From a virus, in the IMG/VR virus record IMGVR_UViG_3300024346_000022, positions 1-64,000 of that record: a stretch of 64,000 bases of DNA; one strand, written 5' to 3'. Below are positions 1 to 64,000 of this stretch, in pieces. A program made the translations under genes and the position numbers. The notes below the pieces were generated by a model, which searched no databases, was not told the DNA's origin, and saw only the letters and a list, made by a program, of their open reading frames with translations. The first letter of the stretch is position 1, and every line of letters begins with the position of its first letter.

Positions 1-252
1 GTAAATAATTCTTTTACCCTCTTCCTTTGCCCTAACAAAAGACATCTCCAATTGACGAGTTGCCTCATCAATACAATCTTGGAATACTTCATTATAAGTC
101 ATTCCAAGACGCTTTGCCTGATCTTCGATGTAATTGTCTGTGGATAAGACAACGGCATCCTTCCAGTATTCATATGACCGGAGTTTATTTACATAAGTAG
201 ATTTCCCGGAACAGGGTATTCCGCAAAGCATCACAAGTTCAGGAATAAACAT
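1..252 (-). CDS. P-loop polynucleotide kinase-like protein (AAA_33/PseT kinase-like), runs off the left edge
   Basis: Not in the ORF track. The minus strand from 252 reads MFIPELVMLCGIPCSGKSTYVNKL (Walker A GxxxSGKST) and sits just downstream of the RNA ligase and HNH genes. Confidence 0.75.
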   Translation of the reverse strand, partial: MFIPELVMLCGIPCSGKSTYVNKLRSYEYWKDAVVLSTDNYIEDQAKRLGMTYNEVFQDCIDEATRQLEMSFVRAKEEGKRIIY

Positions 253-760
253 ATTCTTTCCAGTCCAAGACATTAGAGGTGTTGATAGTCAAATGTAACT
301 TATTATAAGGTCTCTTTACCTGCTTTGTCAAGAGCATTCCCGCTTCTTCTGGTGTTCGGTTTCCTTTCTTAACATTACAAGACCCACAGGATGTAGCAAG
401 ATTTTCCCAGTTATTTTCTCCACCACGAGACGCAGGATGAATGTGATCTATTGTAAGATTTTCGGTTGCTCCGCAGTATAAACATTTGTATCCATCCCTC
501 TTCATAACTAGACTTCTGGTGGGACGATTTTCCATCAACTTCCTATAAGGCAACCGAATATAATTCAACAACCGAATGACTTTTTCGGTAATCATATGTG
601 CCTTTTCTTTAAGAAGTAGAACAATTGCCCGACGACCATCACAAATATTGATAGGACTATAATCACTATTCAGTACCAGAATATTCTGTGTGATTTTGAT
701 TTTTTGATATTGATCGTTCATAAGTTTTAGTAGTTCCAGTTTATACTGCCGAACATCCAT
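239..760 (-). CDS. HNH endonuclease (McrA-like); real start probably 721
   Basis: RDGYKCLYCG...LTIDHIHPASRGG.NNWENLATSCGSCNVKKG HNH/zinc motifs. Confidence 0.9.
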   Translation of the reverse strand: MDVRQYKLELLKLMNDQYQKIKITQNILVLNSDYSPINICDGRRAIVLLLKEKAHMITEKVIRLLNYIRLPYRKLMENRPTRSLVMKRDGYKCLYCGATENLTIDHIHPASRGGENNWENLATSCGSCNVKKGNRTPEEAGMLLTKQVKRPYNKLHLTINTSNVLDWKEYVYS

Positions 761-1893
761 CGGGCATCATCAATCTTCGGTTGCGAACCCAAAGATTTTC
801 CAATCATTTCTATCAATACCTCTTTAGAACCTTTACCACCTTTCATCGCATACATTATAGGTGCGTGAAGAGACGAAACCTTTTTCTGGACGAACTCAAC
901 AGCGAAGTCTTTCTTCTCCGGATACATTTTGTTTCCTTCCACAAAGAGTTCTGCCATCTCCAAAGCAACCTCATCCAGACCCATCCAGAATGCCCTCTCA
1001 AAGGAGCGTAGGCGGTCTGCGTCCTCTGGGGTCAGCAGAGGCACAAGGTCATCTACAGCGTCTCCCAGAAGGGTCTGGAGGACGTTCTTCTCCTGACTGA
1101 TGCTGTCTTTGGAGCGGTGGCGGAGCACATAATCATCCGCTTTCACCTTCACCATATGACCAGTATCAAAGCGAAGAACAATACCTTCACCATCATCCCA
1201 TTCACGAACTTGTTTGACGAATAGATCAATATTCTGGATGGAAAGACCATCAACTGCTTTAACCACAGGAATATTCCACGAGGTGGCATAAGACTTCATC
1301 ACCACATAAGGTAAATAAGACCCAGTATGATTATAACGCATTCCGGTGAGAATGAGATTGTCTTCGGGATAATCCACCACAATTCGGTTCTTACGGGAAA
1401 CCCACTCAAAGATAGGAGTGGTTCCTTTTTGTATGGATTTGCGAATGAAAGTATTATAGTGAGATTTATCGGCAACGAACACTTCTGCGTTCATCGCAAC
1501 ATCCGTAATACCCGCTTTGGTTGCTAATCTAAAACCTTCAGGAGTTAGGATTGGTCGTATCATAGAACCATCCAGTTTCTCCAGAACAACGTGAGGTTCA
1601 TAGAGATTGATTTTATTCAGTTGAGTTTCTTCCTTTTCTCCTACGTTGAAGAACTTATGATAAGGGCGCGAAATAAGATTGCCAGTTCCAATATCAAAGA
1701 TAAGACCACGACATTCACGACGAACCGCAGAACCAATCGGGTCATTCTCATCCCAAAGGAAAGTATCCTCAAAGGAAACCGCATAGATGATGACATTATA
1801 ACCCTCTTTTTCTAGAACACGAAACTCTTTTCTACCCTCAATATGAGGTAGAACATCGTTGATATGAGTGATGTGTGGGAAGTCGTAGTTCAT
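727..1893 (-). CDS. rnlA: RNA ligase 1 family (T4 RnlA-like)
   Basis: RECRGLIF, RPYHKFFNVGE, motif I EKLDGS, motif IV EGIVL, motif V KVKADDY. Confidence 0.88.
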   Translation of the reverse strand: MNYDFPHITHINDVLPHIEGRKEFRVLEKEGYNVIIYAVSFEDTFLWDENDPIGSAVRRECRGLIFDIGTGNLISRPYHKFFNVGEKEETQLNKINLYEPHVVLEKLDGSMIRPILTPEGFRLATKAGITDVAMNAEVFVADKSHYNTFIRKSIQKGTTPIFEWVSRKNRIVVDYPEDNLILTGMRYNHTGSYLPYVVMKSYATSWNIPVVKAVDGLSIQNIDLFVKQVREWDDGEGIVLRFDTGHMVKVKADDYVLRHRSKDSISQEKNVLQTLLGDAVDDLVPLLTPEDADRLRSFERAFWMGLDEVALEMAELFVEGNKMYPEKKDFAVEFVQKKVSSLHAPIMYAMKGGKGSKEVLIEMIGKSLGSQPKIDDARWMFGSINWNY

Positions 1894-1911
1894 CGGTACT
1901 TTTATTTCTCA

Positions 1912-1968
1912 TACTATAATACCTCTTAACAGAAAAGTCAAGAGGTAATGGACGGTTTATGAACTGGT
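1912..1968 (-). promoter_or_regulatory. Sigma70-like early promoter inside an inverted repeat, with an upstream CCAGTT..AACCGTCCA motif
   Basis: Minus strand: gaaccagttcataaaccgtccattacctcTTGACTtttctgttaagaggtattatagtat. Confidence 0.6.
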
Positions 1969-2250
1969 TCAGGACTTGATTTCTTCCATCATTTCCTTCG
2001 CCATTCTATCATACTTGCGGTTCTGTATCCAAGTAGTAATAAAGTTATTAGGATGAAATCTTATCATCCATAAAAGTCTTACCATATTTAATTTCATCAT
2101 CTTAAAGACCAATAAAAAATAATCAGCAACATTTTGGTCTATAATCATTATATACAGAGCAATTCCAAATACAAGAAGTAATCCGTAATTAAGTGAAAAC
2201 ATAGAGTTGTTTATGATGTGAGAATATTTATCAATCCCACCAAAACTCAA
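1969..2250 (-). CDS. Hypothetical membrane protein (start may be ~2202)
   Basis: Hydrophobic N-terminal segment; tightly packed ORF. Confidence 0.6.
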   Translation of the reverse strand: MSFGGIDKYSHIINNSMFSLNYGLLLVFGIALYIMIIDQNVADYFLLVFKMMKLNMVRLLWMIRFHPNNFITTWIQNRKYDRMAKEMMEEIKS

Positions 2251-2809
2251 GAGATTTTAATGCTCCAAAAAATTGATTATAATCACAGGAAATACCATAA
2301 CTCTTACCTTCCTTGAGTTCGTCTATGAAGTTTAGAATACCGGTGGTTGCGGGATTATGTTGAACGTATTCGTGAAATCTAAACACATCAAACTTCTCAT
2401 TATAAGAAAGAAAGGAACAATAATTGTCGGTGTATCCGGTCACAAATAAACTACTTCGGTCAATACCAGAATTGTTTATAGTGTTCCATTTATAGGTGGG
2501 TTCTCCATTATATTCACCACATTCTTCACTAAAGTCGTGTTCCAGTCCATCAATATACTCTTCGTATTTTTCTGGGTCAATACAGAATTTAGTTTCTTTC
2601 CATTTTTTGGTTTCGTCCAGACATATTCCCCTGAAATCACCGGATGCCCTGAAGACAAGATTTAGAATATAATATTGCCAATCCTCAAATTCATTCTCAT
2701 TATCTTCTTCAAGAATACCAAGTTTCTCCGCAAACTTTTCCCCCGACGCCCATTTAGAACGATAGGAGTGATGTAGTATCTCAAATTGGCGGTCTTCTTT
2801 CTCATTCAT
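2231..2809 (-). CDS. Hypothetical protein
   Basis: 192-aa ORF in an operon-like run. Confidence 0.65.
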   Translation of the reverse strand: MNEKEDRQFEILHHSYRSKWASGEKFAEKLGILEEDNENEFEDWQYYILNLVFRASGDFRGICLDETKKWKETKFCIDPEKYEEYIDGLEHDFSEECGEYNGEPTYKWNTINNSGIDRSSLFVTGYTDNYCSFLSYNEKFDVFRFHEYVQHNPATTGILNFIDELKEGKSYGISCDYNQFFGALKSLEFWWD

Positions 2810-2978
2810 TTGTGTTTTCTCTCATCAGTATAAGTTTTCCCCAAATTAAATCATAATAATTTTGACTATCAATATCGTGTTCGTATACCTCATTTAGTTT
2901 AATTTTTGATTTAACCAAACTAATCAAGTCATCAATTTCTTGTTTGGTTAAGTTCTCAAATACTGGGTCGGTTGTCAT
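2802..2978 (-). CDS. Small hypothetical protein (58 aa, MTTDPVFENLTKQEIDD...)
   Basis: Fills the gap exactly, with start and stop coupled to both neighbours; below the ORF-track cutoff. Confidence 0.6.
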   Translation of the reverse strand: MTTDPVFENLTKQEIDDLISLVKSKIKLNEVYEHDIDSQNYYDLIWGKLILMRENTNE

Positions 2979-3308
2979 TTAATCTCTCCTAAGCCAACTT
3001 CCCGTTTCATCATCAGTATCCTCCCTTTTAAAAAAATCCACGATTTCATCAACATCACCAAAATGAGATTTATGATTACTGGGATCCGGGTCTCCCAAAT
3101 CCAATTGATTGAGGAAATCGTCCATATCACCTTCTACCATATTTGGGTTCTGTGATTTTCTTCGTGCCTGCCTCAAAATTTTAGCAGCAGAAGCATTATG
3201 AGCAGAAAGTTTTTCGCACCATATCATTTCGTTTAATTCTACTGCCTCTCCATTCACAATCTTATGGCAAACATTTTCAAGACGAATTCGGTAGTTTGTA
3301 CTTAACAT
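2979..3308 (-). CDS. Conserved cyanophage hypothetical protein
   Basis: MLSTNYRIRLE... N-terminus typical of cyanomyovirus ORFs; late-promoter-like ATAAATA upstream. Confidence 0.7.
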   Translation of the reverse strand: MLSTNYRIRLENVCHKIVNGEAVELNEMIWCEKLSAHNASAAKILRQARRKSQNPNMVEGDMDDFLNQLDLGDPDPSNHKSHFGDVDEIVDFFKREDTDDETGSWLRRD

Positions 3309-3343
3309 TTGATTACGATAACGAGAATGGATATTGAGAGTAT

Positions 3344-3547
3344 TTATTGCCCAAATCCTTTTGATTTAATCTTTGGTTTATCCAAAACTTCAAAGTATTT
3401 TAAGTAATCGGGAACCTGATTAAGAGAGAACCAGTGTGCCTGTGCGTTCTCATAATCATCAAAATCTATCGTTCTTTCATCACAAAGATGAAGACGATAG
3501 ATATGACGATTATAAGGTTTATGAGATGTTTGAGAGAAGATTTCCAT
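3344..3547 (-). CDS. Hypothetical protein
   Basis: Coupled ORF with a KGFG C-terminus, common in cyanophage small proteins. Confidence 0.6.
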   Translation of the reverse strand: MEIFSQTSHKPYNRHIYRLHLCDERTIDFDDYENAQAHWFSLNQVPDYLKYFEVLDKPKIKSKGFGQ

Positions 3548-3750
3548 TACTCAATCCCATCAAACTGACGAATGTATGCGACACACTTCTTCCACTTCTC
3601 AAATTCCTTATCGCTAAAGTTGTCACTTGCGTATGGGATATTCACAATAGAAGCGCAAACACGATTTACATTTACGCGAATCATCATATCATTCGCAAAT
3701 GCCGGAGATGAGAAAGGAAGAATGGCAAGTAGTGGAATGAGTTTCTTCAT
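3547..3750 (-). CDS. Small protein with signal peptide
   Basis: MKKLIPLLAILPFSSPAFA signal-peptide-like N-terminus; two Cys. Confidence 0.6.
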   Translation of the reverse strand: MKKLIPLLAILPFSSPAFANDMMIRVNVNRVCASIVNIPYASDNFSDKEFEKWKKCVAYIRQFDGIE

Positions 3751-3995
3751 AGATATTCTTCAAGAGTAGAAGATGACTTACGGTTTCGTGGAGTTTGTTT
3801 TACTTTTTTGAGGATGTATTCTTTTGCGAGATGAAAGGAACTTGAGGTATGAACCTGTTCCCCATTACAAATGATTACATACTTGTTTTTGCCCCAAGGA
3901 ACGGCAGCCCATTTTCCATCGCTGGTGACATATCCTTCCGGATGAGGTTCTTCGGCATTAAGAATGCGAATGTTTGGTATATTAGGAGTCAGCAT
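3747..3995 (-). CDS. Hypothetical protein
   Basis: Coupled ORF. Confidence 0.6.
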   Translation of the reverse strand: MLTPNIPNIRILNAEEPHPEGYVTSDGKWAAVPWGKNKYVIICNGEQVHTSSSFHLAKEYILKKVKQTPRNRKSSSTLEEYL

Positions 3996-4123
3996 GTGAC
4001 ATTCACAACCCTGGCGTTAGGATTCCGTGCCAAAATAACTCTCTGTGCCTCAGCGGGATTGTTAGCATAGACTTCTTCTGTTTGGCGTTGATTGCCAGCG
4101 ATAAAAATGACCCGATACTTCAT
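3989..4123 (-). CDS. Small early protein (44 aa, MKYRVIFIAGNQRQTEEVYANNPAEAQ...ARNPNARV)
   Basis: Good RBS (GAGGA) and an early promoter directly upstream; not in the ORF track. Confidence 0.65.
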   Translation of the reverse strand: MKYRVIFIAGNQRQTEEVYANNPAEAQRVILARNPNARVVNVTC

Positions 4124-4149
4124 TTGAGTTTCCTCTTTTGGTTACTTGT

Positions 4150-4209
4150 GTATTATAGTAGAAAAGGAGTCCTTTGGGAACCCCCTGTGTGCCAGTTATG
4201 AAAGTGGTC
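4150..4209 (-). promoter_or_regulatory. Early promoter with CCACTT-n4-AACTGGCAC upstream motif
   Basis: Minus strand: gaccactttcataactggcacacagggggttcccaaaggactccttttctacTATAAT. Confidence 0.6.
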
Positions 4210-4210
4210 T

Positions 4211-4861
4211 TCAGGTAGTATTTTTTCTTTTATTTTTATGATAATTCTCCCGCCTTCTTGCTCTTTCATTTTCAATATTTAAAAGATATTTTTCTCTTTT
4301 TTCTTCCCTCAATCTTTCTATATTTCGTTGATAATATGCTTTTGAGGATTCATTTTGCTTCACACGTTTTTCTTCATCACTCATACCCGTTCCAGCATTC
4401 CATTGCCTGCGACCATTTGCAAATTCATTTTTTAATCTCTCACTTATCTTTTTTTTACTTTCATCACTGAATTTTTGCGCTCCCTTCTTTCCTTTATTCC
4501 AAGGTTCCCTACCTTTAACCTTTTCTTTTATTTTTTCTTTTGTTTCTTCACTACATACAATTCCTTTATTCCAAGGAACAATGCCCGTAGTGTCAAACTT
4601 TGATGAAGTTTGTTTTGATTTATTTGTAAAGTGCTTATTATGGGAAACATTATAAAAATTATGAAGTATGACTTCATCGGTTATCGCATCTTCCCGACTA
4701 CGATAATCATCCTTTATTATAATTTTTAAAGAAGGATTAAATGATTTATCGGCATATGACCCAAAATATTTAATATCTTCTTCGGGCAAACATTTACAAC
4801 TTCTACTACCAATATACCCACGACCCCAAGGTTCATATGAGTAATATGTGTAATGATACAT
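4211..4861 (-). CDS. Free-standing GIY-YIG-like (Seg-like) homing endonuclease with NUMOD3 repeats
   Basis: MYHYTYYSYEPWGRGYIGSRSC...YFGS..D...E..LH; PWNKG/SEETKEKI NUMOD3-like repeats. A TATAAATA late promoter at 4885-4892 supports a start at 4861 rather than 4918. Confidence 0.8.
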   Translation of the reverse strand: MYHYTYYSYEPWGRGYIGSRSCKCLPEEDIKYFGSYADKSFNPSLKIIIKDDYRSREDAITDEVILHNFYNVSHNKHFTNKSKQTSSKFDTTGIVPWNKGIVCSEETKEKIKEKVKGREPWNKGKKGAQKFSDESKKKISERLKNEFANGRRQWNAGTGMSDEEKRVKQNESSKAYYQRNIERLREEKREKYLLNIENERARRRENYHKNKRKNTT

Positions 4862-4865
4862 TTTC

Positions 4866-4952
4866 GTCTTGGCGTGACTATTACTATTTATAATAGAATA
4901 GGTGTGGGACTTACGCAACTACAATCCGCCAAGACACAAGTTGCCGCCCACC
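4866..4952 (-). promoter_or_regulatory. Structured leader with T4-type late promoter upstream of the endonuclease
   Basis: TATAAATA at 4885-4892. 9-bp complementarity between 4866-4874 and 4927-4935, the latter in the loop of a stem (4915-4920/4939-4944; 4904-4908/4947-4951). Confidence 0.65.
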
Positions 4953-4955
4953 ATA

Positions 4956-6233
4956 TTATCTATTAATTGTTGAGATGGCAACGTCCCCCTTCTGGAAGAT
5001 AATATCCACCACACTCTGGACCTTCTGTGCGGTGCCCTTGGATACCTTGTCAAAGGTCGGGCAAATCACCAGACCATAGGATTTGGTGTAGGTCTCCAGA
5101 GCACCTGCCTGAAGGGCACCAGAGCGGATACCAGCGGCATCTTGGGGGTGGAGACGCAGGGTGCGACCCACAGTCTGCCCGATACCTACAATATCCATAG
5201 AGCGCATGAAGACCACCGCTTCCAGAGCAGAAATGTTGATACCTTCTGCGAGAATGCTGTGATGAAGAACCACAAACTTCTTGTCGGCGTTCTTGCCCCA
5301 TTCGTTAAGAACATCAAAGAACACCTCACGATTGACTTTATGACCGTCAATAAAGGCGCCGTGCTTTGCGGTGATGTGAAGAATAGAATATCCTTCCTGT
5401 GCTAGTTGTTCGGCAAAGTCAGTTTGAGAAAGCAGACCAATAATGTGCTTGGTCGCTTTAGCGCAAATCAGGATTTTATTGACAGGATTATCCTGAATGG
5501 TTTGGAGCAGATACTCACAATCCCGTTGGGCGATGTCCTCTCCCTTGACAGAGAGACGCATTTGAGAAGCAATCACTTTAGGAGGAATGATATAACCGTT
5601 CCGTACCAATTCTGGAGCAGGAACCTTGGCGATGATTTGACCGTAGATATCAAAGTCATTCATACCGGGTTTGCCGATTACGTTGCTATACTTTGGAGTG
5701 GCGGAGAAGAAGAAGCAACGTTGTGCTTCTGCGCTAAAATACTCTACCGCAGGGAAGAAATCACGACGCACAGAATTGTGTGCCTCGTCGAAGTAAATGG
5801 TATCTACGGAGATATCTGCCCGCTGAAGTTGATGAAGAGAGTTGTAGGTGGTGAAGATAAGTTTGTGACCCGAAATGTTCTCGTGCCAAGCGCGGATTAT
5901 GTTGGGTTTGGTAGAAGAATAGTGATGCGTCTCTCCCGTGTGAATATGAAGCACAGAAGCGTTGGTGATAAACTCCAGATACTCGCTGGAGAGTTGTTCT
6001 GCCAGAAGAATGCGGGGAGAAACAACAACAATTGTCTTTGGGATGTTAGACTGGAATTGACGAACGGCATCAAAGATACCCACGTTAGTTTTTCCCCCGC
6101 CGGTTGGAAATACGCAGATACCTTTAGAATGCTGTGAGAGAGCATCCAGAGCAGTTTGTTGGTGAGGACGGAGTTGGATCACGGGTCTCATTTCGTATGA
6201 ATACATAATACCCCCTCTGCGGGGAAACCACAA
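4956..6233 (-). CDS. Superfamily 2 DEAH helicase (ResIII-like); real start probably ~6191/6182
   Basis: LRPHQ Q-motif, PTGGGKT Walker A, FDEAH, SATP, EGINI, QTVGRTLR. Confidence 0.88.
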   Translation of the reverse strand: MWFPRRGGIMYSYEMRPVIQLRPHQQTALDALSQHSKGICVFPTGGGKTNVGIFDAVRQFQSNIPKTIVVVSPRILLAEQLSSEYLEFITNASVLHIHTGETHHYSSTKPNIIRAWHENISGHKLIFTTYNSLHQLQRADISVDTIYFDEAHNSVRRDFFPAVEYFSAEAQRCFFFSATPKYSNVIGKPGMNDFDIYGQIIAKVPAPELVRNGYIIPPKVIASQMRLSVKGEDIAQRDCEYLLQTIQDNPVNKILICAKATKHIIGLLSQTDFAEQLAQEGYSILHITAKHGAFIDGHKVNREVFFDVLNEWGKNADKKFVVLHHSILAEGINISALEAVVFMRSMDIVGIGQTVGRTLRLHPQDAAGIRSGALQAGALETYTKSYGLVICPTFDKVSKGTAQKVQSVVDIIFQKGDVAISTINR

Positions 6234-6263
6234 GAGGGGGTTGTGCCAGTTCCTTGAGTGTCC
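6201..6263 (-). promoter_or_regulatory. Early promoter region with AACTGGCAC motif and inverted repeat
   Basis: Minus strand: ggacactcaaggaactggcacaaccccctcttgtggtttccccgcagagggggtattatgtat. Confidence 0.5.
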
Positions 6264-6316
6264 TTAAGGGCTTAGAGTCTCATCTTCAACGGGGACAAAG
6301 GTAGTCTACAGGGTTT

Positions 6317-8257
6317 TTAGAATAATGTCAAGCTTGTGGATCCAACTCCAGTAACGGTAAATGTTAATATATTTCCGGATACTGTAATCTTGACGGGATT
6401 AGTAACTCCAATACCACTTGTAAATCCATTTTGGGATGTTGTGACACCAGTAATACGAGCATCTCCAACGACATGAAGTTTTGATGTTGGATTTGTGGTT
6501 CCTATACCAATATTTCCATTAAACTCACTATTTCCGACCACATAAAGATTGGTGTTATCATTTACAATAGTTGTGGTTCCAATACCAACAGAAGATACTA
6601 TAATATCAGGCGATCCAGTAAGGTTGTATGCTCCATAAGCAGTTGTTGCTGTCCCAGTTACATTTCCGGTCACATTTCCAGTTAGAGGACCAACAAAACC
6701 TAAAGTAGAAGTTATAATACCAGTATTATTGATGTTCGCACTTGTTATACTTGCTGACTGAATATTTCCAGAAGCCCTGATACTAGATTTAGTGATTGAA
6801 ACTCCTTCGCCAAATACTGGGTCTCCGCCAACAAAGAACTCATAAGAATTACTTGAAATAGTACTCGTAGAAATACCCAATCTAGAAAGAGTTGTAATTC
6901 CAAGATTTCCAATTAAAGAACCATTAAATGTTATATTTCCATTAACATACAAACTTTGATTAACATCCAGATTATTATTAATTGTTGCAATTCCAGTAAT
7001 ATAAGATGTTCCCACAACATAAAGTTTTGATGATGGGTTAGTAATACCTAATCCTAGATTTCCACCATAAGTGAGAGACATTAATGGACTTGATGAACTT
7101 TGTCCATAAATCCAATTAAAATCACCGGTTCCTAATCCTGCCGAACCATAATCAAGATAATGGTTGACATTTTCGGCATTAGAATTTATAATGTCAAGAG
7201 AATTTCTAGTACTATATGGGTATAAATTATCGGCATTTCCTGTTCTTATTTCTGCACTTCTTCCAATACCGATACTTGCAACATTATTACTACTAATTAC
7301 TCTGATTGATGAAATACCAGTCTTATTAACTTCTATGTCTGCTTCTGGTGCCGTGGCAGTTCCTACTTTAATTTTACCAGTGACATAAAGAGTATCTGTT
7401 ACTGTTGCAATTCCTGTTGAGGTAAATCCACTATTTACAGAAGTAATTGATATTCTTGCCGAAGAAGGAAGTGTTAGTGCCGTTGATGCTATTCCGGTTA
7501 CATTTCCGGTAAGATTTCCAATTAAAGGTCCACTAAATGAGGTTGCAGTAACAATACCACCACTAATTGTGACACCGGTTCCTACTTTAAGTGTGGAGAA
7601 AGTTGAAATGCCGGTTGAGTTTATGTCTCCACTTACATTTCCAATAAAACTATTAGAACTTACTATACCATCAGTAATTGTAACCCCAGTTCCTACTTCA
7701 ATTGTAGTGAATGTAGAAATGCCAGTTGAGTATATGTCTCCTATTACACTTCCGGTTAAAATTCCAGAAAAACTTGGAGAAGTTATAATTCCAGTTGTAT
7801 TTACATTTCCGGTGATGGCATCGACCGAAAATCCATTTCCGGTAAGAGGATTTTGTCCGACTTGTAAGGAGTGATATGGAAGTGTGGTTCCTATACCAAC
7901 TTTAGATGTGGTAGAAATATTTCCGGCATTAACAATCCATCCACCAACAGCAATTCCAATAACTCCGGTCATATTAGTAGCATCACCATAAAATGCCGTG
8001 GCACTTACGATTCCTGTAGAGGCATAAAGAGCAATGCCTGAACTAATTTTTACATCACTATAAAAAGTAGAAACTCCGGTGATTGTCAGATTAGTTGCCG
8101 TGACTAGTCCGGTAACCTTTGCGGTTCCGTGAACGTCCAGAAACTCTCTGGGAATTGAGGTTCCAATTCCAACCAGACCATTGGCATTTACAATAAAGTT
8201 GTCATCATCGACCTGAACTCCATTCCTAAAATTAAATGACTTTCTAATATTTGCCAT
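6317..8257 (-). CDS. Virion structural / tail fibre-like protein
   Basis: G/T/S/I-rich with VGIGT and GNVTG repeats; late promoter ATAAATA at ~8278-8284. Confidence 0.75.
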   Translation of the reverse strand: MANIRKSFNFRNGVQVDDDNFIVNANGLVGIGTSIPREFLDVHGTAKVTGLVTATNLTITGVSTFYSDVKISSGIALYASTGIVSATAFYGDATNMTGVIGIAVGGWIVNAGNISTTSKVGIGTTLPYHSLQVGQNPLTGNGFSVDAITGNVNTTGIITSPSFSGILTGSVIGDIYSTGISTFTTIEVGTGVTITDGIVSSNSFIGNVSGDINSTGISTFSTLKVGTGVTISGGIVTATSFSGPLIGNLTGNVTGIASTALTLPSSARISITSVNSGFTSTGIATVTDTLYVTGKIKVGTATAPEADIEVNKTGISSIRVISSNNVASIGIGRSAEIRTGNADNLYPYSTRNSLDIINSNAENVNHYLDYGSAGLGTGDFNWIYGQSSSSPLMSLTYGGNLGLGITNPSSKLYVVGTSYITGIATINNNLDVNQSLYVNGNITFNGSLIGNLGITTLSRLGISTSTISSNSYEFFVGGDPVFGEGVSITKSSIRASGNIQSASITSANINNTGIITSTLGFVGPLTGNVTGNVTGTATTAYGAYNLTGSPDIIVSSVGIGTTTIVNDNTNLYVVGNSEFNGNIGIGTTNPTSKLHVVGDARITGVTTSQNGFTSGIGVTNPVKITVSGNILTFTVTGVGSTSLTLF

Positions 8258-8280
8258 CTTCTGGGTACATTTTTAGTTAT

Positions 8281-11200
8281 TTATGAAGTTCTCATGATAT
8301 AGGCAAGAGCATAGTATGGTGGAAGATTTGCGTTGGTTGCCGAAGAACCTGCGGGGGCGATTGATACGGAGATGCCGGTCTCCGCCCCCTCGGTATCCTT
8401 TCCAAGTAATCCATAGTCGGAGAACTGTTTGACATTCCATTTTGCTATATTTGGATTATCGTCTCCTGCTGCCCCAACTGCATTCGCTTGAAACAAGTGA
8501 TCATGACCAGGATCAGTAACAGTTGGAGTATGACTGTGAGAAACCAAAGTAGCATCAGCATTACCACCGGTTGCTGCTACGGCATATCCACTTCCGGCAC
8601 CAACAATAAATCTGTTTTGTAGATTTGGTGTTCCATTAGTACCATTACATAATTGGTATCCAGTTGGAATAGATTCGGTACTTCCCGACCACATAATAAT
8701 TCCACCAATTGGAACTAATGCCGTTGTGAAATTTATTTTTGCAGTTGTTACCGCATTAGGAGCAATCTTTGCAGTTGTTACTGAAGTATCATCCAAAGTA
8801 GTAACTAATTCAACATTACCAGTTCCATTAAAAGAAACTGCGGGAGCATCAACAACTCCGGTAATAGTAAAGGTCCTTGAGGTTTGTAGTTGAGTTGCAG
8901 AACTAGCATTACCACTTAAAGCACCACTAAATGTAGTTGCTGTCAGGGTATTTGCATCAGCATTATAACTCAATCCAGAATCAATAAACGGACTTTGATT
9001 TCCTGTTGATTGATTTGCAACTAATACTACAGAAGTTGTAGTGTCTGATGATGTAGTGGCATAAATGTTTATATTAGTCGCATTAGTTGCAGTACCAGTT
9101 AAATCTCCGGTTACATTACCAGACGTACTACCGGTTATATTGCCGGTTATATTGCCGGTTACATTTAAATTTCCACCAACATTTAAGTTCTTGGCAACCC
9201 CAACACCACCGGATACAACCAGTGCCCCATTTGCGATAGATGTGGACTGTGTAGTATCACTTAATTTTAATTGTGTCTTAATATTTACCGAATTATTAAA
9301 TTTAACTTCTTTATTAAATGTTACGGGACCATCAAACTGGGAAAGAACAGCACCAGAATTACCACCCTCAACAACAAGTCGTTCTTTAACCGTGACCTCA
9401 TCAAATATGGCACTCAATCTCGAAGGGTCTTCACCTGTAACTGTTGGAATTGGATTATCAAATGTGATTTCCTCACCGGTTGCGGATGATGTCTTGCGGT
9501 TGCCAATAAAGGAATCTCCATTATTATTCATACCGGTATAAACGACAATACCACCGGACCTTTCTTGAGACTGTACCAAGAACTCTTCTCTTTCGGTCAG
9601 AGTTATGCTCTGAACCTGAGGCAATCCGGTTGAATAGTTTCCCGGACCATATCCAAGATACTCAAAGGTATGCCCGGATGCTCTGACAATTGAAGGTCTT
9701 CTAAACTCAATTGGAATTGGTCTAATCTTTCTAATTAATGACCCACTATCGTGAGATACTTGTCTTGTTGCTAGAACACCACGAATGACCGTAATTTCAT
9801 TATTACCACCACCAGTTAGAGTATTGGTTGCAACTCTCATAATCTCTTCGTCAATCTGAATATAAGACCCGAGTGGAAATCTCTTGGTGAATGCCACAGA
9901 ACCCACAGGACTTGATACGGCAATTGTGGTGATGTTGTCATTAATTGAACTATTGGTAACAAGTGTCTCTTTATCAAAAAATGTAACACTTCTGGTTCCA
10001 AGATTTTCGGCATCAGAATCAGAACTTGCACTATTTGCCGATAATCCGTGCTTCAGAATATATCCACCATTCACACTACCTATATCAGGTGTGAGTGCCG
10101 TAAATGTATTCAGACCAACTCTATCTTTTACAACATAATCACCACGATTGTTATTTGAGGAATCGATGACTCTAAACTTATTACCGGCGACCAATCCGTG
10201 AGGTGCGGAACAATTAAAGGTTCTTACACCAGAAGAATAACCGGTGGTTGTAATCGGAACCGAAGGTCCAAGAACAAAGGCATATTGTGTATTTGTAACA
10301 ACCGGATCTCCTGCGGTCTTCGCAATTGAGATTGTTCTATCTCCAGAAACTGCCGTAATGCGGTGATAGGTGTCAGAGGTTGTTCCGTCACCCGTAAACT
10401 GAACCACATTACCAATTGCCGGAGTAATACCGGATGTTTCAATCGTGTATCTGGCAAGATTATTACCTGTACCCACTACCGAAGCATCAAAGAATAATGG
10501 ACCGGCAGAATAACCAGAACCAGAAGAGACAATATCTACAGAAGAAATTCCACCCCCAGATACAACAACTCTTGCCGTTGCTCCTTTCCAGGTTCCAGTT
10601 CCAGAATCATTTAGAAGTTTGAGATTTTGGTATGTTCCATTTGTATATAAAGTGCCACCAGTTCTAGTTCCTGTAACAATACCAGCGAGTCCGTGCCTTC
10701 TTACAAAAGTGATTGTTGCACCAGAATCAGTTACACCAGAAATATCAAGTCCAACACCAAAAGATGTGAGTAAAGTATTGGTAGATTCTCTTGTAATACT
10801 CTTTTTAAGATCATTTGTGACTACTTCACCCAAAGGTGCTCGCTTGGCGAATGACTTAGCGGAAGGTGGATTGTCGTGAATATTATCTCTATCCAGTTGA
10901 GGATACAAATCAACGACATTTTGACTATATTTAATATTTGTAAACTCCGTTGGTACTGCCTTGTCGGAGATTAGAGCATAAATGTGATAGACACCATCCT
11001 GAATACCCTGAATATATGGAGTAATTAATTCATTTCTGTAATTGTAAATATTAGATTGTAAATTATTTCTTTCAAATCTTGGTGATAATATTGTTCTGCT
11101 GGTTGTGTCGTTCGTGAATGTAGTTCCAGGAGATCTTGTTGTGATATATGTAAATGTCATATCATCAGCAACAGACGCAACCGTAAAGGTTCCGTTATAA

Positions 11201-13830
11201 CCACGATCATCTTCTCCAGAGGTATTCGTACTGTCAATTACATTTTTAATAATAACACTATCACCAACCTGAAGATTATGAGGAAGTTCAGAAATAATTG
11301 TTACTGTGCTACCACTTCTGGTACACTTCGCAATTAGACTTAAGTTTTTATTGTATTCATAATCAAATTTTGTAATCACCGTAAGATTAGGATCAGTATC
11401 TGATCTAATTCCCGTAGAACTCGTCTGTTGAATTACAAATCCGTCTTCTGGATTTTTAGCACCACCGAGTTCTTTTGGAATTACAACTCTAATTTTATAG
11501 AGTTTTTCATCCAAACTTCTACTATCGGCAATTCTCTTCACATAAGAAGGATCTGTTCTGTCAGTTAATCCCGCAACTCCAAGTGTGGTAATTGCACCAT
11601 AGATACCACTACCGGCATTTGTTGTGATATACCACTGGGTTCCATCATACTGGACTGGATGCCCAACATCACCGGCAATCTTGTCTGATACTCGACTCAA
11701 AATACGAAGAGATGTTCCTCCATAGACGGCAATTTCGGTTCCGTTTAGTGCGGCAGTGACAGATGATGCGAGTTTAATTTTAGTAGAAGAAGATATAATT
11801 GCATAATAAACAGTATTTTCTACAATATTTTCAGGTAGGTCACCAACATCACTCAAGATAATAACTTTTTCTCCCGTTTGGATATTATGAGTTCCTAAAG
11901 TAAACTCATTTGATGATGATGGACTACCAGTTACTGTATATTCTTTGACAGAACTTGAGATATCATCGGTCATTAAAATATTTGCCGAGTATTCTGTTCC
12001 GTTTGCGACAAAATACAATTTATCACCAACTTTTGCGCCAATTCTATATCCTTGAGTGAGAATTGGGGGAACATCATCTTGAGAAGTGAATCCAAAGAGA
12101 TATAGTCTTCTATTGTTTGCGACAGATATTGTCTTGGCAACATCGAATTGAATCCAATCAATATTGTCCTCTTCTCCTACAATTGTTCTTGGAGTAATAA
12201 TTGAGGTAATAAACGCTTTGTCATCTTTGGCAAATGCTTCTTTCTTAAATCCAGAAGAATTAAGTGAAATCTGCCCGAAGTTGGAGTTTGAGTTCGTGAT
12301 ACTCAAATCGGCACCACTTTCCGCATCAAAGTGCTTATTAAAACCAATCGCAAAGACGGATACAACCTGAATAAAGGCATCATTAGTCGCTTTTATATGA
12401 CTCGCTTCCCATCCACTTCTATAAATTGAAAGTGGTTCCAAGTGATATGCCACACTGGTCGAAGACGAATTGCCAGATAAAGATGCCCCTGTTTGTCTGG
12501 TGATGGCAATGCCGTCTGAATAATTACGATTTGTGGGATTATATCTTACAAATGCACGATCATCCTTTTGTAGAGATACTCCGGTGAACTGTGCCACAAC
12601 CATCGAACGAAAACCTGATGCCTTACTGCCATCAGCAAGCATTCCATTCATACCATAAACGGAACGCAAGGAAATATTAAAGATGTATGGAGATGCTCCG
12701 GATACTGTATCAGTCTCGATTGTTACAAATCCACTCGATGCATTTCCGGGTGTGGTTAGATTGAGAGGAAAGTTTGGAAGAAGATATGTAAAAACAGTTG
12801 TGTCGGTATCACTGATACTCTGAACTTTTGTTGAGATATTATAATTTGCCGGAGAAACACCACTAATCCTAATTGGAGTTCCTGCGGTGAGTTCGTGAGG
12901 TACTGTCGTTTTAACAGTAACCTGACTATTTGGAGTTCCACCAGAACCAGCCTCAATAGTAAAAATCTTAATAGGATCTGCGGCAAAGGCACCCACAATC
13001 TCCCATTCTGGTCTCTGCTTCTCAAACCCACCGGGATTTTGTGGGTACTTTTGATCGATGTCTCTACCGGACGCAAGATTAAATGCGTTCGAGAGTTTCG
13101 CATAATACATATCAAGGTCAGTAAGACCATAAGGTCCGACCGTATTCACACCATCGGCATACTCAAAACAGGTGAGTTTGTGGTGAGAAAATGTTGGTGT
13201 TGATTGGTTATTGACTGAAAAATCAGTATGATCGGTATAGACTGTTCCTTCTGTGCTGCCATCAAAAATACAGAACTGCCAGAAATAACAGGCACCAGTA
13301 ATTCTAAAAATTGCCGAGGTTGGAACAGAAGAATCGGTTGGGTTGGGAACATATTTTGGACGAATTTTGGTCTTTCTTAAATCAAGACCGACAATCGAAG
13401 TTCCTCTGGGTACAACAACTCCACCATTCACACTATTGAACTTATAAAGAATATTATCGTCTTGTGTGAGGTCGAATACAGAATTGAGTGTGAGAGATAA
13501 TGTATCTATTGCTGCCGATGTTGCTCCGCTTGGTGATACTGCTGTCGCAACTCCTCCAACATTATGTACCACAAAACCGGGGCGATTATCAACCGTATGT
13601 GCTCCGGGCATCAGGAGAATTGTGGTCTTCTCTACATCATCATTACTATTTCCTTTCTGATAGGAAAATCTTGCCGACTCTAAAAGTGCTCGCTGCAGTG
13701 TGCGAAATGGAGACGCCAAAGAATTTCCTTGATTCGAGATTGAATCAGTTGCATCAAGATCACTAGGGGAAACATATAAAATTCTTCCTTCTGTGTTCTT
13801 TATAAAATTTTCAAGTTTATTTAATGGCAA
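8281..13830 (-). CDS. Large virion structural protein with C-terminal tail-collar-like domain (TTG start)
   Basis: PLNKLENFIKNTEGRILYV N-terminus typical of cyanomyovirus structural proteins; PIGGIIMWSG..IPTGYQLCNG..GTPNL...LPPYYALAYIM collar motif; late promoter at ~13861-13867. Confidence 0.8.
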   Translation of the reverse strand: MPLNKLENFIKNTEGRILYVSPSDLDATDSISNQGNSLASPFRTLQRALLESARFSYQKGNSNDDVEKTTILLMPGAHTVDNRPGFVVHNVGGVATAVSPSGATSAAIDTLSLTLNSVFDLTQDDNILYKFNSVNGGVVVPRGTSIVGLDLRKTKIRPKYVPNPTDSSVPTSAIFRITGACYFWQFCIFDGSTEGTVYTDHTDFSVNNQSTPTFSHHKLTCFEYADGVNTVGPYGLTDLDMYYAKLSNAFNLASGRDIDQKYPQNPGGFEKQRPEWEIVGAFAADPIKIFTIEAGSGGTPNSQVTVKTTVPHELTAGTPIRISGVSPANYNISTKVQSISDTDTTVFTYLLPNFPLNLTTPGNASSGFVTIETDTVSGASPYIFNISLRSVYGMNGMLADGSKASGFRSMVVAQFTGVSLQKDDRAFVRYNPTNRNYSDGIAITRQTGASLSGNSSSTSVAYHLEPLSIYRSGWEASHIKATNDAFIQVVSVFAIGFNKHFDAESGADLSITNSNSNFGQISLNSSGFKKEAFAKDDKAFITSIITPRTIVGEEDNIDWIQFDVAKTISVANNRRLYLFGFTSQDDVPPILTQGYRIGAKVGDKLYFVANGTEYSANILMTDDISSSVKEYTVTGSPSSSNEFTLGTHNIQTGEKVIILSDVGDLPENIVENTVYYAIISSSTKIKLASSVTAALNGTEIAVYGGTSLRILSRVSDKIAGDVGHPVQYDGTQWYITTNAGSGIYGAITTLGVAGLTDRTDPSYVKRIADSRSLDEKLYKIRVVIPKELGGAKNPEDGFVIQQTSSTGIRSDTDPNLTVITKFDYEYNKNLSLIAKCTRSGSTVTIISELPHNLQVGDSVIIKNVIDSTNTSGEDDRGYNGTFTVASVADDMTFTYITTRSPGTTFTNDTTSRTILSPRFERNNLQSNIYNYRNELITPYIQGIQDGVYHIYALISDKAVPTEFTNIKYSQNVVDLYPQLDRDNIHDNPPSAKSFAKRAPLGEVVTNDLKKSITRESTNTLLTSFGVGLDISGVTDSGATITFVRRHGLAGIVTGTRTGGTLYTNGTYQNLKLLNDSGTGTWKGATARVVVSGGGISSVDIVSSGSGYSAGPLFFDASVVGTGNNLARYTIETSGITPAIGNVVQFTGDGTTSDTYHRITAVSGDRTISIAKTAGDPVVTNTQYAFVLGPSVPITTTGYSSGVRTFNCSAPHGLVAGNKFRVIDSSNNNRGDYVVKDRVGLNTFTALTPDIGSVNGGYILKHGLSANSASSDSDAENLGTRSVTFFDKETLVTNSSINDNITTIAVSSPVGSVAFTKRFPLGSYIQIDEEIMRVATNTLTGGGNNEITVIRGVLATRQVSHDSGSLIRKIRPIPIEFRRPSIVRASGHTFEYLGYGPGNYSTGLPQVQSITLTEREEFLVQSQERSGGIVVYTGMNNNGDSFIGNRKTSSATGEEITFDNPIPTVTGEDPSRLSAIFDEVTVKERLVVEGGNSGAVLSQFDGPVTFNKEVKFNNSVNIKTQLKLSDTTQSTSIANGALVVSGGVGVAKNLNVGGNLNVTGNITGNITGSTSGNVTGDLTGTATNATNINIYATTSSDTTTSVVLVANQSTGNQSPFIDSGLSYNADANTLTATTFSGALSGNASSATQLQTSRTFTITGVVDAPAVSFNGTGNVELVTTLDDTSVTTAKIAPNAVTTAKINFTTALVPIGGIIMWSGSTESIPTGYQLCNGTNGTPNLQNRFIVGAGSGYAVAATGGNADATLVSHSHTPTVTDPGHDHLFQANAVGAAGDDNPNIAKWNVKQFSDYGLLGKDTEGAETGISVSIAPAGSSATNANLPPYYALAYIMRTS

Positions 13831-13863
13831 TTTTCTGTACCCTTAACTTCTTCTATGCTTTAT

Positions 13864-14172
13864 TTATGAAGATAAATCCTGTGGTATAAACTCATAATCC
13901 TCATCAGGAAGGTCTTGGGGATTTTCTAAATCCATCTCAAAGAGTAGTGGATGTGCTTCTTCGTCGATTAAGTAGAATGATTTTTGATAGAATATTTCTG
14001 GCGTATAAGTGAGTTGTAGTTCTGCTTTTTCAATTATTTCCGGATCATTTTGAGCGATTGCTGACAACTCATCGAAGGTAAAAGGAATACTATTGATGTG
14101 ATATGTTTTTATAATGAATGTGTCCTCTGGAGTCTTATACAAATTATAAGAATGTGTTATTTTATAAGACAT
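13864..14172 (-). CDS. Conserved hypothetical protein
   Basis: 102-aa acidic ORF with ATAAATA upstream. Confidence 0.65.
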   Translation of the reverse strand: MSYKITHSYNLYKTPEDTFIIKTYHINSIPFTFDELSAIAQNDPEIIEKAELQLTYTPEIFYQKSFYLIDEEAHPLLFEMDLENPQDLPDEDYEFIPQDLSS

Positions 14173-14202
14173 TTTGATATTATCGATATCTTATATTTAT
14201 TT

Positions 14203-14265
14203 TTACTTACAAACTCTACCTTTTTTATATTCTTCTGGTATTATGTTTTCTTCTTTCTTTATAAA
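14203..14265 (-). pseudogene. Probable C-terminal remnant of a homing endonuclease
   Basis: Start-less frame FIKKEENIIPEEYKKGRVCK* abuts the tRNA-Leu 3' end; resembles the P.GW..GR tail of the endonuclease at 63541. Confidence 0.4.
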
Positions 14266-14561
14266 TGTCGATAGACGGCCTCGAACCGACAAGGGCTGTG
14301 CCCGACAGATTTTCGTCACACTATAGTTTTCACTACCAAACCATAAGATTTGTTTGTGCGCTGGACTTTCTCTTTTCCATATCCATAATGGATTTAGGAA
14401 CCACCTATTAAGTCTCTACACCTTCATCTTGCGATGCTTGGCTCGGGATTGCCATTTTAAAGGTTTCCCCGAATTTAAGTGGATTCACACATAGAGTTTC
14501 CTACTATGGTGCTCAATTAACGCAAAAGTCTGTTGTGTTTACCAAATTTCACCATATCGAC
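14266..14561 (-). tRNA. trnL: tRNA-Leu(UAA), intron-split (exons 14561-14526 and 14313-14266)
   Basis: Acceptor GTCGATA/TATCGAC; spliced anticodon arm ACAGA-CTTAAAA-TCTGT; long variable arm; GGTTCGAG T-loop; no encoded CCA. Confidence 0.9.
14314..14525 (-). ncRNA. Group I intron (trnL-UAA type, IC3-like), 212 nt, no ORF
   Basis: Inserted after U34. Has AATTGAGC near the 5' end, AAATTCGGGGAAACCT (P), GGCAATCCCGAGCCAA (Q), GTGTAGAGACT (R), GAGAAAGTCCA (S) and a terminal G. Confidence 0.88.
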
Positions 14562-14570
14562 AATAAGACT

Positions 14571-14599
14571 ATTATAACTCAAAGAGTCCTAATAGTCAA
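14571..14599 (-). promoter_or_regulatory. Sigma70-type promoter for tRNA-Leu
   Basis: TTGACT-17bp-TATAAT embedded in the inverted repeat gactatta...taatagtc. Confidence 0.75.
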
Positions 14600-14600
14600 T

Positions 14601-14674
14601 TGCTCGCCGTGGGAATCTAACCCACCTTCGGAAAATTATGAGTTTTCTGCATTCAAACAGATTGCTAGACGAGC
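14601..14674 (-). tRNA. tRNA with CAU anticodon (elongator Met or Ile2)
   Basis: Cloverleaf: acceptor GCTCGTC/GGCGAGC, anticodon arm GAAAA-CTCATAA-TTTTC, T arm GTGGG-TTAGATT-CCCAC. Confidence 0.8.
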
Positions 14675-14697
14675 ATAAAACTCCACATAAAGTGGAA

Positions 14698-14785
14698 TAC
14701 GAGTGGATGGTTACGATCCATCTCAAAGGCCCTGATCTGGGGCAAAGAATTTATAAGATTCCCCTGACTACCAAGTCTCACTCGC
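14698..14785 (-). tRNA. Non-canonical tRNA-like RNA, UAU anticodon, long variable arm
   Basis: Acceptor GCGAGTG/CACTCGT; anticodon arm GGAAT-CTTATAA-ATTCT; variable hairpin GCCC..GGGC; T arm GATGG-ATCGTAA-CCATC. Confidence 0.65.
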
Positions 14786-14834
14786 ATAAAAAGTTGCCTT
14801 GAAGCAACTTATAAGACTCATAGGTTGCCTTGAC

Positions 14835-15017
14835 TCAACAACCTTCTTCGTGGTCGGTGTGTATTCGTATAAGGTCGTCTTCTTCCTCATACTCACCATA
14901 AGGAATTAACATAGCATCTCCGTTTTCGCTTTTAATCAAGAAGGACTCACCATTCTCTACTCTTTCTAGTAGATTATCAAAATCTTCTTGAAATTCTTCT
15001 ACCGTAAACATTTCCAT
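14835..15017 (-). CDS. Phd/YefM antitoxin-like small protein
   Basis: TVEEFQEDFDNLLERVENGESFLIKSENGDAMLIP fits the Phd N-terminal pattern; acidic tail. Confidence 0.5.
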   Translation of the reverse strand: MEMFTVEEFQEDFDNLLERVENGESFLIKSENGDAMLIPYGEYEEEDDLIRIHTDHEEGC

Positions 15018-15020
15018 TTG

Positions 15021-15206
15021 TCAAAGAGGACTAGTATATGCGAGGCAATCATCACTTACCTGATTGCGAACAACTTCCAGTACATTCATAAACTGGTTCA
15101 TACTTTGACACTCAACGGTTCGTTCGCCACCTTCACTTGAGTAAAGATAAAACTTACGAGCAAGAGTATCAACGACACATCGGGTCAGGACTTCTTCAGC
15201 GGGCAT
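15021..15206 (-). CDS. Conserved cyanophage hypothetical protein
   Basis: 61-aa ORF behind a consensus promoter. Confidence 0.65.
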   Translation of the reverse strand: MPAEEVLTRCVVDTLARKFYLYSSEGGERTVECQSMNQFMNVLEVVRNQVSDDCLAYTSPL

Positions 15207-15234
15207 CAGGAGCGGTTTTTTTGATTACCTTGAT

Positions 15235-15263
15235 ATTATAGGGCATTCTGGGGCAGGTGTCAA
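15235..15263 (-). promoter_or_regulatory. Consensus sigma70 promoter
   Basis: TTGACA-17bp-TATAAT. Confidence 0.8.
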
Positions 15264-15799
15264 GGGGTTTTGTGATTTATATTTTTTGTGTACCAAGTTG
15301 CCATAGTATATCTTTTTCCACTCAATATTTCCGTTACACCATGAATATGTTTTGCTCCTGATGTAAAAATCACTAATTTTCCGGGTTTGGGAGTGATACT
15401 ATAATTATAATCTCGGAAATAAGTTTCTCCACCAGTAAAATCATCATTCAAATATAAGACAGAAGAATAATCACGATTTGAAGAATAATGTGGTTTTTGT
15501 GGGTCATCAATCCAAAAATTGTCGGCATGGGGTTCCAATTTCATTCCAATTCCCCAATAAACAAGATTTGTAAATTCGAGGAATATATTTTTTTCCTCAT
15601 AAAATTTCATACAACTATTGATTATTCTTTGATGAATGGTATTTGTCAAATCTTTAATGATTTGATCGTAAGAAGTAACAATTCTACTATCCCAAAATCC
15701 ATTAGACATGTCATTTGGTGAATGACTTTCTTGATAATTTATCAAGAGTTTACATTCATCAAGAGTTATAAAATTATCTTGTTCGAATATTTGTTCCAT
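15260..15799 (-). CDS. 2OG-Fe(II) oxygenase, prolyl-4-hydroxylase-like
   Basis: HAD...SSVLYLNDDFTGGET.F...HGVTEILSGKRY facial triad and 2OG-binding motifs. Confidence 0.88.
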   Translation of the reverse strand: MEQIFEQDNFITLDECKLLINYQESHSPNDMSNGFWDSRIVTSYDQIIKDLTNTIHQRIINSCMKFYEEKNIFLEFTNLVYWGIGMKLEPHADNFWIDDPQKPHYSSNRDYSSVLYLNDDFTGGETYFRDYNYSITPKPGKLVIFTSGAKHIHGVTEILSGKRYTMATWYTKNINHKTP

Positions 15800-15804
15800 A
15801 AAAA

Positions 15805-16401
15805 TTAAGCACTTGTGTCATTCACATAATACCAGGTGACTGCGACCCGCTTTTTACCACTTAATACCTTTTGCCCCGAATGGGGAAAGCACCAATTTGA
15901 TGGGAAAAATAATCCATATCCCGGAGAAGGTTTATATGTTTGATGAGGAAATTCTGTACCTCCACCATCAAAAGAATCATTTAGGTACAAAACAATAGTT
16001 ATGATTCTATGATACTCCTTTGAGTTTGGATCATTTGAAGTATCGTGATGAAAATTATATTCTTGATTTGAATGATATTCCAAGACTTGAATTGATTCTC
16101 TATAACAAGTAGTACTATATCCTGCAGGAACCGGATAGTGCTGAAACATACTGTTAATCGAAATCACTTTTTCTTTATAAGTTAAAAGAGATTCATTAAT
16201 TTTTTGATGAAGAAGTTTGGTTGCGTCGTGTTCTTCATTCATCGTTGTTCCAAGACTTGACCTTACAGATGCATCTATTCTAGATTTTCCATTAGAATCA
16301 AAAACTGTATTTTCTTGAAAAATTAAAGTATCAATATATTCATTAATAATTTTTAGTTCTTCTTCAGTAAGAACTTTAATAGTTTGAATTAAGTCGTTCA
16401 T
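15805..16401 (-). CDS. 2OG-Fe(II) oxygenase, prolyl-4-hydroxylase-like
   Basis: VRSS, ESIQVLEY, HHD, RIITIVLYLND.FDGGGTEF, PHSGQKVLSGKKRVAVTW. Confidence 0.88.
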   Translation of the reverse strand: MNDLIQTIKVLTEEELKIINEYIDTLIFQENTVFDSNGKSRIDASVRSSLGTTMNEEHDATKLLHQKINESLLTYKEKVISINSMFQHYPVPAGYSTTCYRESIQVLEYHSNQEYNFHHDTSNDPNSKEYHRIITIVLYLNDSFDGGGTEFPHQTYKPSPGYGLFFPSNWCFPHSGQKVLSGKKRVAVTWYYVNDTSA

Positions 16402-16436
16402 TATGATAAATTATCAAAAATTTAATAGAAATTCTT

Positions 16437-16895
16437 CTATGGAGCAACAGGCCAAACTGGATTTTTGGGGTCTTCGGTGTTTTCTGGCAAATCTCGAAGT
16501 TCCTGACGATAAGATTGCCAAGAGACTTTTTGTTCTTCTGCAAATGGAGCATCAGAAACTTGCGTCCAATCAGATTGAGTGAGTTTTTGATTTCTTAAAG
16601 ACCTCATTTCTTCCCAGTAATCTCTTGATGCTTCTATTGCTTCTTCTCGTGCTTTCTGTTCATCTTCAATTCTTTTCAGTTCATTATTAAAGTCTATAAC
16701 TGCCTGTTGATATATTCCAAGTTCTTCTATTCTTTCATTTGGCGAACCATCTGTATATTCTACTTCTCCCCGAGTATCATACCACTGAACGGCATGAATA
16801 TTTTCAGGAACCCAAGACATATCTTGTTGAATACTTAATAAAAACTCTCCATCAATACCAATTGTTTTATCGGATGGGACAATTGTAATTCTCAT
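16437..16895 (-). CDS. Tail fibre assembly chaperone-like protein
   Basis: WEEMRSLRNQKLTQSDWTQVSDAP...WQSYRQELRDLP...PVWPVAP motif. Confidence 0.8.
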   Translation of the reverse strand: MRITIVPSDKTIGIDGEFLLSIQQDMSWVPENIHAVQWYDTRGEVEYTDGSPNERIEELGIYQQAVIDFNNELKRIEDEQKAREEAIEASRDYWEEMRSLRNQKLTQSDWTQVSDAPFAEEQKVSWQSYRQELRDLPENTEDPKNPVWPVAP

Positions 16896-17224
16896 TATTC
16901 TTTACCTTCTTCTAACATATTTAGAGTAGTGATTTGTGCCGGGATAATTCCTTGCCGAAGTGCCTGAATGTAAAGTTGTTGATTTTGTTGATTTGCTTTC
17001 ACAACTTCATTCCTGAAAGACTCAACAGCAGCACCAGTTTGATTAGATTTTTGTGCTATCTCCACTGCCATAATAGGCATCCAAGTTACGGCACATCCCC
17101 ATTCATCTACTGGTTCTCCGGTATTTGGGTTTGTTCCTCGCATTTGAGTAAACCAAGAACATTTAAGTCCTATACAATCTTTTTTAATAAGAGGGCAGAA
17201 ATCGCCTGGTTTTATTTGTGCCAT
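16895..17224 (-). CDS. Cys-containing hypothetical protein, fibre-associated
   Basis: CPLIKKDCIGLKCSWF...WGCAVTW...QTGAAVESFRNEVVK; lies between the fibre and chaperone genes. Confidence 0.65.
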   Translation of the reverse strand: MAQIKPGDFCPLIKKDCIGLKCSWFTQMRGTNPNTGEPVDEWGCAVTWMPIMAVEIAQKSNQTGAAVESFRNEVVKANQQNQQLYIQALRQGIIPAQITTLNMLEEGKE

Positions 17225-17240
17225 GGTTAATTAAAATTAT

Positions 17241-17269
17241 ATTATAGCACAATTAATTCTTTCTGGCAA
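17241..17269 (-). promoter_or_regulatory. Sigma70-type promoter for the chaperone/oxygenase genes
   Basis: TTGCCA-17bp-TATAAT overlapping the end of the fibre gene. Confidence 0.6.
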
Positions 17270-20240
17270 GAATTATATTAATATATTGAACATCAAAAGA
17301 CATGGAGGTTCCGGAGAAAGAACCAGACCAAGTTGGGTTGGTGAAGCCGTGCGTGTGTGAACCGCCGCCGGCAGGAAGGTTTGTGGATGTCTGCGGAGAT
17401 CGCGTCCCATAGTTACCTTGTGTTTTAGCTGTAAATTTTGGCGGATCTGGATCATCGGCACCAGCACTTCCGATGGTTTCCAGAGTCAGTGTGTGAGTGT
17501 GATTCGGGATCTCCGTCGCACCCAGCGTCCATGCACTTACAGCGCCGCTAGTGTTGGTGCCGGAAACAGTACCCGAAGGAGTTCTAGTAGAAGCAAATGC
17601 AGTTGTAAAATTCAAACTACCACCAGAAGTGCCACCATTAGTTCCAGCAGTTCCAGATACAACTCTTAATGCCTTGTTATCTTGTGTCTCGACTCTTGTC
17701 CATCCACTTGGTGCTAGTGCCTGATAGAAGAGTAATGTAACTCCAGTTGCAAAACTTTCTGATCCGGCACCAGGAGGACCAGGAGGACCAGTAACACTTG
17801 GTCCAGGAGGACCAGTAACACTTGGACCCGGAGGACCCGGAGGACCAGTAACACTTGGACCCGGAGGACCAGTAACACTTGGACCCGGAGGACCAGTAAC
17901 ACTTGAACCTTGAGTACCCTGAGTACCCTGAGTACCTTGACCGGCATTTTGTCCCGATATTCCCTGAGTACCTTGGCGACCCTGAAGACCTTGAGTACCC
18001 TGAGTACCTTGACCGGAATTTTGTCCTGCTATACCTTGAGTACCTTGAGTACCAGTACCTTGAGTACCCTGAAGACCCTGAGTACCCTGAGTACCTTGAC
18101 CGGCATTTTGTCCCGATATTCCCTGAGTACCTTGGCGACCCTGAAGACCCTGAGTACCCTGAGTACCCTGAGTACCTTGACCGGCATTTTGTCCCGATAT
18201 TCCCTGAGTACCTTGAGTACCAGTACCTTGAGTACCCTGAAGACCCTGAGTACCTTGAGTACCTTGACCGGCATTTTGTCCCGCTATTCCCTGAAGACCC
18301 TGAGTGCCTTGGCGACCCTGAAGACCTTGAGTACCCTGAGTACCTTGACCGGCATTTTGTCCTGCTATACCTTGAGTACCCTGAAGACCCTGAGTACCCT
18401 GAAGACCCTGAGTACCCTGAGTACCTTGACCGGCATTTTGTCCTGCTATACCTTGAGTACCCTGAAGACCCTGAGTACCCTGAGTACCTTGAGTACCTTG
18501 ACCGGCATTTTGTCCCGCTATTCCCTGAAGACCCTGAGTACCTTGGCGACCCTGAAGACCTTGAGTACCTTGAGTACCCTGAAGACCTTGAGTACCCTGA
18601 GTACCTTGAAGACCTTGAAGACCGGCAGCAAATGGAGTGGTCCAACTTACTCCAACACCAGTAGAAATGAGGACACTACCACCAGCACCTACATTTCCAT
18701 AAAAATCTTTCAGTGATGAACTTAATCCGACAGTTCCACCAACGTTTAGATTTTTTTCAATTCCAACACCACCTTCGGTAACAATCGATCCGGTATCCTT
18801 ACTAATAGATTGAGTTATGTCATTTACATAAACGGCATCATTAATCTGAGTTGTACCGGCACTGGAATCTAAAATAAGATTTCCAACAATAGTTTCAATA
18901 TTATTTTCGTATATTTTAATGTTGTCGAATGTTCCAACTCCAGTCACATTTAAGTCATTAACATTAACCTGAGAATTAAAAGTTCCTACTCCGGATACAT
19001 TTAGATTTTGAGTTCCAATTCTTGTAACATCAATTTCGCCGCCATTTATATCAACAGTTGAAAAGGTTGATACTCCAGTTGCATTTAATCTATTCAGAGT
19101 GGTAATTCCAGTTATACCCAAATCACTATTGATATTAACTTTCTGTAAAAATGTTGATACTCCAGTTACATAAAGTTGAGATACATTAAGTTCACCCACA
19201 AACTTAGTTGCGGTTACGATTCCAGTAAAGAATGCACTTGTTCCGGTAACAAATCCAATCGTCGTAACTCCGGTGACCTGAAGATTTCTGGTGGTCGTTG
19301 TTCCCGATACCGCAAGAGTTAAAGTTGTTGTAACACCGGTTACATTAAGATTATCAATCGTTGTTCCGCCCTTAAAACTAGATATCCCCAAGACATCCAG
19401 CAATACTTTTGGTTGAGTGCTTCCAATACCTATACGATTATTAACTTCATCAAATACAAAATTAGAAGCACCACCAACCAATCCAACATTATTATGAAAT
19501 TGAATATTTTGATATGTACCACCTGCCCCTGCTCTAATTGTGCCTTGATCTACCCAAGTCAATCCACCAAAATTATTTTTTACTAAAAGTTGAGTATTAC
19601 TTCCTGGTTGATTAGTAAAATCATAAATTGTTCCGGTAAGTCTAAGATCTCCTTGAAGATGAAGTTCTTGTGTTGGGTTCGTAGTACCAATTCCGACAGA
19701 ACCAACACCAGTTGTGGTAATTACGGTTCCACCGGCACCTACAATAATTCTATCTCCTGCAGTTAATAATCCATTAGATGAGTCAAACTTTAATTTTGTG
19801 GATGTTGAAAATTCATTTGCCGTGTTAAATATTATTTCTTGATTATTTCCTGGAGCAAATACAGTAATATCAACATTTGTCGCAGGAGAAGAATCTAAAT
19901 TTAAATATCCCTTTGCAGTAATTGCCACTCCAATCAAGTTTAGTTGAGTAGTACTACTCAATCCTCCTACGAGACTCCCTTCATTAAAAATACTGATAGT
20001 TCCCGGAATAATTCCACCTTGATTTGGAATCCAATATCTTTCTCCGGAAGTACTTCCCTCAACAGAAACCATAATAAACTGTTGCCCTACAGGAACAGGT
20101 TTTGCGGATACTGATGACGGTCCAACTAAAGGATCGCCAAGATTCGGTTCTGCATTTTCAATAGATAAGTACCTATATCTATCTGATGTTAATTCAGATT
20201 GGCGTGTTAATTTACTGCGTCCAGAAAGATACTTTGGCAT
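17253..20240 (-). CDS. Collagen-like tail fibre protein (module 1)
   Basis: Long G-T-Q/G-L-Q triplet tract plus SVTGPPGP repeats; C-terminal collar/tip motif (APSGWT...KALRVVSG...HTH...HTH). Confidence 0.8.
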   Translation of the reverse strand: MPKYLSGRSKLTRQSELTSDRYRYLSIENAEPNLGDPLVGPSSVSAKPVPVGQQFIMVSVEGSTSGERYWIPNQGGIIPGTISIFNEGSLVGGLSSTTQLNLIGVAITAKGYLNLDSSPATNVDITVFAPGNNQEIIFNTANEFSTSTKLKFDSSNGLLTAGDRIIVGAGGTVITTTGVGSVGIGTTNPTQELHLQGDLRLTGTIYDFTNQPGSNTQLLVKNNFGGLTWVDQGTIRAGAGGTYQNIQFHNNVGLVGGASNFVFDEVNNRIGIGSTQPKVLLDVLGISSFKGGTTIDNLNVTGVTTTLTLAVSGTTTTRNLQVTGVTTIGFVTGTSAFFTGIVTATKFVGELNVSQLYVTGVSTFLQKVNINSDLGITGITTLNRLNATGVSTFSTVDINGGEIDVTRIGTQNLNVSGVGTFNSQVNVNDLNVTGVGTFDNIKIYENNIETIVGNLILDSSAGTTQINDAVYVNDITQSISKDTGSIVTEGGVGIEKNLNVGGTVGLSSSLKDFYGNVGAGGSVLISTGVGVSWTTPFAAGLQGLQGTQGTQGLQGTQGTQGLQGRQGTQGLQGIAGQNAGQGTQGTQGTQGLQGTQGIAGQNAGQGTQGTQGLQGTQGLQGTQGIAGQNAGQGTQGTQGLQGRQGTQGLQGIAGQNAGQGTQGTQGLQGTQGTGTQGTQGISGQNAGQGTQGTQGTQGLQGRQGTQGISGQNAGQGTQGTQGLQGTQGTGTQGTQGIAGQNSGQGTQGTQGLQGRQGTQGISGQNAGQGTQGTQGTQGSSVTGPPGPSVTGPPGPSVTGPPGPPGPSVTGPPGPSVTGPPGPPGAGSESFATGVTLLFYQALAPSGWTRVETQDNKALRVVSGTAGTNGGTSGGSLNFTTAFASTRTPSGTVSGTNTSGAVSAWTLGATEIPNHTHTLTLETIGSAGADDPDPPKFTAKTQGNYGTRSPQTSTNLPAGGGSHTHGFTNPTWSGSFSGTSMSFDVQYINIILARKN
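17770..18620 (-). repeat. Collagen-like coding tandem repeat
   Basis: 9-bp units (ccttgagta/ccctgagta/ccctgaaga on +) with a higher-order GQNAGQ unit; GPP repeats at ~17770-17905. Confidence 0.95.
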
Positions 20241-20242
20241 AA

Positions 20243-20917
20243 TTAGGTTGTACTATTTTCCAGAATGCTGCAAATAAATTCCATCTGAAGTGGTCCTACC
20301 AAACCACCACTTACATATGTATGGGGAATTCCAGAGGATATCCCTGCGTTAGTTACAAAGGTTTTAGAGGTTCCCACACTTCCGATAATATTATCTATGG
20401 TGAAAGATTGCTGTGGAGATGGAAAAATTGTAGTAGTAATTCCATAATTTCCACCAGCACAAGCAAATGAAAGTCCACTCATCGTGACTTCATCACCGAT
20501 ATTAAAGTTGTGAGGAGTGACAGTTACAATTGTTGTGATTCCAGTAGTATCAGTATATTGGCAAGTTGAAACCGCCACAATTCCCGATTGTGTTCCTTTA
20601 ATTAATATGGAGTCAGTAACAATAGCGGTTCTTTCTAATACCAATCTACCGTCAATAATTACGAGAGAATCATTTGGTGGAATTTCAGCATTCTTTATAA
20701 TTCTATTATTTCTCGTGTTCCCAAAAGTTCTCTGAGAAGTGCTCTTTCTTCGGTGTGTGAAAGTAACTGTTGGATAAGTATTCCCAATCGCAACATTAGA
20801 TACTTGAGCATAAAGTACAATAGCAGAAACACCAGTAGGTGCCGTATATACAGTCTGCTCTCCTGGAGCAACTGGAACTGCAATTGTCAAAAATTTATTA
20901 AGTGGTGCGACTGCCAT
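20243..20917 (-). CDS. Virion structural protein (paralogue of 57032-57379 with an inserted beta domain)
   Basis: LN.F.TI...YT.P.G...IVL.AQ.SN, G.LVLE, FI.SILE shared with 57032-57379. Confidence 0.7.
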   Translation of the reverse strand: MAVAPLNKFLTIAVPVAPGEQTVYTAPTGVSAIVLYAQVSNVAIGNTYPTVTFTHRRKSTSQRTFGNTRNNRIIKNAEIPPNDSLVIIDGRLVLERTAIVTDSILIKGTQSGIVAVSTCQYTDTTGITTIVTVTPHNFNIGDEVTMSGLSFACAGGNYGITTTIFPSPQQSFTIDNIIGSVGTSKTFVTNAGISSGIPHTYVSGGLVGPLQMEFICSILENSTT

Positions 20918-20920
20918 ATT

Positions 20921-23443
20921 TTACCTCAATGCTAGAATTAATGGTGTAACTTCTGCTTGTATTGCCTTACTGAAATCTCTTCCCCTAATTGTAGATGTTG
21001 GTTGATTGATTTGGAAACCTTCACCTATATCAAAATTACCTTTTTGGTCGGTACTTGTAAATGGAATTTGTGCTCCGTCTAAAGCAACAATTTCGTTTGC
21101 CTTAATTGGAACACCCCCAGTAAAGGGTGTTGCTGTATTTATATTAGTACCAGTTCCAATATATTCAAAAGAGTGTGAACTTGTTAAAATTCTACTGATT
21201 CTTCTAAAAGAAACTTGTTCTGTACCAAATAATTGATATGGAATAAATTCGGTAAATGTAACTGTTGTAATACCCGCAGAATTTTCCGTTGCGGAATCAA
21301 CAGCATAATAAATGGGTCTTGTAACCACTTCTGCGGTTGCTTTACCTGGTCTTGGTTCACCATCAATAAAAACTTCTAGGTTTTGTGTTGCCAGATAATT
21401 TCTTCCACTATTTACAACATCAATAGCAGTGATTGCACCGGTAACTGGATCGACGGTTGGACTTAACTCTGCAATAATACCCTGTGGTCCTTTTGGTTGT
21501 TGAGAATTATCAGAACTGTCACGAATAATAACAGTTGGTGGGGCGGCAGCACTGTAATCACTTCCGCCATATGAAACTCTAACTTCCTGAACCTCAACCA
21601 TAGGTTGTTGAATTATACCACTACCAACAGCATCTGGATAATTACTTAAGTTTATCTTGAAGAATAGTGTTTGACCGTCATAAGGTCTTCTTGTGTTTCC
21701 TATACCCGTAAAAGTAACAATATCACTACCAGCATCAACACCCGTTTGTCCTCTATTTGGAGGATAAGTACCTACAGTTCCTGTAAATTCTGTGGAACCA
21801 ATTCCAACTGCTTTTAAACCATAATTACCAAAAGAAGAGTTGGAGTTTGTTAAATCACAAGATCCTCCAGTATCACAATAAATTCCAATATCACAGTTAA
21901 TTGTGAAAATAGAAACTAACTGAGCGTAACCATTATTTGTAATTGAAACGCCAATACCATTTTCATTATATTGAGTGAATGAATCACACACCATACACTT
22001 CAAATCATTACCTGGTGTAGAGGCAGTGGCATGATTTCCATTTATTTTCATACCAATACTGCCCGTCATAAAGTTGGTACAGTTTCTAATATATGGACTT
22101 CTCCATCTATTAGTCGGTCCTTCATTCGCTGGTCCTGGAGCAATATACCCAGAAACGGCATAATCTGCAGGATTAGTTGGAGGGAATGCTACGGCACCAC
22201 AACCGGTATGTGCAATAGAAACACTCGATCCTGCAAAGTTTATGTTTTCAATCAGACATCCTCTTCTGACATGGAAAACATCTTTAGTAACATTAAGAGG
22301 TCTAATCGTAACAAGTCTCAAATCTTGCCCCGTGACTGTAACATCAGTACGAAGACCAATTGGATTATTTTCGGTATAAACTCCTGGTCGAATCACAATT
22401 GTATCTCCAGGTTCTGCTACTGCCGCAGCACCACCTACAGTTGATTTTGCGTCACCTTCAAGTAAACCAGTGTTCGTGTCATTACCATCTTTAGTGACCC
22501 AAATTGTATTTTGAGTCTCAACTCCAGCAGGTCTCCAAGATACTCCAGTTCCTACAGATGATAATCTATAGTCAAATTTACCAGTAGCAGTACTGTTGTT
22601 TACATCTATTAAAGATGAATTAAGTTCAACTGTCCCATCAAAAACAGAAGTTCCATCAACATCTAAATTTGCTTGAACATTTACTATATTAGTTGCAGAA
22701 TCAAGATTTAAGTTTCCAGTTGCAGTATCAATAGTATTATCATTAGCACCATCAGCAATTCTAATTTCTCCAATATGTGCATCAGAGAATGGCAATGCGG
22801 AAGTTCCCAAATACGCCCCCTCATCAGAGTCTGGTACAATACCAGTATCAACGGTTACTAATCCTCCCAATCTTGAAGTTAAATCAACATCTAAAGTTGC
22901 ATTTAAGGTAGTAGCACCATCTACATTTAGAGTTGTATCTAAATCTGTGGCACCTTTTACATTAAGTGTTGTTTGTAATGTAGTAGCACCATCTACATTT
23001 AGAGTATCGTTGAGAGTAGTTGCACCATCAACATCTAGAGTAGAATCAAATTCAACTTCATCTACAACATGGAGATCTCCATTTACATCTAATTTAAATG
23101 CTGGAATAGTAAGTCCAATACCAACAAATCCCAAAGAAGTAACAACAAGATCTTGTCCAGTACCTCCGACTTGAAATCTCTCAAAAACTACCGAAGTTCC
23201 TATACCAACATTAGTCAGTCTATAAATTGATGCAGAACTACCAGCACCAGCAAATCCCCATAAGTCTTGTGTACGAATGTCCGCAATCCAATTTGGATTA
23301 TCAGAATTAACGACAGGTACTAAAGTATCTGTTCCTACACCGAGACTATTTGTCTGAACAAAATTTATAGCTGCAAATGCTTGTGCTAAATCATCTGTTG
23401 GTATGAATACTCCCTGGTCCTGAACATAAAAATAATTTGGCAT
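20921..23443 (-). CDS. Virion structural protein with beta-helix-like domain (paralogue of 57383-61387)
   Basis: WVTKDGNDTNTG...PGVYTENNP; DSFTQYN...NNGYAQLVS.FTI...CDLTNSNSSFGNYGL; FTSTDQ.GNF.IG.G; late promoter upstream. Confidence 0.75.
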   Translation of the reverse strand: MPNYFYVQDQGVFIPTDDLAQAFAAINFVQTNSLGVGTDTLVPVVNSDNPNWIADIRTQDLWGFAGAGSSASIYRLTNVGIGTSVVFERFQVGGTGQDLVVTSLGFVGIGLTIPAFKLDVNGDLHVVDEVEFDSTLDVDGATTLNDTLNVDGATTLQTTLNVKGATDLDTTLNVDGATTLNATLDVDLTSRLGGLVTVDTGIVPDSDEGAYLGTSALPFSDAHIGEIRIADGANDNTIDTATGNLNLDSATNIVNVQANLDVDGTSVFDGTVELNSSLIDVNNSTATGKFDYRLSSVGTGVSWRPAGVETQNTIWVTKDGNDTNTGLLEGDAKSTVGGAAAVAEPGDTIVIRPGVYTENNPIGLRTDVTVTGQDLRLVTIRPLNVTKDVFHVRRGCLIENINFAGSSVSIAHTGCGAVAFPPTNPADYAVSGYIAPGPANEGPTNRWRSPYIRNCTNFMTGSIGMKINGNHATASTPGNDLKCMVCDSFTQYNENGIGVSITNNGYAQLVSIFTINCDIGIYCDTGGSCDLTNSNSSFGNYGLKAVGIGSTEFTGTVGTYPPNRGQTGVDAGSDIVTFTGIGNTRRPYDGQTLFFKINLSNYPDAVGSGIIQQPMVEVQEVRVSYGGSDYSAAAPPTVIIRDSSDNSQQPKGPQGIIAELSPTVDPVTGAITAIDVVNSGRNYLATQNLEVFIDGEPRPGKATAEVVTRPIYYAVDSATENSAGITTVTFTEFIPYQLFGTEQVSFRRISRILTSSHSFEYIGTGTNINTATPFTGGVPIKANEIVALDGAQIPFTSTDQKGNFDIGEGFQINQPTSTIRGRDFSKAIQAEVTPLILALR

Positions 23444-23483
23444 CGTAATTGTTTATGTTAAAAATATTTATGGATCATAATTA

Positions 23484-23918
23484 TTATTCCGGATAAATTG
23501 GAACACCTTCATCCAAAATGAAAATTCCATCCGAATATGTGGAAAGTCCTACGATTGTACCAAATCCGCAGCATGGAGAAGCACCATCGACAATAAGAGG
23601 GATCCAACGAATTCCATTAACATCTCGGGACAGTTGATATCCATTTCTTCCAGGAACATTTACCGAATCATAAATGTTTTCATCTATTTTAACACTTCCC
23701 GCAACATCCAATCTTTGTTGTGGTTGGGTAGTACCAATTCCAATCCTACCATTTACAATTATATTTTCTCTAACATCTAGATTGTCTAAAAATATATTTA
23801 ATAAATCTTCTGGTATCTTATATGTAATATCAAATTCTAAATCTTTCTCAGTTACAAACTCTATTTCATCAGAAACAAAATACTTTTTGGCGTAGGTGAA
23901 TGTACTAAATGCTGCCAT
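23484..23918 (-). CDS. Structural protein, hypothetical
   Basis: IGIGTTQP..LDV.G fibre-type motif. Confidence 0.6.
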   Translation of the reverse strand: MAAFSTFTYAKKYFVSDEIEFVTEKDLEFDITYKIPEDLLNIFLDNLDVRENIIVNGRIGIGTTQPQQRLDVAGSVKIDENIYDSVNVPGRNGYQLSRDVNGIRWIPLIVDGASPCCGFGTIVGLSTYSDGIFILDEGVPIYPE

Positions 23919-23921
23919 TTT

Positions 23922-24632
23922 TTATAAATTACTTTTTTTATCGTAGTGATAACCAACAATTGATCTTTCAGTATTATCTCCTGGATAATCTTCTATATCT
24001 CCCTCATATTCTACTATTAATTTTTCGGTATCTATTCTTTCGCCAAATATATGATAAAAACAGCATACTAGAATATTTTCTGCTGATTCTAATACAACTT
24101 CTTTACTATCAAAGCATTTTACAAAAATATTATGATAGGAACCAATTGGAGTAACCGAAATTGTGATTGTATTCGGATCCACAAGTTTTTCCCAATATTC
24201 AGGAAGTTTAATTATATTTGTATTTATTAATTTTCCCCTAACATATACTGCTGCTTCCGGACCCTCAAGACAACTATGAGTTAGTCTCCAACCTTCCTTT
24301 GTTGGGTGAGGAATATCAAAGTTTTTCTTTGCCGAAAGTCTGTGTTTTCCATTATTTGAATAAACTTCTCTTTTTGCCTTGACAGTTTTTCCCACATTAA
24401 CATTCCCATCTACATTAACATCTATTTTAACATTCACACTCTTCTTAACATTCACATTACCATCAGTATTAATATCAGGAGTGTTGGGTTCTTGGGGGTT
24501 TTTGATTACATTCAGAGTTCCATAAAGATTAGAAGCGGCAGGACCTCCTCCGGGATAAACTTCCATACCAGCCCACATTATTGGAGCCTTATTAAAGTTT
24601 ATTTCTTTACTTAGGTAAGTCTTATCTGCCAT
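23922..24632 (-). CDS. Baseplate-region structural protein
   Basis: KNFDIPHPTKEGWRL.H.CLEGPE..VYVRG motif; lies downstream of gp5. Confidence 0.6.
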   Translation of the reverse strand: MADKTYLSKEINFNKAPIMWAGMEVYPGGGPAASNLYGTLNVIKNPQEPNTPDINTDGNVNVKKSVNVKIDVNVDGNVNVGKTVKAKREVYSNNGKHRLSAKKNFDIPHPTKEGWRLTHSCLEGPEAAVYVRGKLINTNIIKLPEYWEKLVDPNTITISVTPIGSYHNIFVKCFDSKEVVLESAENILVCCFYHIFGERIDTEKLIVEYEGDIEDYPGDNTERSIVGYHYDKKSNL

Positions 24633-24636
24633 ATAA

Positions 24637-25215
24637 TTATCCTATTGCTCCATATTTATTTGTACCACCGGCATTAAAAGTTTCTTCAACATCATCATCA
24701 CCACAGGGAGAACCAGCGGGGAATATTTTTTCACCGGTAGATGTTCCTTTAGGAGCAAGATTTCCTGTTTTTGCTATAGTATCTGCCTGATTTGATTGAG
24801 TTACAAAACGAGAACCAGCCTTAATATTTACATTTCTACCTGCGGTCAAATTAATATTTTCATCGGCATCAAGAATTATATTTTTTGCTCGAATTCTGAC
24901 ATTACCATTTCTTTCTGCCGTGATTGTTACATCTCCATTCTTACCAGCGATTACAATATCCACTCCACCACCAGAATTATTCTGCCCGGCAATAATTTCA
25001 ATTGAGCGGTCGTTGTAAATATGATACATCCCACTACCATTAGTCAATCCACATACATTATTATCCAGATCATCGGTGACTCCGTACATGGTATAAACAT
25101 TAGCACCATCCAATCCTAACTGCGGATTTCTAACATCTATTCCAAAGTTAGGTCCCAGTTTCCAATAACTTCTTTCTTCCCAGTTTGCCTCTCTAGCCAT
25201 TTTTATACCACACAA
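24637..25215 (-). CDS. gp5 C-terminal beta-helix-like protein
   Basis: Repetitive I.I.A..G.V.I.A..I.LDA pattern next to gp5. Confidence 0.55.
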   Translation of the reverse strand: MCGIKMAREANWEERSYWKLGPNFGIDVRNPQLGLDGANVYTMYGVTDDLDNNVCGLTNGSGMYHIYNDRSIEIIAGQNNSGGGVDIVIAGKNGDVTITAERNGNVRIRAKNIILDADENINLTAGRNVNIKAGSRFVTQSNQADTIAKTGNLAPKGTSTGEKIFPAGSPCGDDDVEETFNAGGTNKYGAIG

Positions 25216-27293
25216 TCAATAACTTGTTTTATTTCACCCTGGAATGAAGTTCTAAATCCAAATACTGGTTTTAATTTTGCTCCAGAACCAGTTTTACTTA
25301 CCATTCTAAGTATTGGTAAATCTGTAATGTCACTAATATTTATTGGAGTAATACTAACGATTGATCCATTATCAATTACAACATCATATTCATTTCCAAA
25401 GTTGTCAGTTATGGTATCTCCTGATTGATAATTGTATCCGGGATTTAAAATTAAAACTTCAGAAATCGTGATGTTCTGTTGGTCTGTGAGTGTAGTATTA
25501 ATATCTCCAGTACCACCATCGACACCAGTACCACCATCGACACCAGTACCAGTGCCACCATCAGTAACAATAATATCACCAACTTGTGGTTGGTTTCCTA
25601 ATGTATAACCTTCGCCATCAGAATTCATTATAATTGCCGTAACCTGCCCGTTCTCGATGATAGATTGAGCCACGGCACCATATCCTTTTCCACAATTATC
25701 AGTAATTGATACAAATGGTGGATAGGTATAACCAGAACCGCCGGATGTAAGAATTGCTCCAATAATACTTCCCGTATCTCCACTAATAGACCCAAAGATT
25801 GGAAGTGCCGACGCTCCAATACCGCCACCACCAAAAATATTAATCGATGGAGGATTACATACTGTTGGTATTCCACCAAAACAATTACTCAATCCACTAC
25901 CAATAAAGTTCGGGTCACTAATTCCGGGATTTAAGAAATCAAGAGGTCCTATGATGCCCTGAATTCCAGATAATCCTGATTCTGGATCAGAAGCAATAGC
26001 ACTAGCTGTATTAGCAAGATCCAAAATATCATTTATATCAAACGATGAGGATTGAGTTGGTCCAGAACCAATCGTCCATTTCTCAACACCAGGATCCGTT
26101 TCTTCTTCTCCACAGTTGAGTGATAATGAAATACCCAAAAGTCCGCTGGCAAGTTGTGTTACTGTGTCTACAAGATTAAAACCACTAAAACTTAAGATAA
26201 AAGAAAGGGCCCCAAGAACAGCGGACATTCCTGCTATGATTAAATCAATAATTCCGTTAAGCAATCCTCCAAGAAATTGGTCTATAACACAGGTCACAAC
26301 ATTCGCAACATTTTTTAATAGGGCACATACCATATCACTTATAAGTCCACCAAGACTTTCTATAATGCTCGCAATTAAACAGGGAATTAATTTTTGTAAT
26401 TGTTTTATGGGTTCAATTGTTGCACACTGTGCTTCTACTCCCGCTAAATGTGCCCCAGATTTACTCGTCGGTACTGCTGCCGCCGCTATATCATACACTT
26501 GTGCCACACCTTGTTGTAGAGCTGGTTCTAATTTCTCATAAGTACCATTCACAGCTCCGGAAACTATTTCTGTGGCAATACCTTGTATTTTTTGAGAGAT
26601 TTGGTCGCACAATTCTTCTACTTTATCATCTATCCAATTTGATGCTAAATTTGGAAATGATTTTAGGTCCTGTAGATACTTAATCGCATTTTCCAGTTCT
26701 GTGGAAATCTTTTCCATCTTGGAACCAGGTTTTGTTGTCGCAAGTTGAAGTGTATCTCCAATTACACCAGACCAGGCAAGTTGGTTAATACTGTTTGCGG
26801 TTTGTGGTGGTAGATAATATGGAGACTCTTGTGCTTTTTTTGTCTCCGCATTTTGTTCGTTTTTCTTTATTCTGGAACCATCATTTTGGATTCGTGTTGT
26901 ATATCCGGTAAATGGTACAAAAGGGCTGACATAATCTTCACTTGGAACCTGATCTGTTTTTCCAAAACACCCGGAGATCACGGGGATTTGGGCGTTATCT
27001 CCATCCAGAAAAAATCCAAATACAATATCACTCGGTCTTACTTTATGATTAGTACCATAATTTGCCGACCCCGTTCCATCGGATGTGGATAGAAGAACTT
27101 GAGCCCACGGAAGATCTTCATTTGGTAATTCTACGACACTATAAGGATGATATCCCATAATGCGAACCTTAAGTCTATTTCCCCATCCATCTTTATTGAG
27201 TTGCTTCTGAACTTCTTCTGGCGCAATCTGCCCTATCCACCACCGAAATCCGTCTCTTCCCAGAAAATTACTTTTGAGTAGTGATTCTTCCAT
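25203..27293 (-). CDS. gp5: Baseplate hub subunit gp5-like (OB-fold N-terminus)
   Basis: FRWWIGQI...RLKVRIMGYHP...LPWAQV...VFGFFLDGDNAQIPVI.G. Confidence 0.85.
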   Translation of the reverse strand: MEESLLKSNFLGRDGFRWWIGQIAPEEVQKQLNKDGWGNRLKVRIMGYHPYSVVELPNEDLPWAQVLLSTSDGTGSANYGTNHKVRPSDIVFGFFLDGDNAQIPVISGCFGKTDQVPSEDYVSPFVPFTGYTTRIQNDGSRIKKNEQNAETKKAQESPYYLPPQTANSINQLAWSGVIGDTLQLATTKPGSKMEKISTELENAIKYLQDLKSFPNLASNWIDDKVEELCDQISQKIQGIATEIVSGAVNGTYEKLEPALQQGVAQVYDIAAAAVPTSKSGAHLAGVEAQCATIEPIKQLQKLIPCLIASIIESLGGLISDMVCALLKNVANVVTCVIDQFLGGLLNGIIDLIIAGMSAVLGALSFILSFSGFNLVDTVTQLASGLLGISLSLNCGEEETDPGVEKWTIGSGPTQSSSFDINDILDLANTASAIASDPESGLSGIQGIIGPLDFLNPGISDPNFIGSGLSNCFGGIPTVCNPPSINIFGGGGIGASALPIFGSISGDTGSIIGAILTSGGSGYTYPPFVSITDNCGKGYGAVAQSIIENGQVTAIIMNSDGEGYTLGNQPQVGDIIVTDGGTGTGVDGGTGVDGGTGDINTTLTDQQNITISEVLILNPGYNYQSGDTITDNFGNEYDVVIDNGSIVSITPINISDITDLPILRMVSKTGSGAKLKPVFGFRTSFQGEIKQVIDCVV

Positions 27294-28661
27294 TTATGAT
27301 TGTCCCGTATTCGTTCCGTAATTGCCAAATGTATCTCTAACTAATGTCATAGAAGTATATGAACCTTCGGTATCAAAATGATGGCACAATTCTTTTATCA
27401 TATATAGACCACTTTGTTCGTCGTCATATGTTGCACCATCTTCTCTGGAAATTTTAGGAAACTTACAGGTTATGATATCACCAGCTCTCAAATTAGTGTT
27501 TGAGGGTACGGTCATACTCAAGGTCTGCGTAAAGAGTATGTTGTATCTCATAATTGCTTGTGATTGATACTTAAATGGGTCGGAGTTTCCTTCGGTTGAA
27601 ACTCCAACTTCCACAGTACCAATATCCAAAACCTGAGTTAAAATTCTTGAGGGAGAGTCTCCAAGACTTACATTAGAACTACTTGAAATCTTTGGTAGTT
27701 GAAGTTCTTGCCCTAAATTACTCATACCACTCACATAATCATTCAATCTAAAAGTTCCCTCATCTGGTGGTGTAAACTCAAAGGTTAATGGATTATAAAA
27801 CATTCTATAACTAGAATATACACCTAATCGAAGTTTCTCAATTAAATTTTGATTCCTGTTTGTAGTGTATTGTAAAATATTAAAGTCATTATCTCTTACA
27901 GTTCCCGACTGGTTTACATCACTATAAGTATAAACAAATTCTTTATCATTAAAAGATTTTCTTGGAGGTTGTGAGATTAGGTTATCAATTGACCTAAAAT
28001 TAAAACCATCTTGTGTTTGATAAAATACACATCCTGCCGTTGCGTCTTTCTTTGAGATATCAGGAACTCCTTTGGATGCCAACCATACTAATACCGTAAA
28101 TGGTTTTCTTAGATTACCAATAAATCCATATTTGTTCTGTGTCTTATCAATCTTATCAATCTTATCGGTCTTTAGATATTCTTTGATAATACTTTCTACT
28201 GAATCACTAATTGATTGACCGGGTGGAAACCTTTTTGGAACTCTTGTGGTTTCATTTGTGATTGCCTCTCTCGAAACTAAATTAAGCTCAAAGAATTCTC
28301 GTTGAGACTCTGAAATAACATTTGTAATACTAGAAACATAAAGATAATCTTTCTCATCGGTTGCGAAATCTAGTCCGGGATTTGTTCCAGAATTTCCGGC
28401 AATCTTTAGAGAAACTCTCTCACCACCCCTTAAAGGAAGACCATTATAAATTGACTGAAATTTTCCTGTCGCATTTCCTTCATTATCCTGTGCCTGAATA
28501 GAATCTCCGGTATTTCCCACCTGAATCTTTACGGTAATCGTGGGTGAGAAAATATCCTCATAGTAATCAATAGAAACCGTACCAGTTCTAATGTCAACCG
28601 TTCTTTTCTGGTCGTTGGATTCGAGTATAAGTTCTTCGTAAATTGACTTTTTAGTTGACAT
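27294..28661 (-). CDS. Baseplate hub protein (gp27/VgrG-hub-like)
   Basis: IDYYEDIFSPT, LPLRGGE, FYQTQDGFNFRSID, VP.NTNLRAGD.I, SGLYMIKELCH.F; adjacent to gp5. Confidence 0.65.
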   Translation of the reverse strand: MSTKKSIYEELILESNDQKRTVDIRTGTVSIDYYEDIFSPTITVKIQVGNTGDSIQAQDNEGNATGKFQSIYNGLPLRGGERVSLKIAGNSGTNPGLDFATDEKDYLYVSSITNVISESQREFFELNLVSREAITNETTRVPKRFPPGQSISDSVESIIKEYLKTDKIDKIDKTQNKYGFIGNLRKPFTVLVWLASKGVPDISKKDATAGCVFYQTQDGFNFRSIDNLISQPPRKSFNDKEFVYTYSDVNQSGTVRDNDFNILQYTTNRNQNLIEKLRLGVYSSYRMFYNPLTFEFTPPDEGTFRLNDYVSGMSNLGQELQLPKISSSSNVSLGDSPSRILTQVLDIGTVEVGVSTEGNSDPFKYQSQAIMRYNILFTQTLSMTVPSNTNLRAGDIITCKFPKISREDGATYDDEQSGLYMIKELCHHFDTEGSYTSMTLVRDTFGNYGTNTGQS

Positions 28662-30577
28662 TAGGTATATGCTAAATCTAGTAGAAGTTTCTTTGTGATG
28701 AAACTATTTAACGGATTAATTATGATGGGAATCATCATCGCTCCTCCACCACCAATAGAACCTTGTGATTGTGGTGGTGGTTCTTCTTCTATGATAATAA
28801 TACTAGGTCCAACTTGTTGCTGTGCCAACTGCTGAGATGCTTGTTGTCTCTGTTGAGTTCCTGATGATGTTATTTGTGCTGGTGTTGGTCTAGGTGTAGC
28901 AACTTGTGCTGGTTGTCCCGCAAGTCCAGTAAGTTGTTTTCCGATTGAAAGAAGTCCTAGATATGGTCTTGGGTTTATAGAATTTCCACCTCCCGGTCTT
29001 ACTTCAAAGTGAAGATGTATTCCTGTACTTCCCCCAGTACTTCCAATTTCACCAATTGTTGCTCCATTATAAGTCTGCCCTTGCTTTACATATACCTTTG
29101 CCAAATGAGCGAAGCGATATATGGTATTTCCGGATTTAATATCAACATAATTTCCGTAACCTCCAGAATCAAAAGCAACGAGATTAACCTTACCAGAAAG
29201 TTTTAATGCAACAAAATATCCACGACCCGCTGGAGCTATATCAATTCCATGGTGCATTCTATATTTACCAGATGTGGGTCTTAATCTCATTCCTCTTTCT
29301 GATGTAATTATTCCTGCTGCTCCTCCCGGTTTTCCTTTGAACTGGTCTACAACTGATGTTGAAACTGCTTGTGATGATTGTATTGGTGCTGGTGTTCTTG
29401 GAGTTGTTTGTGTTGGAGATGACTTAACTTGTTCCAAAACCGCCTTAATTTTTTCCGGTTTTAATGAACTACTTTGGTCTTTATAATAAAAATTTCCATA
29501 AGCATTTGGAAGCGCAGCCCATTCTTGAGAAAGACCTTGCATAAAAGTTTCAGTAGGAATTCTGCCTGCCAACCAAGCATTACCTCCTCTACCTTCAATT
29601 TGTTTTATGGCAAGAACATCTTGAACTTGTGGGCTAAAAACTGTATTTTCATTGAAACCCGCTGCTTTTGCTCTACCAAGAAGAAACTGGGGCATTTGTT
29701 GATAACGACCAGAAGCACCAGGAGCATTTCTAGCAATTTCACCAATTGTCATTTGACTTAATCCGGGTCTTACTCCTCTAGGAGCACCGTTTTGGGCATC
29801 ATAACCATTATTTTTTTTATCAGTTGAAGACTCAACAGAAGAAATTATGTCTAATAATGGTTTCCATTTTCCTCCACCAGAAGAACCAGAAGGTTGCTCT
29901 CGCATACTCTCATTTTCATATTGAGTTCCAAAGGGTTGTGCATCCTCCCCACTCACAACTCCTTCTCCAAGAGATGTTGTGAGTAACTTAAATCCTTCAT
30001 CAAACTGACTTTGCATATCCTCAAAAGTACCACCCAAATCCTTTAAGGAACTCTCAACTCTTCCCTTACTATCCGTAAAGTCAAAGGTTAGAATATTTTT
30101 ACCAACGGCACCTAAGAGATTTCCAAATCCTCTAAACAACTTTATGGTATTATCAAAAAATCCAGTTACAATAGTATAAAGTCTTTGTATTCTAGCAATC
30201 AATTCTTGTGCCATCGTAATAATTGATGGCAAATTAGTAAGCAACCATCCAACTAATAGTGTTCCTAAGAAGTCCATAATTCTTCCAAGAAATCCTTTAG
30301 CACTTGAGGCAACTGCTTTTGCCTGCCTCTTAACCACACCACCAATAGTTGATGCTTCTAACAAGTCTTCTTTATTCTTTCTTCTTTCATCTTCTTGTCT
30401 TCTTTGAGACAAAATAGAATTTCTTGATAGTAATTCTTTTTTTACTTTTGTTTTCTTTAACAAAACATTATTAAGATTTCCAGAATTCTTCCTAAGTCCA
30501 GAAAATGAATCCTTTACCGATTTAATTCCTGAACGAATATTAAGAAGACTACTGGATGGTTTTACTGCTACTGCCAT
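28661..30577 (-). CDS. Virion lysin: lysozyme/transglycosylase-like domain plus M23 peptidase
   Basis: ES...ASGRYQ...F.P..QD...LSQEWAALP; M23 HHGID and HLHFEV motifs. Confidence 0.8.
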   Translation of the reverse strand: MAVAVKPSSSLLNIRSGIKSVKDSFSGLRKNSGNLNNVLLKKTKVKKELLSRNSILSQRRQEDERRKNKEDLLEASTIGGVVKRQAKAVASSAKGFLGRIMDFLGTLLVGWLLTNLPSIITMAQELIARIQRLYTIVTGFFDNTIKLFRGFGNLLGAVGKNILTFDFTDSKGRVESSLKDLGGTFEDMQSQFDEGFKLLTTSLGEGVVSGEDAQPFGTQYENESMREQPSGSSGGGKWKPLLDIISSVESSTDKKNNGYDAQNGAPRGVRPGLSQMTIGEIARNAPGASGRYQQMPQFLLGRAKAAGFNENTVFSPQVQDVLAIKQIEGRGGNAWLAGRIPTETFMQGLSQEWAALPNAYGNFYYKDQSSSLKPEKIKAVLEQVKSSPTQTTPRTPAPIQSSQAVSTSVVDQFKGKPGGAAGIITSERGMRLRPTSGKYRMHHGIDIAPAGRGYFVALKLSGKVNLVAFDSGGYGNYVDIKSGNTIYRFAHLAKVYVKQGQTYNGATIGEIGSTGGSTGIHLHFEVRPGGGNSINPRPYLGLLSIGKQLTGLAGQPAQVATPRPTPAQITSSGTQQRQQASQQLAQQQVGPSIIIIEEEPPPQSQGSIGGGGAMMIPIIINPLNSFITKKLLLDLAYT

Positions 30578-30578
30578 C

Positions 30579-32300
30579 TTATGTCACCACATTATAATTT
30601 ACTTGTGAATAGAGCACATAGAAATTATCTGGATTTGATGCTGATATTGCCGGGACCTGATTTACTGAACCACCAGTGGGGGCGGCACCAGATCTTTGTT
30701 GGGCGGAAGATGCTATTCTTTTATAAACTACATTCGGTGCTGGTGCTGGTGCTGGACCAACATTAACCTGTGTGGAAACTCTATTGGTTTGTGCTGGTAA
30801 TGGTTTTATATTTACCTGACTTGGTTGTGATGAAACTTGATTACCTTCTTCTGGTGTTATATTAACTTCACCATATTGTGGTGCCTGAGTGAAATCAATT
30901 GAAGATGCCTGTTTCTCCAAATCAACCATTTGCTGATTGAATGACATATCAGAGGCAGGAGCAGAAGCAGCAACAGATGTAGTAGAAGGTGTAGCGGCAA
31001 AAGTTGTTGGTGGTTTTGTAGATGATGGTATTACTGGACTTTGTGGTTTTGCTGGTGAGGGTTTTGCTGATACAGAAGAAGTTGCTGCTGGTGTTTGGGG
31101 TTTTCCAAAAAATTTATCATATATGTCTTTACCAAATCCAGAACCAACACTATATCCAGCAATTCCTCCTGCAAAAGATCCTACAGGACCTAAAAGCCCA
31201 CCTACTGCGGCAGATGGAGCCGCTGCAATAACACCAGCCGCAGCTCCTGCAAGTGCCCTGCCAGGATCCTCTCCCATAGCAATATCTAATGCTGTTCCTA
31301 CAGTTCCTTGAATAAAAGGACCACCAATATTTCTTAATAACCCTCTGCCAAATCTACTGGCGGTAGAAAGTAATCCTCTTCCACCAGCGCCAGCATTTGG
31401 CGCTGCAGGTGCTGCAGGAACTACTGGCGTTGGTGGTGGTTTTTGTTTTCCAAGACCAAGCAAGGCTGCTCCGGCACCCTTTAAAAGATTTCCAAGTGCT
31501 CCAAAAAATCGACCGACAGTATTCTTAAGTAACCATCCACCAATCTTAAGAGATAATCTAGTAATAGTTGCTGCAATTGCAAAAAATCCACCATTCAATA
31601 AGAATAATGTTGCGGCACCAATTCCAAGAGCCTTTAGAACATTATCTCTAATTTCTATTAATTTTTTACCATTATCTTCTGATAGTGCTCGAAGAGTTTC
31701 AATTCCTTGATTTGTCAGCCATCCAAGTAACAGTGTTCCAAAGAACTGTGATAATCTACTTAAAATAGATTGTGTTTTTTCTGCGATTGCCTGAACCGGA
31801 GCAATTAATGCACTTTGTATTGCTCTTTCTAAAAGACTTTCTCTACCTGCTCTTAATCCTAATTCTGCTGCTCTTCTTTGTTCCTCGTTTTCTTGTTTTA
31901 TACGATTTTGTTCTAGAATACTATCATTAGTAATTGCTTTCGTAACATTATTTAACGAATTGTTAAAACCAGTAATTTCACCTCTTAAACTTCCAACGAG
32001 TTCTTGTACTCCGTTTATCGTCTGTGTCTGAATGAATATTACTTTATTTAAGTTGGCAACTTCAGAACTTAAGGTATTAACCTGACTCTGTACGGTAGTT
32101 ATTGATGTAGATTGAGACTTTACAATTGACAGAGTTTCTGGATCCGATTTCTTACTGATTGGAACAAGTGCTCCACCGCCACCAAAAATATTTGACGATA
32201 CTTGACTTTTTTTGAAGAGTGCCTTTCTTCTTTCCGCAGACAAATAGGACCCCGATATAGGATCCACTCCACTTTGAGCTACTTGTGCTAAATCAGCCAT
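30579..32300 (-). CDS. Tail/baseplate protein, tape-measure- or gp29-like
   Basis: Coiled-coil N-terminus and Gly/Ala-rich hydrophobic segments; lies just downstream of gp51. Confidence 0.5.
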   Translation of the reverse strand: MADLAQVAQSGVDPISGSYLSAERRKALFKKSQVSSNIFGGGGALVPISKKSDPETLSIVKSQSTSITTVQSQVNTLSSEVANLNKVIFIQTQTINGVQELVGSLRGEITGFNNSLNNVTKAITNDSILEQNRIKQENEEQRRAAELGLRAGRESLLERAIQSALIAPVQAIAEKTQSILSRLSQFFGTLLLGWLTNQGIETLRALSEDNGKKLIEIRDNVLKALGIGAATLFLLNGGFFAIAATITRLSLKIGGWLLKNTVGRFFGALGNLLKGAGAALLGLGKQKPPPTPVVPAAPAAPNAGAGGRGLLSTASRFGRGLLRNIGGPFIQGTVGTALDIAMGEDPGRALAGAAAGVIAAAPSAAVGGLLGPVGSFAGGIAGYSVGSGFGKDIYDKFFGKPQTPAATSSVSAKPSPAKPQSPVIPSSTKPPTTFAATPSTTSVAASAPASDMSFNQQMVDLEKQASSIDFTQAPQYGEVNITPEEGNQVSSQPSQVNIKPLPAQTNRVSTQVNVGPAPAPAPNVVYKRIASSAQQRSGAAPTGGSVNQVPAISASNPDNFYVLYSQVNYNVVT

Positions 32301-32466
32301 TTGCTTGATTCTTTAGGTTTTCTTCTTCAATATAATTTTGGAGTAAAGTTATATAAATTTCCCGTTCCCAAGGTATCATTTCCTCTAGTTCAGTCAAAGA
32401 GTATTTATGATGCTGAATTAATGCGAAAGTTGTCTTATAGTATGACGCAAGATCAGTATGCGCCAT
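32293..32466 (-). CDS. gp51: Baseplate hub assembly protein gp51
   Basis: Not in the ORF track. Reads MAHTDLASYYKTTFALIQHHKYSLTELEEMIPWEREIYITLLQNYIEEEN. Confidence 0.85.
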   Translation of the reverse strand: MAHTDLASYYKTTFALIQHHKYSLTELEEMIPWEREIYITLLQNYIEEENLKNQANG

Positions 32467-32468
32467 AC

Positions 32469-33188
32469 TCACACGAAAAAAGCCGATAATCCCTCCAATA
32501 CAACTTCACTTTCTACACCAGTCTTTGGATTTTTAATCTTGATTGTATGTGAAAGTTTAGGCATAGTCTCAAAGAACTTCTCAACTTCTTTAAATTGTTT
32601 AGAACTTAATTGTTCCACAAATTCTAATAGTTCTTTTTTAGTAGAATCCTTTGCCACCCAAGATTCTTCTTCTGAATAAATTTGATCGATACATGATATA
32701 ATTAAATCAAAAGTATCATCAACACTTACACTATCACCAGAATCAAAATTATTCTTAATAAATTCTGTCATAGATGGATATCTCATTCTCAAAGTCAGAG
32801 TATCATCCAATTTAATATCACGAGAATGTTTTGGATTCTCCTCAACATTAATTTCGTCCAAATTGATACTCATCGGAACCTGTGTCGTTTCATCATCAGG
32901 GCAGGTAATCAAAACATCTACAGTTTCTCCAACTGATTTACCTCTGATATTAAGAAACAAGTACTCAATATCAAATGTGGATAGGTCTTCTACTTTAATA
33001 CCTTTGCTTAAGATACAATTCGAGATTACAGTTTTAACAGCATTTGCGATTTGCTTGGAATCTTCGCTTTCCAGAGCAATAATTAGAATTTTTTCTTCTT
33101 TAACCAGAAAGGGTCTATATCTAATTTTCTTTTTTAATGATGGAATTTCTAGCTCGTAAATTGGCGTTGTAATACGGGGGAGCGGCAT
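32469..33188 (-). CDS. gp26: Baseplate hub subunit gp26
   Basis: MPLP...YELEIPS...YRPFLVKEEKILIIALES...FDIEYLFLNIRGKSVGE. Confidence 0.9.
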   Translation of the reverse strand: MPLPRITTPIYELEIPSLKKKIRYRPFLVKEEKILIIALESEDSKQIANAVKTVISNCILSKGIKVEDLSTFDIEYLFLNIRGKSVGETVDVLITCPDDETTQVPMSINLDEINVEENPKHSRDIKLDDTLTLRMRYPSMTEFIKNNFDSGDSVSVDDTFDLIISCIDQIYSEEESWVAKDSTKKELLEFVEQLSSKQFKEVEKFFETMPKLSHTIKIKNPKTGVESEVVLEGLSAFFV

Positions 33189-33220
33189 TTTATTTAATTA
33201 TAAAGTTCAGATAAACTTAT

Positions 33221-33979
33221 TTATGTTACAATTCTTGGATTTACATTTCCTGGAGTAAGAATAACACCCCTTACACCACTTTCTCCAAGTGTGGAACCGG
33301 GTCTATAAACAACTCTTTGAGTATTAGATTCGCCAGTATCACTATTGAAAAGTTTATTATTGTCATTATTTTGTATAAAATCCAAACTTAATGTTCTGCC
33401 ACAAACATATCGTTCATAATTAAATGTTGCATTTACTTTTAATACATCAGAACCACTATACTGAACTGGTATAGAACTCAAAGAAAGTGGAAAAAGTCCA
33501 AAGAAATTATATTCAATTTCTGCGTTATAATCTCGGTCAAATTTAATAATTTTAGTCATATTGCTCTTATAGTCCTTTGGATATCTCATCCTAAAATAGT
33601 AACCGTCAACGGATGGATTCTCATTAGACCCACTGGAAATAAATTCCATCCAGTGCTCTATAAATTTTAAAGTTTTATAATCACTATCCACATAAAATTC
33701 TAGACCGATTTCTGTAAAGATTCTACGATGAGCGACTCTTTCATTTACCCCGGTATAATTATTTGTAACCTCGGCAGTTGCCAAAGAAGTTCCGGGTAGT
33801 GATGCCGAAAAACAAAGTAATCCGGCTTCATTACTAATAAATAATGGGTCAACACCTCTTATCGCAAGATGCGATAAAAGTGGACCGGGCAGACCACCAA
33901 ACACAACCTGAAAGTGTGAGCTCTGGGCGAGATTCGTAAAGAGTGGTTTAAAGTCGGATATTCTGCGGATACTAGGCAC
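33221..33979 (-). CDS. Tail tube-like protein (gp54/gp19 family)
   Basis: LLCFSASLPG, FYVD..Y....FIEHWM, YNF.G.FP.S.S...Y....LKV..TF.Y.RY. Confidence 0.65.
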   Translation of the reverse strand: MPSIRRISDFKPLFTNLAQSSHFQVVFGGLPGPLLSHLAIRGVDPLFISNEAGLLCFSASLPGTSLATAEVTNNYTGVNERVAHRRIFTEIGLEFYVDSDYKTLKFIEHWMEFISSGSNENPSVDGYYFRMRYPKDYKSNMTKIIKFDRDYNAEIEYNFFGLFPLSLSSIPVQYSGSDVLKVNATFNYERYVCGRTLSLDFIQNNDNNKLFNSDTGESNTQRVVYRPGSTLGESGVRGVILTPGNVNPRIVT

Positions 33980-34020
33980 TCTAAATACCTTTTATGAGTC
34001 TTAATAGTATAAGTATTTAG

Positions 34021-34464
34021 ATGTCTTATAAGGGAAAGTTTAAACCATCATTTCCGGAAAAGTATGTTGGAGACCCGACAAATATTATCTACCGGTCTCT
34101 GTGGGAACTGAAGTTTCTCAAATATTGTGATACGAATGAAAATATTTTAGAATATGCCTCCGAAGAACTTGCCATTCCTTATCGTTCCCCGATAGATGGT
34201 AAAGTTCATAGATATTTTCCCGATGCTTATATAAAAGTCAAGGAACCAGATGGAAGCATTAAAAAATATTTGATTGAGATTAAACCTTATAAGCAAACGA
34301 TGCCACCACCAAAACCAAAAAGGCAGACCAAAGGATACATCTATGAAGCATATGAGTATGCCAAGAACCAATCAAAATGGGAAGCAGCAAGAGAATATTG
34401 TAAGGACAAAGGATGGACCTTTAGAGTTCTCACGGAAAATGAATTGGGGATTTCCAAAAAATGA
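34021..34464 (+). CDS. gp4: Head completion nuclease gp4
   Basis: YKGKFKP..PEKYVGD...IYRSLWE...HRYFPD...IEIKP..Q...NQSKWEAA. Confidence 0.92.
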   Translation: MSYKGKFKPSFPEKYVGDPTNIIYRSLWELKFLKYCDTNENILEYASEELAIPYRSPIDGKVHRYFPDAYIKVKEPDGSIKKYLIEIKPYKQTMPPPKPKRQTKGYIYEAYEYAKNQSKWEAAREYCKDKGWTFRVLTENELGISKK

Positions 34465-34808
34465 ACCGCATCAAACCCCTACTTAAAAAATTATATGGAA
34501 CAGAAGATGCCGATGATTTAATGTTGGAGATACTTGATGTATTAAAACAAACCACCGGTTCTCCAGAAGCAGGTAATATCTATACTTTTGTTTATAAACC
34601 AAAGACACCGGGTATAAGATATGATGCAAATCCGTTGGTTGCCGTTACAAATGTTTATTCTTGGGGATTTAGTGGTATTAACTTCCACTGGGGGGAAAAA
34701 CGACAATATACTCTTGAGGAAGTGATTGGACCTCTACATATTGTGAATAAAAATGAGCTTGGTGATTTAAGAAGAATGCCTTTCGGACAAATCAAGATAA
34801 ATAACTAA
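34461..34808 (+). CDS. Short DNA end protector gp2-like protein
   Basis: YTFVYKPKT...YD.NPLV...GF.GINFHW motif. Confidence 0.55.
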   Translation: MNRIKPLLKKLYGTEDADDLMLEILDVLKQTTGSPEAGNIYTFVYKPKTPGIRYDANPLVAVTNVYSWGFSGINFHWGEKRQYTLEEVIGPLHIVNKNELGDLRRMPFGQIKINN

Positions 34809-34817
34809 AAAAGATAA

Positions 34818-35795
34818 ATGGTAAACGGATTTAACGTATCAGCAAGTTTATCGCCAAATGCGGAAAGAATTGCGGCGTCTGCTTCTGCAAAACTTTCCTC
34901 GTCTGTGGCACCTCTTAGATATCCACAGAAAAGTATTGGAAAAAATGATGATTACCTAGAAATAGGTGTGATTGAGTATGTTGCCAATAAATTAACATTG
35001 GGGCAAGATAATCTTAAATTAAGATCTCAAACAGAAGCAATACAACAATCTAATCAAAAAGCAAAACAAACAATACAACTACCAATACCATCAAATATTG
35101 GAGATACAAATCAAGTTGATTGGGGTAATGGAGATAGTTTAAATGCTCTTCAAGCTGCAGGAGTAACGAACATAGGAAATGTTCTTACAAGTAGTAATTT
35201 GGGAAAAGGTATTATTGATGCTTTTAAATCTATGGGAACAACCGCAAAGAATGTTGCAATCCAAGGTGGGGGACAAGATTTAGTTACGAGTTATTTTAGC
35301 GCAGAGTTAATAAACACATTAGGGGCAAACGTATCTCCAGAATCACTTATATCAAGAGCAACGGGTCAAGTTTTAAATCCAAATCTAGAATTACTTTTCA
35401 GTGGTGTCAATCTAAGGACTTTTCAATTTGATTTTGATTTTGCTCCAAGAGACGAAAAAGAATCTAATGTCGTTAAAGAAATTATAAGAGTCTTTAAGCA
35501 ATCTATGGCACCTAGAACTGGCAGTAATACTGAAGGGGCTGGATTATTCATTAAAGCGCCGAATGTTTTCCTCCTAAAATATAAGAGTGGAAGTCAGGAG
35601 CATCCTTATCTAAACAAATTTAAACCCTGTGCTTTGACAAGTATGGGTATGAATTATACGGGTTCTGGTTCATATGCGACTTATGCGGATAAAACTCCGG
35701 TTCATATGAAATTGTCTCTTAGTTTTACCGAACTCAATCCAATTTATAATGAAGATTATAATAGTAGTGTTGGTCTTCAAGCAGTAGGTTACTGA
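34818..35795 (+). CDS. gp48: Baseplate tail tube cap gp48
   Basis: LRYP, LPIP, NPNLELLFSGV.LR.F.F.F.FAPR...E, K.CALT...NY. Confidence 0.88.
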   Translation: MVNGFNVSASLSPNAERIAASASAKLSSSVAPLRYPQKSIGKNDDYLEIGVIEYVANKLTLGQDNLKLRSQTEAIQQSNQKAKQTIQLPIPSNIGDTNQVDWGNGDSLNALQAAGVTNIGNVLTSSNLGKGIIDAFKSMGTTAKNVAIQGGGQDLVTSYFSAELINTLGANVSPESLISRATGQVLNPNLELLFSGVNLRTFQFDFDFAPRDEKESNVVKEIIRVFKQSMAPRTGSNTEGAGLFIKAPNVFLLKYKSGSQEHPYLNKFKPCALTSMGMNYTGSGSYATYADKTPVHMKLSLSFTELNPIYNEDYNSSVGLQAVGY

Positions 35796-35796
35796 T

Positions 35797-36444
35797 ATGT
35801 CTTATTTTAGAGAGCTTCCAGATTTAGAGTATCAATCACCTTTTGCCGATAGTAATTCCTCACAGAATTATGTAAGGGCAAAGAATTTATTTCGTCGTAT
35901 AAAACTTCGTGATGACTTAAAAAATGTTTTTACTCTGTTTAATAAGTATCAGATTCCAGAAGGAGCAAGACCCGATACTGTTGCCGAAGAAGTTTATGGA
36001 AAAGCAGATTATGACTGGGTTGTTTTATTGACCGCAGGTATTATAAATGTCAGAGATGAATGGCCTCTTTCTAATAAAGACTTATACACATATGCGGAAG
36101 AAGTTTATGGAAATGACCTAAATGCCATACATCATTATGAAACCACAGAAGTCAAAGATTCTAATGGACGACTTATACTTCCATCTGGTAAGATTGTTGA
36201 TTCTAACTTTACTATTCCAAAACCAAATGATTACTTGGCAACATTAAATCCGGTTGTTGGGATTAGTAATTATGTATATCAAACTAGAAAAAATGAGGCA
36301 AATAGGACAATCTATCTTTTAAGAACGGATTATTTACAACAATATCTAAATGATATGAAAAAGATTATGTATTATGAAAAGTCTTCTCAATATATTAATA
36401 AAAAATTAATTCGCACCGAGAATACAAGAGTCACGATGCCATAA
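35797..36444 (+). CDS. gp53: Baseplate wedge subunit gp53
   Basis: MSYFRELP...KNLFRR...RPDTVAEEVYG...DWVVLL...EWP...HHYET. Confidence 0.9.
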   Translation: MSYFRELPDLEYQSPFADSNSSQNYVRAKNLFRRIKLRDDLKNVFTLFNKYQIPEGARPDTVAEEVYGKADYDWVVLLTAGIINVRDEWPLSNKDLYTYAEEVYGNDLNAIHHYETTEVKDSNGRLILPSGKIVDSNFTIPKPNDYLATLNPVVGISNYVYQTRKNEANRTIYLLRTDYLQQYLNDMKKIMYYEKSSQYINKKLIRTENTRVTMP

Positions 36445-36468
36445 AAAAAGGGGAGAAATCTCCCCTTT
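36442..36468. terminator. Bidirectional intrinsic terminator between gp53 and gp32
   Basis: aaaaaaaggggaga-aa-tctccccttt hairpin between convergent genes. Confidence 0.8.
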
Positions 36469-36474
36469 ACTAAA

Positions 36475-37386
36475 CTATTCTGCTAATTTTGCGAAATATG
36501 ACAATTCGTCAAAATCCTCATCATCAACCGCAACAGAGCGAGATGATTTTAGACTATTGAGTTCTCCACGAAGATCCTCGGTGAGTGATGGTGCCGAACC
36601 ACGATAGTCATCCTCATCATTAACTTCTTCATCAGTACGACGAGAACCTTTAGTTCCAAGAACAGAATCAAGACGAGTCTTCAGTTCTTCATAAGACTTA
36701 AACTGACTTGGGGCAACAAGTTCAGCGAGAGAGTTCTGCTTCTTCCATAGTGCCTCCAGAGCATCATCATCATCCAGAAGAGGTCCAGGAACAGCAAACT
36801 CACTCGAATCATAGTTACGATATCCGGCAACATTCTTTGCCTTCAGTTTAAAGTTAGCACCTTTCCAGAAGTCAAATGGGTCAATTGATTCCTCATCCTC
36901 AAACTCAGGTTGCATCGCCGCAGTAAGTTTGTCAAAGATTTTTTTGCCGAACTTATACAGAAAAACACCACCTTCGTTTTCTGGATTAGCGGGGTCTTTT
37001 ACGACATAAATGTTGGAAATATACGTCAGTTTGCGCTTCTGTTTGCGAGCAATTTCTTTACCAGCGTCAGTTCCATTATTCCAAAGTTCAGAATTATATT
37101 CCGAAACTGGATCTTTTTCTCCAATAGTAGTCCTACTATTTTCAATATACCAACCTCCGGTTCCCTGAAATGCGTGACTATAAAGTTTTACAAACGGCAG
37201 GTCTTCTCCATCAGGAGCAGGAAGAAAGCGAATTACCGCATAACCATTATTTGCTTTGTCGCATTCGAGTTTCCAGAAACGCTCATCCCCCGAACTACTA
37301 CTATTATTCATTTTTTGAACTTCTTTAACTAGTTTTTCAGTTAAAGAACCTAGTTTGGATTGTTTTTTAAGATTTGCAAATGACAT
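36475..37386 (-). CDS. gp32: Single-stranded DNA-binding protein gp32
   Basis: DERFWK..DKANNGYAVIRFLP, HAFQG.GGWYIEN, FGKKIFDK, GANFKLK, NYD.SEF; acidic tail. Confidence 0.96.
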   Translation of the reverse strand: MSFANLKKQSKLGSLTEKLVKEVQKMNNSSSSGDERFWKLECDKANNGYAVIRFLPAPDGEDLPFVKLYSHAFQGTGGWYIENSRTTIGEKDPVSEYNSELWNNGTDAGKEIARKQKRKLTYISNIYVVKDPANPENEGGVFLYKFGKKIFDKLTAAMQPEFEDEESIDPFDFWKGANFKLKAKNVAGYRNYDSSEFAVPGPLLDDDDALEALWKKQNSLAELVAPSQFKSYEELKTRLDSVLGTKGSRRTDEEVNDEDDYRGSAPSLTEDLRGELNSLKSSRSVAVDDEDFDELSYFAKLAE

Positions 37387-37429
37387 TTGGATTTTTTGGA
37401 TAAATTGGATTTGTTTTTATGACATCTTT

Positions 37430-37458
37430 ATTATAGAAGATTTATAAAGGGATGTCAA
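37430..37458 (-). promoter_or_regulatory. Consensus sigma70 promoter for gp32; -35 box overlaps the endonuclease stop codon
   Basis: TTGACA (37453-37458)-17bp-TATAAT (37430-37435). Confidence 0.8.
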
Positions 37459-38105
37459 GCCCTCGTCCAACCTTTATGGTGATTTCTTTTACCACAAATT
37501 ACATGATGCATAGCTGAATCGGTGAGATTATTTTGTTCGCAAAAATATTTGAGATTATTTGCGGTATGTATTTTTCCTTCCGGATCTTTCATTACCCAAG
37601 TTTTATTATCTCTTGCTACTTTTCTTTCTCGTATTTGCTCCCTTTGCTCTTCTGTAAGTTTTTTGCCAAGCATTCCTTTTGGAGATATTCTTCCCATATG
37701 TGATTTACTCATTTTTCTTTTGGTTTCTTCAGATGCTTTTCTATTTTTAGCAGAATCTGATATTTTCTTTCTAACTTCTGGTCTTTTTGCTGGGTTATTT
37801 TCGCCAATCATATTTTCACTTGGAGTAATATAATAAAACTTTTTAGAAGTTTGCCTTGCTTTGTTGGCAAAATGAGGATTTTTATCTACTTCATAAAAGT
37901 CGTGAAGAACACATTCTGCCTCAAGTGCATCTTCTACGCTATCAAAAGTTTCTAAAATGATTTTTTGAGTTGGTTTAAAAGTTTTGTCTCTAAAACTTCC
38001 AAAATAATTTATATCTTCTTCTGGAAGACATTTACATTCTCTTTTTCCAATATATCCATTACCAAACTCTTCATAAGAGTAATAGACATAAAAATACTTT
38101 TTCAT
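37455..38105 (-). CDS. Free-standing GIY-YIG-like homing endonuclease (NUMOD3 and C-terminal HTH-like)
   Basis: YVYYSYEEFGNGYIGKRECKCLPEED..YFGS; SEETKRKMS; paralogous to 4211-4861. Confidence 0.82.
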   Translation of the reverse strand: MKKYFYVYYSYEEFGNGYIGKRECKCLPEEDINYFGSFRDKTFKPTQKIILETFDSVEDALEAECVLHDFYEVDKNPHFANKARQTSKKFYYITPSENMIGENNPAKRPEVRKKISDSAKNRKASEETKRKMSKSHMGRISPKGMLGKKLTEEQREQIRERKVARDNKTWVMKDPEGKIHTANNLKYFCEQNNLTDSAMHHVICGKRNHHKGWTRA

Positions 38106-38114
38106 TCTTCTCTA

Positions 38115-38207
38115 ATCGGGTGACATAAGTATTTATACAAGAAAGGAGCACCGAAGCACTCCAATCTAACCTGAAAAGTGTCACCCGATCAGGCATTTGT
38201 ATTTATT
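38115..38207 (-). promoter_or_regulatory. Tandem late promoters flanking a candidate antisense small RNA
   Basis: AATAAATA at 38200-38207, a hairpin whose loop is 38179-38189, a cUUCGg terminator-like hairpin at 38145-38162, TATAAATA at 38130-38137, and the complementary target at 38115-38125. Confidence 0.65.
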
Positions 38208-38212
38208 ACCAA

Positions 38213-38584
38213 TCAGTCAAGATAATTTTTAAGGGATTCAATAGTTTGTTTCATATTACCAAAGAGAATACTCATATCAGTATCTTGGGCGAATCCCATA
38301 ATGACAACTGACTTCTTTAGATTTTCTCTGATTTCAATTGCTTCCGGATCATCAGATAATGATATTCTCGTATACATAATCTGCTGTTTTTCAAGAAGTT
38401 CCGTCATTTTATTAATATGTTCTATTTTTTCTTCACGAGGACCCATAGTAAATGAAAACAGTCTCTCATAAAGAGTTTCTGAAAGTTCATTAATTTCTTT
38501 TAGTTCTTTCTGAACCAGTTCAGAATTAAAAAAATTACTCATTAATAATGTCCCGCAATAGTTTTTTATAATAGAATATATCAA
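38213..38584 (-). CDS. DUF1825-like conserved protein (start probably 38542)
   Basis: FFNSELVQKE...LLEKQ..MYTR.SLSDDPEA; usual position between gp59 and gp32 in cyanomyoviruses. Confidence 0.7.
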   Translation of the reverse strand: MIYSIIKNYCGTLLMSNFFNSELVQKELKEINELSETLYERLFSFTMGPREEKIEHINKMTELLEKQQIMYTRISLSDDPEAIEIRENLKKSVVIMGFAQDTDMSILFGNMKQTIESLKNYLD

Positions 38585-39122
38585 TATGTATAAAAGGTTT
38601 ATATTTTTTAATTTTAAGAGATGTCATTTCCCATATAGGGTCTATAAGTTTTTTATCATACTCTTTAGAAAATGAAAATATTGTATCATATATTACCATA
38701 TTCTCAATTGATATATCATTTCTTAAGAATGTCTTTAGAATAATTGGATGACCCTTCGAGCAGTCGAAGACACTTTTTAATTCTTTTCCCGAGAATAATG
38801 CCGTTGATTGTTCTTTGAATAAGTAGGTTAAACTCTGTTGTCTTTTCATCCATTCTGCGTATGTTCTTTCTCCAGAATTGATAATGTGCCCGATCCATAT
38901 GCTCTGGGGATTGTCTGCCGCTATAAAGTTTGATACTAAAAAATCTACAATTTCTTTGTCATTATATTTTCTTGAAGATTTCTCGAAGAAGTATTTGTCT
39001 TTGCGTTTATTGAAAGAAGTTAGTGTTGCTCTTGTTTTTTTATATTTAAAGTAATCATATTTGGGATTACTGAAATGATTTTTCAGTCCCAAATATGCCT
39101 GATAAGTTTCAAAGGGGGACAT
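38535..39122 (-). CDS. gp59: Helicase loader gp59
   Basis: FETYQAYLGLKNHF...YDYFKY...F.KRKDKYFFEK...K.KKYKPF. Confidence 0.85.
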   Translation of the reverse strand: MSPFETYQAYLGLKNHFSNPKYDYFKYKKTRATLTSFNKRKDKYFFEKSSRKYNDKEIVDFLVSNFIAADNPQSIWIGHIINSGERTYAEWMKRQQSLTYLFKEQSTALFSGKELKSVFDCSKGHPIILKTFLRNDISIENMVIYDTIFSFSKEYDKKLIDPIWEMTSLKIKKYKPFIHIDIFYYKKLLRDIINE

Positions 39123-39451
39123 TAGATAGGCAATTTGGCTTTCGAAGTTTTCTTCATAAAATTAAGATTCATCGCATCATACTTTAATCTATCTTTTAAT
39201 GGTTTTGAGATCAGTTTAGTTACTGATTCGATTTCAATATTATTTTGTTCGCAAAACATAATAATAGCGTCGATATAATTACATTTTTCCTCAACAACTA
39301 TATTCTCAATTTCGAGTGAAAACTTGGATGGAGAAAGAAACTTTTCATTAATTTGCTTTTCTAATTGCTCGTTATATTTTTCTAAATCTGGGGGATCTAA
39401 TTTCATGTTTTCTATTTTAATCTCTAAAAGACTTTCCAAAATGTTTGGCAT
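39122..39451 (-). CDS. gp33: Late transcription coactivator gp33
   Basis: FS.EIE..V...NYIDAI..FCE.N.IE.ESV.KLISKPLK.RLKYDA..LNFMK. Confidence 0.9.
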   Translation of the reverse strand: MPNILESLLEIKIENMKLDPPDLEKYNEQLEKQINEKFLSPSKFSLEIENIVVEEKCNYIDAIIMFCEQNNIEIESVTKLISKPLKDRLKYDAMNLNFMKKTSKAKLPI

Positions 39452-39493
39452 AATTTAATGTATTTTATATTTAGTATAACTTAAAATAATGTA

Positions 39494-40174
39494 TTAGTCA
39501 ACCCCCATGAGTTCAAGTTTATCATTCACAAACTTTTTGATATACTTAACCACTAATTTCATATACTTTTTTAGGTCACTTTCTTCATAGACAACGGACT
39601 CACCATCTTCACATGCCATAATAATCACAAGTTTCTTAATTGGAGTTCCCGTCATTTCATAATATGCCATACCATAAAACATCGCTTGGACGAAATAGTT
39701 CTCAATCCACTCTCTTGGTTTTGGTTTTTTAGAAGTCTTAAAGTCAATTACAGCGAGTTCACCATCATATTCGGCAATACAATCGGTTGTTCCGGCAACT
39801 CCAAGTTGGAGACTATAAAGTGGTCCCTCAAGGCAGTGGATATTATTAATTTTATTCAGTTCCGCCTTCGCAATCTTAAAAAGAAAATCCGGCAAAGGCG
39901 GAACTGACGGCAGAGTTTTATTATAAAGGTAGTTTTCCACAAGAGAATGCATATCCGTGCCACGAGAAGTAGCCGCTTTAGTGATCTTTTGCGCCTCATC
40001 CTCACCAACCCTTTTACGCCATTTGACAAATATTTCACGATTAAAATGACTAGTAACAGAGGTGATTGAAACTAATTTTAGAAGTTTATCTCCATCAGTA
40101 ACATCATAGTAACGAACTCCATCGATTGTTTCTCTTTCGAGTTTTGGCAACTCAACATCAAGATGATTAAACAT
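39494..40174 (-). CDS. PD-(D/E)XK exonuclease
   Basis: SITSV, RGT.MH, AGTTDCIAEYDGELAVIDFKTS, YFVQ..Y. Confidence 0.85.
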   Translation of the reverse strand: MFNHLDVELPKLERETIDGVRYYDVTDGDKLLKLVSITSVTSHFNREIFVKWRKRVGEDEAQKITKAATSRGTDMHSLVENYLYNKTLPSVPPLPDFLFKIAKAELNKINNIHCLEGPLYSLQLGVAGTTDCIAEYDGELAVIDFKTSKKPKPREWIENYFVQAMFYGMAYYEMTGTPIKKLVIIMACEDGESVVYEESDLKKYMKLVVKYIKKFVNDKLELMGVD

Positions 40175-40926
40175 TAAAAACCTGCTTCTAATTTCGCAAT
40201 AATATATTCTTTGACAAGTCCAGAACGAACAATATCATCGACACCAAACTCAATTATATCAAAAGATGGCATTTTACGCAAGACCGTCATAAAATCAATA
40301 ATACCATTTCTCTCATTTGTTTTTTGTAAATCTGATTGAGACGCATCACCACAGAACATAATCTTGGAGTTTTCACCAACACGAGTGATAATGGAGTCAA
40401 GTTCGTGATATGACATATTTTGGAACTCATCTACAATAATAATAGAATTATCAAGCGTGGTTCCTCTTAAAAATGAAGTGCTCCAGAACTTAATTGTTTC
40501 TTGTGACTTAAGATTACCATAAAGCATATCGAAATCTACATCACTTGGCATTTGGAACATATACTTCACCATATTCTTATAAGGAATTTGGTAAATGTCA
40601 GATTTGTCATCATAAGAACCGGGAAGAAATCCAATTTCTCTTGTGGCAACTAACGAACGGACAAGATAGATTTTTTCGTAAGGTGTTTTTTCATCTAAAA
40701 CCTCACGAAGAGCATTATAAAGAGTGATGAAAGTTTTACCAGTACCGGCACATCCATAGGCAACTAAATGTTTCTGTTCCGCATAAGAATCAAAAAGTTT
40801 TTTTTGATTGTCTGTAAGTGGGTCAATATCTATTAGATATTCACCATTTAAAGGTTTTTTACGCTTTGCTTGACGAGTGGTAAGACCAACACCGATTGGT
40901 TGCTCTGCTCTTTTTCTTCTTGCCAT
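40174..40926 (-). CDS. phoH: PhoH family ATPase
   Basis: GCAGTGKT, REIGFLPG, FLRGTT, DEFQN, TRVG, GD..QSD, DIVRSGLV. Confidence 0.95.
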   Translation of the reverse strand: MARRKRAEQPIGVGLTTRQAKRKKPLNGEYLIDIDPLTDNQKKLFDSYAEQKHLVAYGCAGTGKTFITLYNALREVLDEKTPYEKIYLVRSLVATREIGFLPGSYDDKSDIYQIPYKNMVKYMFQMPSDVDFDMLYGNLKSQETIKFWSTSFLRGTTLDNSIIIVDEFQNMSYHELDSIITRVGENSKIMFCGDASQSDLQKTNERNGIIDFMTVLRKMPSFDIIEFGVDDIVRSGLVKEYIIAKLEAGF

Positions 40927-40932
40927 AAGTGG

Positions 40933-41175
40933 TTAGAGTTTTTTTACAGTTGATCCTGGCATCTTTTGGGCACGACCCAAAACATCGTTCCACGAAGGGT
41001 GCTTGGCGGTTAATTTGTCCCGCCAATCCCCCGCTTCTCCAACATTCATTTGTGTTGGAATAAGAGGTCTAATATAAGGATTTTCTTTGAGATATGGTTC
41101 TTTTTCTGCCATATACATCCATTTCTCGAAGATTTCTCCTGTTTCTGTATTCTCAAATCTATAAGTCGGGCACAT
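40933..41175 (-). CDS. Conserved small protein (FmdB-like N-terminus)
   Basis: MCPTYRF.N.ETGE..E; usual position upstream of phoH. Confidence 0.65.
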   Translation of the reverse strand: MCPTYRFENTETGEIFEKWMYMAEKEPYLKENPYIRPLIPTQMNVGEAGDWRDKLTAKHPSWNDVLGRAQKMPGSTVKKL

Positions 41176-41199
41176 AAGGTATAATAATTTACAAAATAT

Positions 41200-41955
41200 T
41201 TAGGGAGCGAGACGCGCTTTGTGTAATCTGCGATCTTCATAATAACCAAAGATTTCTGGAACCCATTCTCTCATTACTGACACCATTCCTTCACTTAATG
41301 CTTGGATTTCTACTTGAGCGTCTAACTTTGCTCTTAAGTCCAGAAAGTGTAGGGCAGAACGAAGAGAAAATGTAACCACAAAGTTCTGGCGAATATTTTG
41401 AGGAAGATAGTCTCTTAAATGTTCTTCTGCCATACCCCGAGTATTATAACCCTCCGCAAACCTCTCAGATGCCGCCAGACAGAACTTTAACTGCCTTTCG
41501 TAGTCATTCTTCGTCCATTCATACTTGTGCCCTTTACGGTCAAGGTAGAGACCTTCTGGACGCACATAGAAGACCTCTTCGGGTTTAAGTTCTCCTATAG
41601 CAACCTTCAGTACGCGACGACCAGTATATCTTTGCGATTGTACGTCAAAAGAAACTCCAATACGATGAGTTCTTGCCTGAACCATTACATTATGAACGAA
41701 CCCAACACAATCCAAAGTAATGGAAGGATGCTCTAATGGTCCCCAGTGCCCTCTTTCATTCGCAAGCAGGTGCTCTACCGCCCACTCACCACATTCCTTC
41801 TCATTTGGAGGAAACTTGGTGTGAATTGGTTCTTCACTATAATCATTTTTACCTGCCTGCCATACAAGAGTTTGTGGAAGTTGTGTCTGACGGATCATCA
41901 CAACCTGCATACGATGATCCAGTTCCAGAAGGTCTTTTGCTTTAATCGGTTTCAT
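41200..41955 (-). CDS. thyX: FAD-dependent thymidylate synthase
   Basis: GHWGPLEH, QARTHR...SFDVQSQRY, E..R..LP, LHFLDLR...AQ.EI. Confidence 0.92.
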   Translation of the reverse strand: MKPIKAKDLLELDHRMQVVMIRQTQLPQTLVWQAGKNDYSEEPIHTKFPPNEKECGEWAVEHLLANERGHWGPLEHPSITLDCVGFVHNVMVQARTHRIGVSFDVQSQRYTGRRVLKVAIGELKPEEVFYVRPEGLYLDRKGHKYEWTKNDYERQLKFCLAASERFAEGYNTRGMAEEHLRDYLPQNIRQNFVVTFSLRSALHFLDLRAKLDAQVEIQALSEGMVSVMREWVPEIFGYYEDRRLHKARLAP

Positions 41956-42116
41956 TTTCCAAATCCTTTTGATGTTTTTGTCTCAAGAATTGCCAGTTCT
42001 TCCTTAATCACCCGCAATTGTGATTTCATTTGTTTCAGTTGTTCGTCACTATAAAGATGATCCTGTCTAATCAGTTTCTCTAAAAGTTTTACCAGTTGCC
42101 GTGCTCTCTTACTCAT
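41952..42116 (-). CDS. Small hypothetical protein (54 aa)
   Basis: MSKRARQLVKLLEKLIRQDHLYS...SKGFGK, ATGA-coupled to thyX. Confidence 0.65.
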   Translation of the reverse strand: MSKRARQLVKLLEKLIRQDHLYSDEQLKQMKSQLRVIKEELAILETKTSKGFGK

Positions 42117-42259
42117 TCTCCAAAAACCTCATCATAATCTTCTTCTAATGGAACAATATCAGATATTTTATATGTCTCGTCGGTTAAAATCTCTACCTTA
42201 AGACTATCGAGAAGAAGTTCCATATTTCTCAAAATCAATTTAATTTTATCTCTATCCAT
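42113..42259 (-). CDS. Small hypothetical protein (48 aa)
   Basis: MDRDKIKLILRNMELLLDSLKVEI...DYDEVFGE, coupled to the next ORF. Confidence 0.65.
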   Translation of the reverse strand: MDRDKIKLILRNMELLLDSLKVEILTDETYKISDIVPLEEDYDEVFGE

Positions 42260-42281
42260 TTAACGAGTTCATACTGTTCCT

Positions 42282-42319
42282 ATTATACAAAAAAAGAGAG
42301 AATTAGTCAATTCTCTCTT
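42282..42319 (-). promoter_or_regulatory. Overlapping intrinsic terminator and sigma70 promoter
   Basis: Hairpin aagagagaatt-gact-aattctctctt plus T-run; TTGACT (42305-42310)-17bp-TATAAT (42282-42287). Confidence 0.7.
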
Positions 42320-42358
42320 AAAAACCTTTTGGGGAGATTTTTTCGCCCTTCTGGGAAA

Positions 42359-42727
42359 TCACTTTCGCCTTTTTCTTTCGGCTGGTTTATAACCCCACGA
42401 TCTTGGATTTATTTTTCCACATCCAAAATCAATTTTTTTAATCACTCCGGCACCAAACTTATCATAATACATATCAAAGATACTTACTCTCTTTCCTCTA
42501 CATAAGTCCAGATGCTTTTTGCCATCAATTTCATAAAATACAATATAGGCATCACTTGGATAATTGGGAGACCTCACATCATCAACTGAACCATCAGAAA
42601 CTAATACCTCACAACTATATTGTGGTGGAAGTGACTTTTTTTCTTCGGGGGACCAGTTCATTAGTGTTTCCGTATTTTTTTCTCTCTCAACTACATCACG
42701 AAGTCTACTCACGAACGACCTCCCCAT
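42359..42727 (-). CDS. Conserved hypothetical protein
   Basis: IFDMYYDKFG...G.INP..WG motif. Confidence 0.65.
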   Translation of the reverse strand: MGRSFVSRLRDVVEREKNTETLMNWSPEEKKSLPPQYSCEVLVSDGSVDDVRSPNYPSDAYIVFYEIDGKKHLDLCRGKRVSIFDMYYDKFGAGVIKKIDFGCGKINPRSWGYKPAERKRRK

Positions 42728-43305
42728 TTAATATCGGGATATGCCTGTGAGACAATCTCTTTTGTTATCTTATATTTAGTTTCGAGTTTCTTATCTTTGA
42801 CAAGAAAAAGGATTTCTGCCTCAAGAGGATGAAGACCTTCGAGAACATTAATAAACATCGTTTCTCTACGAAGAGAACTCAATCCATCATTTCCACCCTT
42901 GATGAAATTATAAAACTTTGTATATTCTTTGCGAATAGATGATCTTCCCTGATCTTGTGATCCCAGTGATCGGGAATTAAGTTCTTCCATTTTACCAACG
43001 GCATCTTCAATTTTGCCGGATAGTGTTCCACTAAAAGAACCTTGTTCCCCAACACTTGAGTAAGGAACAATTCCATCGGGAAGAGATGATTTAATACTCT
43101 CATCAAAGTTCCAAATTAGAATGGACTTTAATGATGGGTCTTCATATCGTTGAAGAACCTCAACTTTCTTTAGATTAGTTCTTTGTTTTGATACAAGATT
43201 AAGAACCTCAAAGACAAATGGGTTCGCTGGAAGACTATCAACTGCAGGTACGGATTGCGATACCTTTGGTTTTGTAATTGGTGTTTTTGCTTTTGTCGCG
43301 GTCAT
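42709..43305 (-). CDS. Conserved T4-like phage hypothetical protein
   Basis: LIWNFDE...LP.G.VPY...RRETMFI..LEGLHP.EAE. Confidence 0.7.
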   Translation of the reverse strand: MTATKAKTPITKPKVSQSVPAVDSLPANPFVFEVLNLVSKQRTNLKKVEVLQRYEDPSLKSILIWNFDESIKSSLPDGIVPYSSVGEQGSFSGTLSGKIEDAVGKMEELNSRSLGSQDQGRSSIRKEYTKFYNFIKGGNDGLSSLRRETMFINVLEGLHPLEAEILFLVKDKKLETKYKITKEIVSQAYPDIKWGGRS

Positions 43306-43344
43306 AGTTATTTTATTAAATAATAAGTTGAAAATATTTAGTGA

Positions 43345-43614
43345 TTATTCTTCATCATCATCGTCATCATCGTCATCATCATTAAACAGACCCCCATATT
43401 CTTGTTGAAATCCTTCATAAAAATCTGGCGAAACACTTAAAGAAACCACTTCATCAGCGATCAAGTTTCCGTCTCTATCAAAGAGTTCTGGATGCTGTCT
43501 GGGTATCTCACGATAATTCATCATATACTCTCTGGAAACCCATCCAATCAGTATTCCCACAACAAAAAACATTATGATAATGAACGAACCGAAAACTAAA
43601 CTTGTAGCTAACAT
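43345..43614 (-). CDS. Small membrane protein with acidic tail
   Basis: N-terminal TM segment, HPE.FD.DGN, poly-Asp tail. Confidence 0.65.
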   Translation of the reverse strand: MLATSLVFGSFIIIMFFVVGILIGWVSREYMMNYREIPRQHPELFDRDGNLIADEVVSLSVSPDFYEGFQQEYGGLFNDDDDDDDDDEE

Positions 43615-43635
43615 TTGTTTTCTCCGGTGAGGAAG

Positions 43636-43812
43636 TTATTCGATCTTACGAGTTTTGATCGATAATTCAAAGTAGATGGTTATTTCTTTCTTAAAGAGAA
43701 GAATTAACTTTTCGTAAATAATACCAAAAGGTTGCGATTTCTTTTGTTTTCCTCCGCTTAATATTAACTCAATACCACGATTTGGTGTGATATTGTTATT
43801 TAGGTTAGACAT
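43636..43812 (-). CDS. Small hypothetical protein (58 aa)
   Basis: MSNLNNNITPNRGIELILSGG..., coupled to the glutaredoxin stop codon. Confidence 0.55.
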   Translation of the reverse strand: MSNLNNNITPNRGIELILSGGKQKKSQPFGIIYEKLILLFKKEITIYFELSIKTRKIE

Positions 43813-44078
43813 TAAACAATATGATTTTCCTGAAGGAACTTAACCGTTTCTGAAGCTCCTCCTAATTTTTTATCATTACAGATAACTTGAGGGAATGTGG
43901 AACCTTCACCAAACTCGGCATAAAACTCATCTGCTGTAAAGTGTTCTTCAAGATTATACACCACAAAGTTACTTCCTGTCAACTCAAGAACTTTCTTAAT
44001 CTTGTGACAATATTGACAATTTTCTTTAGAATATATGGTAAAGTTCATATTTTTATTAAGTAAAAAAGTATTTAACAA
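43812..44078 (-). CDS. nrdC: Glutaredoxin (start probably ~44049)
   Basis: IYSKENCQYC, TFPQV, LGG. Confidence 0.88.
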   Translation of the reverse strand: MLNTFLLNKNMNFTIYSKENCQYCHKIKKVLELTGSNFVVYNLEEHFTADEFYAEFGEGSTFPQVICNDKKLGGASETVKFLQENHIV

Positions 44079-44081
44079 TCA

Positions 44082-46286
44082 TTATAACTTAAAATCTTCT
44101 AAATTTTTATTTTGTCCCTTTGTCTTCCACCAATTCATAATTTCATCATGACATTTTACATTTAACCAATTATCAGTTGTCCCACTCCAAGTAGAATTAA
44201 AAGAAACATTTTCAACAAATAATGGAAAAGTATAAATTCCTCCTTGAATTCCTTCAAAAGGAGAATAAATTATATTTTCCGCAGAAGGGAGGCAAAACCA
44301 ATAAGCAAATACTCCAATACAATTGAAAGTTCCTTCTCTTTCTCTAAGTTCTTTATCAGTTCCTTTATATTCTAAATGAATATAATCATCTGGATAATAA
44401 TTTTTTATTAAATTTTCTGCGTGTTTTCTACTGATTAAGTATGCACAGCAAGACCAATCACACCAACACCGGTCTCTCAATTTGACTTCTGGATTAAAGA
44501 AGCAAAACATATCTTCCCTAATTAAACATAATTGAACAATATTCCAATTCTCTGGCAAAGAATTAAAAAATTTATCCCAAGTAAAGTTCCAATATTTTAC
44601 AGTATCAAAAGTAAAATCATCTTCACAAATGATTGTATATTCTTCATCCGTACTTTCATACCATTCTCTAATTGCTTTTAAATGTGAAGTGACTGGACCG
44701 TTACTAATGTGAGCAGTTAAAGGTCCCTCAATAATTTTATGATCTTCATCACTATATCTTTTGTAAATATGGGGTGTTACATTAGAAATTCCATATTTTT
44801 CAAACATTTCATAAAGAACATCTCTACGTTCTTGAGATTCTTCAATACTAATAAAATTAACTGAAGGAAAGTTTTTTAATTTTTCAGTAATAGTAATCTC
44901 ATTGGGGACTTGAAAAATCCAACATTTTTCTGCTGTTTCAAATCCAGAAAGTTCTTCATTTACAGCTTGCTTAACTCCAGGAAACCAATCAGTTCCTTCA
45001 ATATAATAATCATGTCCAGCAAGTATTCCTCCAGGTTTTACTTTAGGTAACCATGCTTTAATATCTTCTTTTACATCTTCATATTCATGAGAACCATCTA
45101 TAAACACAAAATCCAAGGAATGATCCCCGAATCTAGATACTGCATCTAATGATTTCATTTTTAATGGGGTGTAATAAGATTCAACTGGTTTCATATTACT
45201 CAAGAATATATCATACAACATAGAAATTTCTGTATTATTTTTATGTTCTATGCTTCCTTCCCAAGTATCCACACAATAAAAATCAATATTCTTATTAGAA
45301 TTTGCAATTTCTACTGCCATATATGCAGAAGATTTTCCTTTCCATGAACCAACTTCTACGAATTTACTACCGGAAGGAAATTTTTCAACCATAGACTTAT
45401 ATAAATTTGGATAAGAAAACCACTCTTCTCCAAATTCTGAGTTTTGGCATATGTGATTAATTGTATTGCTATGAGGTAATACTTTTAGATTTAAATCATC
45501 TAAATTTTTATCTCGACCTTTTATTTTCCACCAATATTTAACATAATTAGAAGAATCAATTTGAGACCCTTTGTGAGTTTGTTCAATAAAATGCTGATAA
45601 AAAGTTGATACAAAGTTTGTATTTTCATAAAATAATGGAATTGTATATGCATCCATATTTGCTAATGAAAACAAACAATACTCTATGCAAGGAATTACAT
45701 CATAATCTTTGATTTTTAGATAATATTTATTTTCTTGATAAAAATATTCAATTAATTCTTTAGCATAATTTCTTCTAATTAAATAGGATCCAGCAGACCA
45801 ATTCCACCATTCCCTTTGATTCAATTTCATATCATTATCTTCAATCCCATGTTCCTTAATTAAAGATAATTGAATTGCTTTCCAATTTTTTGGTAGGGCA
45901 CTTACAAAATCTTGCCAAGAAAAATTCCAATCATCTACAGATTGTATTGACATATCATCTTCAAAGAAGATTGCATACTCAGAATCTGAACTATTGTACC
46001 ACTCTCCAATTGCTTTTAAATGTGAAATTGCTGCTGCAATTCCACCAGAGTCCATTTGATGAAAATAAACTCCATCAACAGTATCATTTTCTATACAATA
46101 ATTAATTTTTCTACCATCATATGCTTCGATCATTTTTACATTTACAATTTCATTTGAAAGAAATTGATTTTCAAATGATTGTTGTCTATTAATAGAATCA
46201 CTTAAAGAAATATAATAAACTGGTGGAAAATTAGTTAATTTGTTTTTCATTATTAGTCCTCCGTATCGAAGAAAAACATTTGCCAT
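44082..46286 (-). CDS. GT25 glycosyltransferase / class I SAM methyltransferase / GT25 fusion
   Basis: Two domains with YISL...R, SHLKAI..W, EDD and YLI.R..A; middle domain FVEVGSWKGKS...DFVFIDGSH.YE.V..D...W.PKVKPGG..AGHDY. Confidence 0.8.
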   Translation of the reverse strand: MANVFLRYGGLIMKNKLTNFPPVYYISLSDSINRQQSFENQFLSNEIVNVKMIEAYDGRKINYCIENDTVDGVYFHQMDSGGIAAAISHLKAIGEWYNSSDSEYAIFFEDDMSIQSVDDWNFSWQDFVSALPKNWKAIQLSLIKEHGIEDNDMKLNQREWWNWSAGSYLIRRNYAKELIEYFYQENKYYLKIKDYDVIPCIEYCLFSLANMDAYTIPLFYENTNFVSTFYQHFIEQTHKGSQIDSSNYVKYWWKIKGRDKNLDDLNLKVLPHSNTINHICQNSEFGEEWFSYPNLYKSMVEKFPSGSKFVEVGSWKGKSSAYMAVEIANSNKNIDFYCVDTWEGSIEHKNNTEISMLYDIFLSNMKPVESYYTPLKMKSLDAVSRFGDHSLDFVFIDGSHEYEDVKEDIKAWLPKVKPGGILAGHDYYIEGTDWFPGVKQAVNEELSGFETAEKCWIFQVPNEITITEKLKNFPSVNFISIEESQERRDVLYEMFEKYGISNVTPHIYKRYSDEDHKIIEGPLTAHISNGPVTSHLKAIREWYESTDEEYTIICEDDFTFDTVKYWNFTWDKFFNSLPENWNIVQLCLIREDMFCFFNPEVKLRDRCWCDWSCCAYLISRKHAENLIKNYYPDDYIHLEYKGTDKELREREGTFNCIGVFAYWFCLPSAENIIYSPFEGIQGGIYTFPLFVENVSFNSTWSGTTDNWLNVKCHDEIMNWWKTKGQNKNLEDFKL

Positions 46287-49200
46287 AGTCTTGCATTTTC
46301 CATAACTGTTCCAAAATATTCGGAGGCAGAATGAATAGCACTCGCATCAAAAATTACAAGGCGATTGTATACATTTCCAAGAACATCCACGGGTTCCCAA
46401 GGAGTTCCATCTAAATGACATTCTCCAGGAATATCTTTCCAGGCAGCATCCCAACCTTCCTCATAATAAGTTCGTGCTCTCGTTTGCTTATGGGCATATA
46501 ATGTAGTTCCGCACTGAAAAGGTGCGTTAGGAGTCAGATATAACATTCCTCCCCACTTTTGACTGTCGCAGTGATAAACCAGTGGTTCTCCTGACCAAGC
46601 AATTTGAAATCTTCCGTTCATTCCGTGCTCTTGCCAAGCAGTTATTTTTCTGCCTATAATTTCTTCAAATTTTTCTTTGAGATTTGGGAATAAAAATTGC
46701 TGTTCTGTGCGTCTTCCAATAAAACCTCTGCCATATCCACCCTCGGCAAATTCTTGTTCTAATGCAAATTTACGAATTTCATCCGGATTATCATAAAAAT
46801 TATCTACAATCCATGAGGTTGATTTTGAATTTGTCATTAAATCAAACTTAGATGTGGATCCATATGAAAAATAAATCATAAACTGACCAAGACAAGTAGG
46901 TTTCCACCAGTCTCTAAAATCATACAAGTATTGATCATTAAAAATATCTTTAGTTACATCTTTACCATTCCTTTCATATACATGAAGATCTGAACAATCA
47001 TTCAAATACAAATTACGAAATTCAATAAATCGCTCTACAGCATTTTGATGATCATTAATATGCCATTCGCCGGCAAAATTTGTAACATTATTTCGAATGA
47101 ATTCATAATTATCCTTTGTAAAGATTGAATACTCCCCACCCTCACAATCGAATTTTAAGAAATCAATTTTAGAAATATTATACTCCTTAATAATTTGTTC
47201 AAATGTAGTTGTAGAATATGAATTTCCTTCATGGTCATATATATAAACTCCATTTTCGGGTATTGATTTTATTTCTTCTTTATCCGAAATTGCTTTATTA
47301 ATAAAAGTCACTGGACCGTGAGAAACATTTTTTAGTAAAGAATCTATAATAGTATTAGATGGTTCAATACAATAAACTTCTTTTGGTTTTTTATCTAAAA
47401 TTGAATAAGTAAATGATCCATAGTTCGCACCAAAATCAAACACGATATCATTAGGTTTTACCTCTTGATGTTTTTCATATGTTCTATGAACAAAATTTTC
47501 ATTCGTAAATAATTGCACATATTCTTCACTAAGATTTCCCCAATCAAATTCTGGAGCAGTTGGATAATTAGAAATAACTTCACTCTCTTTTTTTTCATTT
47601 TCTTCCGAAGTCAACTTTTCTCTCACATAAATTTCATTATATCCAAGTTGAGAATGTTTTATATAATTTCTATCATTCATAAAAGGTTCGTAATTTAAAT
47701 TATTTTGAAAATTTTCCAATACAATTACCTTCGGAAGATATTTTTCTTGGTCAAAACCCATCATAACTTCAAGTTCCCAACCCTCAGTATCTATTGATAA
47801 TATATCAATACTGCTTACATCTATTTTATCCAATAAAGTATTCAGTTTAATCGTCTGTACTTCAATAACTTCTTGAGTATTATGCTCCGGAACATTATCA
47901 TACTTTATTCCCAGTGAAGAAAAACTCACCTCATCATTTTCTTGAGAGTACCAATTATCGTTATTGTAATTGATAGTAAAAGTTGTTTCTTTCTCTTCAT
48001 TAGAACAAGCATACTGATATACTTCACTATTATTATCTCTGTGCTGCTTTACAAATTTTGGATTAGGTTCGACTGCAATTGTTCTCCATCCATAATTTCT
48101 AAAATGTTTCGAGTTGCTTATGAATTCTTGAGGTCCAGCACCAACTTCAACCATTATCCCCTTATAACCTAAATCTGGGAAAAAATTTTCACGCAGATAT
48201 TTGTCAGTTTCAAACTCGGAATAAAATTTATTACAAAAAATATAATCTTCTGCATTTTTTGTATCTTCATTTTTATCTTTCATAATATTAATAATTCGTT
48301 CATTCACTAAATCAGGATGAACCCACCAATCTTCAAATGAAGAAATTCCATCTGGAGATATATCATTAACAACTAAAACATATCCTTTGCTTTTCAAGAA
48401 ATCTCTTGATTTTTGACGATATGATCTGGTCACATCAATATAATAATCGTGTTCATAAGTAATAACCGCAAATTTATACTTATCAAATGGTATTTTTAAC
48501 ATACATTCATAAGTATTTCTTGCTGGTTCTATGTCCAGTTGAAGATAATCAATTGCGGTTTCTTGAAAATTTTCCTTTAGGAGTTTTTCATAATTTATAT
48601 CCAAAGCATCTTGATTCAATACTTTAGTTTTTGGTCTTTCTTTCGTATATTCTTTTACAAATGTTTCATCTAATTCAATTGAAACACCTCTCCAGTTAAA
48701 TTTCTCTTCTAAAAGAGCGGTATTGTTTCTATCAAAGGGTTTTGCTCCTCCTATTTCAAGAAAAGTTCCATTGTTTTTTCCGTTCAATACAGAAAGAACG
48801 AATATATCCTGAAGAACTTGTGAATAATTTTTTTCGATTGTATCAGAATTTTTAAACTTAAATCTCAATTGATTAAATTTTGTCTTATCAAAATATACTG
48901 CAGATTGAGAATTTGGTCCAAGACCAATATGCATAATTTTATCTTCAACCAAGAACCGATATTCAGAATTCATATCGTTCCAATATTCATCAACAAGGGA
49001 ATGAAATAAATCTCTAGATTCTTTCATCTTACCCCACCACCAAGAAGAAATTGCTTTTTGATATACTAAAAGATATCTTCCTTCATAGTCTGGAATATTA
49101 ATTGGTTCAATTTCTTTATCATAACAATTTAAACCAAGGATAGAATAAGTATAAACTTGATCCCATTCTTGTTTTTTTTCATAGATTAAACATAAGAAAT

Positions 49201-49468
49201 AATATGCTTCTGGTCTTTCCGGTAGAATGGACAAGGCACTATGAATTAATGATTTTTCCGTCACTTCTCTTGTTGCTTGTTTTCTACAAGAAATTGATGC
49301 ACGAAGAAGTGATGTATAAGCAAGGAGTTTATTTTCTGCTCTTTCTGCTGCCCTCAAATAATAAGTATGTGCGGATGCATTATGTCCCTGATTATCATAC
49401 CATTCGGCAAGGTTATAATTTTTTTCAGGATTTTCCGTATCAGTTGCAAATAATACTAATTCATTCAT
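46253..49468 (-). CDS. TPR + three FkbM-like methyltransferase domains + C-terminal 2OG-Fe(II) oxygenase-like domain
   Basis: YYLRAAE/PERPEAYY TPR; FLEIG..IDYLQLDIE, MVEVGA..IDILSIDTEG.E, VFDFGANYG..IDFLKFDCEGGE; HCD...LYLTP...NRLVIFD..IHSA...RL. Confidence 0.78.
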   Translation of the reverse strand: MNELVLFATDTENPEKNYNLAEWYDNQGHNASAHTYYLRAAERAENKLLAYTSLLRASISCRKQATREVTEKSLIHSALSILPERPEAYYFLCLIYEKKQEWDQVYTYSILGLNCYDKEIEPINIPDYEGRYLLVYQKAISSWWWGKMKESRDLFHSLVDEYWNDMNSEYRFLVEDKIMHIGLGPNSQSAVYFDKTKFNQLRFKFKNSDTIEKNYSQVLQDIFVLSVLNGKNNGTFLEIGGAKPFDRNNTALLEEKFNWRGVSIELDETFVKEYTKERPKTKVLNQDALDINYEKLLKENFQETAIDYLQLDIEPARNTYECMLKIPFDKYKFAVITYEHDYYIDVTRSYRQKSRDFLKSKGYVLVVNDISPDGISSFEDWWVHPDLVNERIINIMKDKNEDTKNAEDYIFCNKFYSEFETDKYLRENFFPDLGYKGIMVEVGAGPQEFISNSKHFRNYGWRTIAVEPNPKFVKQHRDNNSEVYQYACSNEEKETTFTINYNNDNWYSQENDEVSFSSLGIKYDNVPEHNTQEVIEVQTIKLNTLLDKIDVSSIDILSIDTEGWELEVMMGFDQEKYLPKVIVLENFQNNLNYEPFMNDRNYIKHSQLGYNEIYVREKLTSEENEKKESEVISNYPTAPEFDWGNLSEEYVQLFTNENFVHRTYEKHQEVKPNDIVFDFGANYGSFTYSILDKKPKEVYCIEPSNTIIDSLLKNVSHGPVTFINKAISDKEEIKSIPENGVYIYDHEGNSYSTTTFEQIIKEYNISKIDFLKFDCEGGEYSIFTKDNYEFIRNNVTNFAGEWHINDHQNAVERFIEFRNLYLNDCSDLHVYERNGKDVTKDIFNDQYLYDFRDWWKPTCLGQFMIYFSYGSTSKFDLMTNSKSTSWIVDNFYDNPDEIRKFALEQEFAEGGYGRGFIGRRTEQQFLFPNLKEKFEEIIGRKITAWQEHGMNGRFQIAWSGEPLVYHCDSQKWGGMLYLTPNAPFQCGTTLYAHKQTRARTYYEEGWDAAWKDIPGECHLDGTPWEPVDVLGNVYNRLVIFDASAIHSASEYFGTVMENARLWQMFFFDTED

Positions 49469-50480
49469 TGATAAAGTCCTCCAAAAAAGATTCTGAAATT
49501 TTTAAAACATAAGCGGCATTATCTACCGCACCAAAAGTAATCAAATAACTATTATTATATTTTGCTAAACCACAACAAAATTCTACTTTCATATTTAAGA
49601 ATGAAAATAGTTTAGAAAATTTTTGAGACTTAAACTCACTATCCCAATATACAAATCTATGTCGGTATGTACCATTCTTTCTTCCCAATTCAGAACTATA
49701 CAATTGTGTTTCGTGAATGATGGTTAGATATCCATCCTTATATTTAATGACTTGAGACCCACCTCTCATATCATTAAATCCTGGAGTATATTGATTAGTT
49801 TCAAATACCTGAGTTTCTTCACCATTTGGATTGAACTTCATAATACAAGTAGAATTAGTCCATTTCATTAGATGAAAAGGTTTATCCTCTATAGGAGTAC
49901 AATTCTTCATACAATACTCATTATCCGGAGGTGGTCCTGGAATTCTAAATCTTGATACTTCTATGACTTTATCATCAGCAAATTCAAGTTCTGAAATTTC
50001 CATTCTTCCAGTCCCAATCGTATCCAAATCTCTTCTCACTCCACAAAGATATATCTTATCATTCCAATGTATTAAGCGACCATCTTCCAATCCAACAAAT
50101 TCCCATTGTGGTTCGTATGTATCAAATCTTGAAGTATCAATTTTAGAATAATGTATAATATTTAAATCTCCATCTAATTGTGCAACATAATTCCAAGTAC
50201 GAAGATGCATATCATTTTCTGGATGAATATACACCATAGGTCCCCATATATGCTCAAATCTATCCAACTCCGAATGATATAAAGTATAATTTATATTTCG
50301 GATATTAACTATGATACTTCCATCCACAACCAATATTGATGGATTGGTTAGAGAAGGTCCCATAAAATCTTCTGAAGGAATCATTAATGGTTTTACGATT
50401 CCACCATTTTCCAAGGCAAGTTTTACAAAGTTCATAAACATAATAATTAATAAAGTATTATTTCTCAGTAAATTTATCAA
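49461..50480 (-). CDS. Beta-propeller glycoside hydrolase/phosphorylase-like protein (start probably ~50435)
   Basis: TNPSI, GLEDGRL, KN..P, RGGSQ, IHE, Y.HRF, VEF..GL, FG..DN pattern typical of GH43/130-like propellers. Confidence 0.55.
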   Translation of the reverse strand: MINLLRNNTLLIIMFMNFVKLALENGGIVKPLMIPSEDFMGPSLTNPSILVVDGSIIVNIRNINYTLYHSELDRFEHIWGPMVYIHPENDMHLRTWNYVAQLDGDLNIIHYSKIDTSRFDTYEPQWEFVGLEDGRLIHWNDKIYLCGVRRDLDTIGTGRMEISELEFADDKVIEVSRFRIPGPPPDNEYCMKNCTPIEDKPFHLMKWTNSTCIMKFNPNGEETQVFETNQYTPGFNDMRGGSQVIKYKDGYLTIIHETQLYSSELGRKNGTYRHRFVYWDSEFKSQKFSKLFSFLNMKVEFCCGLAKYNNSYLITFGAVDNAAYVLKISESFLEDFINE

Positions 50481-50529
50481 TAGTGTAATTATAAAATGGA
50501 TGCATCATATACTCACAATCATAAAATTT

Positions 50530-50558
50530 ATTATAACAGATTAGTTCTTAAGTGTCAA
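50530..50558 (-). promoter_or_regulatory. Consensus sigma70 promoter for the glyco-modification cassette
   Basis: TTGACA-17bp-TATAAT. Confidence 0.8.
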
Positions 50559-50597
50559 TAGATGGTTCTGGCAGGTCGTACTCGGTAGCGATGGGGG

Positions 50598-51299
50598 TCA
50601 TATACCGAAACGCCTACGAAGAGCGTTGAAGTTTTGTGTGACTTCTGTTGCGGTGAGTACTCTGTTGTATGCCTGAATAGTAGCGACTTTTGCTGCATAG
50701 TTGGCCGCCGCACCAGTAAACATCGTTCTAAATGATAATGTTGTATTAGAAAATGCCGTTGCACTTGTAGTTAAGGCATATCCACTGGAGTTAAATCGGT
50801 GTATAAAAGGAGTTCTTGTGGTTGGATTTGTACCAAAAGCAATATAAGACCATGATGTAGTAACATTTCCGGAGGTAACATCAACAGGTATGTTATTATC
50901 CTTAAAATAAAATGTTGTGCCTGCAGTTCCATATGCTCCTATCTCAATAAATGGATCTATTCTATTGAAAAAATAGTTCCATCCAGTACCTGTTTGTGGA
51001 ATTGTTTGTTGTAAAAACAAACACATAGTAAATCCGGTGTTAGTGGATAAATTCAAATCAGAATCTAGGTCTAAACGTTCATTAGTTCCATCAAAAAGCA
51101 AATGACCTCCATTGGCGCTGCTGTAAGTCGGTCCATTTATAAGAGTTCCATTATTCCTATTACCACTCAAATCAGTCCAGATGGTTCCCGAACCACGATA
51201 AGAATTTTGTTGTCCTGCATCCAGATTTAAGACAAGATCATTTGTAACAATTTTTGGATATGTGGTTGAAATAGCAAAACTTTTACTCAAAAAACTCAT
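50598..51299 (-). CDS. LamG/concanavalin A-like lectin domain protein
   Basis: LVLNLDAG...SY.GSG..W.DLSGN.NNGTL.NGPTY...FDG; YNRVLTA.EV.QNFNA.R.RFGI. Confidence 0.8.
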   Translation of the reverse strand: MSFLSKSFAISTTYPKIVTNDLVLNLDAGQQNSYRGSGTIWTDLSGNRNNGTLINGPTYSSANGGHLLFDGTNERLDLDSDLNLSTNTGFTMCLFLQQTIPQTGTGWNYFFNRIDPFIEIGAYGTAGTTFYFKDNNIPVDVTSGNVTTSWSYIAFGTNPTTRTPFIHRFNSSGYALTTSATAFSNTTLSFRTMFTGAAANYAAKVATIQAYNRVLTATEVTQNFNALRRRFGI

Positions 51300-54200
51300 T
51301 TGAAGTTACCATTCACAATACCAAGAACTTGATAATTTGCAGTAGTACTAGCAGAACCTATTGTGTTAATGCCAGTAAAGTTAAAAATATCATAAGAAGT
51401 TGTAGAAGCAGTTGAGACAACAGAACCAGGATATCTTACAGTTCTTGCAGTACCATTTAAATTTACTGTGGTACATGCATATCCAATTGAAGTTTGAATT
51501 GCAACAACTGTAAATGTAAGAACACTGTTATCAAAAGTACTATCAGTTGGAATACCAGTTACATTCAGTGTGATTGGTCCTGTTGGATTTGTACAAATAG
51601 CAATATTACCACCACCAATATTATAAACCAAACTTACAGTATTTCCGCTTACACGTATTGATTTTTCTGCAAGAGATTGGATACGAGTATCAGTTGCAGT
51701 GAAAGAACCAGCAACGGATACTGTTGTTGTTGGATTTGTGGTTCCAATACCAAGATTACCGGATGAAGGATTGAATACAAGTTTTGTAGAAGAAATATAA
51801 GAAGTTCTAGCAATTCCTGATGTGACAGAAAGAATTCCAACATACCAATTTGAATTTGTTGTGGTGTTATCAAATACCGTAACCCCCCCATCACTTGTAC
51901 CCTGTAGTCCTTGAGTACCCTGAAGTCCTTGAGTACCCTGAAGACCTTGAGTTCCTTGAACACCTTGATTACTTAGACCTTGAAGTCCTTGAGTACCCTG
52001 AAGTCCTTGAGTACCCTGAAGACCTTGAGTTCCTTGAACACCTTGATTACTTAGACCTTGAAGTCCTTGAGTACCCTGAAGACCTTGAGTACCCTGAAGA
52101 CCTTGAGTACCTTGAGTACCAGAACCTTGAAGTCCTTGAGTTCCCTGCAATCCTTGAGTACCTTGAAGTCCTTGAGTACCTTGAACACCTTGATTACTTA
52201 GACCTTGAAGTCCTTGAGTTCCCTGCAATCCTTGAGTACCTTGAAGTCCTTGAGTACCTTGAGTACCAGAACCCTGAAGTCCTTGAAGTCCTTGAACACC
52301 TTGAGTACCCTGAAGTCCTTGAGTACCTTGAACACCTTGATTACTTAGACCTTGAAGTCCTTGAGTTCCCTGCAATCCTTGAGTACCCTGAAGTCCTTGA
52401 GTACCTTGAGTACCAGAACCTTGAAGTCCCTGAAGTCCCTGCAATCCTTGAGTACCTTGAACACCTTGATTACTTAGACCTTGAAGTCCTTGAGTTCCCT
52501 GAAGACCTTGAGTTCCTTGTAGTCCTTGAAGTCCAGCAGCAAAAGGAGTAGTCCAAGAAACTCCAGCACCTGTTGATACTAAAACACTACCGGCAGCACC
52601 TACATTATTATTGATATCTCTCAAAGCACCATCAAGTTCTACCAATCCACCGAAAGTAGAAACACCGGTAATTCTTACATCTCCTTGAACGTGAAGTTTT
52701 GATGTTGGATTGGTTGTTCCCAATCCTATATTTCCACCATAAGGTCCAAGTTGTATCGTTCCATTCGCATCTACATCGATACTTGGAATACCAGAAACAT
52801 CATTAACAGAGAAGATAGAACCACTGGTGAGATTATTTGTAATACTGAATAACTGACCAGCAGAACCTTCCCAAGATAAGGTGCCTGAGTTTAGAGTATC
52901 ATAAGGAATTATATCAATTACTGTACCAATTCCAAGTGCTCCAGTAGAGGGATTGAATTGAAGTTTTGTTGAAGAAACCTGAGCAGTTTTGGCGATTCCT
53001 GATGTGACAGAAATAATTCCAACATACCAGTTTGAATTTGTTGTGGTGTCATCAAATACCACAAATCCACCATCACTTGCACCCTGAAGACCTTGAGTAC
53101 CTTGATTTCCTGTACCCTGGAGTCCTTGAGTACCTTGAGTACCTTGAGTTCCTTGAGTACCCTGATTTCCTGTACCCTGGAGTCCTTGAGTTCCTTGAGT
53201 TCCCTGTAATCCTTGAGTTCCTTGATTTCCTGTACCCTGGAGTCCTTGTGTTCCTTGAGTACCTTGAGTACCCTGATTTCCTGTACCCTGGAGTCCTTGA
53301 GTACCTTGAACACCCTGAAGAGCGGCATTCTGTATCGTTGCCTTTCCTACAACATTTCCAGTTACATCATAAAGAGCAATAAAATCACTACTTTGAGGGT
53401 CTGTAACAGTAGGTAATCCATTAATATCAAGATTTGTAGCAGTTCCATTAAATCTGGTTGCGGTAATTTGACTATCGGTAATATGAACTCCACCGACTGC
53501 CAAACGAACTCCATTAGGAACTTGAGTAGAACCAATACCAACACCATAATTGAATAACCAGGCATCAGTAGTACCGGCACCTAAAGTACCACCCTTAATC
53601 CACATAATTTGTTTATATGTGGAAGGAATACTATCAATACCAACAACATTAATATCAATTAATGGAGTACCTTCAGTAGATGCAATTGAAATACCACCGT
53701 GATTTGCCGTGGTATCCGTAGAAACATCCTGACCAAAGGAATTTGTTGTAAATCCCAATACAATATCTTTATCTTTTACTTGTAATTCATTAACAACAAG
53801 AAATGCTGTAGTACCACCAACAGTTATGTTTCCCGTAACATTTAGATTTGAATTAATATTTGTAGCACCATTAACTGTAAGACCCGTAAATGTGGGATTA
53901 TTAGTTAGGGTGATTGTTGCACCTACTCCAGATGATGTTGCAGTTAGATTTCCACTTACAAAGTTAATGGAATTAACATTACCTGGAGTTCCTACAACAG
54001 AACCTTCCTCACGAATTGTAATACCAGTAATTGCACCAGCAGAAGCAGCAGCAACCCAAGTAGGTGTAGCACCAACTCCATTTGATGCAAGAACATACCC
54101 AGGTGTACCATTTGCCAAAAATACAGTAGTATCAGATGCAGATTGATAAGGTATATTACCAATAACACCACCTTTTAGATTTGTGGCAATACCGGCATTA

Positions 54201-57028
54201 GAAACATAGTCGGCAATTGTGATAGTAGAAGCAGTACCAGATGCTGTTGCAGTTACATTCTGCCCTACAAAGTTAATGGAATTAACATTATCCGCAGTTC
54301 CTACAACAGAACCTTCCTCACGAATTGTAATACCACTAATTGCACCAGCAGAAGCAGCAGCAACCCAATCTACTCCAGAACCAGTTGATGCAAGGACTTG
54401 TCCGGGTGCTCCAGATTCATTATCCTTATCAAAGAGAGAACCACGAAGTCTAATACCACCATTTACATCTAAGTTTGTTGTTGGATTTGTGGTTCCAATA
54501 CCAACATAACCTTCTGGAGTTATTCTTAATCTCTCACTAATAACTGCACCATCTAAAGTATAAAATCTCAAAGAACCTTGGTAATCAGTTCCCACATAAT
54601 CGTCCCAACCTTCTATAAGAGCGACTGGTTGTGCAAGTTCTGATGCATTTCCTCCAACTCTAAAATCAATTGCTCCTGCTTTTCTTCCGCCAGATACTTT
54701 AAATTGACTATTTGTAAGTCTTACTGTTGCAATACCAGTACCACCAGAAATTTCAAATGTTGCTGCAGGATTAGTAGCACCAATACCAAGATTACCAGAA
54801 ACATAAGCACCACCAGTAACTTGAAGTCTTTGTGATGCGGTTCCTGTTGCTGATGTAGAGTTTATAACAATATTTCCAGAACTATCAACTCTCAATCTTT
54901 CTGCAGAAGCATTTACATCATAAACCCGAAGACCATCAAAACCAGCAGCAATTGAACCCGAACCAACTCTAAAGTTGTCTCCACCTGCTCCAGTTGCAGT
55001 AAAACCAATTTCCGCAATAGATGTTCCTTGAATATGAACACCATAGATTGGATTATTGGTTCCAATACCAACATTACCACTTGCAGTAACAACAAAAGGA
55101 GTTTCATCAGGATTTGTAGAATCTTCAATTACAAGAGCATTACCAGTTCCAAGTTGAGTGATACGAACCATATCACTTGATGTAGTTCCAGAGAACAATC
55201 CAGCAATAGAAGTTGCTGTTGGAACTACATTTAAAGTTGCTCCTGGATTTGTGGTTCCAATACCAACTCTTTGATTTGTTGCGTCATAAACAAAATTAGT
55301 TGCACCGGCAGATACATTATTATTGTTAAAAATAACTTGAGAGTTAGAACCTGCTATTGGTCCTACAAGACCTTGAGTACCCTGAAGACCTTGAGTTCCT
55401 TGAGTTCCTTGAGTACCCTGATTTCCTGTACCCTGAAGACCTTGAGTTCCTTGAGTTCCTTGGAGTCCTTGAGTACCTTGATTTCCTGTACCCTGGAGTC
55501 CTTGAGTTCCCTGTAATCCTTGAGTTCCTTGATTTCCTGTACCCTGAAGACCTTGTGTTCCTTGAGTTCCTTGAGTTCCTTGAGTTCCTTGAGTACCCTG
55601 ATTTCCTGTACCCTGAAGACCTTGTGTTCCCTGAAGACCTTGAGTACCCTGATTTCCTGTACCCTGAAGACCTTGAGTTCCTTGAGTTCCTTGGAGTCCT
55701 TGAGTACCCTGATTTCCTGTACCCTGAAGACCTTGAGTACCCTGAAGACCTTGTGTACCTTGAGTACCCTGATTTCCTGTACCTTGGAGTCCTTGTGTTC
55801 CTTGGAGTCCTTGGAGTCCTTGAGTACCTTGATTTCCTGTACCTTGGAGTCCTTGTGTTCCTTGAGTTCCCTGAAGACCTTGAGTACCTTGATTTCCTGT
55901 GCCCTGAAGACCTTGTGTTCCTTGAGTTCCTTGGAGTCCTTGAGTACCCTGATTTCCTGTACCCTGAAGACCTTGTGTTCCTTGAGTACCTTGTCTACCT
56001 TGAGTACCCTGATTTCCTGTACCCTGAAGACCTTGAGTTCCTTGAGTACCTTGTCTACCTTGGAGTCCTTGAGTTCCCTGAAGACCTTGCAACGCAGCAT
56101 TTTGAATTGTTGCCTTTCCTACAACTGTTCCACTTACATCATAAAGAGCAATAAAATCTCCACTCTGCGGATCGGCAATTAAAGGAAGACCATTAATATC
56201 AAGATTTGTAGCAGTTCCAATAAATCTGGTTGCGGTAATTTGACTATCGGTAATATGAACTCCACCAACTGCCAAACGAACTCCATTTGGTACTTGAGTG
56301 GAACCAATACCAATTGCATAATTACTTAACCAAGCGTCAGTTCCAAGTCCAACAAAAGAACCTGCCTTAAACCACATAAACTTCTTATATGTGGCAGGTA
56401 ATGTTTCAATACCAACAATATTGAGATTTACAAGAGGATTTCCTTCGGTGGAGGCAATCGCAATACCACCGTGATTTGCCGTATTATCTGTTGATATATC
56501 ATTCCCATTTCCATCTGTACGAACTCCAAGAACAATATCAGCATCAGCAACTTTAAATGTTTCTGTGAATAAAGTAGCGGAAGTACCACCAATCGTAATG
56601 TTTCCATTTACATTTAAGTTACGATTAACCTGAAGGTCTCTGGAAACTGTAACATCTTGTGGTGTTGTAAATTGATTTGGAATACTTAAGATTGGTGATG
56701 AACCTTCTCCGGTTCCGGTCGTAACCGTAATTTGATTTGCAGTTCCTGTGATGTTCTTAACATAATCACCAAAGGTATCAGTTCCAAGACCAACTGAATT
56801 TACAGTAACACTTGATGCTGTTGTTGCAGTTCCTGTTAAGTTTCCAATAAATGTGGTTGCGGTTACAACACCAGTAAAGTTTCCATCACCAACTACGGTA
56901 AGTTTTGATGTTGCATTTGTGGTTCCGATTCCAACTTTGCCTACAGTTTGTATAACAGTTCTATCTTCACTATAAGAAGATAAACCTACTTTGAGTTCTC
57001 TTTGCCTGCCGCTGACGTACTTATCCAT
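51296..57028 (-). CDS. Long collagen-like tail fibre protein (module 2)
   Basis: Three G-T-Q/G-L-Q tracts, VGIGTTNP repeats and duplicated internal modules; N-terminus paralogous to 17253-20240. Confidence 0.82.
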   Translation of the reverse strand: MDKYVSGRQRELKVGLSSYSEDRTVIQTVGKVGIGTTNATSKLTVVGDGNFTGVVTATTFIGNLTGTATTASSVTVNSVGLGTDTFGDYVKNITGTANQITVTTGTGEGSSPILSIPNQFTTPQDVTVSRDLQVNRNLNVNGNITIGGTSATLFTETFKVADADIVLGVRTDGNGNDISTDNTANHGGIAIASTEGNPLVNLNIVGIETLPATYKKFMWFKAGSFVGLGTDAWLSNYAIGIGSTQVPNGVRLAVGGVHITDSQITATRFIGTATNLDINGLPLIADPQSGDFIALYDVSGTVVGKATIQNAALQGLQGTQGLQGRQGTQGTQGLQGTGNQGTQGRQGTQGTQGLQGTGNQGTQGLQGTQGTQGLQGTGNQGTQGLQGTQGTQGLQGTGNQGTQGLQGLQGTQGLQGTGNQGTQGTQGLQGTQGLQGTGNQGTQGLQGTQGTQGLQGTGNQGTQGLQGTQGLQGTGNQGTQGTQGTQGTQGTQGLQGTGNQGTQGLQGTQGLQGTGNQGTQGLQGTQGTQGLQGTGNQGTQGTQGTQGLQGTQGLVGPIAGSNSQVIFNNNNVSAGATNFVYDATNQRVGIGTTNPGATLNVVPTATSIAGLFSGTTSSDMVRITQLGTGNALVIEDSTNPDETPFVVTASGNVGIGTNNPIYGVHIQGTSIAEIGFTATGAGGDNFRVGSGSIAAGFDGLRVYDVNASAERLRVDSSGNIVINSTSATGTASQRLQVTGGAYVSGNLGIGATNPAATFEISGGTGIATVRLTNSQFKVSGGRKAGAIDFRVGGNASELAQPVALIEGWDDYVGTDYQGSLRFYTLDGAVISERLRITPEGYVGIGTTNPTTNLDVNGGIRLRGSLFDKDNESGAPGQVLASTGSGVDWVAAASAGAISGITIREEGSVVGTADNVNSINFVGQNVTATASGTASTITIADYVSNAGIATNLKGGVIGNIPYQSASDTTVFLANGTPGYVLASNGVGATPTWVAAASAGAITGITIREEGSVVGTPGNVNSINFVSGNLTATSSGVGATITLTNNPTFTGLTVNGATNINSNLNVTGNITVGGTTAFLVVNELQVKDKDIVLGFTTNSFGQDVSTDTTANHGGISIASTEGTPLIDINVVGIDSIPSTYKQIMWIKGGTLGAGTTDAWLFNYGVGIGSTQVPNGVRLAVGGVHITDSQITATRFNGTATNLDINGLPTVTDPQSSDFIALYDVTGNVVGKATIQNAALQGVQGTQGLQGTGNQGTQGTQGTQGLQGTGNQGTQGLQGTQGTQGLQGTGNQGTQGTQGTQGTQGLQGTGNQGTQGLQGASDGGFVVFDDTTTNSNWYVGIISVTSGIAKTAQVSSTKLQFNPSTGALGIGTVIDIIPYDTLNSGTLSWEGSAGQLFSITNNLTSGSIFSVNDVSGIPSIDVDANGTIQLGPYGGNIGLGTTNPTSKLHVQGDVRITGVSTFGGLVELDGALRDINNNVGAAGSVLVSTGAGVSWTTPFAAGLQGLQGTQGLQGTQGLQGLSNQGVQGTQGLQGLQGLQGSGTQGTQGLQGTQGLQGTQGLQGLSNQGVQGTQGLQGTQGVQGLQGLQGSGTQGTQGLQGTQGLQGTQGLQGLSNQGVQGTQGLQGTQGLQGTQGLQGSGTQGTQGLQGTQGLQGTQGLQGLSNQGVQGTQGLQGTQGLQGTQGLQGLSNQGVQGTQGLQGTQGLQGTQGLQGTSDGGVTVFDNTTTNSNWYVGILSVTSGIARTSYISSTKLVFNPSSGNLGIGTTNPTTTVSVAGSFTATDTRIQSLAEKSIRVSGNTVSLVYNIGGGNIAICTNPTGPITLNVTGIPTDSTFDNSVLTFTVVAIQTSIGYACTTVNLNGTARTVRYPGSVVSTASTTSYDIFNFTGINTIGSASTTANYQVLGIVNGNFK
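51898..52532 (-). repeat. Collagen-like tract (GLSNQGVQGTQGLQ units)
   Basis: 9-bp tandem units. Confidence 0.95.
53080..53320 (-). repeat. Collagen-like tract (GTGNQGTQGLQ units)
   Basis: 9-bp tandem units. Confidence 0.95.
55370..56090 (-). repeat. Collagen-like tract (GTGNQGTQGLQ units)
   Basis: 9-bp tandem units. Confidence 0.95.
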
Positions 57029-57031
57029 TTG

Positions 57032-57379
57032 CTAGTTGAGAGTTTCTAAGATACTTGCTATGAACTTAATATTAGTATTACTACTTGCAGAAAATCTAAG
57101 AACATCACTTGATTCTAGAACTAATTTTCCCGACAACAAATTTGCAGTATCATTTCCAGAGATAGGATATGACAAAATAATTTCAGTCGTAACTGCAATT
57201 CCAGTTCTTTTATTAGTTCTTTGATGTGCGAATGAAACTGTTTGAGTTTGTGTCCCAATGTTTGCTGCCTGTGCTAAAAGTACAACTCCAGTATATCCAA
57301 CTGGAGATGTATAAATGCCAACATTATTAGTACTGCCAACAGCAGTTATCGTCTTGAATACATTAAGTGCTAATGCCAT
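57032..57379 (-). CDS. Small virion structural protein
   Basis: Paralogue of 20243-20917, in the same relative position. Confidence 0.7.
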   Translation of the reverse strand: MALALNVFKTITAVGSTNNVGIYTSPVGYTGVVLLAQAANIGTQTQTVSFAHQRTNKRTGIAVTTEIILSYPISGNDTANLLSGKLVLESSDVLRFSASSNTNIKFIASILETLN

Positions 57380-57382
57380 TAT

Positions 57383-60300
57383 TTAATCTCCTCCTAGTGC
57401 TAGAATAAATGGTGTGATGGTAGAAAATAAACTCTTTGAATAAAATGTACCAGAAATAGTACCAGCCTGCTGATCAATTACAACGCCATCACCAATTCTA
57501 AAGTTTCCTGATTGGTCGGTACTTGTAAATACAACTAGTCCACCATTACGGGCATCAGTTTCATTTTCCTGAATAGGAACACCACCAGTTGCAGGAAGAG
57601 CAGTTGCAATTTCAGTACCAGAACCAATATATTCTAGTGAATGACCTGTTGCCAAAACACGACTCTGTTTGAAAAATGGAACCAGTGTTCCTATTCCAAC
57701 GTCATAAGGAACATTATCATTTATCGTGATCGTACAAATACCAGCAGAAATTGGCGTAGAACTTAATATTGAATAATAAGTTGGAACCATTATAGGTATC
57801 GCTACTGCTGTATTTATTCCAACTTCAGGACCGGTTAATGTAACAGTTGGAGTATAAGTATATCCTCTACCACTAGAAACCATATCAATTGAAACCACCA
57901 CTCCATCTTTAACTTCGGCAACTGCCTGTGCCGCAACTCCAAAATTAGTTTCTGGATCAGATATATCAATTTCCGGAGAGATAAAATATCCAGATCCACC
58001 ATTACTCACTAATATCTTTTCTACTGTATAATAAAGTTTACTAAAATATACAACCTGACCATCAAATGGTCTTATAACATTAATTTTTGCCGTGCCTGTA
58101 TTGGGAACATAAGTATGCGGTAATGTAGAAACTCCAACATTCGCAGTAAACACGGTGCTTGCCCTTGATGCAGTAGTTGGAATACTAGAAGTATTTCCTG
58201 ATGCAATTGATGTAGTAAGAATTCCTACAAGGTTGTCAATAGTGTTCTTGACATTTGAACAGGAATCTTCATCCTGATTAGAACCGGTAAGAGGGTCTAT
58301 CTGTAATGTTAAATCTTGGTAGTTCAGTAAATTATTAATTGCCTTTTTTGAATAATCTCTAACAGCATGGAATGCCGTAATTGACTCGGTTACTTCTCCA
58401 ACTAATCCATTAGAAAGCGGATTTCCATTTATATCAAAATAAGATTCGGTTGCAATAATAATATTATTATTCGTAAATTCCTCTAAATCATCCGCAATAG
58501 CATCAACTACATATCCAATATCTCTACGACACTTATTTTGACCCGTTACAAATATTCCGGGATTTATATTAATTGAATTTAGTACTGTTAAATTGCCACT
58601 ACTAATTGCTTGGATGGAGATACCAACAAGAGTATCAATTGCATCCCGAACATTTGTGCAAGAATTAGGATTCGTATTTGAAGATATTCCAGAACTTGGA
58701 GTTGGATCAGCAGTAAGAGTTAAATCCTTTCTATTCAATTGATTTGTAATTGCTTTTTTGGCATATTCTCTTGCAGAAGCAAATGCATAAACAGACTCCG
58801 ATTCTTCACCCAAAAGAGAAGTTGTAGCAGATCCAACATTATCAAAATAAAACTTAGTAAAGGCAATAGAATATGAATTTCCACCAGTAAATATATCAGT
58901 AGAAATTGCATCAACAAAGTATCCCAAATCTCTGGCACATTTGTTTGTTGTTGAAATACCTAGATTTTCATTAAATGTTAATAATGAACCAGTTGTTCCA
59001 AGACCGATAACGGTGGTCACAATTCCAACAAGATTGTCAATATTTGATTGGACATCGGCACAAGAATTTGGATTACCAGATTGTAAAACAAGTAAAGAAG
59101 TTCCTATTCCACCATAAGATGCTGGTCCAGAACTAATTCCAAGATTTTTAAAATTCAATTGATTTGTGATAGCCTTTTTCATCAAATCTCTAGACGCATT
59201 AAAGGCAGTTACAGATTCTACAGTTTCTCCGACTAACCCATTAGAAATTGGATTTCCTGAGTTATCAAAATATTGAAGAGTAAAATCTCTAGAATACTTA
59301 TTACCACCAGTAAATACATCAGTAGAAATGGCATCAATAAGATACCCAAGATCTCTCGCACACTTATATCCGCCAGGGGAACTTGTGGAACCAATACCAA
59401 CACTTAAATTAAAATATCCAAAATTTGTATTTGGTAAAGAAGAGGTATTTCCTGAACCAATTACCGTGGTTACAATTCCAACAAGATTATCAATATTCGT
59501 TCTAACATTGGCACAGGAACTTGGGTTTGTGTTCGATCCAGTTAATGGATCTGCAGTAATAGTTAAATCACTATAAGCAGCACCAACTAAAGTATTGGTG
59601 ATTGCACTCTTCATTAATTGCCTTGCTTCAACAAATGCATAATTTGATGCAACCTCCTCACCCTGAAGACCATTTGTAATTGGATTTCCAGCACTATCAA
59701 AATATTTTAAGGTAAATTGGCGAGAATAATTATTTCCACCAGTTAAAATGTCTGTTGAAATTGCATCTATAAAAAATCCAAGATCTCTTTTACATTTTTC
59801 CTCAGAAGTTGCAATTCCCGGATATACATTATAAGTATTCGTCCAGGCAATGCTTACAACTACATCCTTATTTTTTTGAATTAATCTATAAGAATCAAAA
59901 TATCTTGACCTAGAATTAGTCTGAATGTCTCCAGGGAAATAGAAATCTGAGTGTGCTATTGCAACTGATCCTAAAGATTTATCAACGATTTCTTGTTTAT
60001 TAATTTGAATTAATCTCGATGCATCATAATATCTAGATCTAGCATTAGTTTCTGGTTCATCCGGAAAATAAAAATCTGACGGAAATCCAACAGCAATTGA
60101 TGCAAGTGATTTATCTACAATTTCTTGCTTGTTCTGTTGAATTAATCTATATGAATCATAGAATCTAGAATACTGTGTTGTCTGAGGATCACCGGGAAAA
60201 TAAAAATCAGGATGATTGAGGGCAATTGCCGCAAGTGATTTATCTTGTATTTCTGTTCTATTTGCACGAATTGAATTTGCCGCATCAACATATCTTCCCG

Positions 60301-61387
60301 GAGCAACAGTTTTTGTCTCAAATACATATCCCTTATTACCACTTGGATATGTAACAATTCCAGGACCAGAAGGGCAACTAAACTGAAGTCCGGAAAGAGA
60401 AATACCCATACCAACCGTGAATTTATGAGCACTATTGGTATAGGCAGTTAAAAGTCCTGTCCTATTATCATAAAGAGCATTTACTATATTTAAAGTTGGT
60501 ACATTTAAATCAAGAACAAAAGTATCCGAATTTTCTGCCGCAGCACTTGTGACTATTCCTGTATATTTTAAGGGTCCTATACCATCGGAAATTAGTCCAT
60601 AGTTACCAAAGGAAGAGTTTGAGTTTGTAAGATCACAAGCAGCACCACTTCCACAAAAAACTGCAATATCACTACAAATTGTGAAGAGAGAAACTAACTG
60701 TGCATATCCCTCATTTGTAATTGAGATTCCAATACCACCTTGATTATATTGAGTATAAGAGTCAAGAACCATACTCTTAGTTGGTCCAATTGCTTTGGAA
60801 CCATCAATTCTCATTCCAATACTTCCAGGAATAAAATTGGTTCCGTTCTGTACATAAGGTGATTGATCAAAATATCCTATTTGATCAGGATTAAAGGAGA
60901 AGATTGCCCTACCAGGATTCATCGTTCCGGTATAGGACATTTCTGCAACATAAACCCCATTTGCCACATAGAACAAATCTTGATCTGGATTCTGTGGTGA
61001 TACTGATACTTCTCTTAGACTATCACCGACGATTGAGACTTGTTCTGGAATGGTTAGAGGATTGTTCTCTATATAAGATCCAGCACTAACTTTAATAACT
61101 GATCCTGTTGTTGCCTGTGTGAGTGCTGCTCCAATTGTTCTTTTGGCGTCTCCGAGTTTGAGTCCGGTGTTTGTGTCGTTTCCGTCTTTTGTGACATATA
61201 AAATATTTGTGACTGTTGTTCCGGCACCGATGCGAATAATGTCAGTTCCTATTCCAGGACGATCCCTTCTACCCGTAAGTTCACCATCATAGGTATTATA
61301 CGCTAGTTCGCCACTTAAGAGTTGATTGATTGTGGGTCTTTTGCCAGGAACAGCAGACCTTTTAATCCTAATTGGAGTTCCGTCCAT
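57383..61387 (-). CDS. Virion structural protein with beta-helix-like domain and four phycobiliprotein-like repeats
   Basis: IRIKRS.V.GK.P...GELA.N..DG fibre-type N-terminus; paralogous to 20921-23443; insert with 4x KCxRD(L/I)G(Y/F)..DAI..D and 4x SC..V...ID.LVGI; TATAAATA late promoter at ~61439-61446. Confidence 0.75.
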   Translation of the reverse strand: MDGTPIRIKRSAVPGKRPTINQLLSGELAYNTYDGELTGRRDRPGIGTDIIRIGAGTTVTNILYVTKDGNDTNTGLKLGDAKRTIGAALTQATTGSVIKVSAGSYIENNPLTIPEQVSIVGDSLREVSVSPQNPDQDLFYVANGVYVAEMSYTGTMNPGRAIFSFNPDQIGYFDQSPYVQNGTNFIPGSIGMRIDGSKAIGPTKSMVLDSYTQYNQGGIGISITNEGYAQLVSLFTICSDIAVFCGSGAACDLTNSNSSFGNYGLISDGIGPLKYTGIVTSAAAENSDTFVLDLNVPTLNIVNALYDNRTGLLTAYTNSAHKFTVGMGISLSGLQFSCPSGPGIVTYPSGNKGYVFETKTVAPGRYVDAANSIRANRTEIQDKSLAAIALNHPDFYFPGDPQTTQYSRFYDSYRLIQQNKQEIVDKSLASIAVGFPSDFYFPDEPETNARSRYYDASRLIQINKQEIVDKSLGSVAIAHSDFYFPGDIQTNSRSRYFDSYRLIQKNKDVVVSIAWTNTYNVYPGIATSEEKCKRDLGFFIDAISTDILTGGNNYSRQFTLKYFDSAGNPITNGLQGEEVASNYAFVEARQLMKSAITNTLVGAAYSDLTITADPLTGSNTNPSSCANVRTNIDNLVGIVTTVIGSGNTSSLPNTNFGYFNLSVGIGSTSSPGGYKCARDLGYLIDAISTDVFTGGNKYSRDFTLQYFDNSGNPISNGLVGETVESVTAFNASRDLMKKAITNQLNFKNLGISSGPASYGGIGTSLLVLQSGNPNSCADVQSNIDNLVGIVTTVIGLGTTGSLLTFNENLGISTTNKCARDLGYFVDAISTDIFTGGNSYSIAFTKFYFDNVGSATTSLLGEESESVYAFASAREYAKKAITNQLNRKDLTLTADPTPSSGISSNTNPNSCTNVRDAIDTLVGISIQAISSGNLTVLNSININPGIFVTGQNKCRRDIGYVVDAIADDLEEFTNNNIIIATESYFDINGNPLSNGLVGEVTESITAFHAVRDYSKKAINNLLNYQDLTLQIDPLTGSNQDEDSCSNVKNTIDNLVGILTTSIASGNTSSIPTTASRASTVFTANVGVSTLPHTYVPNTGTAKINVIRPFDGQVVYFSKLYYTVEKILVSNGGSGYFISPEIDISDPETNFGVAAQAVAEVKDGVVVSIDMVSSGRGYTYTPTVTLTGPEVGINTAVAIPIMVPTYYSILSSTPISAGICTITINDNVPYDVGIGTLVPFFKQSRVLATGHSLEYIGSGTEIATALPATGGVPIQENETDARNGGLVVFTSTDQSGNFRIGDGVVIDQQAGTISGTFYSKSLFSTITPFILALGGD

Positions 61388-61451
61388 TTATTACATTCGG
61401 TATTTACCAAAATTAGACAGTATATACTGTCTTCAAGTTATTTATAAAACC

Positions 61452-61823
61452 TTATGACGCATTATTTTTTCTTGGGCGATAAGAATAAAGATTTGTGGGT
61501 GATGGAGGTTTCATCCAATTTTCTATTTTATCAAATCTTTCTTCACTATAAAAATCTTGCTGGACATACCACAGTTTCCAGTGCTCGTGCCCTTTGGATT
61601 GATTACAAGAATGGCAAGAGCATACTACATTCGTGGTAGTATCTAATCCACCTTTTGATTGAGGAAGTATGTGGTCTATTGTAAGATTATCTTCAGACTC
61701 ACAATAGGCACACTTATGATTCCAACTCTCTTTGATATCTTTTCTCCATATTCGTTTAGCATCCCCAGAACTTGTCGTATAAAGATTAAACAGGTACTCT
61801 TTAGGCGAATGGAGAGGTCCCAT
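61452..61823 (-). CDS. HNH endonuclease
   Basis: W.HKCAYC...LTIDHILPQSKGG.D...NVVCSCHSCNQSKG. Confidence 0.88.
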   Translation of the reverse strand: MGPLHSPKEYLFNLYTTSSGDAKRIWRKDIKESWNHKCAYCESEDNLTIDHILPQSKGGLDTTTNVVCSCHSCNQSKGHEHWKLWYVQQDFYSEERFDKIENWMKPPSPTNLYSYRPRKNNAS

Positions 61824-61826
61824 AAG

Positions 61827-62011
61827 TTACTGCGACTTATGATTATTTAGAGTTATTGAGATGGTTTCTTTTAGACAAATCCAAATATAATGAAACTGTT
61901 CGGATAATGTTGTCTTATACTTCATTCTTCTTTATTTCTTCCAAAATTATAACCCCAATATATGATATAGAGGTCTATGAGAACATTAAACCAATTGATG
62001 TTTTGTATCAT
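61827..62011 (-). CDS. Two translationally coupled micro-ORFs (62011-61922, 29 aa; 61925-61827, 32 aa)
   Basis: ATGA overlaps with each other and with 62008-62385. Confidence 0.4.
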
Positions 62012-62385
62012 ATCACTACAGGTTGTCCCTGACCTTCTGGAAGTTGTGGTGCTTTAGAAGAAACCACAGGGTTCTTATTTGAGTTTTTAATAACGATAAA
62101 GGCATCTTTTTGATAAGTAATTGTCCCATAAGGTTTAGACCACTTTGGATTTGCGTCTGGATGAGTTGCGGTTCCTGTCGCAGAACATCCACCAATATTG
62201 ACCTCAAAAGTATCTTCACCAGTCCAACCAAGAGAACGCATTACCTGAAATACATCTTTCATTACATACTGAAACTTTGATTCCTCTCTTGATGCTAACG
62301 CAAGGTCATTAATCATTTTTGTGTATAGGTCGTCAATATTTTTTTCTCCGGAACGAAAAGGATTACCATAGGTTTCTTTTGTCAT
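62008..62385 (-). CDS. Hypothetical protein
   Basis: 125-aa ORF with a TTTACA-17-TATAAT promoter at ~62408-62436. Confidence 0.65.
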   Translation of the reverse strand: MTKETYGNPFRSGEKNIDDLYTKMINDLALASREESKFQYVMKDVFQVMRSLGWTGEDTFEVNIGGCSATGTATHPDANPKWSKPYGTITYQKDAFIVIKNSNKNPVVSSKAPQLPEGQGQPVVI

Positions 62386-62517
62386 TTGGTTTTTATGTCT
62401 TTGTAGTATTATACGTCATTTATGAGGTTTTGTAAAGACTATTATAGTAGAGATATAAGGAAGAGGAACATACCGAATGCTATGAAGGCTGCGAGGATAA
62501 ATACAAATAAAATTCTT

Positions 62518-62913
62518 ATGAAAACTTATAAAGAATTTATATCAATACTTGAAAAGTTTAAACCATTTCCTGAAGATAGTGTAAGTAGACAAATTGAAAG
62601 AAAAAAGAAAAGTGGTTCTAATGAAGATGCTCATAAGATGAAGGTTGCTAAAAATTTTATGACTAAATCAGGTAATAGTAATAATGCAAAAAGGTCAGTA
62701 GATACTATTAAAAAGAATTTATATGCAACTGTTCATAAAGGAAACCCAGACGGTATTAATGCTAAAAATGTGGATGTTATTAGTAGGATTGTAAAAGGGC
62801 ACACTAAAAAGTCTAAATTAAAAGATTTAGACCAACAGTCGGATTTTAACAAGAAAAACAAAGACGCAAAAAATAAACTCAATAAAATATATCAAAGAAA
62901 TGAAAATACCTGA
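62518..62913 (+). CDS. Basic protein with T4 capsid-targeting-sequence-like N-terminus (candidate internal head protein)
   Basis: Starts MKTYKEFISILE; late-promoter-like GATAAATA at 62496-62503. Confidence 0.6.
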   Translation: MKTYKEFISILEKFKPFPEDSVSRQIERKKKSGSNEDAHKMKVAKNFMTKSGNSNNAKRSVDTIKKNLYATVHKGNPDGINAKNVDVISRIVKGHTKKSKLKDLDQQSDFNKKNKDAKNKLNKIYQRNENT

Positions 62914-63271
62914 AAAAACAAAATTATTAGAATTGTATTCTTATGGTATTGAAAGTTTTGTATTAAATCTTCAAGATTACTTAAAGACTGATAATAAGGT
63001 ATCCGAATTAAAATCTCATATTGGATTTAAACTTTCAGAAATTTCTGGTATCATATTTGATTATAATGGAGACAAAAAATTATTCCTGATGAGATTAAAG
63101 AGAAATAAGAAGCAAACGGTTACTTACTGCCTTGAACTATTATCTGTTGAATGGTGTGAAGATATTATAGTTCTTATGAAAAGGATTAGTAATAAAAAAC
63201 ACTGCTGGAGAATAGTTCAAGATAAAAAGTTAGAGTATTCTTGGGATTTTATTGAGAACATTTTTGATTAA
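62900..63271 (+). CDS. Hypothetical protein
   Basis: Overlaps the upstream ORF; lies inside the cassette. Confidence 0.6.
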   Translation: MKIPEKTKLLELYSYGIESFVLNLQDYLKTDNKVSELKSHIGFKLSEISGIIFDYNGDKKLFLMRLKRNKKQTVTYCLELLSVEWCEDIIVLMKRISNKKHCWRIVQDKKLEYSWDFIENIFD

Positions 63272-63333
63272 AGTAGAGATATAAGGAAGAGGAACATACC
63301 GAATGCTATGAAGGTTGCGAGGATTGTTAGCAT
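63268..63333 (-). CDS. 21-aa hydrophobic micropeptide MLTILATFIAFGMFLFLISLL
   Basis: Starts immediately after the stop of 63335-63562; its coding region is the duplicated repeat. Confidence 0.45.
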   Translation of the reverse strand: MLTILATFIAFGMFLFLISLL

Positions 63334-63334
63334 T

Positions 63335-63562
63335 TTAGTTCTTATAAAGGTCTTCTAATCTTTCTTTGGTGAGGTCAACATATAAAAGTTCATCACCTTC
63401 TTTTGGTGCCTCTGGGTGTTGAGGTTTTCTTGGAGTTCTCATTTCTTTATTGATGGATTGGATGTTTCCCCACATCATCGCAAAGGCACCTCCGGCGATG
63501 ACTGCGAAGAATGTGAAGTAGATGAAGATTAGAAAGGGGTTCATTTTCTTCCAATCCTCCAA
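63335..63562 (-). CDS. Small membrane protein (DUF2973-like; start probably 63544)
   Basis: TM helix, AFAMMWGNI, HPEAP..GDELLYV. Confidence 0.6.
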   Translation of the reverse strand: MEDWKKMNPFLIFIYFTFFAVIAGGAFAMMWGNIQSINKEMRTPRKPQHPEAPKEGDELLYVDLTKERLEDLYKN

Positions 63563-64000
63563 CCATCACCAGGGCATTCTAACACAAGTTTACAATTTCC
63601 GAGACCATCATTCCACCATTTTTTACCTTTCTTTGCTTCACTTAATTTTTTCCGGGTTTCTTCTGTTGGTTGTTTACCTTTATGTGCTTCACTCATTTTC
63701 TTTCTAGTTTCTTCTGAATATTTTCTTCCTATCATATATTGATTACCTTTTTGTGCCTCACCAACTTTTCTTTTAGTTTCGTCTGAAAGTTTTTTACCAA
63801 CATTCCAAGTATTTCCAATCATTCTCTGTCTGATTTTATCTTTGTGTTCCTCCGATAGTTTTATTCCTTTTCTTTTTTCACTTATTTGTCGTTTTTGTTC
63901 TTCACTCATTTCTTTCCCATAGTTGGGATTTTTTTCACCGACTCTTAGTTCACTTAATTTTTTTCTTGTTTCTTCACTTACTAAAAGTCCAGAAACACCT
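63541..64000 (-). CDS. NUMOD3-repeat homing endonuclease, C-terminal part (5' end beyond the window)
   Basis: Frame stays open to the window edge; repeated SEETRKK(L/M)SE..KGK, KWWNDG...ECPGDGW..GR. Confidence 0.78.
   Translation of the reverse strand, partial: GVSGLLVSEETRKKLSELRVGEKNPNYGKEMSEEQKRQISEKRKGIKLSEEHKDKIRQRMIGNTWNVGKKLSDETKRKVGEAQKGNQYMIGRKYSEETRKKMSEAHKGKQPTEETRKKLSEAKKGKKWWNDGLGNCKLVLECPGDGWRIGRK

Follow-up and report, generated by a model that had tools for sequence, protein, structure and literature searches.

The window, i.e. the whole stretch of 64,000 nucleotides that was analysed, encodes in the open reading frame (ORF) 57383-61387(-) a tail-fibre-like protein with an array of four inserted domains. 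These four domains are true relatives of the phycobiliproteins (PBPs) of the host, and the residues for pigment attachment are kept in them. PBPs are known to serve cyanobacteria, red algae, and cryptophytes as antennae for light harvesting. The domains would descend from host PBPs and would have been built into a virion protein of the tail-fibre type, and the covalent attachment of bilin to these fibre domains is plausible from their residues. As an overall explanation, an array of PBP-derived domains with bilin attachment has about an even chance of being correct. Since the domains are true PBP relatives that retain the attachment residues, virion pigment and light sensing are now testable. 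Two old puzzles thereby become testable, the light requirement for cyanophage adsorption and the lone cpeT gene in most T4-like cyanophages.

The host protein and its inserted repeats

Judging from its sequence, the ORF encodes a tail-fibre-like protein of T4-like cyanophages and is a member of the phrog_17885 and phrog_4527 families. The profile search matched these two PHROG tail-fibre families at 2.7e-180 and 9.9e-190, respectively. After the ORF come a phrog_1276 gene and a collagen-like fibre gene, and the paralogous cassette has the identical order. Cyanophage genes located under the tblastn matches are annotated as tail fibre, short tail fibre, or baseplate wedge, and homologues of the ORF are annotated as virion structural proteins.

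In the BLASTP comparison, both aa 46-279 and aa 1077-1331 align to contiguous parts of the paralogue, and the first of these stretches matches paralogue aa 297-557 at 45% identity. Therefore, aa 280-1076 constitute an insert of ~800 aa (Table 1). The initial annotation had described a ~700-aa insert that is absent from the paralogue. Its absence was corroborated by BLASTP, whereas the size of ~700 aa applies to the repeat array within the insert (aa 364-1063), which consists of four A hairpins followed by four U units of ~120 aa.

The repeats themselves were recovered as first described. The motif KC[KAR]RD[LI]G[FY] occurs four times in the ORF (aa 531, 675, 816, and 952; Cys codons at nt 59792-94, 59360-62, 58937-39, and 58529-31), and TGGN follows the first three copies. 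The SCxNV motif is also present in four copies, with the Cys at aa 625, 776, 910, and 1043 (nt 59513-15, 59060-62, 58658-60, and 58259-61), and four R[YF]xD repeats of the A type start at aa 365, 408, 452, and 495. Pairwise identity among U1-U4 is 49-65% over ~120 aa and each unit matches the unit HMM at ~1e-60, so the repeats are not due to chance. The unit HMM gave no match in any other ORF of the window, the paralogue included.

Table 1. Position and basis of the features of ORF 57383-61387(-) and its paralogue in the window
Feature	Position	Strand	Basis
Whole ORF, 1334 aa, tail-fibre-like virion protein with insert	57383..61387	(-)	Stop-free translation
N-terminal part, aa 1-279, common to the paralogue (VTKDGNDTNTG... 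region)	60551..61387	(-)	BLASTP
Insert, first part, aa 280-364, not phycobiliprotein-like	60296..60550	(-)	Outside the paralogue alignment, upstream of A1
A1 helix hairpin, aa 364-391, would supply A/B helices to the outermost domain, proposed U4 partner	60215..60298	(-)	AF2 insert helices 10-21, 23-37, pLDDT ~90; U4 co-fold
A2 helix hairpin, aa 405-434, proposed U3 partner	60086..60175	(-)	AF2 insert helices 51-64, 66-80; pairing suggested by A^nU^n block counts
A3 helix hairpin, aa 449-478, proposed U2 partner	59954..60043	(-)	AF2 insert helices 95-108, 110-124; pairing suggested by A^nU^n block counts
A4 helix hairpin, aa 492-521, supplies helices A/B to the contiguous A4+U1 domain	59825..59914	(-)	AF2 model of aa 490-650
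U1, aa 523-645, with helices E, F', G, H; Cys532 (Cys84-type), Cys625 (putative beta-153/155-type)	59453..59821	(-)	AF2, structural and profile alignment
U2, aa 674-796, Cys676 and Cys776	59000..59368	(-)	Unit HMM 2.7e-62; AF2 insert helices 320-442
U3, aa 816-930, Cys817 and Cys910	58598..58942	(-)	Unit HMM 2.5e-60; AF2 insert helices 462-576
U4, aa 948-1063, Cys953 and Cys1043	58199..58546	(-)	Unit HMM 2.9e-63; AF2 insert helices 594-709; A1 co-fold
C-terminal part, aa 1077-1334, common to the paralogue	57383..58159	(-)	37% identity to paralogue aa 550-839
Insert-free paralogue, 840 aa	20921..23443	(-)	BLASTP; no unit-HMM match

Fold, homology, and proposed nested organisation

The contiguous A4+U1 stretch (aa 490-650) was modelled template-free with AF2 from an alignment of 51 phage units, reaching a pLDDT of 93.6 and a pTM of 0.89. 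The top Foldseek matches of this model in the PDB were all PBP beta chains (TM 0.6-0.7). Similarly, the top eight matches in a structural search of 48,161 PDB representative chains were all PBPs, the best being phycoerythrin beta (5aqd_M; Z 16.8, rmsd 2.1 A, 141 residues aligned). PBP matches were found at Z 13-16.8, and non-PBP globin-like domains were below them (Z <= 11.5). Haem globins, globin-coupled sensors, and RsbR were not closest to the model, with Z 8.4-11.4, below every PBP. The AF2 model of the whole insert (pTM 0.81) matched PBP structures up to Z 17.6. AF2, Foldseek, and the PDB structural search are thus in agreement with the early proposal of a PBP-like fold in which A4 and the first E-H unit form one domain.

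At the sequence level, the profile of 51 phage units detected 48 PDB sequences at E <= 10, all of them PBPs (best 1.1e-4). The HMM alignment matches KCkRDigy to KC84ARDIGYY of C-phycocyanin alpha, and the KCxRD motif accordingly falls on Cys84, Arg86, and Asp87, as had been suggested from the motif. The second Cys may likewise sit at the beta bilin site, as first suggested. By end-point arithmetic on the structural alignments, model residue 290 corresponds to the last residue of the 172- or 177-aa beta chains, so that Cys271 of the insert (Cys625) would fall on position 153 or 158. The Pfam family PF00502 matches the whole protein marginally (23.1 bits vs. a cut-off of 22.2, E 8e-5) and the single units below the cut-off (13-17.7 bits); the cut-off is passed because the score is summed over several repeats. 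A precomputed PF00502 match is also present in many homologues. The six-frame search of the phage's own contig with PF00502 gave no match at E <= 0.001. Neither phmmer with the whole protein against PDB sequences nor megablast with the gene against 50,697 phage records returned a match, and hence the relationship to PBPs is visible only to profiles and folds.

Each domain would be split, with the A/B helices in an upstream hairpin (A1-A4) and the E-H helices in a downstream unit (U1-U4). A4 directly adjoins U1, and the further pairs are proposed to be A3-U2, A2-U3, and A1-U4. The array would double back like a ladder, and both ends would meet at the entry into the host domain. Equal numbers of A and U were found in 171 of the 222 blocks, namely (4,4) in 82, (3,3) in 33, (2,2) in 31, (1,1) in 14, (5,5) in eight, and (6,6) in three, and one locus has a 7+7 block. 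Co-folding of A1 with U4 scored 0.65 (best control 0.00), with at least 93% of contacts in agreement between runs and a partner pLDDT of at least 75. The mark of A1+U4 was reached by 58/80 solved complexes vs. 2/110 mismatched pairs, but it may stem from the resemblance to solved PBP structures, and it does not separate A1 from its close cousins A2-A4.

Based on the A^nU^n counts and the A1-U4 co-fold, the domains look split and nested, which would bring the ends of the insert together. A1-A4 appear to provide each of the four domains with its A/B helices in nested order, a point absent from the initial annotation, and the pairing of A1 with U4 is the prediction of a model. In the whole-insert model, all best structural alignments are on the contiguous A4+U1, and the nested pairing is not readable from the alignment ranges. 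Single-domain A4+U1 alignments to PBP chains begin at chain residue ~29, and some alignments of the whole-insert model take the second A3 helix onto PBP chain residues 3-16, the X-Y helix region. Nested A^nU^n split domains would be an unusual route to growing a repeat array inside another domain.

Candidate attachment site, lyase genes, and a possible fibre pigment

Among 1,971 units from 266 proteins, the Cys84-type Cys is present in 98%, the Arg in 95%, and the Asp in 99%; the phage units are ~34% identical on average. The beta-155-type Cys was found in 72% of the units with an alignable H helix and in all four units of ORF 57383-61387(-), whose eight Cys are invariant among 33 orthologues. 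Units of giant arrays mostly possess exactly one Cys, as in P0132, with 22 CxRD motifs and one Cys per interval between motifs. This is usually the Cys84-type Cys, and a role in a disulfide is accordingly less likely. As the general reason for the conservation of Cys, an intradomain disulfide was rejected, given the single-Cys units and the much lower conservation of the second Cys, for the family as a whole and not for ORF 57383-61387(-) itself.

Each domain may be pictured with a working Cys84-type bilin site (Cys, Arg, Asp), accompanied here by a beta-153/155-type Cys. During infection, bilins of the host would become covalently linked to these sites, be it autocatalytically or with the help of host lyases. 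For many other cyanophages, this step may be carried out by a T-type lyase that the phage itself encodes, CpeT. Virions would then leave the cell with pigmented fibres. The up to 8 bilins and the light sensor suggested in the initial annotation would both depend on such attachment.

Alternatively, a captured fragment of a host PBP, multiplied via nested and tandem duplication, could serve as a rigid, extendable, and pigment-free spacer of the fibre. In this reading, which we regard as less likely than bilin attachment, the conserved residues are structural, and Cys, Asp, and Tyr are kept for folding, inter-chain contacts, or redox stability and not for bilin. Giant fibre proteins possess up to ~35 copies of the domain, as is usual for shaft repeats, and the copy number appears free to vary between phages, from one to seven nested pairs. 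The three units found in P-SSM4 lack both Cys, although this phage has cpeT, and Arg86 is often substituted in marine giant fibres (CxDD, CKTD). Both observations are consistent with a spacer. Phage units also possess two further invariant residues, an Asp at Cys+14 and a Tyr. Neither is known to have a PBP counterpart, which would suggest constraints specific to the phage domain. However, a spacer has no evident need to maintain the bilin-linking Cys and the pyrrole-binding Asp at such frequencies in units this divergent, and an intradomain disulfide is no explanation for a Cys that is usually alone in its unit. A spacer would also offer no reason for the strict confinement to cyanophages or for the association with CpeT.

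This confinement was seen in a search with the insert alone, which matches 317 phage records, all of them cyanophages. The profile search for the domain detected 1,320 cluster representatives. Most T4-like cyanophages have cpeT, a T-type bilin lyase gene, on its own, the remaining genes of the host operon being absent, and the role of cpeT has been described as 'unresolved' (PMC3037559). Fourteen out of the 26 isolate genomes possess both the domain and a CpeT-like gene, three possess the domain without it (B3, S-SKS1, and DSL-LC03), and nine possess neither (Fisher's exact test 7e-5, without phylogenetic correction). In S-PM2 and Syn1, cpeT is located 0.7-1.4 kb upstream of the unit-bearing giant fibre gene, on the same strand. 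The proposed link to a lyase stands for other phages, where all 14 genomes with CpeT harbour the domain, and is not seen in the phage's own contig or in B3, its nearest isolate. The own contig (96.7 kb, 43% complete) contains no cpeT, cpeS, ho1, or bilin-reductase gene. That the domain is always accompanied by cpeT is ruled out by the three isolates named above, and the presence of the domain without a phage lyase, in these genomes and in the own contig, is in line with a pigment-free spacer. S-type lyase (PF09367), considered as an alternative partner, was not detected in the 26 isolate genomes or in the own contig.

A link to the phage bilin-synthesis genes had also been expected, and it was not upheld. 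P-SSM2 and S-SSM7 carry both pebS and ho1 (PMC3037559 Table 3) and lack the domain, which rules out a dependence of pebS/ho1 on the domain. That these genes do not track the domain (PMC3037559) would also fit a functional site that acts inside the cell or on another ligand, with no use of pigment by the virion. The domains would then bind bilin or another tetrapyrrole non-covalently or transiently, e.g. as a sink for bilins from phycobilisome breakdown, or their partners would be lyases or linker proteins of the host. Related globin-like folds do accommodate a range of ligands (photocobilin, RsbR, and haem globin sensors, Z 9-11.5). Nevertheless, we consider this very improbable, as the protein is a late, fibre-type component of the virion, the conservation is centred on the Cys of covalent attachment, and none of the present results points to another ligand.

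Under bilin attachment, the fibre pigment could furthermore act as a virus-borne photoreceptor that permits adsorption only in the light, although we regard this role as unlikely. P-HM1, P-HM2, and S-PM2 adsorb only in the light, and P-SSM2 and P-SSP7 adsorb in the dark (PMC6628666). The domain is present in the first three and absent from the other two, a link that comprises five phages, with P-HM1 and P-HM2 classed in one species. The light need of some cyanophages for adsorption is independent of host photosynthesis, and tail fibres were already suspected (PMC6628666). If true, a photoreceptor with covalently bound bilins would account for the light-dependent adsorption of S-PM2 and P-HM1/P-HM2. 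The orphan phage lyase CpeT would then gain a phage-encoded substrate, and part of the phage bilin-synthesis genes would perhaps be explained.

Comparison with known systems

Similar to the PBP subunits (PF00502: CpcA/B, CpeA/B, ApcA/B, and the bilin domain of ApcE), the phage domain has a globin fold with helices A-H (Z 14-17.6). Phage units and PBPs have in common K-C-x-R-D-[IL]-G-Y...GG on helix E at Cys84. The second Cys, just ahead of helix H, may correspond as well, as end-point arithmetic suggests the beta-153/155/158 position. The nearest PBP to the phage unit is C-phycocyanin alpha by sequence, and the phycoerythrin and phycocyanin beta chains by structure. However, sequence identity is only 11-19%. 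PBPs are free subunits of ~170 aa, whereas the phage domain is inserted into a fibre protein of the virion. The N-terminal X-Y helices for alpha-beta pairing of PBPs appear to lie outside the phage unit, and the phage domains seem to be arranged either in split, nested form (A^nU^n) or in tandem, with the high copy numbers per protein given above. PBPs have a chromophore and assemble into (alpha-beta)3 rings and phycobilisome rods with linker proteins, while the phage domain resembles them in sequence and predicted fold.

BBAGs of heterotrophic bacteria, photoglobins, and photocobilins (PDB 8j2w) are, like the phage domain, PBP-related globins outside light harvesting. They are cellular proteins of signalling or unknown function, whereas the phage domain is part of a virion. 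Photocobilin is structurally farther from the phage domain than PBPs are (Z 11.5 vs. 16.8). BBAGs attach bilin by themselves (PMC10151467), which provides a precedent for lyase-free attachment. Phage structural proteins are not mentioned in the BBAG (PMC10151467) and photoglobin (PMC8717448) papers.

The host protein belongs to the fibre/baseplate giants of T4-like cyanophages (PHROG 4527, 17885, 701, and 3442; T4-GC 734 of S-PM2 and Syn1), which carry no annotation so far beyond structural or hypothetical. Our search, with subscription journals mostly outside its reach, found no paper or record of PBP-like domains in phage structural proteins. Phage PBP-like units fill the 'short tail fiber' genes of S-PM2 and Syn1, as well as open frames of 6,000-7,000 aa in Syn9, Syn19, S-SM1, and others. 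This fold would gain a new context if virus particles carry such a large family of PBP-derived domains.

Insert-bearing fibre protein and phycobiliprotein homology

The 1334-aa protein and its paralogue are both classed as tail-fibre proteins by PHROG profiles, and a phrog_1276 gene followed by a collagen-like fibre gene lies downstream of each. Therefore, the late virion protein setting assumed in the initial annotation is reasonable, judging by gene annotation and family names. By BLASTP, aa 46-279 and aa 1077-1331 align with adjacent parts of the paralogue; as the alignment is interrupted between aa 279 and 1077, aa 280-1076 represent an insert of about 800 aa, with the repeat array at aa 364-1063. 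A regular-expression scan recovered all motifs claimed for it, each where it had been placed: four KC[KAR]RD[LI]G[FY] motifs, four SCxNV motifs and four upstream R[YF]xD repeats (A1-A4). The four downstream units (U1-U4, about 120 aa each) share 49-65% pairwise identity. A unit HMM matched each of them with E ~1e-60, and no further match was found among the other ORFs of the window.

The window harbours two paralogous fibre cassettes, each ordered as beta-helix-type fibre protein, phrog_1276 protein and collagen-like tail-fibre protein, and only one of them carries the insert. The HNH endonuclease ORF next to it may be a mobile element beside a gene that gained a large insert.

Features of the fibre genes, the insert and related loci (window coordinates unless a phage is named; aa, positions in the 1334-aa protein)
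Feature	Location	Strand	Remarks
Insert-bearing fibre ORF	57383-61387	-	1334 aa
Paralogue	20921-23443	-	no insert
Cassette without insert	17253-23443	-	phrog_1276 protein 224 aa; collagen-like protein 995 aa
Cassette with insert	51296-61387	-	phrog_1276 protein 115 aa; collagen-like protein 1910 aa
HNH endonuclease ORF	61452-61823	-	123 aa; phrog_2214, 4.6e-31; directly upstream of insert-bearing gene
A1-A4 repeats	aa 365, 408, 452, 495		R[YF]xD
Cys84-type Cys	Cys532, 676, 817, 953		KC[KAR]RD[LI]G[FY]
Second Cys	Cys625, 776, 910, 1043		SCxNV
Conserved Asp, Tyr	aa 546, aa 562; 59438-59920	-	1,971-unit conservation
Second helix of A3	59954-60000	-	insert residues 109-124; aligned onto residues 3-16 of phycobiliprotein chains (X/Y helix region)
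S-PM2 locus	162500-178500	one strand	T4-GC 730, cpeT, small ORFs, 2OG-Fe(II) oxygenase, T4-GC 734 (giant 'short tail fiber' with units), gp12
Syn1 locus	18500-34000	one strand	same order

From 80 related loci gathered from viral contigs, an alignment of 51 diverse units was built, each with about 36 upstream residues. Its mean column identity is only 34%; invariant positions are both Cys, one Tyr and two Asp, one of which belongs to CxRD. Using this alignment and no templates, AlphaFold2 gave a confident, all-helical model of aa 490-650 (A4+U1; pLDDT 93.6, pTM 0.89). Its top Foldseek matches in the PDB were only phycobiliprotein (PBP) beta chains (TM 0.6-0.7), in agreement with the PBP-like globin fold proposed for A4 plus the first E-H unit. 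Among 48,161 representative chains, each aligned with the model, the best match was Phormidium phycoerythrin beta (Z 16.8, rmsd 2.1 A, 141 aligned residues), followed by allophycocyanin, the ApcE bilin domain and other PBPs (Z 13-14.8), whereas photocobilin, RsbR and haem globin sensors ranked below them (Z at most 11.5).

Sequence comparison indicates the same kinship, independently of the fold. The whole protein passes Pfam PF00502 (23.1 bits, cut-off 22.2), and a precomputed PF00502 match exists in about half of the 120 homologues listed. Searched against all PDB sequences, the 51-unit profile returned 48 at E <= 10, all of them PBPs (best 1.1e-4). The likening of KCxRD to phycocyanin alpha Cys84 was recovered by profile alignment, in which 'skCkRDigy...gg' falls on 'SKC84ARDIGYY...GG' of C-phycocyanin alpha. 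When the model is aligned structurally with PBP beta chains of 172 or 177 aa, its final helix terminates at their C-terminal residue; since the second Cys lies 19 residues upstream, this end-point arithmetic, rather than residue-level alignment, puts the modelled second Cys at a second bilin site position, beta-153 or beta-158. The U units are real, diverged PBP homologues, and we regard both homology and fold as nearly certain. Full-text literature searches turned up no account of PBP-like domains among the structural proteins of phages, and two recent surveys of PBP-related globins do not mention phage structural proteins.

Candidate bilin-binding residues

The Cys84-type site retains Cys in 98%, Arg in 95% and Asp in 99% of 1,971 unit instances, and all eight Cys of the 1334-aa protein are invariant across 33 orthologues. 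The beta-155-type Cys is less general (72% of units with an aligned H helix). In PBP structures, Asp87 binds the pyrrole nitrogens and Arg86 a propionate. Since exactly Cys, Arg and Asp are kept, residue conservation points to a candidate tetrapyrrole site retained in the phage units. An intradomain disulfide as the general cause of CxRD Cys conservation was ruled out by the giant tandem arrays, because most of their units have one Cys, that of CxRD; P0132, one such homologue with 22 motifs, has a single Cys per interval between motifs.

Nonetheless, counter-examples were found. Arg is often replaced in marine isolates, with Asp kept: many units of Syn9, Syn19, Syn33, S-SM1, S-SSM5, P-SSM7 and P-RSM4, located in 6,000-7,000-aa open frames of fibre genes, read C-x-D-D or C-K-T-D for C-x-R-D. 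In P-SSM4 (70200-76000), a phage with cpeT and pcyA, the three units detected have neither the Cys84-type nor the second Cys; these copies may be degenerate, or the profile may have overlooked further units. A putative covalent bilin on the virion protein has, in our judgement, an even chance.

An Asp 14 residues past the Cys (98%) and the Tyr in 'xYFD' (99%) are also near-invariant over the 1,971 units; to our knowledge, neither has a conserved PBP counterpart.

Distribution, bilin genes and light-dependent adsorption

Among 50,697 phage records, an insert-only tblastn search matched 317. All of these carry the name Synechococcus phage, Prochlorococcus phage, Cyanophage or, in one case, 'Marine'. 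The restriction to cyanophages, on which the initial annotation had made its reading depend, held at tblastn sensitivity in these records, with no match in phages of non-phototrophs. Genes for CpeT, CpeS, haem oxygenase and bilin reductases were absent from the 96.7-kb parent contig, which says little for a fragment estimated to be 43% complete.

Of 16 genomes from Sullivan et al. 2010 (PMC3037559), 13 have the domain (absent from P-SSM2, S-SM2 and S-SSM7), and a search for CpeT-like genes with PF06206 and a Syn9 CpeT-like query picked out these 13 and no others. Ten more genomes, picked among matches to this fibre family and not at random, included one with domain and CpeT (S-SCSM1), three with the domain without CpeT (B3, S-SKS1, DSL-LC03) and six with neither. 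The pooled 26 genomes comprise 14 with both, three with the domain only, none with CpeT only and nine with neither (Fisher's exact 7e-5, ignoring kinship and including the non-random second sample). The proposed link to lyases stands in one direction, every CpeT-like genome having the domain (14/14), but three genomes have the domain without CpeT. The proposed tie to bilin synthesis genes failed: pebS and ho1 are present in P-SSM2 and S-SSM7 (PMC3037559 Table 3), both without the domain, so these genes do not require it.

B3, the nearest isolate to the window, has the domain but no CpeT. In the window's phage, bilin attachment would require host lyases or self-attachment. Self-attachment of bilin is known for ApcE. 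It is likewise known for BBAGs (PMC10151467).

In S-PM2 and Syn1, cpeT lies 1.4 kb and 0.7 kb, respectively, upstream of the giant unit-bearing gene on the same strand, with the oxygenase gene in between. In the S-PM2 record NC_006820.1, 16 tRNA genes sharing one locus tag have coordinates inside the giant fibre CDS, which looks like faulty coordinates or a mistake in annotation.

P-HM1 and P-HM2 fail to adsorb without light, unlike P-SSM2 and P-SSP7, which adsorb in darkness (PMC6628666). Adsorption of S-PM2 is light-dependent and independent of host photosynthesis (Jia et al. 2010, as cited in PMC6628666), and light-sensitive tail fibres were named as a possible cause of such behaviour (PMC6628666). 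We found the domain in P-HM1, P-HM2 and S-PM2, and not in P-SSM2 and P-SSP7. With five phages, of which two are assigned to the same species, this match is a lead and not a test. Light-gated adsorption via a bilin on the virion protein is a candidate mechanism that we consider rather improbable.

A probable split, nested architecture

A/B helices directly precede U1 only (A4); in front of U2-U4 lie the final helix of the prior unit and a non-helical linker of about 30 aa. In 266 homologous proteins and 80 loci, equal-number A^nU^n blocks represented 171 out of 222: (4,4) 82 times, (3,3) 33, (2,2) 31, (1,1) 14, (5,5) eight and (6,6) three times, counts that are not independent, as many proteins are orthologous. 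The rule is still true for all values of n between 1 and 7, one locus having a 7+7 array, and some proteins possess two serial modules, e.g. AAUhUh-AAUhUh. Given this rule and the fusion of A4 with U1, nested pairing (A3-U2, A2-U3, A1-U4) is the simplest interpretation. It would bring both insert ends together, as is needed for insertion within another domain.

For the whole insert, modelled with 742 aa and 33 orthologues, pLDDT was 82.1 and pTM 0.81; with this number of domains, such a pTM suggests that their overall arrangement is defined. When A1 (insert residues 6-44) and U4 (588-712) were co-folded, the score was 0.65 versus 0.00 for the best control, a mark attained by 58/80 solved complexes and 2/110 mismatched pairs, although resemblance to solved PBP structures may account for this result and A1 was indistinguishable from A2-A4. 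Runs shared at least 93% of contacts, with partner pLDDT of at least 75, and A1 contacted U4 on helices E and G, the place occupied by A/B helices in a globin. We consider the nested split architecture likely.

Several structural alignments of the whole-insert model do not stop at A4+U1 but also take in the second helix of A3, upstream of it. In the model, neighbouring nested domains may pack somewhat like alpha-beta partners. Different from this arrangement, another class of giant proteins has up to about 35 complete domains in a simple tandem row, and every domain there possesses an A/B-type helix of its own.
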